Shown here: piece by piece, positions 1-64,000 of the stretch
Position numbering within the stretch: the first letter of the stretch is position 1
Layout: each line of letters opens with the position of its first letter
NCBI GenBank assembly: GCA_964016885.1
Contig: OZ024740.1
Span: 89,714,001-89,778,000 of the forward strand
Direction of reading: 5' to 3'
Length of the DNA stretch: 64,000 nt
Origin: Eledone cirrhosa
Lineage: Eukaryota
Notes under the pieces: model-generated
Databases searched by the model: none
Told to the model about the DNA's origin: nothing
The model's input: only the letters and a program-made list of their open reading frames with translations
Position numbers and translations under genes: made by a program

Positions 1-2150
1 CTCCAACAATGAAGCTATCTGGCGAATCTTTGGAGTTGATATCCACCAACGCCACCCAACAGTGGTCAACGTCGCAGATCATCTGGAAAATGGACAGAGA
101 GTGTACTTCACCAAGATCACTGCTCATCAGTTGGCACAAACATCACATGACACTACACTAACTGCTTTCTTTAAACTCTGCCAGAATGATGAATTTGCTT
201 GATCCCTCCAATATGCTGAAGTCCCAACATACTACACCTGGACCAATTGCAAGGCATGGAATCGAAGAAAGCAGGGTCATTTAGTGGAAGGTCATGAAGC
301 CAAGTCAAGTGATGCTATTGGGCATGGTTACAATGTCCATCCCAACAATAGAGAATGTTTTAATTTACGGCTACTTCTGCATACTTTTCGAGGACCAACA
401 TCATGTGAGGATCTTAGGTGCTTCAGAAGAAGGGAGTGCGCAACATACCAAGAAGCATGTAAACAGCATGTACTCCTGCACGACAATGGACACTGGAAGA
501 AGTGCCTAGAAGAAGCAGCAATCACTCAAGTAGCCAGTCAAATAAGACAATTATTTGCTATTATGCTCACAGCACGTGGAATTGATGAAGCTCATCTAAT
601 CTGGCAGGAGTACCAAAACAATGTCGGACGACTCTCTACACCTAGCCCGAAGACATCATGGCAATATGTATATAGAATATACCCCTAGGATTTACAATCA
701 AGCTCTCTGTGACCTGTGCCATCGAGTTCAGGCAATGAATAGCACATTAGCTCACTGCGGGATGCCAGAGACAGATGAAGAAATGGAGGTAGCACAAGAC
801 ATGTTTCAGGAGACAAACTACGATATTCAAGTATTGCGTAAGTTTGTGGAGGAAGATGAACCTGGATTGATGGATGACCAGAAATACGACTTCCACAACA
901 TCATCGAAAACATTCAAAATGACAGGGGAGGATTTTCTTCATCGATGCTACTGCTGGCACAGGCAAGACATTCCTCATAAACCTTCTGCTTGCAAAAGTT
1001 CGCCAAAAGCAACATATTGCCTTTGCTGTGGATTTCAAGTGGCATTGCAACAACACTTCTGGATGAGGGAAGTGCTGCACACTCCATGTTTAAGCTGCCC
1101 ATAGATCTCACACGCCATGAACACTCTTTTTGCAACACCAAGAAGAACTCACCAAAGGGTAAGCTTCTGCACACATGCAAGATGATATTTTAGGAATAAG
1201 CTACTATGAGCCATAGCGGAGCAATTGAAGCTTTGGCCCGAAATTTAAGGGATCTGAGAGAAAATAGTTGCATAATGGGAGGAGTGATTTCAGATGAACT
1301 CTGCCTGTAATTATTCGAGGGACTCGAGCTCATCAGGTCAATGCCTGTCTGAAAACATCCTATCTCTGGTCTCACTTACAGCTGCTAAGCCTTACAACCG
1401 ACATGCGAGTGCACTAAACTGGTGATGAAGATGTCAGTGAGTTTGCCATCCAACTACTTTAATTGGGAAATGGACTGCTTGAAAAGGATTCCAATGACCA
1501 TATTCAGTTGTCATTTGGCCATATCATTGACACAGAACAAGAAATGATTGCCAGAGTGTTTCCAAACATTCAGACCAAGCAATGTGATCAGAAATGGCTC
1601 TGTGAACGAGCAATCTTAGCACCTAAAAATGTTGCTGTGAAAGAAATCAACAGAAGGATATGTTACCGGGAGACAAAATATGCTACAAATCAGTTGACAC
1701 AATCACTTCTCAAGACCAGGTTGTAAACTATCCAACTGAATTTTTGAATAGTCTGGAGCATCTTCGCAATGTGGATCCTCTAAAACTTTGTCATGCACAA
1801 GACTCATCATCAAAACTATGATGTCCAATGTTCTAGAAGTTACAATCATGTGAGGAAAATTTGCTGGTGACAATTGTTTCATTCCCAGAATACCTCTGAA
1901 GCCAACTGATTTGCAATTTGAATTTCAAAGACTTCAATTTCCGATCAGGCTCAGTTTTGCCATGACCATTAATAAATCTCAAGGGCAATCATTGAAAGTC
2001 GTTGGGTTGAATCTGGCAGATCCTCTCTTTTCACATGGTCAACTTTATGTTGGCACAACAAGTGTTGGGAACCCTGATTGTCTCTTCATTGTGGCACCAC
2101 ATGGCAAAACCAAAACCAATAATGTTGTATATCCAGAGGCTTCAGAATGA
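1..2150 (+). pseudogene. Helitron Rep/helicase (PIF1-like helicase) C-terminal part, frameshifted and with stops; 5' part lies outside the window
   Basis: Broken frames give Helitron RepHel motifs: IWRIFG..IHQRHPTV..HLENGQRVYF, TTLTAFFKLCQND, RLLLH..RGPTS.EDLR, Walker A FIDATAGTGKTFLINLLLA (~938-995), GIATTLL..G..AHSMFKLPI, RAILAPKN, RLQFPIRLSFAMTINKSQGQSL, FSHGQLYV, NVVYPEA*. Confidence 0.93.
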
Positions 2151-2296
2151 GCAATGTCGCAATTCCTCATTCAATGACAATACACACATGTCCTAAGTCC
2201 TTAGTCATGTAGTTTGAAAGGGATTCTAAAGCCGTAAATTTACTGCATGGTGTTACTTTACAAGAATATGCAGGCATTCCCGGGTACCTCTGCTAT
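1..2296 (+). mobile_element. Helitron (autonomous type, decayed), 3' portion
   Basis: RepHel remnant followed ~130 bp later by a degenerate 3' terminus (GCAGGCATTCCCGGGTA..GCTAT; CTAG expected). Confidence 0.85.
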
Positions 2297-3084
2297 ATAA
2301 AGTAGTATAAGTGAGGATTTTGTTGGGTAGAAATAACAGCCAAATTTCGTTTAAATTTCACCTTACTTTCTCAGGTATGTATATATGTATGAAGCAAAGA
2401 GGAATGGTTCTATGTGATAACTGGATCTACTAGAACTATTAGCAAAATCCATTTCAAATCACAAACAACTGTCTTACACACATGCATGTGTGTGTATGTA
2501 TCTATGTATGTCATGTGAGCCACTATAACTGTTGGTATAGCTAATAGAAATAGAAAACAAATCTCCCTCAAACAAGATCCTGCTGCCATAGGGCAAAGAT
2601 TGGTGAAAACTACAGTGTACACATTTAAATGCAGTTTCCCCGAATTACAGAAATGAGTAAGTAAATGCTTCATTCAATCATAAACAAATGCTAAATTTAT
2701 TTTCTCATTTTATTTATAATTTTTAAAATAGTCTTTACATGTTTGAATTTCAGAGGTTCAGATTGAGAAATAGGGGGAAAAAAAAGAAAGAGAAGGATAA
2801 ATAAAAAAAATCTAAATGTATTTTTTGGGTCATGTCCTTTTCACTGACAACATACCTAATGATTTATCTATGAGTAAATCATTATATATATGCTGACTGT
2901 AATAGGGAGCAGTATTCTAAAAATCCCCACTGGAAAAAATAATATTTTTATCTAGAGGATTTACTTTGACCAAACGGCAATATATATTCTGCTATAATTC
3001 CTACTTTGGTTAAAATTCAGCAATCATATTTGAATGGTCAAATATTTTGTAATGTGTGCCAAATATATTGTAATTTTCATAAAA

Positions 3085-3114
3085 TACCCGGGTATCACAG
3101 GGTAGCTCAGCTAG
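3085..3114 (+). mobile_element. Helitron 3' terminus (hairpin + CTAG)
   Basis: TACCC-GGGTATCACA-GGGTA hairpin, 6 nt, then CTAG followed by T; same layout as the terminus at 59828-59855. Confidence 0.6.
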
Positions 3115-3207
3115 TTCTATATACAATGATATTCTACTCGAAAATAAAATAACATGATTGTAACAACACGAAACTACAGTCACAAGAGTAGCAACATTAT
3201 TGGCCAC

Positions 3208-3334
3208 AGTAGTAGTTGTAGTATGAAGAGTAGTAGTAGTAGTAATAGTAGTAGTAGTAGTAGTAGTAGCAGCAGCAGCAGCAGCAGCAGCTGCAGCGGT
3301 AGTGGTAGTAGCAGTAGTAGTAGTAGTAGTAGTG

Positions 3335-3377
<43 letters not shown>

Positions 3378-3403
3378 CAGCAGCAGCAGCAGCAGAAGCA
3401 GCA
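3208..3403. repeat. Compound (AGT)n/(AGC)n trinucleotide microsatellite
   Basis: Direct reading; the poly-S/T/L ORFs here are artefacts. Confidence 0.97.
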
Positions 3404-4372
3404 TCAATGATAAACTGAAACTCATCCCGATCCATTATAATTGAAATATTATCAGGAAAAAGTATTTACAAAATTGGAAATGAAATGAGCACGATAGAGG
3501 CCATCACAATAAATACTAAAAGAAGAGAAAAGAAAACAAAAAAAAAAACATAAAACAATGACCGGGTTTATAATATTTGCAGTGCTAAAAAGAGGACTGC
3601 TCACACAGTTTGCGCCAAAAATGTCAAAGTTTCAGTTCAATACAATCAATGGAATTATTCACCTCCTTCACAAATATCATACTCAATATTAGAAAATGAC
3701 ACCCATCATATAGCCACCTGAATCCAAGTTTGAGGAAAACCTATTCCCGAGTCTAAAGAACTCACATGCTACGTTTGAATATCATTGGTCCTCTGGTTTT
3801 TAAGTGCATTGGAGACAAGCAAACGACCAATTTTATAGTGATGTATGTACACACATCTCAGGATCTAACTGATTAATTTAACGTGCTGTTGACTCTTGTT
3901 TGTATAGATCTCAAATCTAAATCAAATTTTGTGCAGTAAATTTACATTTTGTGTGAAATACTACATACGCTTAAATGGTAAATTGTGGTAAAAAAAATAT
4001 ATATAAGACGACTTTGCTAAAAACAGCAAATATGTTCAAATGATTTCATATACCGTTCGCTGTCGAGTATAGTAATATTCGCTATATTATACTAAAGAAG
4101 AGAAATAAATAGAAATATATAGAAATATTTTTGTTAATAAGATAATAGAACCGTGTGGAAATGGAAGCACCAATGGAAACATAAGTTTTAAATCCCCGAA
4201 GCGGTTTATGAAAGTATTGAAGAAGACAAGAAAACACACTTCGATCTTCCGACGTTGAAGAAGCTCCTAACAGAAGAAACCGTCACCGAGTCATCATTTT
4301 TCTTACCTGTTGTACAAACCTGGCTGGACACAGAACACTGCACAAACATTCTAAACGTTCTATAGAGTTATG

Positions 4373-4516
4373 AAATAATTGTTTTTACTTTAGGCACAAG
4401 GCCAGCAAATACTGGTGCATTACTGGTACTTTATTTTATCGACCCCGTAAGGATGAAAAGCAAAGTTAACCTCAGCGGGATTTGAAATCAGAATGGCAAG
4501 GGCCGTAACTCTATGC
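4373..4516 (-). mobile_element. tRNA-derived SINE, 5'-truncated (same family as 43259-43955)
   Basis: Reverse complement has a B-box-like TTCAAATCCC, core CTTTTCATCCTTACGGGGTCGATAAAATAAAGTACCAGT and tail GCTGGCCTTGTGCC..AACAATTATT. Confidence 0.85.
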
Positions 4517-4979
4517 GTCATGAATGAGCCATATATGACTAACATCATGAAGTAATGTCAGTTTCAATAGGAGATAAAACCCCTCCATCCTTTTGAAGGA
4601 AACACAAGAAAAATGACTCTATAAATCCTGGAAAACTGTAAGTCCGGTATTGGAAAAGAAAAACACAAGGGATTTACACTTCAAATTCACTATTCTCCTT
4701 TTACTTTGCTCCACTTTTCAAATTAAATGACACGACGGTTCAGTTATATTGAAATATTGTAAGCGCGTCCATTGAGAATATCGTTACGATGTATGCAGAA
4801 ATGTAAAACAAATATTTATATCCCAGACAGAAATGTAAACTTTTATTTCTATATATATCTTTTATATAATTGTCTGCTGGTGGATTTTGTATTTCGCTCT
4901 ATATCTTCACCATTAACAAGAGGAAGGCAACGACGACAACAGTGACATTAACAACAACACCTCTACTATTAACAAGAGG

Positions 4980-5802
4980 AATCCAACCCCAGCATCAGTG
5001 ATCACCTCCAGCCACAAAGTCCTATGACAAACAGCTAAGTTGCCCGTATGTTTTCGTGCGGCCTCCGAACCCCACAGTGGTGCCTGGCTCCATGGCCTGC
5101 CCTCCTTCTCCACTGGCACGCAGCTAGTCAAACACAGCCTGCGCATCGGCGTTTCCCTGAGGCTCTGCCTCCGGATCTGCCTGCCACACCAATGTCGCTG
5201 CGGTTCCATTGTGGACTCTTTCGGCCTCCACCCGATTTCCTGCCGGCCGCATTCCATGCCATGCTGCCCTCAACGAGGTCATTAAGCATGGCTTGGACCC
5301 AGCAGGCTTCCCTTCCCAGATCGAGCCAGTGGGGCTCGATCGAGGGGACGGCAAAAGGCCAGATGGCATGACCGTCTTTCCGTTCCGCGGTGGCAAACCC
5401 CTCGTCTGGGATGCCACTTGCACCGACATTTACCTGCAGCCGCAACCTGGTGCAGTCTGCGACTCACCCAGATTCTGCTGCACGTCGGGATGAGGGGGCC
5501 AAACTCCTCAAATACCGGTCGCTCTCCGATAGGTTTGAGGTCGTACCCCTGTCAGTGGAGACTTCTGGTGTCCTCGACCCAAGGGCTACCTCCTTTCTCA
5601 CCGCCATAGGCGCTGAGCTGGCCAGCCGCAGGTGTGTGCCCCGCAATTTGGAGCGGCTTTTCAAGCGCGTCTCCATTGCCGTCCTCCGGGGAAACGCCTT
5701 CTCTATTCTGTCCGCCGAGGCTGTGGGTGTGCTCATCGCGTATCAGGCCGTTAAACAAAGTACCAATCCGAAATAGATGTCGATTCTCAACAAAAAAAAA
5801 AA
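4980..5802 (+). mobile_element. CRE-clade non-LTR retrotransposon 3' fragment (zinc knuckle + restriction-enzyme-like endonuclease), decayed
   Basis: GC-rich island reading [71 protein letters not shown]; A-tract at ~5792-5802. Confidence 0.85.
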
Positions 5803-5804
5803 TA

Positions 5805-5837
<33 letters not shown>

Positions 5838-7367
5838 GCATATTGTAGTTAATTACTAAAACAATATAACAACCTTTTGGTTCGTCTCATAATATTGTAT
5901 ACATCATTGAAATATTGGTCGTAAAGTATCGTTATAGGTTACGCAGTATTTTGAAGGTTGCTTAAATGCTTCATCACAAATTAATATTTATAACGAGTGC
6001 TCCAGACCATGTCTGTCAGACACTAAACACGTAAATGCAATCATGCAACATTCAAAATATGCAAACATCAACCGCTAAATACCCCCGCATCCCTTACTTC
6101 AATCATGGTAGATGATAGAGAAAACACTATCAACTCCAGAAATAATATAAAACACTCGACAACGCAAAAGGTAATTAGGTAAAATAGAACAAGTGAACAT
6201 TTTCAAAAAGCAATGTTACATGAGGAACATGGGCAGAAACTGCATCAGGTGTCACAATAAAAACTAACTTACAGAGAATTATATTAGGATAATGAATAAA
6301 TAATAACATATTTCGTATAAGTTTATTTTCTAATAAATTACCATGAATTGATTCCATTATGTGGTTACCTCCTGCCCTTTAGAGATATGTACAATTGTAA
6401 TGAAGCGGAATGTATTAAATAAATTACAAAATATGATGATCTCGTGAAGAAACAATTAATCCTAATGCTACTGGCTAATTTCACGTAGTTGAAAAATATC
6501 TACAGGTATTACATACTTTATTATTCATGCTGGCTTTATGAAAATGTAGAGATGATCACTGTTAGTGAATGAGATATCTACCTCACCTGATGTAATCTAC
6601 AGATAACTATATTAATCGGCCAGTTATTGTTGTCAAACTTCCTCAGAAAACTCCTGCCGAAAAATTAATAATTGTTTCTACGTTTGGCACCCGACACTAC
6701 GACAGATTAATATGACACCAACTGTAAATCTTTATATATATATATATAATAATAAGGTTTGACGGACCCGGCATATTTATCAATGCCAGTACCGGTTGTA
6801 TCTCAGCGCACTCAATGGACAATGTAAGATACATTACCAGAGTATACACATAGTTATTTGCCTCAACACACGTAAAACGGGTGCCTATAAGGAACCCGGA
6901 CTCGAGTTTCTGCCGCACTAATGCAGCAGTAAGGTGCACTCCACCATCTGTCTGCATATATTATGCAACAATGCACAATCGGCTTATGCAGCTTCATCAG
7001 AGGGTATCGCCTAATCAATAACCAATCGATCGACAGAAGCCAAACACTGGCCCATACCGGTCATGACTGTTTGTGACAACCGACACGGTAAAGCGATTAG
7101 CAACTGGCAACTGATAGGACTCTATCTCTCAACTAGCCACTGATTTATAAATTTTACGTGGGTACGGGAAGCTAAAAAGAATCAATAGTTTAGTTGCGGG
7201 CAGAAGCAGTCAGCCAACGTGTCTCACACACAAATTATCAAGTGGTGAAAAGATGGTTCTTAGAAATAGCAGTTCACATTGATTTAAAATAGAATGGTAG
7301 CATTCGGTTCATGTCTCCAAGCCCCATGGCTAGAGGAAAGCGATGGTAACAATAGTAGTGCCAAGAA

Positions 7368-7534
7368 CCGTTTCGACGGCTATTTCTGGACTAATGTTTT
7401 AGTCCAGAAATAGCCGTCGAAACGGCTTGAGCTCTGCCGTTGGGGTTAAACATTATTACCCACTCTACTACCCTAAATATTGAGTACTATGGTGCGTTAT
7501 GGTCCGTCTTGTTCCTTACTACACATCCTTCGTG

Positions 7535-7536
<2 letters not shown>
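7368..7536 (+). repeat. Terminal segment of an unclassified TA-associated repeat family (also 36259-36397 and 63253-63320) with a 27-bp 5' inversion
   Basis: Arms 7368-7394 and 7399-7425 are reverse complements; GCCGTCGAAACGGCTTGAG..CCACTCTACTACC..TATTGAGTACT.TGGTGCGTTATGGTCC is shared with 36259-36397; ends in (TA)n. Confidence 0.75.
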
Positions 7537-7585
<49 letters not shown>

Positions 7586-7597
7586 GCTGTGTGTGTG

Positions 7598-7681
7598 CTG
7601 GGTGTTTCATTAAAAGTATACACACCTCAACCGCAGATAACTCAGGTAATGAAAGAATGTATACATTTTGGGTTCACCCTG
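7598..7681. mobile_element. Possible Tc1/mariner-like micro-MITE remnant
   Basis: Left end CTGGGTG..AAAAGTATACA vs reverse-complemented right end CAGGGTG..AAAATGTATACA; TA follows the right end. Confidence 0.35.
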
Positions 7682-7730
7682 TATATATATATATTTATAT
7701 ATATATATTTATATAGTCGAGTGTTTTGTA

Positions 7731-7902
7731 TCAGCTACCACTGGAACAAAAAATGAAGTTGTTCATCTAGCACGTGGTTTCTCATGAGGGTATTTAAAAA
7801 CCGAATATTAATAATATTATGATATCATTGTTATATTATGTTATTCATTGTATACCACGTAGTAGATGAACAACTTCATTTTTTTGTTCCAATGGTAGCT
7901 GA
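7731..7902. repeat. Local inverted duplication (~48-bp arms)
   Basis: 7731-7778 TCAGCTACCACTGGAACAAAAAATGAAGTTGTTCATCTAGCACGTGGT is the near reverse complement of 7854-7902. Confidence 0.8.
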
Positions 7903-10761
7903 GAGAAAATATTCGATAATATTGTTTCGGAGTGACTTGCATCTTATCAACATTGTGCATTCTCCTGTCTACTATATCACTGGAACTGCTGAGAATATAT
8001 ATTATTCTCAAATGTATACATCGGCTGATTTGCCTCATTTGGATAGCGAGCGAAAATAGTTTTTGCTCTTAACCTGGTATAATATCTGCTTTGTTTCTTG
8101 CAATAAAAATCAGAGATCTATAAAAAAAAAGTTAATGTGGCTGCGGACTAAAAATGGTTTACCAAAACATTTTTCATGCATCTTCGGTTTTGAGAAGTGT
8201 TTAATTGATTCATTGTGCTGAATGTTTACAATTGCTTTATAGAATCTCTTTTTCATCATATTCCAACCCACGATAAAATCAGGGGTTGAATCTATTGCGC
8301 ATAAAAGGGAGGTAATATCATTTTAGCGGTGATTTTTCTGAATATTTTTCAAATGTAGTGCAGGCAATTTACTAACTTCTTTGACTTTCCAATTCGTTTC
8401 AAATATATCTTAATATTTGCATCTACGTCTCCTGTAACTCACGACGAATTGTGCGAGAAGAACGGTGTTCTTAGTGTCATTACCACCGCTGCTGGGGAGG
8501 ATGTGAAAGTTACACTCTTTCTATGGGTTGCTAATTCTCTGTTTTAGACGATGGAAGTTTGTGGTTTCTTCCTATTCATAATGTTGCATATGTTGCTGCT
8601 GATATTTCATATTTTTCTTTTTATTGCTGTTTATGATTTAAAAGTATTCAACGCATTCACATATCCGAATGTAATATTTCAGATTTCTCCTTGTTACTAT
8701 AGAATAACTCGTGGTTTTATAGATGCAAACGCCCAGGTAGATTTATGTTTCCCGATGATTATATTGGTCTATTTCAAACAAATCCACAGATTTGGGAAGT
8801 CAATTCACAAGGTTTGTTACATTAAGTCGTATATTGTATCATATGTAATACTTTCTCTATGAAGCAATTTTAGGCATGAACTTACATTTGAAGAACCCTC
8901 TCACCTAATTTTATTTCCATTTTTGGAAATAAATTATATGAAATTATTCAATTATGTTTCTCTCTATTGAATACTATATAAATCGAATACTGATAAATGA
9001 ATTGCCAACCATCTCTCTTCAACGCCAAATTGACTATCTGGGGGAATATTCTCTTTTCCAATTCGTTGAAATGTGATATTCTATTTCGAATGCTAAAATG
9101 ACGAAGTCGACATTGGTCTCTGGAAATATCTATTCACATTAACCGGCTTTCTTTCCGCTTTTCTTTTTTTTAATTATGATTTAACTATTACGATTTCAAC
9201 TACTCTTTAATGCCTTATTGTTTTTTATCAACATTGTTATTCCAATGCCTCGTATAATTTATTAAACTTTTCAACAAATTCCTTCCAGCCGTGAGCATTC
9301 TTTGTTTTCAGCAAGCGATATTCCTCTAAAACATTATCCCAAATCTCGGCTTATATGACGTTTGTGTTACTTACGTGATATCAATCTAAACTTCGTACCG
9401 TCGAAGTGTGGCTTATGTCAAAATGTTCTATGATTCTTTAATATTGGCTACAATTTGCTAGCAGTCAACTTTTAAAGAGGCAATTTAACTAAAACTACAA
9501 AGCAATGTTTGGTTTTCGAAATGTATCCATCAGCATTCATTTCATTTCAATCTAGAACCGTTTCAGATCTTGGATATGTCACAATAACTTTCCAATCACT
9601 TATTACAAACTTAGTGTTTATTCGGATCCTGTTAAAACGATAAACAAAGGAATCGGAGCGCATTTCTGAATTTGTAATTATGCACAAGTTTTCAGTGATA
9701 TGTAACCTGTCATATCACGAATTATTATTGTTTCTTGCAAATATCGCAGCCCGGAGGGATTCTTTGGGTGTCCGTAGATAGGATATCCCATTTATTAGAA
9801 AGGCGAGAATATAATCTTCACACTTCGGCGAAAAACTTAGGAACCAGCAGCAAAATATTTCACTTTAGGATTATGCAGACTCAGAAGTAGAATTATATAA
9901 GAGCCATTGCTACTGTGTTAGTCACGAAATTATTGCCTAGTAATTGGTAGAAATGAGCTAAATATGTTTCCAATGGTAATATGCGTCGCGATTTGATATC
10001 TTGATAGACAGGTATATTATTTCTGTTGAGAAGAAATTAAATCATTTCTGACATAGAGATATATATAATAAGAGTATGATAATTGAAAGAAAATAAAAGT
10101 TGAAGGATATTTCTATAGCCAGGTATACATACCATTGCATATATATATAGAATGTCATTCAACATTACATTACTGAATTCAATGGTATAGCCATCAATTC
10201 TCTGTAAGATTTATCTTTAAAGAAAACAATTATCTGTATATAACACACCACGTTGATCATATGTGAACATTTCCATTCCACAAATATTTGGTATTCGACA
10301 TCTACAGTCACCATTTTAAATGATTTTTCTTTTTTACAATTTCACATTTCCTATTACATGTAAAACGTGCCATTTTCATATAACATGAACTGCTGTGTAT
10401 ATATCCTATCAATCATTTATATGAGACATGAACTGCTGCGCATATTTGGTAATATTTTTGTACGAAACATGAAATTCTGGTGCATATTACGTTGACCTTG
10501 TCTGTTTCAGATGCATTGAATGAATGTTTATTATTACTAAAATATCCTGTTGTATATTACCTTCAATAATAATGATCCTACCATTTGAACTATAGATGGG
10601 AAAATATTAAAATTCACGCCTGTACATGTTGTCATTTTTTACTGTATTCATGGTTTTAAATTATCTGAGAAAATTCATGTTGAATTAGTTCCTACATACA
10701 CCGATGTATCACTGAATGCACAGCTATACTAAGACTCGCATTTATACATGCATGAACACCA

Positions 10762-10799
10762 TTATATATATATATCTGTGCGTGCGTGTATGTGCGTGC

Positions 10800-10874
<75 letters not shown>

Positions 10875-10886
10875 TGTGTGTATGTG
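10762..10886. repeat. Compound (TA)n-(GT)n-(GA)n microsatellite
   Basis: Direct reading. Confidence 0.95.
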
Positions 10887-13800
10887 TTTTTCAAAATATT
10901 GATCGATGTGAAAAAGGGAAAAAGGAAAACAGTGTTCAAACTTTTGTGAGAGTTGAAATATTATATTTTTATTTATGTTTTTACACTGAATAAAGAGCAC
11001 TTTCTTTTAAAGGATCCAAGGTCCAATTACTGTGATCTCTTCACATTGTGCACTGGTGTGCTACTTGGGAGAGCGATTAAGTTTGCAACCTGGTTATTTG
11101 GTACTGGGACATGTTTGAAGATACCGTTAAAAGTGTTCCATGTTAAACACTCATTTATGAAATCATTTATATATTTATTTACGTACTGTAAAAACGGGAA
11201 ATATCTCAAGGCGTAAAATTGAAATGTATATGTTTGTGTATGTGTGCTTTGTGTAACAAATGTATGAATTTATGGAATGGTATGTAATATAAAGATGTTT
11301 AATTTTATTTGCACATAGAAGGTGTATCGTTTTATGTAAATGTGGAAAATAGAAAGGTTACTTACAATGTATAGAAATCAATGTCACAGTGGTTAAAGAT
11401 CAGGTTATTTCATTGATTGTTTCAACTTAGCAAGTAGTTAGGCTTTGAGATTTTGATAGATACTAAAAATGTTTGTCTTGGAATTCAAATAATCAGTTTT
11501 CAAAGAGAAACTTCCCAAGATATTCAATTTTACACTGATATGGGCATCCTTTGGCAGGAACCTGAAACGTTAGATAGCGGATTTGTTTCAGCGCATGACC
11601 ATAGATATATGTTATAATATATGAGCACTAACAACCGATTGAGTACTGATTTTTGTTTCCCTATTTCACATCCACCGTTAGTGTACTAGGTACATATAGG
11701 CAACCTGGAAAAGTTTCAGGTGATCCATTCTAAAAAATAACAAAAACATATATATATTATCCGCCAAATCGGACAGAGTTGCAGAATAGATGTAAAGATT
11801 TTGAAGGTCATCAAAACTTGTACGTTTAGGTATAACGCACCTTACCTCTGTTCATACTGTTTATCATCATGTACCAACATGAGAATGATGGATTTTATAT
11901 CGAACGTATTACGTCGTACATGAAATAGCAAAAAACGGAAATGTAAATTAGATGAATCTAAGCTCATTATGTTTCGTTACTAAATTCAGAATGTACATTG
12001 ACATCTACACTATACCATACAACCTCATAATTGCCTACTTTGGTACAAGAACTTCAATTTGCAGGAGATTTATCTATTGAATACATATTTGTATTTGACA
12101 CACTCTTTATTTTAACAACCCTAAATGATGAGAGAAAAAATAGGGTTTGCTATGATTTAGAACTAATGTCTAAACTATTTTTAGGCAAAATACAATTATG
12201 AAACTAATACTGACCATTTCATGTGGCTAGCGTAATGATCTCGGAATGATATAAGTCAAATTCATCATCAGATATATTTGAACATTGAACGTAATTTTGT
12301 ATCTTACTGAAACATGACTTTTTACAAACGCTTCAAAGATTCTGTCAATCCACTGCTGTAATAGTAATACTGGACACATTTTTGTAGAGTGAGGTAGATG
12401 TTTTAATCGGTAAATGTAAGTGACATCTAATTAAACGTATCATGACAAATATCATCATTTGCTATTTCAAGTCACAAACTATGGGCGTTAACTAGATAGT
12501 ATACAATTGTTTTCTGCAACATTTTGTGGTATTGAGAAATAACATTCTAACAACAGAAAATATTCCTCTTCTGAAAAATGTTCAATAAAGTAGTGAGATA
12601 AATTAATGAAGGTCATTTATATTAATTAAGACACAAGGGTATTTATAATTAAGATGAACTAATTCGTACAAATCATCTATCGAGCATTGTCTAGACAGTT
12701 CTTTGGCAATTGTTTGAAATGATCCTAAATTAATTCATATCGCGGTTTTCTACTATAAACTGTTATTTGTTGGATGGGAATATTTATTTATTACCTTACA
12801 ATCTAAAGTAATATTCTTTGAAAGATTACCAATCAAAAGTAAATATTACTTTCCAATATTTCGTAACACATAACATGAAAACATTCCTGTAAATGTAATC
12901 GATTTATTTATTTGATTCGATATTACCAATTTCCCTTAGTGTTATTACATATTATATTTTCTTTATGGTGCTGTAAATATGTAAACGTTATCATTCATTC
13001 CTTAGTAATGTCTAAATATTATCCGCTAAAGGTAACAAGTTGTTTATCATGAACGATAAACGGTCCATGATGTTCGCCACTAGGTTTGCACCTACATGCA
13101 GTTGAAAATTGCATAGGAGACAATTCTTCCAACGACATGGTTACAATCTATGTGATATTTACTGAAAAGTGTATAACTTTACCACCTGACAAGAACATAA
13201 TTATGAATTAATTATAAATCAAGTCTGCAGTAAAATTGGCCACATTTACTAAAGAGAAAACAATTCATTTAAGGCTGATCTAAGTTAGTAAAATGTCATG
13301 AATGAATTGATATTTTTCAAGATGAAAACAGAAAGAGCATTAATATTATGTTAATTCCTATTTCAATGTGTTAATGAAAATCAGATTTCTACATGTATAT
13401 TTTTAGGTAACGTAACTTGAACCGTATACTGAATGGCCCGAATGCAGCAATTCTAGGGGAATTAGAGATCCCAGATTAAAGGAAGCTTGTCAGTATTTTA
13501 AAAATCAATTTATCGGAAATAATATTGTTATACACACACAAACATATATACATATAATGGGAATTTGTTTCAGCCGATTGTTCACGATAAATTCACATAA
13601 TTGGTTTTTGTCTTTTCACATTCCTTATAGACTAGTTCATTCTTGTTTATTTTAGGTAGACTTTAGAGATTACATTAGTTACAACTAAACTTGGTCCGTG
13701 AATTTTCTTACTGGTTAGACAATTCGGCTTTTTATGTAAGTGTTTACACACCTTGTGGAGTTTATATTATTTGCCTTCTTTATATGTATTATCCCGTAGC

Positions 13801-14767
13801 CTAATCTGTATATTATTTGTGTTGTTATATGTGTCCAAAAAAAAGAGACATCATCTCATAATGTATAAGCTTCTTTCGTAACAATCGTTTATTCAGTTTT
13901 ACAGGGTTCTGTTTTGTTTGGTGAAATTAACTCATTTCCAGTCTGTCGACAGCAAATTGCTTAACGATTGCTTTCTCGCGTTTGGGGATTTCAGGTTCAT
14001 TATTGACTTCAATTATTTAAATTTGTGTCCAGAATAAACCTTCTAATTCCCGGGTATATTTGTTTCTATACATGTACAATTTAGTCCTCTACTTAATATA
14101 TGTATTGTTAGTGGAGTTAATGATATTTCTGGGGAGATTGATTGTTTGCAGTTTCTTGTTTCTATAGACCATGCCACGTTCCTGTAAATCTGGTTTCTAA
14201 TTAATAGGTGGCTTATTGAATGAATTCCTCTCCAATATTCTTATTGTCAGTATATTTTATTTTGTTAGTTTTGTAATAATTGTGTACCAGACATATAGTG
14301 TAAAATGAAATTGGAAGGCCCGCGTATATATAGACTGCTGGAATTTCAAATTTGGCGGTCATTCGATGCGTGACGGGACGACTTAGCTGACACGAAAATT
14401 AACTGCGGTAAGGATTTTTTTCTTATATCAAAGGTTAATGAGCTTCCACTGACGATTTATAAGTGCCCACCTAAATATGTTCTTACATGAAAATATGTTA
14501 GGCTTATACATAAACTGGAAACATTCTCCCAACTTGTAGAAAACTTATAATGAAACAATTGTTTGGAAAGAGAGATATATTTTAACTTTAATTATATCTC
14601 ATATAAAATAATACAACTGGCTTTCCACAAAATACATATAGTTAGCACACCAGACACTAAATTGGGCTTATACTAACGTATAACCTAATGTTTGTTGAGT
14701 GGGATGGTTACCAGTCGGAGTTTAGCTTAAAGCTTTCTCTGTTATCGTATTAAATATATATATATAT

Positions 14768-14832
14768 ATTTCAGAAGATCCCGTTAAGGGTGAAAGCAGC
14801 GATTCTTTGCTTAAACTTTAATATGTTATTTA

Positions 14833-14840
<8 letters not shown>
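14768..14840 (+). mobile_element. Solo extreme 3' end of the Naiad-type PLE family (see 58974-63232) sitting in (TA)n
   Basis: TTTCAGAAGATCCCGTTAAGGGTGAAAGCAGCGATTCTTTGCTTAAACTTTAAT matches ~17632-17700, ~21775-21845 and the reverse complement of ~59856-59927. Confidence 0.8.
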
Positions 14841-14867
<27 letters not shown>

Positions 14868-14872
<5 letters not shown>

Positions 14873-16171
14873 TAAAATATATGATAAACACAAAACGTGT
14901 TTGCATTGCAATAGACAGTCAGCTATTAATGAAATAAACTAATTAAAGTGAATACAATTTGTCTGTCTCGATATAAGTCAATAAAGACAATGTTATATTG
15001 GCAACTGCCATGATTCCTGGACAGATTTAAATTTCAAAATCTAAACCTGTTCTGTAGACGAATTTGAACCTCGAAACCTAAATCCGTTTCGCAATGGTGG
15101 TATGTGAATTTAAAAATAAAGAGAATCGAAATGAAATTGAAATAAAAAGTGAAATATCCAAATCTTCTGTGTATATCAACAGGAATCCAGTAGAAATTAG
15201 TACATTTCACATCAAAAAATTTTGCAAGTCTGGCTACACGTGTATAGCCAGACTAAACTAGCCTTCCCGCATTAACGGTGCTAGAAATAACAGACATATA
15301 TGCGGGATTAAAAATCAGCTCTAACATTTAAGGAGCAATATACTATATAATATTTTGAGAATAAGCTCTCAGTCCTTTACAATAATTAAGCTCCAGGAAA
15401 GGGTCATTACCGAGCAGTTAAATACATTAAAATATATGATAAACACAAAACGTGTTTGCATTGCAACAGACAGTCAGCTATTAATGAAATAAACTAATTA
15501 AAGTGAATACAATTTGTCTGTCTCGATATAAGTCAATAAAGACAATGTTATATTGGCAACTGCCATGATTCCTGGACAGATTTAAATTTTAAAATCCAAA
15601 CCTGTTCTGTAGACGAATTTGAACCTCGAAACCTAAATCCGATATATATTTATTTATATATATATATGTGTGTGTGCGTGTGCGTGCGTGTGTGTGTGTA
15701 TGTGTGTTTGTGTGTGTGTATATACATATATATATATAAATAAATATATATCAATGTGTGTTTGTGAGCTATATAGACCGGTCACACACAAATCTGTCCA
15801 GGAATCATGGCAGTTGCCAATATAACATTGTCTTTATTGACTTATATCGAGACAGACAAATTGTATTCACTTTAATTAGTTGATTTCATTAATAGCCGAC
15901 TGTCTGTTGCAATGCAAACACGTTTTGTGTTTATCATATATTTTAATGCATTTAACTGCTCGGAAATGACACTTTCCTGGAGCTTAATTATTGTAAAGGA
16001 CTGAGAGCTTATTCTCAAAATATTATATAGTATATATATATATATATATATATATAAGCTCTACACCTCATCACAGAAGTGAACCTAAACATCGAGTGCT
16101 CTCCCGGGTGAACCTGGAGTAACTCCAAGTTACACCCCCTGGATATATATATATATATATGTGTGTGTGTA

Positions 16172-16203
<32 letters not shown>

Positions 16204-16322
16204 TGTGTGTGTGTGCGTGTGTGTGTGTATGTGTGTTTGTGTGTGTGTGTATATACATATATATATATAAATAAATATATATCAATGTGTGTTTGTGAGC
16301 TATATAGACCGGTCACACACAC
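14868..16322. repeat. Direct + inverted local duplication complex
   Basis: 14868-15086 and 15423-15641 are a 219-bp direct repeat; 15790-16035 is the inverted copy of 15338-15583; ~15690-15790 recurs at ~16220-16322. Confidence 0.9.
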
Positions 16323-16325
16323 ACA

Positions 16326-16364
<39 letters not shown>

Positions 16365-17207
16365 ACATAAACACACACACAAGTCACTTGTTATAATTTC
16401 GTTCAACTACACCAGCAGTTCTCTCTATCTTTCTCTCTTCCATTTTCCTTCTGGGTCTCCTTCTCTCTTTCAATCTATCCTCTGACAGCCACTATCACTT
16501 TCTCTCTATATTTCACTGTCTCTATTTATAAAGGTACCCGCGAAACTCTGTATCTCGCGAACACGTGCTCCGATGTTCGTGAAACTTGTTTTATTCCATT
16601 TGTATTCGGATTTTAGGGGCAACTTCCTTTCAAAGAATTTTCCCATTATGCTCCCTTCCGGCTATATTGAATTGAAGACAAGAATAGAATCTCAGGGTTT
16701 TAGTAGTATATATATTTCGGTAATGTATATGTTATGCTGTTCCTTATACTTATTTCTTATAGACTAACTCTGGCTCAGTCTCAGATAACTTCAGTTTTCC
16801 CGGTGTAAAGATCTATTCTCTCTGTTGTTTCGAAGTTTGATGTTCATATGTATCCTCTTTGATTTCTATATTAATATGAATCTTCTTTGTTGTTATAGTT
16901 TTATGTTGACTGCGCTTTTGTCCAACCAAGTTTGGGGCATGAAATTGTCGCTTGGCAGTATAAACGTATATGTTTAACTGTTGGTGATTGTCTTTTGGAT
17001 ATTTTGATTGACCTTTTGTCAAATATGTTTTCTGAGTTCAGACTATATCAGGATTTGCCTTTGTATGTTGCATACACAGTTTGAGGTAAATCAACGTAGT
17101 ATTTCATGTTACTGATTTGAGCCTTTTTCAAAACTAGGTTTTCTGATTATAAATTTCTTTCCATACTGGAACTATGTTTCGTTTTCCCACCATTACTAAT
17201 GTAAATA

Positions 17208-17692
17208 AATTACCTCTGTAATTTATTTACATTATTCTTAACTCTGAAGCCGAGAATCATTCGGTTTCCTAATTAGAATTTTAGTCTACGACTTCAATTA
17301 TACCATAAACGTAGTTTTGTCTTTGCGTGTAATTGTTCTCATCGTTCCACATGATAACGTATTATCTTCGTTTTTTTCGTTCATTGCCAGAGAACGTCTC
17401 CACGAACCACCTAATAGAATATTAGTCTACGACTTCATGTATACCATAAACGTGGTTTTGTCTTTGCGTGTAATTGTTTTCACGGTTCCAAATAGGGACG
17501 TATTATCTTCGTTTTTTTTTCGTTCTTTGCCAGGGAACGTTTCCACGAACCAAAGTATCGCCTTCCTGTCTTCCTTCGGTTGCAATGTTTTTCGAAATAT
17601 TTACTTCTGCGTTCACAGATTGATCTTTTTAGTTTCAGACGATCCGGTTAAGGGTGAAAGCAGCGATTTTTTGCTTAAACATTAATCTGTTA

Positions 17693-17700
<8 letters not shown>
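17208..17700 (+). mobile_element. 3' UTR/pseudo-LTR fragment of the Naiad-type PLE, with two ~140-bp internal tandem units
   Basis: Aligns to ~21348-21845 and the reverse complement of ~59856-60352; unit begins TAGAAT.TTAGTCTACGACTTC; ends in (TA)n. Confidence 0.85.
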
Positions 17701-17781
<81 letters not shown>

Positions 17782-19199
17782 ATCTGTGTGTATATATTTG
17801 TGTATGTTTGGTTTTACGTTTATTTAATCATTGTAGATGCGAGTGCATTTTCCAAATATAGTTCAATATATTATAATTCTTCTTGCATAAATAAATCACT
17901 AGTATTTCAATGGAATATCTTACCAGCACACATTCTAGTGATGAACAAATTCAACTGTTTCCGAGTGTAAGTTACGTACATCTAGAGAAATGAAGAATTT
18001 GATGTTGTAGTGAGAAACAAAATATTTCAATGAAGGTACCTTCAATTTTGTATCTATAAACATCATCAACAAAATGAATAAATAGAATCAAGAGATTTCA
18101 TTTTTCTTATGCGTTTCGAATGCCTCTGGATAAATCTGTTTTATTTTTCAAGTTGCTCTGAATCATATAAGAGCGTCTTTTTGTTCACACGTTCATTTCT
18201 TAATATGAATAGTTGCTATAAATGGCTATTTCATTATTTGATCTCATTGAACAAACCTTCTGAAAAATATGTTATTCATTGATGTGATTATACATTTATT
18301 ACAAAACAATTTCGCCTAATTTCATTGTTCAAATCATCTGTAGACAGATTACCAATAATATCCACACTCCACATTTCTATTCTCTATTGATTTCCTTAAT
18401 CAATATATCATTCCTCAATCACCTCATTTCAGTGATTTAATTTTCGTTGAATTGTAACTCTTTGCATTCCTCAAGTAAATATTTTTACTACGATTATGTA
18501 AATTAATTTACGGTTTTTGCGGGAGATTTAACGGTGTGTGTTATTTCCGTCACTAACAGATTGGAATTGGATTTTGTCTTCGTTGCTCTTTGGAACAACG
18601 ATTTCATTGAAATGAAAACTACAAAATATGCATCAAGGATTTCAATTTTTTTGTCTATACATATTGATGTGTATAATCGTTATTTGTCATCATCGGGAGG
18701 TGTATGTATAATCATGTTGTCAATTCTGTCCCATATTGTATGAAGGATGTTAAATATAAACAGGTTGTGATGGATCTATATTACTTTATACAAAACTGAC
18801 CTTCACTGATTAATAACCTGCCTTCAAAACTTGCTATATTAACGACTATTCTCAAGCGATTATCATAAGTGATGTAATTAATCTGATATATATCACGTAA
18901 GAAAATAATGTTTTGTGCTCAGAAAATATAATAACTAAACTTGACAAATATTGTATTCAGCCTTTCGTCACCTACACTTAAATTGTAAATTTTATTCTAA
19001 TTGAATTATCGCCAATTACATCCGGAATTGTATGAACATTACAAATGATGCATGACTTCTTGAAATATTGATTAAAACATATATATTCATGTCATGTGAC
19101 TGTTAGTTTTAATATTGGATTCCAACATTGACACGAGATGTTGTGGACATATTTACTAAAGGAGAAATCTCAATCTTTATTAAGTAGTGAATTTACTCT

Positions 19200-20520
19200 A
19201 GGTAATATAACGGGTATTTATGAATTGCTTGTAAGTAATAATTATAAACATAATTACACAACCAAAGGCCAAAAGCAGCACTAGGGCCACCCCCATCCAC
19301 CTCGCCACAATCAACACCAACCCTTTCGGAGGACATGCCAACACTGCAGAATGATTGTGACGTGGAGGAGTGGTGGAAAACTATGAAACACAGGTAGAAA
19401 TGTACTCTTCCTTCGACCTCAAAAAAGAATGTGAAACAAACAAACATACAAACATGTTAAAACAACAACGGCACCACCACTACCCACATCGTTATCACGT
19501 GCGCTACCACCACAAACACCAATACCATTACCATCATCAACTCTAACACGACCAACCCCAACACCACAACAAGCACCAACAGCAAGCCAAACAGGAACAA
19601 ACCTACATGCGCAACTGCAACAAAAGCAAACACAATAAAACGATAAATATGTAACGCAAATCCCGGCTCTAAACACGAACAACAATCAATTATTGCACTA
19701 TATCTAGCACAACGCAGCCATCACAGAGAAACAAAGCTATACAACACCCCAAATATCCACACCACCCACACTCATACAAATAGGACGCCTCTTCCAAAAG
19801 ACATAGCGTTTTTAAGCCCCCCCCCCCCCAAAAAAAAACATCGGAGATTTCCCTGAAACCCTCTGAGGAAGGATATACAAAAGCCTCTTTGCGGAGAGGG
19901 CCACAGCAAGCCAGGACTGGTGAAAGTGGACTCACCCACCTATTCCTACTATTTTTCAACATGACCTTACTTAGAATAGGCAGCGTAAATGCACATGTCC
20001 TGAGTGATGAGGAACAACTGCTCAAGCGTACACGATGCTTCAGGTAATCAACTAAGTCCATCATGATGATTACCGCTCCATCTTCGTTTAAACGGGTGGG
20101 TCAAGCAGTGTTATTTGCTAAGTTGCCTTGGTTAAATAGGTCATGTATTGGACATGCTTGAACGGGCTGAAGACGAACACTTACCCCTTGGGGCGAGGCC
20201 GTAATTAACTTTTTCAAATTTCATTTGAAAAGAAATATCAGTGGGGAGATGGAAGTGGTCACTTCCCACCAGTTTGTTGAAAGGAGGATGAGAGGTGAAT
20301 ATGGCCCTAGTGAATAGGCCTGCTCTGACTATGTGCTTATAGATTGGAGATGGAAAACTGTCATATGGAAATTGCCCTGGTGGATAGGGTTACCGTGGCT
20401 TCTTTGTTCACTTTCTCTACTGGTGACACTTAGAATTCTCCCTTCGCTATTGTGTAATTTTACTTTGTTTTTTAGTTTTTGTTACAGCGTGTGGTCTTGT
20501 TTTTCTTTTATACAAGCTGC
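19200..20520 (+). mobile_element. Probable L1/Tx1-type LINE remnant (internally deleted)
   Basis: P/T-rich ORF1-like stretch, then MTLLRIGSVNAHVL at ~19960 resembling an APE endonuclease start, then a C-terminal-like WTCLNGLKT..GEAVINFFKFHLKRNI..E....FVER; ends at a (CA)/(TA) microsatellite. Family assignment is by recall only. Confidence 0.45.
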
Positions 20521-20521
20521 A

Positions 20522-20605
<84 letters not shown>

Positions 20606-20854
20606 GTAGAACACTAGAAGGTAATATCCGTAGTGGTAGAGCACTCAGTCCATGGGAGGAGTTAGGTAGAAGTGGTTACACAACAGTTAGTTCACCATAC
20701 TGAGAACAATTGTTTCACCTTAGCGGATCCCCAGCTCGTAATGGGCATGGTTATACGGAACTGGAAGTACAAGCATATATACATAAATATATATATATAT
20801 GTGAATATATATATATGTATGTGAATATATATATATATGCATATATACATATAT

Positions 20855-21888
20855 ATATTTTACGTCTTGATGTGGTAGCTAAGTATATGTTATGTTTATA
20901 CCATTACTTATTTGCATAGGTAAGTATATATTATCTGTATGTTATGTGAAAGTACGTATACTTTCTCGTACGTATATTTGATTGTATATGTTATGGCGAA
21001 TATTTTATATATGCTGGTACATATGCTTTTGATTATGTGTATACGTGAGTTTTGCGTCTGTGTGAGTATGCGGGTTCGTACGTATGTTGGGTGTGTGTAT
21101 ATGTGTACTTTGTGTTTTGGTTGATGTACGTCTCCGAACATATGTGTATTTACATGTAGGTATGTGTGTGCGTTTGTTATATACGTATTTATTTATTTAT
21201 TTATATATGTTTATTTAATTATTTGTATACACGCACACACACACACACATATTTATATGTGCGTGTATTTGTATACCTATGGCGAGTGTTTTTGCGTATG
21301 CTTGTGTATGTACGTATATGGATACGTTTATGTATTTATTTAATTTCAATTACCTCTGTATTTTATTTACTTTATTCTTAACTCTGAAGCCGATAATCAT
21401 TCGGTTTCCTAGTTAGAATTTTAGCCTACGACATCAGTTATACCATTTACGTGGTTTTGTCTTTGCGTGCAATTGTTCTCTACGCTCCACATATGACGTA
21501 TTATATTCGTTTTTTCCGTTCATTGAACGTCAGAGAACGTCTCTATGAACCACCTAAGAGAATATTAGTCTACGACTTCTTTTATACCATAAACGTGGTT
21601 TTGTCTTTGCGTTTAAATGTTTTTCACTGCTCCATATAATGACGTATTATATTCGTTTTCCCAGTTCTTTGCCAGGGAACGTTTCCACGAACCAAAGTAT
21701 CTTCTTCCTGTCTTCCTCCGGTTGCAACGTTTTCTTAACTATTCACTTCTGCGTTCACATATCGACTTTGTTAGTTTCAGAAGATCCCGTTAAGGGTGAA
21801 ATCAACGATTCTTTGCTTAATCTTTAATCTGTTATTTTAATAAATATTTGCTCTACGCTTCTTGTAAATTTGATATATATTTATCCTT
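20855..21888 (+). mobile_element. Long 3' UTR/pseudo-LTR of the Naiad-type PLE (non-coding copy)
   Basis: Starts with TTTTACGTCTTGATGTG.TAGCTA, which directly follows the GIY-YIG ORF at ~63208; colinear with the reverse complement of 58974-60850 minus the Helitron. Confidence 0.88.
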
Positions 21889-21940
21889 ATCGAGCCCTCT
21901 TTGGATTTTAGTCTTCAAATTTATTATTTTTACTATATAT

Positions 21941-22786
21941 ATATTGTTATACTGGGGGAGGGTCATATTTGTGTAATATTGCCAGAATTAATAACAGAAC
22001 ACACTCACTGTTTGGTTGGTTTTCGGTTTTCGCTTCTGTGTCTTTTATATCGGTAATCTAATTTATTCGGTCCTCAATGTTGCCATTGACAAACAAACGG
22101 TAAAAAATAATACAGATACAATATAGACACAAACACATATATATATATAGTTTATCAAAGTTCTTTCGTTGCACATCTGCAACATCGTCAGTGGTGCTAT
22201 TGTTTTCTCCCGTTGCATTGTATTTTCTACGCCCTCTTTATTTATTCTGTTTATATATTTATTTACTAGATTATTTTATTTCGTCTTCTTTGCGCATGTG
22301 TTTGAGTGTGTGTATAGTGTTTTGTTTGATTTGTGTTCGTGATTGGGTGACTGTGTATTGGTTAATGTATTCTATCTTTACTAGTGTGTGTTTATATGTG
22401 TTTGTTGTTATTGTGCTTGTGTATGTATTTATTTATTTATTTATCTATTTATTTATTTATACTTCTCTTAGGTCACACTAAATACAGATGGCGTAGAAAA
22501 TACAATGCAACGGGAGGAAACAATAGCACCACTGACGATGTTGCAGATGTGCAACGAAATAACTTTGATAATCTATATATATATGTGTTTGTGTCTATAT
22601 AGTATCTGTATTATTTTTGACCGTTGGTCAGTCAATGGCAACATTGAGGACCGAATAAATTAGATTACCGATATAATGTAAAAGACACAGAAGCGAAAAG
22701 CGAAAACCAACCAAACAGTGAGTGTGTTCTGTTATTAATTCTGGCAATATTACACAAATATGACCCTCCCCAAGTATAACAATATT
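21941..22786. repeat. ~300-bp inverted repeat (PLE pseudo-LTR-like) with a decayed hammerhead core in each arm
   Basis: ~21941-22242 vs ~22480-22786 are reverse complements; CTGACGA-T-GTTGCA-GATG-TGCAAC-GAAA at 22532-22559 (+) and 22164-22191 (-). Confidence 0.8.
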
Positions 22787-22947
22787 TGTTTCGACACACG
22801 ATTTCATATAACAAATTTTGCAAAACTAATTCATCGCCGTTATACTATATATATATATACCGTCAAGTAACATCGTGTGCTTTCCTGAATGTATTTCTTT
22901 TTTTGTGGTTAATAAAGAAAAAAATTATTATTATTAAGCCAAATCTA

Positions 22948-23110
22948 AACTCAGCGGGATTCGAACTCTGAACAACACGAGATATGGCCCTTTACGTTCT
23001 GATTTAAAATCTCGCCGAGGTAATCTGTGCCTTTCATCCGTATGGGGTCGATAAATAAAGCACGAGATTATGCACTGGACTTTTGCCTGAATTACAAACA
23101 AGTATTATTA
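22948..23110 (+). mobile_element. Decayed tRNA-SINE with a short oppositely oriented SINE head fragment in front
   Basis: GCCTTTCATCCGTATGGGGTCGATAAATAAAG core on +; CTCAGCGGGATTCGAACTC at ~22950-22968 is the B-box region on -. Confidence 0.7.
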
Positions 23111-23410
23111 TTGTTATACTACTATTACTACAAATACGTTTCTGTCATGTTTCGAGTGAGTATATTTTCACCCAATAATAGTCCTTGTATTTCATAGGAC
23201 AGAATATACTTGTTATTTACCACTCCCCTAATTCTATTTATAGGAAATTCTCCTCACTCCCCATTCATACCTGTATCTATTTTTCTACAGCTGTCGTATC
23301 CTTTTCTTTCTCTTCAATCTCTTCCTGCTAATCTTCACCTTCTTACCTTCTCCGTCCTTCATCCCCCTTGTTTCTTCCTCTTCGTATGTTTTTCTATCTA
23401 TACTACTATC

Positions 23411-23465
<55 letters not shown>

Positions 23466-23647
23466 CCTTTATATCTTTTCATGTTATTCTTCTTTTTGTT
23501 TGTTTATATGTTGCTGTTTTGCTTGCCTTCTATGCATCGCTATCTGTGAAAAAGTCCTTATTCCTTCTTGAAAATATGTTGTGTCTACATATAATTTTTG
23601 AATAATGAGTATCGATTTAATTTGATTGAAAAAGCACGTCCTCCGCA

Positions 23648-23715
<68 letters not shown>

Positions 23716-23893
23716 TCCTATGCATTACCATCTATGTTTGTTTACATGTCTTGCTCGCTTCACCCTGTTTTACGTGTCCCAATAACTTTCTTTAGTTATT
23801 GCTCGCACCAACCAGAGATATACGATCTTTAAAGCGAAGAAATACCAATGAAGGTTCAAAGATCACTGATGAATGATTAAATCTATTCATATA

Positions 23894-24004
<111 letters not shown>

Positions 24005-24564
24005 AGAGGATCTCCGCATACTGGAAAGGAACAAGGCATGCATGCTATATTGAATGTGTAATAGTAATATACACGAACGGCAAAAGATAAATGAACTATG
24101 TGAGAAATTAGGAATAAGAGGGATCAGATGATGTTTACTCGACTGAAGATTACGTTGGTTAGGTCACGTGATGCGCATGAGAGACAACAGCTGTATAAAG
24201 AATTGCAGGGCGATACAAATTGATTGACGTTACGGAGTAGGTAGACCCAAAAAACCTGCGACGACATAATAAAGTTCGATCTTGCACACTTGCACTTCTC
24301 TAAGACAATGTCACTGGATCGAGATATTTGGCGCTACGCAGTATTACATAAGACTTGGCGCCACACAGTATTACATAAGACCCGCCTTCCCTACGTGCAA
24401 ACTTAACCTAGTCAGTAGGCCCCTCCAAACAAAAACGTACACCACAACCAACTACCCCTACTCCAACCTCCCACTCCCGCCAACACCACCCTTTCTCTAT
24501 AACGTTATTTTGATACCACAACATCCAGTCCGATCTAATGAGATCGTGTATGTGTCTCAAAAAA

Positions 24565-24799
24565 AATACAGTCCACGCTGTAATATGGCCGTGTAGGTAA
24601 CAAGGTAAAACGTTCCCAGTCCACACTGTTAATGTGGTTGGTATGAGGAAGGGCATCCAGCCGTAGAAAACCTGCCAGATAGTCTTATACGAGCGAGACA
24701 CGGTCACCCGAACAATCTTGCCTTAAGTGGGACAACTCCGGTCTAACCCATGCTAGTGTGGAAGATAAACGTTAAACGATGACGATGATGATGATGATA
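24565..24799 (+). mobile_element. SINE (or LINE 3' end) of a second family with (GAT)n tail
   Basis: GTGGTTGG..AGGAAGGGCATCCAGCCGTAGAAAACC..CCATGCTAG..GGAA..ACGTTAAA then (GAT)n; recalled as a common cephalopod repeat, not verified. Confidence 0.6.
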
Positions 24800-31521
<6,722 letters not shown>

Positions 31522-31590
31522 TATGAAGAGAGAAGAAACATTTAGATATAATTAGTAATAAAATGTATCATACCTAAACTGCTCCTAAAT

Positions 31591-31678
31591 TCCTCGACTA
31601 CGTAGTTTCGTGGCATAAACAAAAACAATATATCAAAGATATAGAGTCCTTGCGAGGTCTGCCGACTTATCAAGAGGA
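31591..31678 (-). ncRNA. Type I hammerhead ribozyme candidate (inverted copy)
   Basis: Reverse complement of the 31890-31977 motif. Confidence 0.65.
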
Positions 31679-31889
31679 TACCTCATTTTACTAGTCTCAA
31701 GAACGCGTCTACACGACGTGAGAAAGAATCCCAAAAGGCGGAGGGGGAGATAGTCACGCGATATAACGGTCGAGAAACAGAGCTAAGCCTCCTATGATAC
31801 ATTTTATCGCGTGACTATCTCCCCCTCCGCCTTTTGGGATTCTTTCTCACGTCGTGTAGACGCGTTCTTGAGACTAGTAAAATGAGGTA

Positions 31890-31977
31890 TCCTCTTGATA
31901 AGTCGGCAGACCTCGCAAGGACTCTATATCTTTGATATATTGTTTTTGTTTATGCCACGAAACTACGTAGTCGAGGA
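31890..31977 (+). ncRNA. Type I hammerhead ribozyme candidate, U3-A8 variant with 44-nt loop II
   Basis: Stem I UCCUC/GAGGA; core UUGAUAA; stem II GU(C)GGCA/UGCCAC; GAAA; palindromic stem III ACUACGUAGU; triplet GUC, predicted cut after 31972. Confidence 0.7.
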
Positions 31978-32479
31978 ATTTAGGAGTAGTTTAGGTATGA
32001 TACATTTTATTACTAATTATATCTAAATGTTTCTTCTCTCTTCATAATGTATTTTTAACTCTGATACTGGTTCAGTCTAGTTCAACTGAATTGGTCTGTC
32101 CCAGTCATTCATTGAGCAACATCGGTGAAGTCGGCACCCTTAACTCACAGTTGGGTGCGGATGCATTCATGTATATATGTGTGTGTCCGCATGTATCTGT
32201 GTGTTTCTAAATATATTAATAACTCCCTCTGGTCGAGCAATCTTTGAAGTGTGGGGACAACTGGAAAGCTTCCATTACTCATACTTCTCGCCTTCTTCAC
32301 TACCTCTTCTACGGCCTCGATATGAATACCCCCTCCGCCTCCGTGGTATTTTCTTCGTGGTTATAGGAGGCTTAGCTCTGTTTCTCGACCGTTATATCGC
32401 GTGACTATCTCCCCCTCCGCCTTTTGGGATTCTTTCTCACGTCGTGTAGACGCGTTCTTGAGACTAGTAAAATGAGGTA

Positions 32480-32567
32480 TCCTCTTGATAAGTCGGCAGA
32501 CCTCGCAAGGACTCTATATCTTTGATATATTGTTTTTGTTTATGCCACGAAACTACGTAGTCGAGGA
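32480..32567 (+). ncRNA. Type I hammerhead ribozyme candidate (second tandem copy)
   Basis: Same sequence as 31890-31977, 590 bp downstream; predicted cut after 32562. Confidence 0.7.
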
Positions 32568-32799
32568 ATTTAGGAGCAGTTTAGGTATGATACATTTTAT
32601 TACTAATTATATCTAAATGTTTCTTCTCTCTTCATAATGTATTTTTAACTCTGATACTGGTTCAGTCTAGTTCAACTGAATTGGTCTGTCCCAGTCATTC
32701 ATTGAGCAACATCGGTGAAGTCGGCACCCTTAACTCACAGTTGGGTGCGGATGCATTCATGTATATATGTGTGTGTCCGCATGTATATGTGTGTTTCTA

Positions 32800-32887
<88 letters not shown>

Positions 32888-32928
32888 TATGAAATATAAG
32901 AATCAAAGAACTGTTCAAAACATTATTG

Positions 32929-32975
32929 TGCTTACAGCTGTTTCCTCCAAACCGAGGTTTGGATTCTTCGGAGCA
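32929..32975 (-). ncRNA. Minimal type I hammerhead ribozyme of the PLE pseudo-LTR (U4C variant)
   Basis: Minus strand: UGCU-CCGAAGA-A-UCCAAACC-UC-GGUUUGGA-G-GAAA-CAGCUG-UA-AGCA; stem I UGCU/AGCA, palindromic loop III AGCU, triplet GUA. Confidence 0.65.
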
Positions 32976-34417
32976 ATTTATTAATGCATGGACAGTTATA
33001 TGACCTCCTTTTCAGCCGAGAGACATACCAATACATATTCAAACATTGATACATATTCAAACATTGTGGGTCAACTTTCATTACAGAATTTAGAGTGGCA
33101 GTACACACTTCGAGATTACATTTATATTAATAGGTACAATCAAAAATCAAAGATATAGGTTAAAGTACAACATGAAGATAAGTGGTTATATAGTGCAAAT
33201 GTTATATGTGTGGCACGCATGTGCGTCTTGTTTATATAGTGTGGCAGAGAGATATGTGTGGTAGAGGCACTTAGGTAGGTAAATAAGAGTGTTAGGTTGG
33301 TAGATCTGGTGGGAAAGTCTTTATATGATTGATATAGTCTGTGTGTGGAGAAATATTATAAGCATTAAAGATAGTGCAAGCATTAAAAGTGTTATAAGTA
33401 TTGGAGATGCACAGCGCAGGGATGTCATGTAATTCATGTACTTCGGCATTTTCATGGTCAAGGGAGTGTATATTTCGATTATATGCCTTTCACATAATCC
33501 ACGACAATCCAGTTAGAGATCGTAGTCTGGTGTTCTTTAGTTCGATACAGGAGGTTGTTACGTTTCGAGAAACGCCATTGAATAAGGGAAGTGTGTGTGT
33601 GGCTAAGGGGAGTTAATGCATGCGGGGAGGTAACTCTGGGGTTTCTATATCTAGCCATTAAAATGTGTCCCAATATAGACCCTAAATTCTATGGTGAGGT
33701 GCACCTTCCAAGATAGACTTTTAAAGCATAAAGTGTACTAACTATAGAGTAGTTTAACTAAATTATGCTGAAGGTGATCATATTATTATTAAGGTGGATT
33801 AACCCCTCTTAAGGTGCTACAAATGGAAATTATAGATGATGAGCGAGGATTCTAAATTAATGATCTCTGTGGTTGTAGTCTGCTCATATGAAGAGGCGCG
33901 GTGATTGCAGGATTGCTTCAGGACCCAATGATCTCTGGTAAGGTCTGGGTCATCGCTTGCTACATTGGATGTCGAAAGATAATCGTCCCCAGGCAGGCCA
34001 AATGTCAATCCGCAGTCCTCGCGACCCCTCTCTGACCGTCAGATCATCCATATACGTACAACCCGCACGGCAGTTGCATTGGATTCACTCACTGCGCTCA
34101 CAGCCCGGTCCTACTGGTCAACAGCGCTACTCGATTAAATCATTTTACATCTGTCTAAGGAAGGTGTTTCCTCTGCCCAACACCATCCAACCGATCAATT
34201 CATGCTCAAATTACCCTTAGAGCGGTGTAGTGCCGTCCAAGTGGGTGGATGTTGTCACACCTGCCGTAGAGGTATAAATGGGTATTTTCCCTGCGAAGGG
34301 TTCCAGAGGTATGTCGTTGTTTGTGTTATAATGGATCAGCTAGTGTTGGGTATGTAGTATAGGGTGTGTCTCTGGTGTTTGATGCTAGATGTGGTGTTAG
34401 GTTCCAGTCCGACATTG

Positions 34418-35362
34418 CTATATATAGGGCTTAAAGTTTTGGAAGGAATGTCTGAGGCGGTGCTGGCAAGTTGCAAACACCTCAGATTTTTTGTTAAGTA
34501 GGTTACGGTTGGAGAAGATAATATTGTGTGTCTCTAGTATACAGAGGTTACAGAATTTATTAGGTGGTTTGTACGAGGTCGCGCTGCCTATCACTTCCCA
34601 TTTGAGTGTGTATGGTTTATTTTTAGATTTTAGATAGTGTATGTAGCTAGAAAGTGAGGTGGAGTTGGCTAGGCTGTGCTTTTTGAACGAGATATATCTG
34701 ATTTTGAAGCAGTTAGAAGTGGAACCTACATAGGTTTCTGAAGAGTTATTAGTCGTGACTGTGCATGAGTATATGACATCCTTGGTTAGGCATTTTTTAT
34801 CTAAAGGGCAGGTTCTATTAGCTCTACAGTTACAATTATTCTGTGCGTTAGTCCGCTGGTTATAATGCAATGCGGAAGTCTGTGTGGTGGATATAGGATT
34901 TTGGGTGTTCGGTTTGACAACCCTGGTGTTATTACTTATACTAGTGTTATTTCTATTGTTACTGCCGTTGCTATTGTTGCTTGCTACAGTGGTATTTAGA
35001 GGGTTTGCATCCCGTTGTGATTTTGTTTGTTGGAAGTAAGAACTAATTTTACTATTATTGCTGCTAGCTATGTGGTATGCTAAGTTAGGCGTCGTAGAGT
35101 ATGAGATTTTAATGGTGTTTTTGTTTAAGAGGTTGTGGTACTTGTGTCCTAGAGGGAAGTTTTTATCTAGTAGTGAGAAGAAAGCCCTAGGTATGTTGGT
35201 GGAGACATTTAGGTTGAAAGGAGGGTTGAAAAATGTATTATTTCTTCTTCTATTTTTGCTTTTAGTGTTTGGTGTGTTGCTTCCTCCTAAGGCCTCAGAG
35301 TAGTTTCCATGGTAATGGTTACTTCCGGTGGCACCCTCCGCTTTGGTGTACTTGTGGTTCAT
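34418..35362 (-). pseudogene. C-terminal part of PLE ORF: post-RT region, CxC zinc motif and GIY-YIG endonuclease
   Basis: FFNPPF..VSTNI..KNFP..H..NKNTIKISYS, CNCR....CPL...C, VIYSC..YVGST..FKIRY, WEVI, CNLCILE, LNKKSE..CQHR; RT core absent. Confidence 0.92.
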
Positions 35363-35598
35363 ATTCTCGGTTTGGAGGAAACAGCTGTAAGCACAATAAT
35401 GTTTTGAACAGTTCTTTGATTCTTATATTTCATATAACTGCTCTGTAAATCATCTGATGTTTTTACATTGAGCTACTTAACTTACTGGTAATAAGGTAGT
35501 AATACATTACTGCCTACCACTATTTAGGGTGTGTGTAAAATACTTACAACTGCTTTAGGTTTTGTGTTTACATAACCATAAATAATATAACTAATACT

Positions 35599-37740
<2,142 letters not shown>

Positions 37741-40670
37741 TTCATAGGTCAATCAGAATTAATAGTAACAATTACTTGCCCAAGTCACCTGCAATGTGAT
37801 AAACCCTATTCATCATGATTGTAAATCGGATGTATTAATATCATAACATATATTCACCGATTAAATCCTAATATTTAATTTCATTAGTTTTTCGCAATAT
37901 ATTTTTTTTGTGAATGTGGAACTCATATAAATCTGAGAATAACACGAATTATTTTCGTTTTCAGCGCAGTCATATTCCTACATTTTCCTTATAAATTAGA
38001 TGCATCTATTCATGTTAATATAAGGATGGCTGAGATATGTAAAATGTGATAAAGCACTTAACAATCTTGACCGTTAGAAAAAGAACATTTTCTCATCTTT
38101 CAATATTATATTTGTAAATAGCCTTTTCCAGACATGGTCTTTGAGAAAATAATTTATGAATACAAAATTAAGTTTTATAGAACAGCTGTCATATTCTGAA
38201 GTCATACACAAGCATTCCATAAACCTATATAACCAATCCTTCACTCCTAATATAACTAATATCAGCTTAGTGATATCTGTCTTAATATATTAAACAGTAA
38301 ATTGTCGATACGACTTAAAATTCTACAGTTTCGTGACTAAATATATCAATGTTAATAATTCCTCAGTATCTAATATTCATTCAACATTCGTCTATAGATA
38401 AGGAGACTGATTAAAACGTTTAGCAAGCGTAGACTAGACACGGAATTCTATATTTTCTTTAAACCTGGGGTACACATTAAACATGTTTTCATTAATGCAC
38501 TTCTTAAAATTGAAGATAATGCAGCTGAATATTTGAAAATTAGTAGCATAACGCACTTTGGTGATGCCTGTATAATTCATGTTTAAACAGCAATGAGTCA
38601 ATGCAATAAAACATATATTCCTTCTCGAAATGTAGCGAATATTTGTTCAACTAGTGATGACTCTGTATCCCTTAACTATCCACTTATAAATGTGTAACAG
38701 GAAGAATGCTCAAGAAGGGGGGGGGGCAAAGTTTTCCGTTTCAATAATGATGAGATACGATATTTTCTGGTTGATGTTTATACAAAAATTTCAAGCATAT
38801 AATATAGTCAATTTTGTCGAATCTATCCTCCTTTGCAGAACAAAATGCACATTGTACCTGCATACAATCAAACAATAATATTGTTATTGCAGCAGCGCCG
38901 TTTTAATGATGCAAATAATAAATGTAGCTGAATGTAGCCAGTAGCAAATAGTTTAGTAACAGATAAATGGAAATGGAAAGTTTCAAAGAAAACATATAGG
39001 CAGCGTTCTGAAACCTGATTTATATGTGACAAACAACAGTTATCATTTTTTCTTTCTTGCTTGGTAACCGTTTTTATATATCACACCATTTTTCACTACT
39101 TTAGAAGTTATCACGCCTTACATTTAAACATGTCTACCAGAAAAAATCACATTACATGACCAAGTAAAATTTTAGTTATTTAATTCTATACATTTATTCT
39201 TTTAAAGTTAGAATATATATTTACATTTTTATGCGCTCCGAAATTTCATTCTAGATTTAAAGAAATCAAAAAGCATTCTTACATGAATGTTTGGGCGTGG
39301 CAACAGAAAAGTCTCCGAACAAAACTGAAATTGAATATTGGAACAAAATAGAATGTTCCGAGACGTGTTACAAAGAATAACCGATCATAGACAATACCGA
39401 AGTAGCTGCAGCAACATCAGTAGGAATAATGGCATCTTGTGTAAAAATATTGACAACAGAAACAAGGATTTGAAAGGAATAATAAAATTAACGCCCGCAA
39501 AAGGATTCAGAAAATACATGACGCCAGCATCGAGCATGCAGTATAACATACATTATGTGATTTAATTCAAATCTATAGATAGAAAACTGTCAAAGATATG
39601 TTGCAAATATTTTCTCCCAATCGATAGTACTTCCACTATTCTAAAATTAACTCCAATTTTAACTCGAGGAAAAATACATCACGAAATAATTTTTACATTT
39701 CGTGAAATAACTTTAAAGAAACCAATGGAAATAGTTCAATTTTATTCAAATGCTCAATTCATACAAACACACATAAATTCATATAAATATTCACTGCATT
39801 ATTCAAACTACAATCGTTGCTACTTGTCGATATACTCCAACAAAACAAAATAATCTTTCATTAAAATACACGAGAACAATATATATTTTTTCAGTGTCTT
39901 TTAAGTCTGCTTTTGTTTCGAGAGATGAATTCCCTTTCAGATTTTCATCATACTCACACGGATAATTTTAACGATTTTCGTTTTTCAAGAGCACTTGTCA
40001 TGCGCCATTTTACAAGAATATTATCTGTCAAGTTAAATAAAAGAAAACGACACAACCAGATGTATACGTATTTTATGAGCTTTAACAGTTTTGTTTGTTT
40101 CAAAAGGAAAAGCTTTTCTTTTTACTTCAAAGGCACTTGAATTACCGTCTTTTTACACAGAAATAACCTATTTTCGAAGTAGAAAATGTACTGAAATAAA
40201 ACAGAACAATGATGCACACGAAAATACAAGAGGAAGCGATCAATTTTGTTTGAATTATTAAAAATTTACATTCCGAATTCATAATTTCTAACAATTTTGA
40301 TGTCGTAATTTCAAATCCGAAACGATATTACACTGAAGTATCTCACAATTCTGTTTTTCAATTAAAACTTGGTCAAACATTTACAAGATAAAAAGTAAAT
40401 GTGACATGGCGGTACAAGAACATACTGGAATACTCTCACATGAATATGGCTATGTGTTCTTGCATGTATATCCATGTTTAATGAAAAAAATAGGAAAGTG
40501 GCTAATCATCATATTGGACCAAGGAAGCATCGTTTCGATTGCTATATTTATTGATGCTATATACTCATCAGGAGCAACGTGAAATAATGTATATTGTTGA
40601 AGAATAAATCTCTCCGCGGGTTCCATCAGTCAAACACTCTGCTACATAATGAAGAATAACACGCCAGGGG

Positions 40671-40759
<89 letters not shown>

Positions 40760-41174
40760 GTATCTTTTTTTTAAAGACCATTTTCGCTCAGAAATGTTCA
40801 TGGGTTTAGCGAACCTCAAATGTTCCATGCGAAAAAATCCCTCGCTAGGTATTATGTGGAAGACAACCAGTCACGCATCCTCACAACACTCCCCTCTGCA
40901 ACCCACCCACATTGTACAAATGAAAGAAAAGTCCGATAGAGCATAGCACTAAAGACGTCGTAACTCCTTACTGAGTGAAATAAGGGTAATGTGAAATTAA
41001 GTATTTCTGAATGACACAAGCTCATTCCAGGCCCGGGAGACGGATGCATAACTTGACAACTAGACATTAAACGCATTTGGCCCTTAACCACGCACCATCG
41101 TCTTGTAATCTACTCTAAACAATTACCTTATACCAACAGCATCATCAAAATTACCACAACTATTACTACTAATA

Positions 41175-41200
41175 CTAGCAGAAATTCCGCTCCCGGGCGG
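41175..41200 (-). mobile_element. Helitron 3' terminus
   Basis: Minus strand CCGC-CCGGGA-GCGG hairpin, 8 nt, then CTAG followed by T. Confidence 0.55.
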
Positions 41201-41295
41201 TTTTCTCCTAGCATTTGTAGTGTGCGTATTGTTTTTATATGCAGATATATATGCTTATAGATATGATATGTAAATCGAAAAGTAAATTGACAATA

Positions 41296-41972
41296 TCTTC
41301 TTCTTCGCCCACTTTATCTGAGAAGGTCGTGGGGGCAGAGTCCTCCCCAAACACTATTTCCAGTTAGTCTGTCAGAAGCAAGCATCTCTAACTGATCCAT
41401 CTGAATCCCAAAGCGTGACTAGCCAAGCTCATAGATGTTATCCAACTATCTTGCTCGGAACTACCTCTGTGTCTCTTGCTGATTAGATTTGCCGGTACAA
41501 TCTGTTCAGCGATTCTTTCCTGAGACATTCTACCCACATGCCCATAATATCGGAGCTGTGATCTCTCAAACCGGAGAAGTAGCGACTCAACCAGGAGTGA
41601 CTCTCTGATCTCTGAGCTCTGCCCTTTTATAGAGTAATGCTACTCCAAGACCCTTCCGAGGAACCCCACTTCTGCCGTTTGTATTGGCAATTGTATTCTT
41701 TCGGTCATTACACAAGATGCATGACCCTCAGTAAGGGTTGGTAGAAATACCAGGAAGAGAGCGAATTTGGATTTTACACCTACTTCCTTTCTTCTGAATA
41801 CTGAATGCTGATGGTGGCGCATTACTACATCAGCTTTTGCAATTCTTGCACTTAATTCAGCCTCTTGCCTTCAATCACTCATGATACTTGAAATTCTCCA
41901 GCTGCTTCAGTGGAACTCCATTCACATGTATATAAATTTGAGCGACTTCTATTCATCCCTCTATCACAACAT
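41296..41972 (-). mobile_element. RTE-clade LINE 3' fragment
   Basis: VNGVPLKQLENFKY, ARIAKA, PTLT.GH..VMTE..IQTAEVGFLGRV, FERSQLRYYGHVGRM, HRG; (GAA)n tail at 41296-41306. Confidence 0.85.
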
Positions 41973-42065
41973 GTGTGTATGTGTTTGTGTGAATGTATGT
42001 GTGTGTAAAAGGAAGGAAGGAAGGGGATACACTTATATGTCTCTAAATTATTCACGGTGACACAT

Positions 42066-42103
<38 letters not shown>

Positions 42104-42189
42104 GACACACACACGTCTCTAATTTAAGAATGCCAACAAACTCATGCGCGCGCACATGCACAAACTATTCTATTACCACTGAAGAGCTT

Positions 42190-42410
42190 TAGCCCAGGCA
42201 AATATCCCCTCAATGTTGAAACCGTCTGGGTTGTCCAGAGTTGATGGGGACGTCGAGCTACTGACTGCGAGTTTCTTATCGTCACTGGTGGCTCGCCTAA
42301 CAGAGGTAACTGGTGATGCTCATGAAGGTGCTTGGTTGTTCCAGTACCTCAGCCTGGCCATCAACCCAGGTAACGCCGCATGTCTACTGGCTTGTCTAAA
42401 TAATTATTAG
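42190..42410 (+). mobile_element. Short CRE-clade endonuclease-region fragment
   Basis: PSGLSRVDG and FLSSLVARLTEVTGD..EGAWLFQYLSLAINPGNA parallel [10 protein letters not shown] and RVSIAVLRGNA of the 4980-5802 element. Confidence 0.7.
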
Positions 42411-42490
42411 AGAGGTTTCCCAGTGCTCTCCACGATATTATCTATTGCTCCGGTAGTAGCTCGTTTCTCCATCCATTTTGCTTGCCTTTA

Positions 42491-42738
42491 GTTGTATGTG
42501 GTCCTAGATGTATGTATTATCTGCTTGTGAGTTGTATGTTGTCCTAGATGTATGTATTACCTGCTCGTGTGTTTTATGTTGCCCTCGATGTGTATATTAC
42601 CTGCTTGTGTGTTGTATGTGGTCCTAGATGTGTGTATTACCTGCTTGTGTGTTGTATGTGGCCCTAGATGTATGTATTACCTGCTTGTGTGTTGTATGTG
42701 GTTCTAGATGTGTGTATTATCTGCTTGTGTGTTGTATA
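42491..42738. repeat. 40-bp minisatellite, 6.2 copies
   Basis: Unit GTTGTATGTGGTCCTAGATGTATGTATTACCTGCTTGTGT with exact 40-bp period. Confidence 0.95.
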
Positions 42739-42940
42739 TAGAGATCGAACCTGGAGCTGTTTAATCTCGAAAAATATGTGTAAACAAGTGAGTAAATCTA
42801 ATGAAAATTTGCCAACTTGTCCACTCTTATTATTGATATTTCACTCTGCTTAGTACAACACCAAATATATACTGGAAAATACGCATTGAGAGCTCTCTCT
42901 GATGAACCAACAGTAAGTTAAATTTAAACCCTAAACTAAA

Positions 42941-43114
<174 letters not shown>

Positions 43115-43258
43115 GATGGTGTTGTCTATATCTATTATTTGGGATGTATTCTATATTTGTTATTTTCCTTTGCACTCCCTCCTTAAATAATTCAACTTAC
43201 CTAATTACTCTCTTATCTGTATGACCTGCGACCCAAAACAATGTTTATTATTATTTTG

Positions 43259-43955
43259 GTGGGGGATAGGCAGTATCGGGAGAGTATCGGACACCTTGCT
43301 TTGCAACAAAGAGTAACAGCTCTTTATGATCTGAGTTCAAATCTCACCGAGATTAACTTTGTCTTTCATCCTTACAGTGTCTATAAATAAAGTACCAGTC
43401 ACGCACTGGGGTTGATTTAATCGACTTTCCCCTTCCCCGCAATTGCTGGCCTTGTGCCTATATAAGAAATCATTATTATTTTGATGGTGGATAAAATAAA
43501 GTACCAGTAATACACTGGTTAATTGCTGGCCTTGTGCCAAAAAAGTAGAAACAATTATTGTGGCGGTGGATTGGCAGTATGGGTAGAGAGTCGGACCCCA
43601 TGCTTTTAAGCATATAGTCACGTCCCTTTATGATCTGAGTTCAAATCCCGCCGAGGTTAACTTTGTCTTTCATCCTTACGGGGTCGATAAAATAAAGTAC
43701 CAGTAATGTACTGGTGATTGCTGGCCTTGTGCCAAAAATAGAAACAATTATTATTTTAGTAGTTGGATTGGCAGTATCGGTAGAGGGTCGGCCGCCATGC
43801 TTTGCAGCACAGAGTTACGGCCCTTTATGGTCTGAGTTAAAATCCCGCCGAGGTTAACTTTGCCTTTCATCCTTACAGGGTCGATAAAATAAAGTACCAG
43901 TAATACACTGGGTTATTTGCTGCCTTGTGCCAAAAGTAGAAATAATTATTATTTT
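43259..43955 (+). mobile_element. Head-to-tail array of tRNA-derived SINEs (three full + one partial)
   Basis: Each has A-box-like TGGCAGTATCGG, B-box GAGTTCAAATCC, core GCCTTTCATCCTTACGGGGTCGATAAAATAAAGTACCAG (Meta-domain-like by recall) and an (ATT)n tail; heads at ~43259, ~43561 and ~43757. Confidence 0.88.
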
Positions 43956-46900
43956 AGTAGTTATCTATTCTTAGCAGCGAATTCTCAATATCTCTAACAG
44001 ACCCTGTTTATCTTCATTGAAACCGTTTAAACTTCTAGAAAATATCCTAAATTAGATAGATTGTTTCACATGTCATTTCTTTAGCTGAATATATGGATAA
44101 TATAATTCCCTATCAATTTTTGAGAGTTATTGTGAAATCACGATGAAATTCGAAGCGCATTTCTGTATTATTATTTTTGAATGACCAAGTAACTCCATAT
44201 CAAACTACTTTCTCTGCGTATGCTCCAACTGTGTAACTGACCAAGTTGCTTAAAGTGATTGACTGCTTCCCATTTTGAAATTGTAATCGTTATTTTAAAG
44301 GAGTTAAATTGCTAATACCTCAAGTGGAAGCCGAATATCATTCTCTTTGTTTTGCGTTTAAACTGAGCAGTTCTGATTGTTTCGTTAAGGGTTAACCCTT
44401 ACAAAATATACATCTGTGTGTTTTGTTATTCGTTAAGGGTTAACCCTTACATAATATGCATCTGTGTGTTTTGTTATTTATGGACATATCTATGTACGTA
44501 TGTATAACTCTATCCGATTCTCCTTCACTCTCTCCTTTTCTTCGTCTCTCACTTTATCTCCCTCTCTCCTCTCCTTCTTAGTTCAAGGCTGGAAACATTG
44601 ACATGTTCGTTATAGAATCACACCTTCACTAATCTAGCCATATCATCAGAATGAATGAAACAATTATACTAAATTTCCAGTCGTACCGCTAGCTAGATAG
44701 TGGATGTAGAAATATGAAAAGGCATGGGCGAGGTGTTAAGACAAGCTGAAGTGTAATCTTTCAGGAATCATTATATATCTTGAGCAAGTGGCGTTGGAGT
44801 GAAAGGACTGGAGAGAAACTTTGAGTCCAGTTGTATACTTTAGATACGAAAAGCAAGATGGAGTAGAACAACATTATCAAACTTACCAACATCATAGTCT
44901 AGTAAACCTTACACATGCAGAAACTGTGGACTTACTTGCATAACATTGGCAGGTCAAATATGATGCCCGAAATAAACATCCAAACCGAAAGAACTGAATA
45001 TAATTTTCGGATCTTCCTACGTTGATGTCGTCGGTAGAGTTCATCGTATATATATATACACAGACATCAATATTCATAATTTAATGAGGAGTGAGTTAAT
45101 ATATTTCCAGTTGTAACGCAAACACGTTATTAAAAGAATGAATAACATCTCTTCTGTACCTATGCGTGAACGATGGCTTTTTTGAAGGAGAGAAAATTAT
45201 CGCAAAAATGAATCCACAGACCTATGTATTTCTGATAAAATATCCATTTTATTTTGAAAATTGTCAGATGTAAGAAATAAAAAAAAGAAAACACGCTTTT
45301 AGTTTCATTCTGTAATTACGATACATCTCTCTATATTTGTAAATGTATGTTATTGTGAGTATATCCGATATAATATATTCCTTGTAATACTCACGATTAG
45401 TTTCCATAAATGTATTCATGAATATATTAAAGTGTGACGTAGTGTTTTGCAGAAATACGTATACATCCATAATCTCTTGAATTTTCTGTTATCTTTACAT
45501 ATCTATATTGAGTGTTTTCTTTTAAATTGCATCAACCTAACATTGAATTAAAATATCTGCAATCGATGGAAATATATTTCTATATATTACGAAAAAAAGC
45601 AATGATCGTTTGTAATCCAATAAAATACAAGCAACTGTAAATGTAGAATCGATTTCTTTTTAATCACAAGGCTCTTTTGTATGAGAATTTATATAGACGA
45701 TAATCCCTGGCAACATGCATAATGGGTGCTTATTTTATCGATCAGGAAGCGATTAAAGAAATGGAAGTCAACACTAAAAACCAAAGAAATTGAGTTGGAT
45801 AAGTAAGAGGGAAAAACAAACATAAAATATGTACCTGCACCTCAACTCCGCATATATAATATGCATATCACATCATGCACAGAAAATGACTTTTTCAATC
45901 ATATATTGCGCTGGAATCAAGATACATATTATATATTATATTTATCTGATAATAAATGCAATCACGTTTTCACATTGAATCAATAAATCAGTTTCATATT
46001 CCATCTTCATATCTTCAATTCCTAAAATGATATTTCATTTCCAATAGTATGGGCTACACAATATTCAGCCGAGTTATATTCTTTTAAAATAATTTCTTTC
46101 CCGTCTCAGCAGGTGTTACCGTAAACAGAATTACACACTTGGAATACATGATTACTGATTATACTATGGACATTAGAAGCTAGAGGAAACAAACAGACAA
46201 CTATTCAGGTCGGTGCTTATTATTACACTCACCATATTCTCATCCAAATCCATGCTGAGAGATTCTGGATTCGCGGCCTCTTTAAAACAAACATACCTTT
46301 GCACGTTTGTTTTTTTTCTTTTGCTGTGGGAGTGGGTTACTTTATGTTAAGAATTGAAATACTGTCATGATCCAATTTGCATTTCATTTTTCCCTGGTGG
46401 ATAGGATAAGGAACAGAAAACTTAGAGACAACAATACTATTGACCCTTGACACACCCAAGAGAAATGGTCTGGTGAGAAAGAAAGTGAACATTCTAGAGA
46501 GAGAAATCGATTTAGTACAACATATTGCGTCATTTACCTATAAATGCATCTCTTCTCTTATTCTTTAGATTCTCAATTAGATGATCTCCAGTGCTTCAAC
46601 ATCAATCCGGTTTGTTTTGTACTTGTTTGTTCGTTTCCAACTAACGATAAATATATTTAGACATAGGGACAAGTATTAAAAATGACATTGGGGAATACAA
46701 TTGTGGCATTTTATTGTCTGTACTATAGAGGAAATTCGTTTGCCTATACTAAAGCAGTGAATGTTGTATTACAATGTATAAACATGATAGTTACCAGCTA
46801 AGTAACGTCACTTGGATGGTATCTCCTTAATAATATAACAAGAAAAAAAGTTAGAATTGTCATATTTAAACTAATTTAATTATGGGGATTACGAAACAAA

Positions 46901-48990
46901 ATAATACTGCAAATCATATATTTGGAAACGCATTGTTGAGAATTCTAGTGACATTTTTCACAAAATATTTTGCTCGGCTTTTGTAAGCTGTTCGACGCCA
47001 TATCATGTAAGACACAGTCCTCTGAAAATGTGTACTACTCTGTAAAATAAAAAAATTCTCTGTCGTTGGATATTTACTAAACGCATTACAATATCAGTGA
47101 CAACGTTTCTACACCGGCATAAACTTTTAAATCTAATTTTTATCTATTTCACTAACAATTTCCTTTACATTAAGTTATGTAATTATCATCTACTCAAAAC
47201 ACATTAATTTTTCCACTTAGAAAAAAGTTTAAATACAGAAAACACTCTATTCAAGGTTTCTCATAATCTGCAATTAGTTTAACTTTTATTGTTAGTGCTG
47301 TTTAGTGTTATAATTGGTTGGGCATAGGATGTGTAGCTGCCTTCTTCACAAAAAGTATATCTAGTATAAATTATCGATCCACCATCTGATGTTTGATATG
47401 GTTATGTGTAATAGGATAAATATACATTTACTATGTTTACGTCATTAAATAGTAATGGTGATGTTTTATCATTCTGATATATTGCAGGATTGTTTTTCAA
47501 ACCCAGGGACGGTATATATTTACTAATTTTAACATTTTAACATTTTATGTACCTTGGAAGAAACAGCATTGCTTCTACCTCGCATTCCTTGTTTACAAAT
47601 AAAGAAATATGGCTCATAAATTCGCTGGCTGACACCCTTTTGAAAGTGTAGAGGCATGTTTCATACTGGAGACCAATCATATGTTTTCATATTTAAGTCA
47701 TTTTTACATAATATTCAGGTAAATATTCGCGAAGCTTTTATGTTTGACCTCGAATTTCGTTAACAATTCATGTCTCCGTTCACCGAGTACATGTCTCGCC
47801 GCTCTTGTTTTATATGTTTTGCCATTTGACATTCTGACACGATCTCTTACTTTATTTGCAAGCGCCATTCTAGATCGTTGCAATTTCCTAATGAAAATAT
47901 AGTTTAAATTATCTCTACCTATATTTTCATGTGTACCCACTGATCATATTGAATTGAGGTGCACATTAACCTTCTTACATTACTTAGAACTGAAATGGGA
48001 TTTGTGAGTTAACTTCAGCTGCATCAATTATATTCCATTCAATTTGTAGGGCTTCAGGTAATATGTATCATAAAACCGCATCCTTTCATTTCCCGTTTCA
48101 TTGCTGTCGTTCAATTTGTCAGAATTGTTTCACACGAATCAACAATATTAACATAATTAAATAATAACTACTATTACAACAAAAATAATATTACTGATGC
48201 TGATATTAATAACACTAGCATCAATTCATTTATCACATTAATCATTCAGAGATTAAGTTCATTTAATAACATTTGGAAAAAGGAAGAGTTTATGGATATA
48301 CGCCCTCTCCAATGCAGTTCATCTCTCATGTATAAACGTAAGCGTTAATATACTATACGACTAAATTTCTTAATTTAAAGTATAAATGATGCATTATGAA
48401 ATGCACTGGGTTTAAATTTGGGATAAAATCAGATAATGTAGGGACTAATTCAATTCCATTACACTTTCCCTTCCATATTACTGCATTATTAAGTATGAAA
48501 CAATTCACAACTCGGTTAAACTATGCTAGATTCTCTTCTTTTGTCTAACCAATCATATTTATCCACATTCAAATTATCTTTTCTGATTGTTTCATTTATT
48601 TATATTCTATGATAATTTCTCATGCGGATGAATTTGAAATTAATATGATATATATATTGTCGAAAACATCTATAATGTCCTATAAAAGCACCAACGGTGG
48701 CACATTATTCACCCCCACACACCCACGCACTCACACGCACACACACATACAAACACCCACACACTTACACACACTTACACACACATGTATATATATATAT
48801 ATTTATTAAAATAACGGTATCCTACACGAGTGAAAATATAAGGAAAAAAGACGAAATCGAAAATGAACTGGAACCTTTTTTTTAAAAATATATATATATT
48901 TGGTTCCTTTACCGGTTTTGCAGTTGTTCTGCTTTTCAAAAGTAGAATGGAGATGGAGGGTCTGTGGTTTTTCTCACATCTGTGAGAAAA

Positions 48991-49021
<31 letters not shown>

Positions 49022-49347
49022 CTGTGTGTGTATGTGGGTGTGTCTGTGTGTGTGCGTATGTGTGTTTGCGTGTGTATGTGTGTGTGTTTGTGCGTATATA
49101 TATATATATGTAAGTGTGTGTGTTTGTGTGTGTATATATACAACCCCCCCCCCACCCCCCACCCCCCCACACACACATATATATATATTATGCTTGAAAG
49201 TATTTTTTTTATATATTTACATATATGTATGTGTGTTGACCAATCAATATTACATAGGCAGTGTGTGTGCAATTTAAATGAGAAGGATACTTGTCTGACA
49301 TCAAATTACATATATTTCTATATTTCATAATGCTGTCACTAAATAAT

Positions 49348-49522
49348 TGTTTCTACATTTTTTCACAAGGTCAGCACATACCCAGTGCATTACTGGTACT
49401 CTATGTTATCGACCCCGTAAGGATGAAAGGCAAAGTTAACCTCGGCGGGATTTGAACTCAGACCATAAAGGTTTGCTGCAAAGCATGGCGTCCGACCCTC
49501 TACCGATACTGCCAATAAACCA
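49348..49522 (-). mobile_element. Full-length tRNA-SINE with 15-bp target site duplication
   Basis: Same family as 43259-43955; CTGTCACTAAATAAT at both 49333-49347 and 49523-49537. Confidence 0.92.
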
Positions 49523-51326
49523 CTGTCACTAAATAATGCTTCATATTCCTCACATTTTAGTTACACCAAAATACACCTCCGAGAAATCATATTATCTCTT
49601 TATATTTATTAATCGTATTAAAACATTAATTCATTTATCGTTTCCACACGGCACCTGACAAAAACCTCTAAATTAGGCCTCATGCTGTGTCAATGGAAAT
49701 CGCTTATTTGGAATGGTACCAAATTTCACGATTCAAAGAAGCTGAATATTACTTGAATATCGGAAGCTTTTAACAAGTTGGCTCGCTTTTGCTAAGTTAT
49801 ATCTGGTTGACATTATGCATATAGATCCTAGCGCCATAATAATGTAATATTGCCAATATGTAGATTATCACTGGTTTGCCAAATAGTCCATAGGCTATGA
49901 TTACACAAAAAATGTCGTTTTCTGTATAAATGCCAATGTGAAAAAAGAGGCCTACAGGTGGAAACATATGTATAATACTTACATATGAAAAGTAAGTGTG
50001 AATTATTGTATTATATTAACTTTTACAACCTTATTATTTTTGTAATTCAATCCAACTTATACTCATGTTTTATTCTCCCGCTTGTTCGGTTCCTTGTTCT
50101 CTTTGTTTATTTGTTGATGGCTGGATAGACCCAGTCTTGATACATATTTCTTTTCGTCCAGGGTGGAATTAGAGTACATGAGAGTTTTGTACCTTCATTG
50201 ATAGCGAATCATACTTTACGCCAATGCTTTGTTATTTGCAATATCCAGGTCTTTCATCTTTTACATTTTTGCTTTGCACTTGTGTCTTTATTGTGTTAAC
50301 GTTTCGTCTAGTTAATATTACGAAACAATCGATTCTATTTCAACATGTTCTAAATATTATTCTTCTGTCTTACATTTGGGCTTAACAAATTATGTTCGAA
50401 CGCGAGTCTCACTAAACTGCATGAGATAATGTGTTCAATAGGTTTGTTATCTAATGTAAAAATGATTCAGGCCTGCTGATTAGACTTCAATCTTCACAAT
50501 TATTTTACTTCGATCATTCGTGTATTCTCTTTATAAAAATGATTGAAATTCAGAGATAATGACATTATTCCAGCCATGTTGACTGGAAAATTCTTGTAAC
50601 TGATTCTACCCCTCAGCTTACTCTCCCACAATTCACTGGTTTCGACTTAGCACATGTTATTCGAATATAAATACTACGCCATTCATAATGAGATTTCAAG
50701 ACCATAAGAAGTTTTTCGTAAATTCCATACATCTACAGAAACTTTTTCACGTCGCGTGGAACGTAGTCGTTCGGTCTTTCGAGGACTAAAAACATGCATG
50801 CAATTCTTAGCAATGCTCTAAAGATTCAGCCTATGATTCTCTAGTATAAACATATGTGAATGTATTGTAATTTCTATCCAAATTGGTTGAATATTGTAAA
50901 GTATATCTGTAACAAACTAAGTGCAGATTTGCAACATTTTTGACAGTGAACATGGCAAAGGTGTGATAGTAATTTAAAGCGTAACGATTTCTACGGAAAA
51001 TCATACAGACTAGAATATTATTCATGTTTTTTTCAATATAATGACCGACCAGAATCTATAAAAGTGTTGTTGTTCCGTAGTAAGATCCAAATCTGTAACA
51101 TATGTTTATCATGTAACATTTGATCCGACTTGAGATAATTTCGCAGTAAGGCTAAATGCTTCAAAAGCTGAAATTAATTTACTATGAAATTTATGGCATA
51201 TACGTTTCCATTAATATGTAGCACATATATCCTCACAGAAAATACATATAATTGTCATCATATATTATCGTATAATACGATGTATACATTTTGCAATCTA
51301 ATTTCTTATTAAAATAGCAAATATAT

Positions 51327-51519
51327 TGTATTATTTTGTACCAAATCAAAGGTTTTTATTCAATCTAAGAATAATATAGAAACAGTCAATAAGAGAACTT
51401 AAACTTAGTATGTGTTAACAATACAACAAACAAGAACAGAACAATACAACGAATAAGAATAAAAAGGAATCACATTAAAGAGAAGAAAGTAATACTATAA
51501 AACAAATCATATCATCACA
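51327..51519 (-). repeat. 3' LTR of Gypsy element
   Basis: 193 bp, adjacent to the PPT, similar to 54680-54875. Confidence 0.9.
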
Positions 51520-51535
51520 TTCTTTCCCTCTAGCG

Positions 51536-54500
51536 TTAATCGTTGTATCGCATTGGCCTCTCTACTAAGCGTCCTCGGCGTGTTCTTTGTTGTTGGGGTA
51601 TGTTATCCGAGATTAAGAATGTGTCAGAAGATTCATCGTCGTCGAATTCAGCACTCTCTGTAGGATTGTTATCGGCGGTAGATGTCATACCTTCGTGCCC
51701 AACGGCCACAGGTGTAGATATTGCTGTTGGTTGAGTTAAATTGGCGCCTTTTGTTGAATTTCCATTGTTTTGTGGTGATGCTGCTGGTGCGAGATTTGTA
51801 GTTGAGACTGTGTCTATTCTTCCACTATTAAATTGTACCTTGGCAAAGTGAGGTGAGATCGTCTCGATGAGTTGAACGTTTTCCGTAAGATCATCACCTT
51901 TATTCCTTATGTGACGTCGATATAGTACGATTGTGCCCGGTTTATTTAGAATCTCTGGTATTTCTGTGCCGTTTTTTGTCGATCTGGTGAATGAAAATAC
52001 TCTTTCATGTGGCGTGGCGTTTGTAGCAGTGCAAAGCAATCCGCGAATAGACGACAGAGCGATTGGAATCATGTTACTCCATTTTTATTGAGATGATTTG
52101 TCTTCAATGTCAGATTTATCGCTTTGCATATTGTGCCGTTAACTCTTTCGCATTGGCCGTTGGCTTGAGGTCGATATAGCCTGGTGTGGCCTTTTATAAT
52201 GTTATTACTCTATAAGAAATCATTGAGTTTTTGTGATTTAAATTGACGTCCCCTATCTGTATGAATCGAACTGAGTTTTCCAAATATAGAGAATATCTCC
52301 AATAGATGTTTAATTACTACGTCCATTGTAATCTCTTAACAAGGAATGGCGAATAGAAAACGTGAGTCCTCGTCAACTATAGTTACCATAATTCGAAAAC
52401 CGTTTGAGATAGCCATGGGACCCATAAAGTCCATTTATAGTCTTTCCCAGGTTTTTGTGGCATGTATTAATCTTCCTGTGGGTGGTTTATATAATTTTGG
52501 TTTACATTCACGGCATATTTTGCAATTGGCGATAACTTCCCTTATTTCATTATTAGGATATGCCAAGTTCATTGATTTACAATAATGTAGAAGTCTGATG
52601 ATTCCGGATGACATAGACGTGAGTGAATATTGTATAATTTGTGTTCCGTCTTAGTAGAGTAGCAGCTCGATAGGGCACCTGTGGCTTGGTTTAATGAACC
52701 AGGTCTATATGAGAATTTAAGGTTAAGATCGCTTAGCTCCAGTCGCCAGTGGGCTACCTTCTCGTTTTTAATCTTGGAAGTGTGTTTTTAGTTGAACGCA
52801 AATGCAACCGATCGTTGGTCTGTTATGATATTACGATGTGGAACAGCGCTAATCTTATGCCTCCATTTTCTACATCATTCTATAATTACGCAACCTTCCT
52901 TTTCGATGATGGAATGTCCTCTTTCTGACTTATTTATGCTTCTACTAAGAAAAGCAATTGGACGACCATTTTCTAATAGAGTTCCGCAAATGGCAATATC
53001 TGCGTCGGTTTCGAATATAAATGGTGCAGTGAAATCGGGTGAACACAGTGATGCCTTTATGAGTTCTTCCTTCATCTTATTAATAGTAGATTTTTCTTCG
53101 TTTGATAGATATTGTTTACCAATGGTGTTTCTTGCTTTTGTAAGAACGACAGAGAGGTTAGAAGAGCCCTTAATCCATTTAGCATAGTATGCAAACAGAC
53201 CGATTACCCAGTTTAACTCTTTTAACGTCTTTGGGAACGGCGTGTAACAAGGGCTGTATAACTTTCAGGGTCCGGTCTTAATTGACCTTTTTCTATGACA
53301 TGTCCAAGGAAATGTATTCTATTTTGATTAAAGCTGCATTTGTCTCGATTCAATTGCATACCTGCATTGTAGCTGCATTCAAGATTGCTTTAGGTTTGGG
53401 TTATGTTCTTCGACTGTGTCTCCTCGTTTAATATTGTCGTCAAGGTATGAGTAGCTATTTTATAAGTTATAATTGTCTATGCAAGTGTCCAATATTTGTT
53501 GGAAAATTTGAACGGCATTTGTGCATCCAAACGGAAGACGGGTAAATTCGTATAGTCCGCTACAGGCTAGGAATGCAGTAAACTTAAAGTCGGAAGATTT
53601 GATGGGTATTTGGTGATAAGCGGCCTTTAGATCTATTTTCGAGAAATACGTGTTTTGAAATTTTGTTGAGTAGGTCTTCGATTATAGCATTTGGGTATGA
53701 ATCCAATGGTGTGTAACGATTTATAGTGCCTAAGTAGTCTATGACAATACGTTTTTTTTTGTTTTCTTGATCTATTACGAAGCACTGCGCTCTCTATGGG
53801 CTTCTGCTATGTTGAATTATTCCAGCTTTAAGCATTCTGTCGATTTCCCTTTTAATGAATTGCTGATCTTTATTGTATTTTGAGGAGATATAGATAATGG
53901 TTTTAATTTTGTCGTATCGATATCAGGCATTAAATCATATTCTTCACAATTCAGAGTTTGCATTGACATACATATCGTGACTGCTCTCATGTCCCCCGCA
54001 TATTTTATTGTTAAAGACTTCTACCTGTTAAGTATATCAATACCCATAACTACTGGAGCAAATGAGTTTGTCAACCACCATTAGATCGATGTGGTATTCT
54101 CGGCCCTCCCATTCTAATGTTGTTTCAAACGTACCTCGTATTATGAGTTTACTGTTGTTGGCTAAAATTACACTCCTATTCTTAGTTTTCTTGAATTTGC
54201 TTGAATTTGTTTGGAATATTTTATCTAGATTTTCGTCAGGTGATTCCAGAAGTCGTTGTTTTATGGAGGCGGATTGAATACCCGACACGAACGCATCACA
54301 AATCAACAATTGTCTATGTTGTTCCCCTGTTAGGGGTTTAGTGGGGCATTTATTTGCGAGGACTTTTAAATCAAAGATTGCCCTTCTTGTTGACAATGGT
54401 TGCATAGTTTATGTCGGGTCATTATTGCTGAGCCTTTCTTTTGAAATGTATTATCAAGAATAGATAATGCCTCATCGAATGATGTTGCTTCTTCAATGAG

Positions 54501-54663
54501 AGTATAAACATTGACTCCTCAAAGAACCAGAAGGACTGACAGCTTACTTTCGTCAGGAACAGAAATGGTTTTCCAAATAGATCGCCAACATTCTCTTTCA
54601 GTAGGCATAATCGGATTCACTAGCATCATCCGGAAGAATTTTCTTGAATATTTTCGGATCCAT
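51536..54663 (-). pseudogene. Gypsy gag-pol, multiply frameshifted
   Basis: RT YHQIPI..FTAF..GLYEFTRLPFG..YLDD; RNase H FIFETDAD..RPIAFLSR..EKE; integrase DFMGP, IHTDRGRQF, YRPQANGQCERVN; ATG at 54663. Confidence 0.92.
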
Positions 54664-54679
54664 GATTGGATACAATTGT

Positions 54680-54875
54680 TGTATTATTTTGTACCAAATC
54701 AAAGGTTTTTATTTAATCTAAGAATAATATAGAAACAATCAAATAGAGTAGAGAAGAAATTAGTATGGGTTAACACTACAACAAACAAGAACAGAACGAA
54801 TGGAACGAATAACGATAAAAAGCAATCAAATCAAAGAGAAGAAAGTGATCTTATAAAACAAATCATATCATCACA
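54680..54875 (-). repeat. 5' LTR of Gypsy element
   Basis: 196 bp, similar to 51327-51519. Confidence 0.9.
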
Positions 54876-55155
54876 TGTATATTATCTAACGATTTCCAAA
54901 TTTAAATGATCATATAAATGTTACTATTGTATATTATCTTTTACAATCATAAAGTGAAGTTAAAGTTTATGTAATATTGAGAAACAGATAATAAAGTTAG
55001 GAATATCGTTACGCTCTGGAATGTATAAACCATTATTTTAATAGTAATAATGCGTATTATATAACCAAAATAGCAGTCAAATATCCGTTGAATTTAAACA
55101 ATACATAGCTGAGTGAGACGTAACTAAATTCCTATAACATATTTCAACATATTCG

Positions 55156-55370
55156 GCCGGTAGATAGGCAGTATGGTTTGAACGTTAGAAAACACACTTT
55201 GTTCATAGGGTTACATCCTCTTACATTCTGATTTCAAATCCTGCCGAAGTTAGCATTTCCTTTCATCCTTACAGAATTGAAAACACCTGTAACGCATTGG
55301 GATTCATTTAATTGCGTTTCAACTAAACAAAATTGTTGGCCTTGTGCGTAAATCAAATTCATTGTATTTT
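55156..55370 (+). mobile_element. Old diverged tRNA-SINE copy
   Basis: GGCAGTATGG, TTCAAATCCTGCCGA, CCTTTCATCCTTAC, TGGCCTTGTGC. Confidence 0.7.
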
Positions 55371-58300
55371 TCATTACAGGCGAACATTCAACAGTGCAAC
55401 ATATTTCGTTCACATATCGGTAAAAATGATCAGGATAAATATCAAAGTATACAAGTAATTGTATATTATATTAAGCCTTAACAAATGTGATATGCAGATT
55501 GAAACAATTAAAAGGAACACGTTGTCGCACTCTGTTTAATGTCTGAATGCCATATATTGCCACTAATTGTCCCATATGGAAGCAAATACATGAACCATTG
55601 CATGACTGGAACTTTCTCGAAAACTCGTTCTTTAAATATATATCAGTCTAATTTACACAAATAATATATAGATTAAACTAAAAATGATTTCTTCTTCATC
55701 TTCGTCCACATATTACAAAGCGGTTCGTTTAGGGTCCTCAAACACTCCTTCTAGCGGGACCTACCCGAAGCAATATTCTCTAACTGATAATCTTTATCCT
55801 CAAGAGAAACCAGCGAAGCTGAAGGATGTTATGCAATCATCTTTCTCTGGGTTTACGCCACGCTCACTTGCCGATTGATTTTGTCTCTACATGGATTCTT
55901 CAATTCCGTCCGCAAAAAGTTGCGATTGGCTTTTGACATGTTCTGGGAGGCGTGGGATGGACGAATAATTATTGCGTATCGGGAGAACTGAAAATGGAAC
56001 CTGGAATATGGGAAACCTTACATATAAGGAGCAGTAACTAGTGGGGAATGTTAGATGCTACGGGCTAAATATATTTTTTGTTTCCTAAAGATGTTCCTTC
56101 GATCTGATATTCTACATTTCGATGGAGGATGGACAATGAATTATAATTATCTTATTTATCACGTTACCTGGAAGAATGTAACATATTTTTATAAACCATC
56201 CATGAAATTAATGACTTATCAATTATCAATACTTATATATCTATATATTTATATCGGCATTAAATCTACGATTGATAGTTATATGGCAAAGGAGCAAAGT
56301 TGCGATTGTGTCCTGAAAATTAATTAATCAGTGGAAGATAAACGTCGACATACAAGAACTGGATTAAGCAGTCATATTCTCATTCGCTGTTTTATAATAT
56401 CACATTACAATGCAAAATATTTCATTAAAAAACATGCGTTAATGTGTAAGGCGTCTATTGAACGACGTAAGAGAGCAGCATCTACTTAGCTTGACTTCCG
56501 GCTTCACATATTCATTTTTAAGAAGATATTCTACTTCACACATTTGCTTATATTATCGAAATTTCACTGAATGTGCAAATGAGGTGAAATTGTGTCAGCT
56601 CAGTGTACTACTTTTCATAGTAATGTTTTATTTTAATTTGCTATATTGTATATTATGAACATATGGATTTTACACCATTAGGAAAATATATATTACGAAT
56701 TAAAATTCATCATTACCTCATACATTTTGACCTATGCTTTATGTTCAGTCGCTTCTATAATGGAGATTTTACCAAATATGTTGTCCAAAATATCCGCAAC
56801 CAATTTAAGCTAAAGAACACAAAGTAAATAATCAAGACTTCTATGACAACTAATGTTAATAGAATATTTTTTAGTACAGTAAGGAATAAATGGAAATATG
56901 ATTTATTATCTGTTTTGTATGTAATTTGAAGCTATGACAAATGGTTTTATACTGAGTAAACATTTAAGTAATTATATATGATAAACTATTTTTATGCCAG
57001 AACAATATTGTCAGTGAAGAGGTTAAATATTTTAAAGAAATTGTTTTGAAAACGTACTTACATAACCTACAGAATTCGATCAAGAAATGTCAGAATTGTC
57101 ATAATCATTTTGGAGTAAAACATTAAACTCAAAAGATCTGTGTATATAGAAGAGCAGTAGTCGTTCACAGGCGAGTCACGATAAATACATAGTAGTGAAA
57201 AATTTAATAAAACAATAGTTTTACTACAGGATTATATAATGATAAAAAAGAAGTTGATGAAGCGCATTCATCAAATGGCGAATATATTTAATTGGAAAAT
57301 ATAACATTTCATTTTAACTGCTCCAAACTGAGTGAGAATAATTTCATTAACAATAACAATGATTTAAAATCTGAGACACCAATCATTTAGAAATCTGTAA
57401 ATATCTTAAACTATTAGATGTATTAAAATGCATTCATTTTAAGCTATGTACATTTAATATAAATACACAGAAAAAAAACTACATGCTACCATATACCCTT
57501 TATTGCTTCAATATAGTATCTATATATGTGGTAAAATGGAAATTTGTCTACGATTTTTAACATAAATATTAATTTCATTTATCTTGAGAACATGTACAAA
57601 ATTATAAGTTAAGAGTATGTGATTGTGTTTAACTTAAAACAAACATTTTACATGCATATGACACCGCACTCAAGTATCATATTATACGTATGTGCTTTCA
57701 TAAATTATTATAGATGTTTTTTTTTCACATAGATGTTACAGTTCGTCCTTTAATTCTGTGATGATATAGTTTCGTAATTTACTTTTTTAAATGATTTGAT
57801 TATTTTAATTATATTTTCCTCATATTTCATGCGTTCCATACCTTTATAAGAAATATAACTTCCCCATGTAGTCTCATCACGGGATAATACTGTTATAATT
57901 CTTTTGTTTAACCTATTCGAAAATATTTGGAAAGGAAGAAAAATATCACTGTTATCGGAAATATAAGCATCACAGGAAATATAACTATGAATTTATCAAA
58001 CTTAAAAAAAAATAACTTCCACTTCACTCACTTGAATACATTTGAATAAAAGTCACTCTAGCTATTTCTCAAGTAATCAAAAAATGGAAGAGGTTTATTA
58101 TCTTTACCAAGCGGCACAAAATATGAAGAGACATGAACTATGTTTCTTATTATTATTGTGCTCATACGAAGTATGATTTACACATTATAAACATGTAACT
58201 TGTAAAGTAATTTTCTTTTCTCTGTCTTTTCGCCAATAAATCATTCCAGTTAATGAAAGCAAAAAGATAATTACAATCAAAAGAATATTCATATTTTATT

Positions 58301-58973
58301 AAATATTCCAAAAAGATTTTTGCTTCTTTCTGATATGAAAAAATGTGATGCTAATTGTTAAAGATGTTTATCGAATGTGCACGAAATTTAGCAAGAGAGA
58401 TAAAGAAATGTTATTCAAAAGTACGAATAAATAGAATCTGTTATTAAAATACTGACAATGTAACATGGCATATAACCCCATCAGTCACACAACGGAGTTC
58501 TATTACTTAAAAAAGACAAAAACAATGCCTGTACCAGTGAGACAAAATTGCATTAAATAAGAAAAACAAAAATAAACTCGTTCTCAAAGGACTGATTAGA
58601 AAATGTTAAGCAGTTTTAGAATATGAGACATATTTTATATTTAGAATGCGAAATCGGAATTACGATATTTTTCACATTTTCATTTTACTGCATAAATTTT
58701 ACTGACGATAATTATCAAAGTATATACAATTAATAGTCCAGAATTTTCTTTCAAACTTTTTGTGAAAAGAATTAAAAGTATTTTTCGCAGGAGATTAATT
58801 TGCATGCAATGGTTATCAAGATGTTCATCATATCGACGCATTTGCTTTGTACGTTATACAACTCAAAACTCATGAAATGATCAATAGAGCATTCGTCGTG
58901 GCATCAGTTTACACAATTATATATAAAATGTCACATTCTTTTATTCAGATTTGCCTACTTAAAGAATGGTGCA

Positions 58974-61276
58974 AAGGATAAATATATATCAAATATATAA
59001 CAACCGTAGAGCAAATCTATATATATAAAACTGTGGTTGTCTGTCTGTCTATCGATTTTTGGCACACATCTCCTCTTAGAATCTCTCACGGAATTGCACC
59101 GAAATTGCTAGACTTGTACATTGAGCCCTAGCGAAAACATCGGAAAAAATAAATTTCAAATTGACCCACCCTATGTGACGAAATCGAATATAATGTATCG
59201 ATTTTTGAGCGTAAGTTATCAGTTATTTCCCTTTGTTCTGTTTACATTGTGCGTCTTACGTAAAAAATTACGCTGGCTTTAACAGTTGTCGAGCCAGCAA
59301 AATATTGACCTGCAAAATTCATCAGTTCGAACACTAAGCTTCCGTTTTGCTTCATTTCCATTTAAAAGCATTTTAAAACAATATTTTTACTTGAAAACAA
59401 GTCTATTTAAAGACTACGTAAAACAAGCAAATATTTCGTCGTTAGGCGTGCAGACAGACAGTCGTGCAGACAGACAGTCGTGCAGAGAGGTGATATAGGC
59501 GTGCAGACAGACAGTCGTGCAGAGAGGTGATATAGGCGTGCAGACAGACATAACTGATAATTTGGTTACGCTAATGTTTTTCTCTGCGTTGCAGTGTTTA
59601 CATTTTCGATCTTTGTTAATAAATAACCAGTGCAGTTTCTATCCCCAGCATCCTCTTTTGTTATAACATTCGGGTTATCGTTATGTTTTCTTAACTTCAT
59701 AAGGCATATTGTTGGTTGAGGGAATATTAATCAAAAACACCACATGCAAGTCTGCACAGTAAACACTACAGTTTTTAAGCCAAGAAAGAAACTTAACATT
59801 GTAACTTTAACACAGCTACTGAGCGACCCCGAGCAACGCCGGGCTTTACTGCTAGTATTTATTAAAATAACAGATTAAAGTTTAAGCAAAGAGTCGCTGC
59901 TTTCACCCTTAACGGGATCTTCTGAAACTAACAAAGTCAATCTGTAAACGCAGAAGTGGATATTTCAAAAAACGTTGCAACCGGAGGAAGACAGGAAGAC
60001 GATACTTTGGTTCGTGGAAACGTTCCCTGGCAAAGAACGGGAAAAACCGAATACAATACGTCATTAATAGGAGCGGTGAAAGACAATTACGCGCAAAGAC
60101 AGAACCACGTTTAAGGTATAAAAGAAGTCGTAGACTAATGTTCTCTTAGGTGGTTCGTGGAGACGTTCTCTGGCAATGAACGAAAAAAACGAAGATAATA
60201 CGTCATATGTGGAGCGTGGAGAACAATTGCACGCAAAGACAAAACCACGTAAATGGTATAGCAGAAGTCGTAGACTAAAATTCTAACTAGGAGACCGAAT
60301 GAAACTCTTCTTCAGAGTTAAGAATAAAGTAAATAAATACAATACAGAGGTAATAGAAATAAATAAATACATACACGCATACAGATATTTACATACACAA
60401 GCATACGCGAAAACACTTACCATAGGTATACAAAACCACGCACATATAAATATGTGTGTGTGTGTGTGTGCGCGTGTATACAAATAAAAAAAATAATTAA
60501 ATAAACGTATATAAATAAATAAATACGTATATAACAAACGCACACACATACCTACATGTGAATACACAAATGTTTGGAGACGTAAATCAAGCAAAACATG
60601 AAGTACACATATACACACACCCTACATACGCACGAACCTGCATACTCACACAGACGCAAAAAACCCGTATACACATAACCAAACCATATGTACCAGAATA
60701 TATTAAATTATACGCCATAACATATACAATCAAATATACGTACGAGAAAGTATATGTACCTTCACAAAACATACAGGTAATATATACTTACCTAAGCAAA
60801 TAAGTAATGGTATAAAGAAAACATATACTTAGCTACCAAATCAAGACGTAATATATCCACGTATAGATCGTACTATCCGTTAGGGTATAACGTGGGGCTG
60901 TAATACAGGAAAGTGTTGTGCAATTTATGTTTACAAGCCGAAATTGCTTCAGATTTTTTGTTTAAGATGTGGTCTGTGGCGTAGAGTATTTCCAGGGCTT
61001 CAGCGGCGTAGAGGTCACATGGTCTTTTATTTCAGTTATACGATCTAGCCCTAGCTAGGATCTCCCAGTGTAACTTATATTGGGTGTGGTTGTCTTTTAG
61101 ACTCCAGATATAAGCTGAAAGTGACGTCATATTCCTTCTTAGAGGGTAACGAAAAGAATGGCTATGCATGTACAGACGCTGCTTGAATCTATTGGCGGTT
61201 AACCCTATGTACGTGGGTGTTTCAACCTTACATTTGTAGACAATGTTACTTAAGAGGCATTTCCCGGATAGGGGGC
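58974..61276 (-). mobile_element. Inverted 3' copy of the Naiad-type PLE (GIY-YIG end + long 3' UTR), interrupted by a Helitron
   Basis: ~60830-61276 is the reverse complement of ~62776-63232 (IVYKC..YIGLT..FKQR..WEIL); continues into the sequence shared with 20855-21888. Confidence 0.9.
59016..59855 (+). mobile_element. Complete non-autonomous Helitron (840 bp)
   Basis: 5' TCTATATATATAAA, (GTCT)n near the 5' end, internal 37-bp tandem units at ~59445-59550, 3' hairpin CCCG..CGGG then CTAG; inserted between A and T with no TSD. Confidence 0.93.
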
Positions 61277-63232
61277 TACCCTTCGAAAATGATGTCTCGG
61301 AACTCATACGGAGTATCAAATATCGGAATAGGAGCAATTCCTTCCAGCAGGACCTGAAGAATAGAATTCGTTCTTTTAAGGATTCTAATGCCGTGCACGC
61401 CCATTCCGACAAAACTGGCAACCTATATCAAGTAGAGCGCAGTACTTACCATCAACTAATACATAATGCTTTAACTAAGGATTACCGTAAAACTAATCGG
61501 TGTGTCGTCAATGAAATCAACGATGCTGGGTTTAAAATCACATCTGATCTCAACATCCTGAATCGGACCGAACCTCTGGACCCTATTACTCCCCACTTTA
61601 CCTGAAGGATCATCAATCCAATTTTCCGAACAACCCCTCTATTCGGCTTATTAACCCAAATAATCCGATTCAGGTAGACTTAGTAAAACGATTCTTGATA
61701 GAATTATACCTGAAATTAGAAGTTTGGCACCGCTTGCACCGTGGAACAATTCTTTCGCGGTGATTGATTGGTTCAACGGCATATGTAACAAGGAACATTG
61801 CCGTTTTATCCACTTCGTCATCACAACTACTACACCCCAATCACTTTACCACTTCTCCTTAGAGCTATCAATTTTGCTAAAACACTCACAGTGGTTAAGG
61901 ATTACGAAGTTGATGTCATCCTCAATGCACGTAAGTCGGTGATTAATTTCGACGACTCTATTTGGATTAAACAATCCAATAGTACCACATTCGACGTGAG
62001 TATTGGTGACAGCGATTCTGCGGAGGTTACATATCTCATCGGCCTTTTCCTTCTTTTCTCTATCAAGGACGAATTCCCCAAAGCGGACGGTGGTTTGTAC
62101 CGTGATGATGGTCTTTGACCATGACTAAGTGCGGACCTGGTGCTTGCGACAAGTTCAGAAAAGAACTCACAGCCTTCTTTAAAGGCTTCAACCACTCTAT
62201 ACGGGTTGAGGCCAATCTCTCGGTCGTTAATTACCTCGACGCTACCCTCAATTTATCGAATGGGTTGTATTACCCGCATAGAAAGCCGAATGATACGCTT
62301 AATTACATAAGTAAGCATTCCAACCATCCTGCCAGCATAACCAAGAACCTGGTAAGAAACGTTTCGTTGAGGCTTTCCCGTCTATCTTCTAACGAGCATA
62401 TTTTCAACGACCATTCCACATATTACAATGAAGCTCTTACTCGGAGTGGATTTGTCGATAAGGTAGCATATACAGAGTACGAAAATAGACCTAGTTGAAA
62501 TAGATCCCGTCGCATTTGTTGGTATAACCCACCTTATAATATGGAGGTGGCCACACCATTAGCTAAGATCTTTCTTTCTCTTTTTACGAAGCATTTCACC
62601 CTACACATAAATATAGTAACATTTTCAATAGAAATACTATTAAAATTTCTTACTCTACGACTCCTAACCTTGCATATAACATCACAGCTTCAGATTTAGC
62701 TAAACTACGTAGCCGTAGGAACACGTGCAACCCTGTAGTTAGTACTAACTGTAATTGTAGGAATCGGGTCGATTGCTCCCTATCCTGGAAATGCCTCTCT
62801 AGTAACATTGTCTACAAATGTAAGGTTGAAACACCCACGACCCGTAGTGCCTACATAGGGTTAACCGCCAATAGATTCAAGCAGCATCTTTACATGCATA
62901 CCCATTCTTTTCGTTACCCTCTAAGAAGGAATATGACGTCACTTTCAGCTTATATCTGGAGTATAAAGACAACCACACCCAATATAAGTTACACTGGGAG
63001 ATCCTAGCTAGGGCTAGATCGTATAACGGAAATTTAAGATCATGTGACCTCTGCACCGCTGAGTCCCTGGAAATACTCTACGCCACAGACCACATCTTAA
63101 ACAAAAAATCTAAGGCAATTTCGGCTTGAAAACATAAATTGCACAACACTTTCCTGTATTACAGCCCCACGTTATAACCTAACGGATAGTACGATCAATA
63201 CGTGTATATTTTACGTCTTGATGTGTTAGCTA
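61277..63232 (+). mobile_element. Penelope-like retroelement (Naiad type): RT + GIY-YIG, frameshifted
   Basis: SDKTGNLY, LKDH..NF.NNP..RLINP, VIDWF, FDVSIG..DSAEV, GLYRDDGL, VNYLDATLNL, SNHP, WYNPPY, CNCR, IVYKC..YIG; ORF ends ~63177, then short UTR and (TA)n. Confidence 0.93.
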
Positions 63233-63252
63233 TGTGTGTATATATATATATA

Positions 63253-63320
63253 TAGGAACAAGTTTAACCCCGACGGCAGGGGCTCAAGCCGTTTCGACGG
63301 CTATTTCTGGACTAAACTAT
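63253..63320 (-). repeat. Third copy of the 7399/36259 repeat terminus; element probably continues rightwards
   Basis: Reverse complement reads TTAGTCCAGAAATAGCCGTCGAAACGGCTTGAGC..TGCCGTCGGGGTTAAAC, abutting (TA)n. Confidence 0.75.
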
Positions 63321-64000
63321 AATTTTTACCGTGGTAATATATAGCCGAACATTTCAAGGTGTAATTCCTTATATGGGAAGATTGTAGTTGTCAAAAGGAT
63401 TTGTCAAAATGTCTGTTAAACACAATTAAGTCTTTCTCGGTGGTAGGTGGGAGGTGGGGGTGGTTGAACTTGCCCGTATAACAATGAGGGAGTGGGTGCA
63501 GCCGGTCAGCGTTGAAAGTGAATTCAATACAGGAAATTCTACGGAGTGTGTATGAAATTAGGCTAGGTAGAAAGCAGGCGAAAATGAATTCTGGGGGAAT
63601 TTCAGAGGGGGACGTTATATATTTAAAAGATTAATAAACTGAGATTAAAAGATAATACATAAAAAAATAATTATAAAAAATTAAATAGTAACAAATAATA
63701 AAAAATGTTCCGGAGTATAAAGCAGCTGCTATATTTTTAGCGGGTATCGCCTTTTCCGCCAATGCTATATAGCATTTACTGGGGTGGGGGCACTGATACT
63801 ACAGAGGAAAAAGGAAAAGAAATGGGAGAGGGATTGGAAGGAAGTGAAAACAAGAGATAAAAGGAAACAGAAAAGAAGTATATCTACCTATGTATGCTGG
63901 GGTTTCTCCTATCCTGTTTGGCAAGTGGAGCACAGAAGGATGTGCAGCCATTTTCTACCCACCCGGATCATGAGGGGCTTTGAGGGCGAGGTAAGTCCTA

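Follow-up and report, generated by a model that had tools for sequence, protein, structure and literature searches.

Positions 31517-32801 of the window, the 64-kb stretch of DNA analysed here, hold a module that we read, with a probability of roughly two in three, as a non-autonomous Penelope-like element (PLE), or non-LTR retrozyme: a tandem unit of 590 nt, non-coding and with a predicted hammerhead of the U3-A8 type, that was probably copied in trans by PLE machinery into a (TA)n tract. The module is real and young and probably PLE-mobilised, and the general concept is already published, as retrozymes were argued to be non-autonomous PLE derivatives in bioRxiv 10.64898/2026.07.22.740005. 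In that preprint and in PMC7229834, the movement of animal retrozymes by PLEs was proposed from common hammerheads, co-occurrence and pLTR kinship, and the mechanism was left open. A young copy that bears a full PLE insertion print, with defined cDNA starts, offers a concrete substrate for studying this mechanism, including the choice between multimer and circle.

The window is AT-rich and contains long (TA/TG)n arrays and retrotransposon fragments. The module is made up of an inverted arm, a partial copy and a whole copy of the 590-nt unit, and the TA tracts that the initial annotation had described on either side of it were seen at both flanks. The features of the module and its surroundings are as follows.

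24927-31516, unstranded: left (TA/TG)n microsatellite array, the target, including a 200-N assembly gap at 29819-30018
31517-31795, minus strand: inverted 5'-truncated arm of 279 nt, the exact reverse complement of 32363-32641, with its 3' end toward the left TA tract
31591-31678, minus strand: hammerhead copy of the inverted arm, predicted cut after 31596
31793-31807, plus strand: head-to-head junction of 15 nt, equal to unit positions 32586-32600, with a 3-nt overlap with each arm that suggests template switches
31805-32211, plus strand: partial first unit copy of 407 nt, with 2 private substitutions
31890-31977, plus strand: hammerhead 1, with 5-bp stem I, UUGAUAA core, 57-nt helix II domain, GAAA and palindromic helix III, predicted cut after 31972
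32212-32801, plus strand: whole 590-nt unit, without ORF, GC 0.42
32480-32567, plus strand: hammerhead 2, with the sequence of hammerhead 1 and a predicted cut after 32562, also seen without any change in sequencing run X1
32563-32633, plus strand: predicted hairpin (z -4.1) that would take up the 3' side of stem I, with the inverted arm stopping 8 nt beyond
32642-32801, plus strand: 160-nt 'tail' present in the right arm only, with a strong predicted fold (z -4.4 for 32660-32805), abutting the right TA tract
32802-32885, unstranded: (TA)n spacer of 84 nt
32886-35590, minus strand: 5'-truncated Hydra-clade PLE by its motifs, a separate insertion, with an ORF at 34418-35365, a 1.46-kb 3' region, an inverted arm at 35366-35590 and a 154-nt tail
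32929-32975, minus strand: hammerhead-like motif of this neighbour PLE, with core CCGAAGA and palindromic helix III, predicted cut after 32933, without sequence relationship to the hammerhead of the unit

Alignment of the direct repeat with a period of 590 (31805-32211 against 32395-32801) showed 2 substitutions in 407 nt (31987/32577 and 32197/32787), which bears out the two near-identical direct copies reported initially, with the first copy now seen to be partial and the second whole. The head-to-tail content of the right arm is 1.69 units, namely the 407-nt partial first copy plus the whole second copy. The inverted partial copy was also recovered, as the exact reverse complement listed above, and the identity among the module copies was 99.5-100%. 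The right arm extends 160 nt past the point where the left arm ends, and a target duplication is unreadable within (TA)n. We considered whether the arrangement is an assembly artefact beside a gap in a long microsatellite, a reading to which the 200-N gap 1.5 kb leftward, the 100% identity of the inverted arm to copy 2 and the lack of confirmation of the inverted junction by any of the four sequencing runs compared would lend themselves. However, the direct copies differ at two sites, the insert at the junction is templated and the tandem joint is present in two other runs, and we regard an artefact as highly improbable.

The (TA/TG)n array around the module spans ~13 kb (24927-37740), shows a strong G-over-C skew and has taken up three separate insertions in addition to the 200-N gap, which marks it as an insertion hot spot.

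Both strands of the 64-kb window were searched with a type I hammerhead descriptor in which any Watson-Crick pair was permitted at positions 3 and 8. Three of the four matches were the three copies of the module, in agreement with the complete hammerhead fold per copy that had been proposed, and the descriptor reproduced the predicted cut sites after 31972 and 32562 on the plus strand, together with a third predicted after 31596 on the minus strand. The hammerhead of the unit combines a GUC site, a 5-bp stem I, a 10-nt palindrome as helix III and GAAA. Two of its features were absent from the initial annotation, namely a helix II that forms a 57-nt domain, closed by a G-C pair and bearing an extended hairpin, and a core that reads UUGAUAA (U3-A8) instead of CUGANGA. 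In dinucleotide shuffles of the unit, a loose match arose in 11 of 20,000, while the strict descriptor (palindromic helix III and a Watson-Crick stem I of at least 5 bp) matched 0 of 20,000; these rates are optimistic because the descriptor was composed after the motif had been seen. An Rfam search over the window gave no match at the gathering threshold and no hammerhead row among the 24 matches at E up to 10, the sub-threshold matches being hairpin-driven miRNA only. The hammerhead sequence was identical in the three window copies and X1, leaving no variation from which to measure covariation.

The replacement of C3-G8 by U3-A8 has been described as a natural covariation that is active in vitro (PMC3088659), and U3-A8 is reported for ~1,300 mostly single hammerhead motifs of Schistosoma PLEs (PMC4209133). 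In File S2 of PMC8557442, the Hydra clade has 26 hammerhead rows, and C3-G8 occupies every one of them, which counts against a Hydra-type origin of the core. The U3-A8 core and the long helix II suggest that such elements are undercounted when hammerheads are tallied by CUGANGA or by Rfam. In a search of mostly open-access literature, which took in the main texts of the preprint and of PMC7229834, we found neither a tandem retrozyme with this combination nor one with a described inverted arm, tail and TA target; the family could be among those listed in the supplements of the preprint.

The fourth descriptor match in the window (20220-20314) was loose, with a long non-palindromic loop III, and is probably due to chance. 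A short repeat family with TA-tract ends was noticed at 7368-7520, 36262-36395 and 63252-63400, once in a fold-back form (7368-7451); without matching the descriptor, the copy at 63252-63400 has, by eye, the look of a hammerhead in decay, its helix II long and its core similar to U3-A8.

The folding energies given here are predictions in which the tertiary energy of the core is not included. The monomer hammerhead fold lay above the minimum-energy fold, by 5-8 kcal/mol with the upstream flank and by 1-6 kcal/mol when the sequence was cut close (with 1.1 as one such value), and a plain fold of the hammerhead region was without signal (the three copies ranged from z -0.4 to 0.2, and z was -1.5 when cut close). 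A double hammerhead formed through the palindrome was predicted at -58.9 kcal/mol, compared to -43.0 kcal/mol for two monomers. When the unit was folded as a circle, the plus strand reached z -4.1 against 40 shuffles and the minus strand z -1.6, a predicted asymmetry that fits the strand of the hammerhead; the predicted fold of the circle differs from the hammerhead fold. Predicted hairpins end 5-8 nt before 32641 and 32801, which is a weak pointer in a unit that is 62% paired.

With regard to coding content, the absence of an ORF from the module held up, with the longest ATG ORF of the circularised unit measuring 75 aa on the plus strand and 45 aa on the minus strand. None of the four module ORFs matched Pfam below E 0.06, and a profile of 31 Hydra-type PLE proteins had no match in the six frames of the module (best E 2.7), compared to 2e-65 for the neighbour. 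The best tblastn result for an ORF remnant in the unit was E 0.013 across 13 residues, which was regarded as chance. The module was also considered as an autonomous Hydra-clade PLE, and this was rejected, as an ORF with RT as well as GIY-YIG at its C terminus was not found by the profile search.

The PLE that had been placed ~85 bp away does start at 32886, beyond the 84-nt (TA)n spacer, but it gives no evidence of being a partner of the unit, and we did not accept it as the mobilising element: its RT is absent, its hammerhead is different, and alignment with the unit yielded short chance words only, with no alignable sequence. The neighbour ORF covers the end of the thumb, a CxCX5C linker and the endonuclease (profile positions 463-702 of 704), without RT, has CxxC and CxH in the endonuclease, and is associated with a (TA)n target. 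Full-length relatives are expected to have RWK-like, DKT and YRDD motifs; there are 31 longer homologues, and among 8 of these, YRDD and CxCX5C were present in 8/8 and DKT and RWR in 4/8. By motifs as defined in PMC8557442, the element at 32886-35590 fits the Hydra clade; Pfam gave no name to the neighbour ORF or to three full-length homologues. No terminal sequence common to the unit and the two PLEs of the window was found, and look-ups of two motifs of the unit in the supplements of PMC8557442 returned no matches.

The neighbour PLE is peculiar in its open 315-aa endonuclease-side ORF, its unusually long 3' region and the C at hammerhead position 4, and its 154-nt tail lies on the same side as the 160-nt tail of the unit and has a similar length. 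The second Hydra-type PLE of the window (60827-63235) is frameshifted, retains RT and lacks a tail; at its 5' side it has an inverted arm that matches its 3' end at 92% identity. Inverted arms are thus present in both Hydra-type PLEs, and the two elements show that TA-targeting PLEs with such an insertion pattern were active in this genome.

Possible mobilisation by a PLE, which the initial annotation had raised, is supported by the insertion layout of the module, with its inverted arm, partial tandem, tail and TA target. The layout expected of a non-autonomous PLE was found here as a partial tandem, a truncated copy inverted at the 5' end and a tail at one end, and the PLE pattern described in PMC8557442 likewise comprises a partial tandem, a 5' copy that is truncated and inverted, a tail on one side and a microsatellite target. 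According to the in vitro results reported in PMC11167929, a PLE protein makes nicks in both strands of AT-rich DNA, cDNA starts at two internal sites downstream of the hammerhead, and the stretch between these sites becomes the tail. The same report describes unprocessed RNA as the main substrate of the PLE RT, with hammerhead cleavage unneeded, and a hammerhead of the tested PLE that cut only when protein was present (PMC11167929). Counting against this reading, the 160-nt tail far exceeds the published 30-40 bp (PMC8557442).

We propose that tandem copies would have been transcribed from the plus strand, and that a TA-targeting PLE protein (the Hydra type is present in the window, and Naiad is also conceivable) would have nicked (TA)n. 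cDNA would have started internally at 79 and 239 nt beyond the cut site (32641 and 32801), giving outward arms and the 160-nt tail; the right arm would have been copied for 997 nt across two predicted cut sites, and the arms would have been joined head to head via two 3-nt template switches. The hammerhead would most likely cut as a double hammerhead through the 10-nt palindrome, or with the assistance of protein, releasing the 590-nt unit; in bioRxiv 10.64898/2026.07.22.740005, one of nine predicted retrozyme dimers was cleaved in vitro. Because the right arm passes both predicted cut sites, the template was presumably intact at these positions, and cleaved unit-length linear RNA was rejected as the template, since copying across both sites would need jumps. 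The template would have been an uncleaved multimer, for which we have some preference, or quite plausibly a re-ligated circle that was read round; the circle is favoured by the retrozyme model (PMC7229834), and unprocessed RNA by PLE biochemistry (PMC11167929).

A search of public sequencing runs by sampled words of the stretch returned 20 matching runs from 16 studies and 17 organism codes, with no RNA runs among the 20 listed. Four of the 24 listed runs (X1, X14, X16 and the added X22) were compared with a single unit (32212-32800). In X1, one 620-nt contig (590 plus an overlap of 30) contained the whole unit, with 32800 joined to 32212 via a single A, just as the window has it, and with neither a loose end on the unit nor a branch to other sequence, subject to possible record filtering; a single entry branch at 32392 would give an equal record. 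The contig differs from the window unit only at 32366 and 32722, neither of which lies in the hammerhead, and at both positions the window copies are alike, as a single template for the insertion would predict. By these differences, the contig represents another lineage with the unchanged U3-A8 hammerhead, and the species of X1 could be the same as that of the window. The closed loop of X1 is either a circle or a tandem array with its exits pruned, which contigs cannot separate, and the run may be of DNA or of RNA.

In X16, three 151-nt records were found at a depth of 2-2.6, one of which crosses the unit joint with 3 extra bases, while two break at one GACTC site, where their partners end in GATC or begin with TAA. 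We take these breaks to be Hi-C ligation junctions, which would mean trace-level DNA. X14 (share 0.49) and X22 gave microsatellite-like matches only, below 90% identity. Not one of the 12.8 million reads of X22 fell on the unit proper, a weak result given that ~8 are expected per copy per Gb and that filters drop reads; another run under the organism label of X22 contains the unit. Weak as they are, the blanks of X14 and X22 do not speak for a spread between species. The variants in X1 and X16 indicate further copies, and read depth gives no copy number.

Because X1 forms a closed loop and a record of X16 spans the identical joint, the unit is a recurring ORF-less repeat rather than a one-off truncation. 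The earlier characterisation as a non-autonomous, ORF-less 590-nt hammerhead unit is borne out by the recurrence of its head-to-tail joint outside the locus (X1 and X16). That note had also reasoned that copies always tied to an RT ORF would point to a pseudo-LTR, and the unit-to-unit joints of X1 and X16 show that the tie does not always hold. The module could otherwise be pseudo-LTR debris of an autonomous PLE outside the window, left by a 5'-truncated or internally deleted insertion in which the terminal repeat was duplicated by chance. There is precedent for such remains, as truncated PLEs are reported often to carry a pair of hammerheads, one on each strand and separated by 100-700 bp (PMC4209133), and in Penelope-13_HM a second hammerhead lies in a truncated copy that is inverted (PMC8557442). 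We nevertheless judged this origin unlikely, given that the hammerheads stand 590 nt apart without an ORF remnant and that X1 and X16, whose variants differ, both contain the joint between units, the loop of X1 being unbranched (a filter may drop records).

The recurrence of the joint also bears on a satellite that spreads at the DNA level, through extrachromosomal circles or by unequal exchange; its hammerhead would be a relic that has stopped cutting, and its inversion a product of fold-back repair in a fragile TA tract. The closed loop of X1 is compatible with long tandem arrays, the joint of X16 was seen as DNA, the core is off consensus at two positions, and in context the monomer is not the favoured fold, all of which such a satellite would accommodate. 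It would leave aside that the two core changes are mutually compensating and common to all copies seen, that both arms end in TA with a tail, as in the independent PLE next door, and that the junction 15-mer is templated from elsewhere in the unit; we consider a satellite quite unlikely.

Sampled words in 20 runs with 17 organism codes, and the assembly of X1 as a closed circle, could also reflect a circular RNA of viroid-like type, passing from one host species to another and occasionally integrated by PLE RT. We hold this to be very improbable, as X16 would represent trace DNA by its Hi-C pattern, X22 yielded no unit reads (weakly informative, as noted), and exact-motif scans, two of metagenome contigs and one of viral contigs, found 0 loci. 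The many organism labels would be accounted for more simply if a high-copy repeat had been carried over. Horizontal transfer was dropped, with only X1 and X16 among the four compared runs confirming the unit. A bolder version of the retrozyme reading would take the locus as the print of rolling-circle RT, in which a 590-nt RNA circle, made by the ribozyme, was read round 1.7 times by a PLE protein of the Hydra type, the circle coming from a class of U3-A8, long-helix-II retrozymes missed by consensus searches and the many organism labels reflecting real spread of a viroid-like PLE parasite between hosts; taken as a whole, this appears quite unlikely to us.

Returning to a non-autonomous unit copied in trans, the module has, at the sequence level, the apparent hallmarks of a retrozyme, namely a hammerhead in each tandem unit, a period of 590 and no coding capacity. 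It resembles the metazoan non-LTR retrozymes described in PMC7229834 and bioRxiv 10.64898/2026.07.22.740005 in its non-coding tandem unit with one type I hammerhead per unit, GC below 50%, absence of LTR features and proposed dependence on PLEs. Its 590 nt fall in the 51-972 bp range of bioRxiv 10.64898/2026.07.22.740005 and exceed the 170-400 nt RNAs tested in PMC7229834. Unlike these retrozymes, it has a U3-A8 core, a 57-nt helix II domain and only 1.69 units at this locus; the inverted arm, tail and (TA)n target were not found in the main texts of the two sources. A plant LTR retrozyme, with type III hammerheads in LTRs and a short target duplication, was excluded by the type I fold and the tandem plus inverted layout.

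With the Hydra-clade PLEs described in PMC8557442, the module shares the (TA)n target, a hammerhead that has a palindromic helix III and lies close to the 3' end, an inverted 5'-truncated copy, a partial tandem and a tail, whereas its unit lacks an ORF, its core is non-canonical and its tail is 160 nt long. The hammerheads of Schistosoma Cercyon PLEs (PMC4209133) are alike in the U3-A8 covariation, the short helix I and the PLE context; they are minimal and mostly single motifs, in contrast to the 3-bp palindromic helix III, long helix II and tandem ORF-less arrangement of the unit. Non-autonomous Chlamys PLEs such as MRC1 (PMC8557442) are likewise ORF-less, head-to-tail, PLE-moved and provided with pseudo-LTRs, but are algal, mostly without hammerheads, and have 3' ends in common with known autonomous partners.

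Elsewhere in the window, a dispersed repeat with internal 143-nt tandem subunits occurs at 59856-60856, 20855-21846 and 17209-17704, with 88-89% identity between copies, and abuts the PLE at 60.8 kb. The ORF fragments at 203-980 and 51536-54408 resemble the helicase region of a Helitron and the RNase H/integrase region of an LTR retrotransposon, respectively.

Follow-up and report, generated by a model that had tools for sequence, protein, structure and literature searches.

A U3-A8 hammerhead motif with a long predicted helix II arm in a 590-nt protein-free repeat of Eledone cirrhosa, a candidate non-LTR retrozyme

A hammerhead motif whose core departs from the consensus at two positions raises the question whether it represents a ribozyme or a decayed remnant, and to which kind of element it belongs. 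Such a motif is present in a stretch of 64,000 nucleotides of the Eledone cirrhosa genome (GCA_964016885.1, contig OZ024740.1, positions 89,714,001 to 89,778,000, forward strand), which is called the window below and whose first letter is position 1. An earlier note had described an atypical hammerhead with stem I of 5 bp, stem II of 6 bp with one bulge, GAAA, a palindrome and a GUC site, all in register. Each of these parts was relocated by us at 31890-31977 (Table 1). Three helices surround the core and the chain ends lie in helix I, as in type I hammerheads. All core positions of this type are present (U4, G5, A6, N7, A9, G12, A13, A14, the pair A15.1-U16.1 and H17), and the Watson-Crick pair between positions 3 and 8 is formed by U3-A8 in place of the consensus C-G, U-A being a published natural variant. 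The 88-mer occurs three times in the 64-kb window, unchanged in all three cases. Two of the copies lie in consecutive units at a spacing of 590 nt, and only one strand of the unit has hammerhead polarity.

Shuffled sequences were used to estimate how often such a motif arises by chance. When the 590-nt unit was shuffled 20,000 times with its dinucleotides preserved, a descriptor as strict as the real motif, in which any Watson-Crick pair was allowed at positions 3 and 8, found nothing on either strand. Looser requirements led to 29 matches in these shuffles, and to only two when helix III had to be palindromic; in the rest of the window the loose descriptor gave a single extra match at 20225, which is weak and non-palindromic. 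Thus, the hammerhead motif is genuine and beyond chance, and its sequence places it among the type I hammerheads known from Penelope elements. We regard it as very probable that a real hammerhead resides here within a non-autonomous unit of the Penelope type.

Table 1. Positions of the hammerhead, of the repeat unit and of neighbouring features in the window
Feature	Position	Strand	Remarks
Hammerhead copy 1, type I motif	31890-31977	+	predicted cut 31972/31973
Hammerhead copy 2	32480-32567	+	identical to copy 1; 590 nt downstream; predicted cut 32562/32563
Hammerhead copy 3	31591-31678	-	identical to copy 1; within inverted arm
Helix I	31890-31894/31973-31977	+	5 Watson-Crick pairs
Core box UUGAUAA (U3, A8)	31895-31901	+	
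Helix II, proximal part	31902-31908/31953-31958	+	6 bp, one bulged C, G10.1-C11.1
Insert between helix II strands	31909-31952	+	44 nt
Helix II arm (predicted)	31902-31958	+	proximal 6 bp with bulged C, 6x3 internal loop, 8-bp helix, 2x2 loop, 6-bp helix, 3-nt loop
Helix II internal loop, 6x3 (predicted)	31909-31914/31950-31952	+	
GAAA	31959-31962	+	
Helix III, perfect 10-nt palindrome	31962-31971	+	predicted pairs: 2-3 bp with a tetraloop in the monomer, 10 bp in the dimer of two copies
C17 (GUC site)	31972	+	
5' flank, candidate pseudoknot strand	31884-31888	+	complementary to 31910-31914 (5 bp) or to helix I 5' strand (hairpin 31884-31894)
Full monomer, 590 nt	32212-32801	+	41.9% G+C; longest ATG ORF 75 aa (on circle)
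Cleavage-defined monomer (predicted)	31973-32562	+	
Upstream partial copy, 0.7 unit, pseudo-LTR-like	31805-32211	+	2 substitutions versus downstream copy
Inverted arm, 280 nt	31516-31795	-	100% identical to 32363-32642
Templated patch, 15 nt	31793-31807	+	copy of 31996-32010; links the inverted to the forward arm; TAT at each end
Left target (TA)n, ~6.7 kb	24797-31518 (start approximate)	.	200-N gap 29819-30018
Right target, short (TA)n	32803-32890	.	
Hydra-clade Penelope-like element, 5'-truncated	32886-35436	-	RT thumb and endonuclease, ORF 34418-35422; bounded by perfect 71-bp inverted repeat
Hydra-type RT-EN element, degenerate, near-complete	60827-63235		DKT, CxCx5C; no hammerhead found

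The view that U3-A8 is a compensatory pair and not decay is sound because of published precedents, not because of variants of this family. Several natural hammerheads have U3 and A8 as a covarying replacement of C3 and G8, and ribozymes of this kind are stated, with reference to earlier work, to be active in vitro (Perreault et al. 2011, PMC3088659). The swap also occurs in Penelope-like elements, with approximately 1,300 matches in Schistosoma mansoni (Cervera and De la Pena 2014, PMC4209133). Two of the 56 rows in Fig. S3 of the latter paper contain U3-A8; one of them, S. mansoni family 3, has the same seven letters UUGAUAA, while the S. japonicum counterpart of the other one is C3-G8. As the swap was in print in 2011 and 2014, it can no longer be called a surprise, and the term covariation used in the earlier note had to be abandoned, since none can be read from three identical copies. 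A pattern scan allowing C3 or U3 and G8 or A8 yielded no C3-G8 relative of the family. Eleven metagenome and two viral matches were rejected as chance hits, none of the 13 forming helix I (0-3 bp) or aligning to the unit. For three public sequencing runs that contain the unit (X1, X12 and X15) no differences within the motif were listed, apart from a few letters near contig ends that were not itemised; X1 covers all of the 88 nt, X12 all but 3, and the main contig of X15 the first 34.

The 44 nt between the strands of helix II had been taken for a loop, a view that the folding models do not support. Most of these nucleotides are paired in the prediction and extend helix II by helices of 8 bp and 6 bp. 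When the insert was folded alone, it reached a z of -4.1, and 4 out of 1000 shuffles were equally stable; the same arm appeared in free and in constrained folds. The statement that this loop far exceeds those of minimal hammerheads of Penelope-like elements (PLEs) holds against 3-9 nt across all 56 metazoan representatives in PMC4209133 Fig. S3 and against 3-10 nt in the 26 hammerhead rows of Hydra-clade elements (PMC8557442 File S2), all of which are C3-G8, unlike the motif studied here. Long loops 2 (35 and 29 nt) are listed in the table of PMC8557442 for spike-moss PLE-X elements only.

Five bases of the arm that remain free in the predicted internal loop (31910-31914) match 31884-31888, one nucleotide 5' of helix I, as a perfect complement. 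The chance of such a 5-base match in the flank amounted to 6/590, 120/17,854 and 1.9% under three null models (0.7-1.9% overall) for a pairing that was noticed post hoc. This candidate pseudoknot competes with a weak extension of helix I, and a hairpin of the flank with the 5' strand of helix I appeared in free folds of both the flanked monomer and the circle. We rate its formation as less likely than not, while a switch between off and on states by the two alternative pairings of the flank is plausible from the folding models. In approximately 40% of the hammerhead representatives described in PMC3088659, 4-6 bp formed between the arms of helices I and II take the place of the loop-loop contact. 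The predicted pairing resembles these pseudoknotted hammerheads in that one arm pairs with the other in place of a loop-loop contact, but differs in that its partner would lie within a long helix II, as an internal loop, and in that an inhibitory alternative is predicted for the 5' flank.

The suspicion that standard searches overlook the motif was confirmed. Two local scans gave no Rfam hammerhead family or other ribozyme at this position at E up to 10, and a published descriptor (PMC4209133) fails on four counts, as it demands CUGANGA, GAAANNUH, a stem II free of bulges and 3-10 nt in loop 2. In the whole window, Rfam returned 234 matches at E up to 1; the 150 listed ones are microRNA and snoRNA models lying on microsatellites or inverted repeats, none of which reached the gathering score.

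Our main reading, to which we assign a probability of roughly 55%, is that the 590-nt protein-free repeat is a non-LTR retrozyme, that is a non-autonomous Penelope-like element, whose tandem transcript would cut itself as a double hammerhead and which would depend on a Penelope-type enzyme acting in trans. No tRNA part was found in the unit, and an origin from a tRNA or SINE was rejected on this ground; five runs of T4-5 also argue against a monomer made by polymerase III. A 12-nt pyrimidine-rich word occurs twice per monomer (32329-32340 and 32411-32422), 82 nt apart and mostly in predicted hairpin loops, and may possibly be a protein-binding signal.

Foldings of monomer, dimer and circle were compared with each other. 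In the bare 88-mer the active fold lies 1.1 kcal/mol above the minimum. Two 88-mers cofolded without constraint gave exactly the double hammerhead, with -57.3 kcal/mol versus 2 x -21.8 (-43.6) kcal/mol for the separate molecules, a gain on dimerising that was reached by 12 out of 200 shuffled 88-mers. With flanks, the cofold was still the double hammerhead (-68.7 versus 2 x -29.1 kcal/mol) and the monomer folds were inactive. In the natural tandem 31870-32590, calculated with a pseudoknot-free model, the minimum is 5.5 kcal/mol lower than the double hammerhead, which in turn is 9 kcal/mol better than two active monomers, and in the 590-nt circle the active monomer fold is 6-7 kcal/mol above the minimum. 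The circle of the ribozyme strand folds with a z of -5.5 (0/60 shuffles as stable), the other strand with -0.9 (8/40); out of 16 control strands with 12 shuffles each, one reached -4.5. These models predict an inactive lone copy and a dimer in the form of the double hammerhead.

On this basis the putative retrozyme may act as follows. A lone copy would be off because the flank 31884-31888 pairs with the 5' strand of helix I in the predicted fold. Two copies would be held together by the 10-nt palindrome, and helices I and III of each would be completed by the other; a weaker prediction is that the long helix II arm would present 31910-31914 and capture the flank as a 5-bp pseudoknot, by which helix I becomes free and the loop-loop contact is replaced. 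Two cuts would release a 590-nt monomer, which a host ligase would close to a circle whose fold presumably blocks the ribozyme. Circles of retrozymes and ligation of the RtcB type have been shown in coral, mussel and axolotl (PMC7229834). We expect that cleavage of the dimer is probably detectable, even though minimal hammerheads of Penelope elements cleave poorly in vitro (PMC4209133) and eight of nine Xenopus retrozyme dimers did not cleave (Li, Clavereau and Pollet 2026, bioRxiv 10.64898/2026.07.22.740005).

These low activities also nourish the alternative that survives best, in which the element is the same, but its ribozyme is weak or dispensable: uncut multimers would be copied, and the hammerhead fold would be kept as a protein-assisted or protein-binding signal and not for making circles. 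The Penelope-type PAc, as described in PMC11167929, is not cleaved unless the protein is present, inserts equally well with a dead ribozyme and uses uncut RNA, and no RNA-seq ends occur at the site. In the window, copying of more than one unit requires a circle or an uncut multimer, and the forward copy runs twice over the cut site and bears no scar there; a circle and an uncut multimer are equally good explanations of this. The active folds lying above the minimum in their full context point in the same direction. On the other hand, the remainder of the core is preserved together with G10.1-C11.1 and GUC, and each of the two core changes makes up for the other. Furthermore, U3-A8 ribozymes have been reported as active in vitro, and the 590-mer is predicted to fold strongly and strand-specifically as a circle. 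Altogether, we consider a dispensable ribozyme unlikely, while the chance that an RNA circle served as template falls a little short of even.

The same unit was met in 20 of 24 listed public sequencing runs. Half or more of the sampled words were present in 14 runs belonging to 10 studies (nine without X1, a possible source) and bearing 11 organism labels. In six listed runs the share of words was 0.31 or less, and only X15 was used of these. The runs were examined as contigs, and no RNA run was listed among the holders; the Hi-C run X22, of which only ~1% was sampled, gave 0 reads. In all three runs studied by contigs (X1, X12 and X15, labels A, I and L) position 32790 is joined to 32217 by the window's own 16 linking letters, and a single 620-nt contig of X1 spans the unit. 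Because the unit closes on itself, it is self-contained and does not form the tail of an ORF. Closed contigs of this kind fit an RNA circle and a DNA tandem equally. The three runs differ from the window by 2-4 changes (<1% divergence) at a word depth of 2-8. At 32366, X1 and X15 read A, in contrast to G in the two copies of the window. The X1 contig lacks a flank, while X12 and X15 show loose ends resembling genomic flanks. Contig ends at 32392 (X1, within 3 nt) and 32363 (X15, exact) coincide with the 5' junction and the inversion junction of the window. They hint at genomic copies and may represent recurrent break points or related insertions.

The wide and nearly unchanged distribution, together with the flankless contig of X1, would agree with an RNA circle that carries a ribozyme and passes from one host species to another, either in the manner of a viroid or as a horizontally transferred retrozyme, and is only occasionally written into DNA. 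However, as the organism labels are coded, this near-identical spread is accounted for just as well by close kinship (congeners), a shared cobiont, prey or cross-contamination. The ribozyme is found in one polarity, as in retrozymes, whereas many infectious circles differ in this respect (PMC11721086), and the predicted fold is branched with 62% of its nucleotides paired. Moreover, an integrated DNA copy exists, in contrast to viroid-like circles consisting of RNA only, and the loose ends and contig breaks mentioned above look genomic. We therefore judge a travelling RNA circle to be quite improbable.

The retrozyme reading draws further support from the arrangement of the locus, which runs from (TA)n through the inverted arm, the patch and 1.7 tandem units ending at 32801 to (TA)n again. 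TAT or ATA is found at every junction, although TAT occurs at just 24 of the 590 positions of the unit, and both outer ends overlap the TA array. The forward copies differ from each other at 2 internal positions. The inverted arm agrees with the distal and not with the adjacent copy at 31987/32577, and it carries 29 nt absent from the adjacent one. From these differences we concluded that the structure is no fold-back artefact and that the insertion is young. A DNA satellite or an assembly fold-back with a decayed, seemingly compensated hammerhead is hardly credible, for even if a gap in the assembly interrupts the 6.7-kb (TA)n array next to the locus and perfect inverted repeats can be read artefacts, the joins contain a templated patch, independent runs contain the same unit and core, and 1.7 copies with TA ends correspond to the layout of a retro-insertion. 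This array is one of two very long (TA)n arrays in the window, the other one (~2.1 kb) covering 35590-37735.

A layout of this kind, with a partial tandem, a 5' inverted copy, unequal ends and a microsatellite or (TA)n target, has been published for Penelope elements (PMC8557442). In experiments with purified PAc (PMC11167929), both strands of AT-rich DNA were nicked and extended, and priming took place inside the RNA; the start site had no homology to the target, unlike the ends described here, which show short TA overlaps. By analogy, an endonuclease may have nicked (TA)n on both strands and each end may have primed at TAT in the RNA. One cDNA would comprise 1.7 units and the other one 280 nt, and a template jump that left the patch would have joined them head to head. 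Which enzyme moves animal retrozymes is treated as an open question in PMC7229834 and PMC7761336. For the putative retrozyme studied here, a helper of the Hydra clade seems the most likely one, with slightly better than even odds. The (TA)n target, a similar helix III and the presence of two Hydra-type elements in the window, one of them with the same inverted layout, would fit; Neptune elements target microsatellites as well (PMC8557442). No similarity between the unit and the Hydra elements in the window was detectable, and a descriptor scan gave no hammerhead in either of them.

The element 32886-35436 encodes CxCx5C, CxxC and CxH and has a 3' region of 1.46 kb without a hammerhead; an Asn/Ser/Thr-rich insert of ~60 aa precedes its CxCx5C linker. 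The degenerate element 60827-63235 bears at its 5' side an inverted copy of its own 3' end (91.6% identical), the same layout as that of the retrozyme insertion. Placement of protein P0001 in the Hydra clade is based on motifs taken from PMC8557442 and on RT-EN relatives at 28-34% identity, while a Pfam search with this protein revealed no domain; its atlas neighbours, represented by very few records, stem mostly from molluscs or cnidarians. A connection of the adjacent endonuclease ORF with the unit was rejected for now: it lies on the opposite strand, is separated by (TA)n and shows no homology.

Some other repeats were noticed in the window. Direct and inverted duplication clusters at 14864-16035 and 21941-22785 (94-99% identical) resemble Penelope insertions, and no hammerhead was found in them by the descriptor scan. 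A repeat family at 17208-17704, 20855-21846 and 59856-60856 is 87-91% identical and contains an internal tandem of ~142 bp; a tandem of ~196-bp units has dispersed copies (43247-43962, 4374-4516, 22979-23109 and 49342-49537), and an imperfect 210-bp inverted repeat at 7711-7922 is MITE-like. Broken frames at 203-980 resemble a Helitron Rep/helicase, and those on the minus strand at 51536-54408 resemble parts of an LTR retrotransposon (integrase, RT/RNase H and protease). A G+C-rich frame at 5001-5776 resembles the endonuclease end of a non-LTR retrotransposon; the plus strand of 5001-5590 folds at a z of -4.5 (12 shuffles).

How does the unit compare with known systems? With the Cercyon Penelope hammerheads of S. 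mansoni (PMC4209133) it shares the type I fold, U3-A8, a helix I of 4-5 bp, G10.1-C11.1, a palindromic helix III and a predicted dimer, and a bulge within helix II is described in that paper for the D. virilis Penelope. In contrast to the minimal PLE hammerhead characterised there, it has a 44-nt arm in place of a loop II of 3-10 nt, no extra base between 9 and 10.1, and a palindrome of 10 nt. Furthermore, those hammerheads reside in the pseudo-LTR of an RT-encoding element, whereas the unit is ORF-less, closed and without a link to neighbouring ORFs.

Common to the unit and to metazoan non-LTR retrozymes (PMC7229834; bioRxiv 10.64898/2026.07.22.740005) are a non-coding tandem with <50% G+C, one type I hammerhead per unit and a self-paired predicted circle. 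Its length of 590 nt falls within the 51-972 bp of the preprint, in which minimal motifs are also admitted as retrozymes, but exceeds the 170-400 nt of PMC7229834. The retrozymes of the latter paper possess a canonical core and a loop 1-loop 2 contact, unlike U3-A8, the long arm and the candidate pseudoknot predicted here, and a ribozyme blocked in the circle, as predicted for this unit, would be unusual for animal retrozymes according to that paper. A full Penelope-type insertion layout with an inverted arm likewise sets the unit apart from them. As to Hydra-clade PLEs (Craig et al. 2021, PMC8557442), the (TA)n target, the 5' inverted copy and the partial tandem are shared, as are a hammerhead on the sense strand, separated from the 3' end by some 90-430 nt, and a near-palindromic helix III of 3-4 bp; yet these elements encode an RT-EN protein (DKT, CxCx5C, CxxC, CxH), motifs that occur in the neighbours and are absent from the unit. 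Out of four 10-11-nt words of the unit, three were absent from the supplement of that study, and one occurred only in GC-rich algal consensi. Each ingredient is known already; in combination, U3-A8, a folded 44-nt arm, a candidate pseudoknot with an inhibitory alternative and a closed 590-nt unit were not met together in the literature consulted, and similar cases may be listed by Lunse et al. (RNA Biol, small Penelope hammerhead variants) or in the supplements of the 2026 preprint.

A far-reaching version of these ideas would see in the unit a retrozyme that spreads between animal species nearly unchanged, is switched by two CCUC and two GAGG strands (monomer circle off, dimer on through the helix II pseudoknot), is the first of a long-armed U3-A8 class missed by Rfam and the published descriptor, and bears the fingerprint of a Hydra-clade helper in its junctions. 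As a whole, we hold this to be improbable. Two consequences are closer at hand. Animal retrozymes are undercounted where a census relies on CUGANGA and short loops. Moreover, the young insertion keeps the full footprint of a Penelope event, with both ends in (TA)n, an inverted arm and TAT at each joint, by which the idea of a helper becomes testable on a defined RNA.
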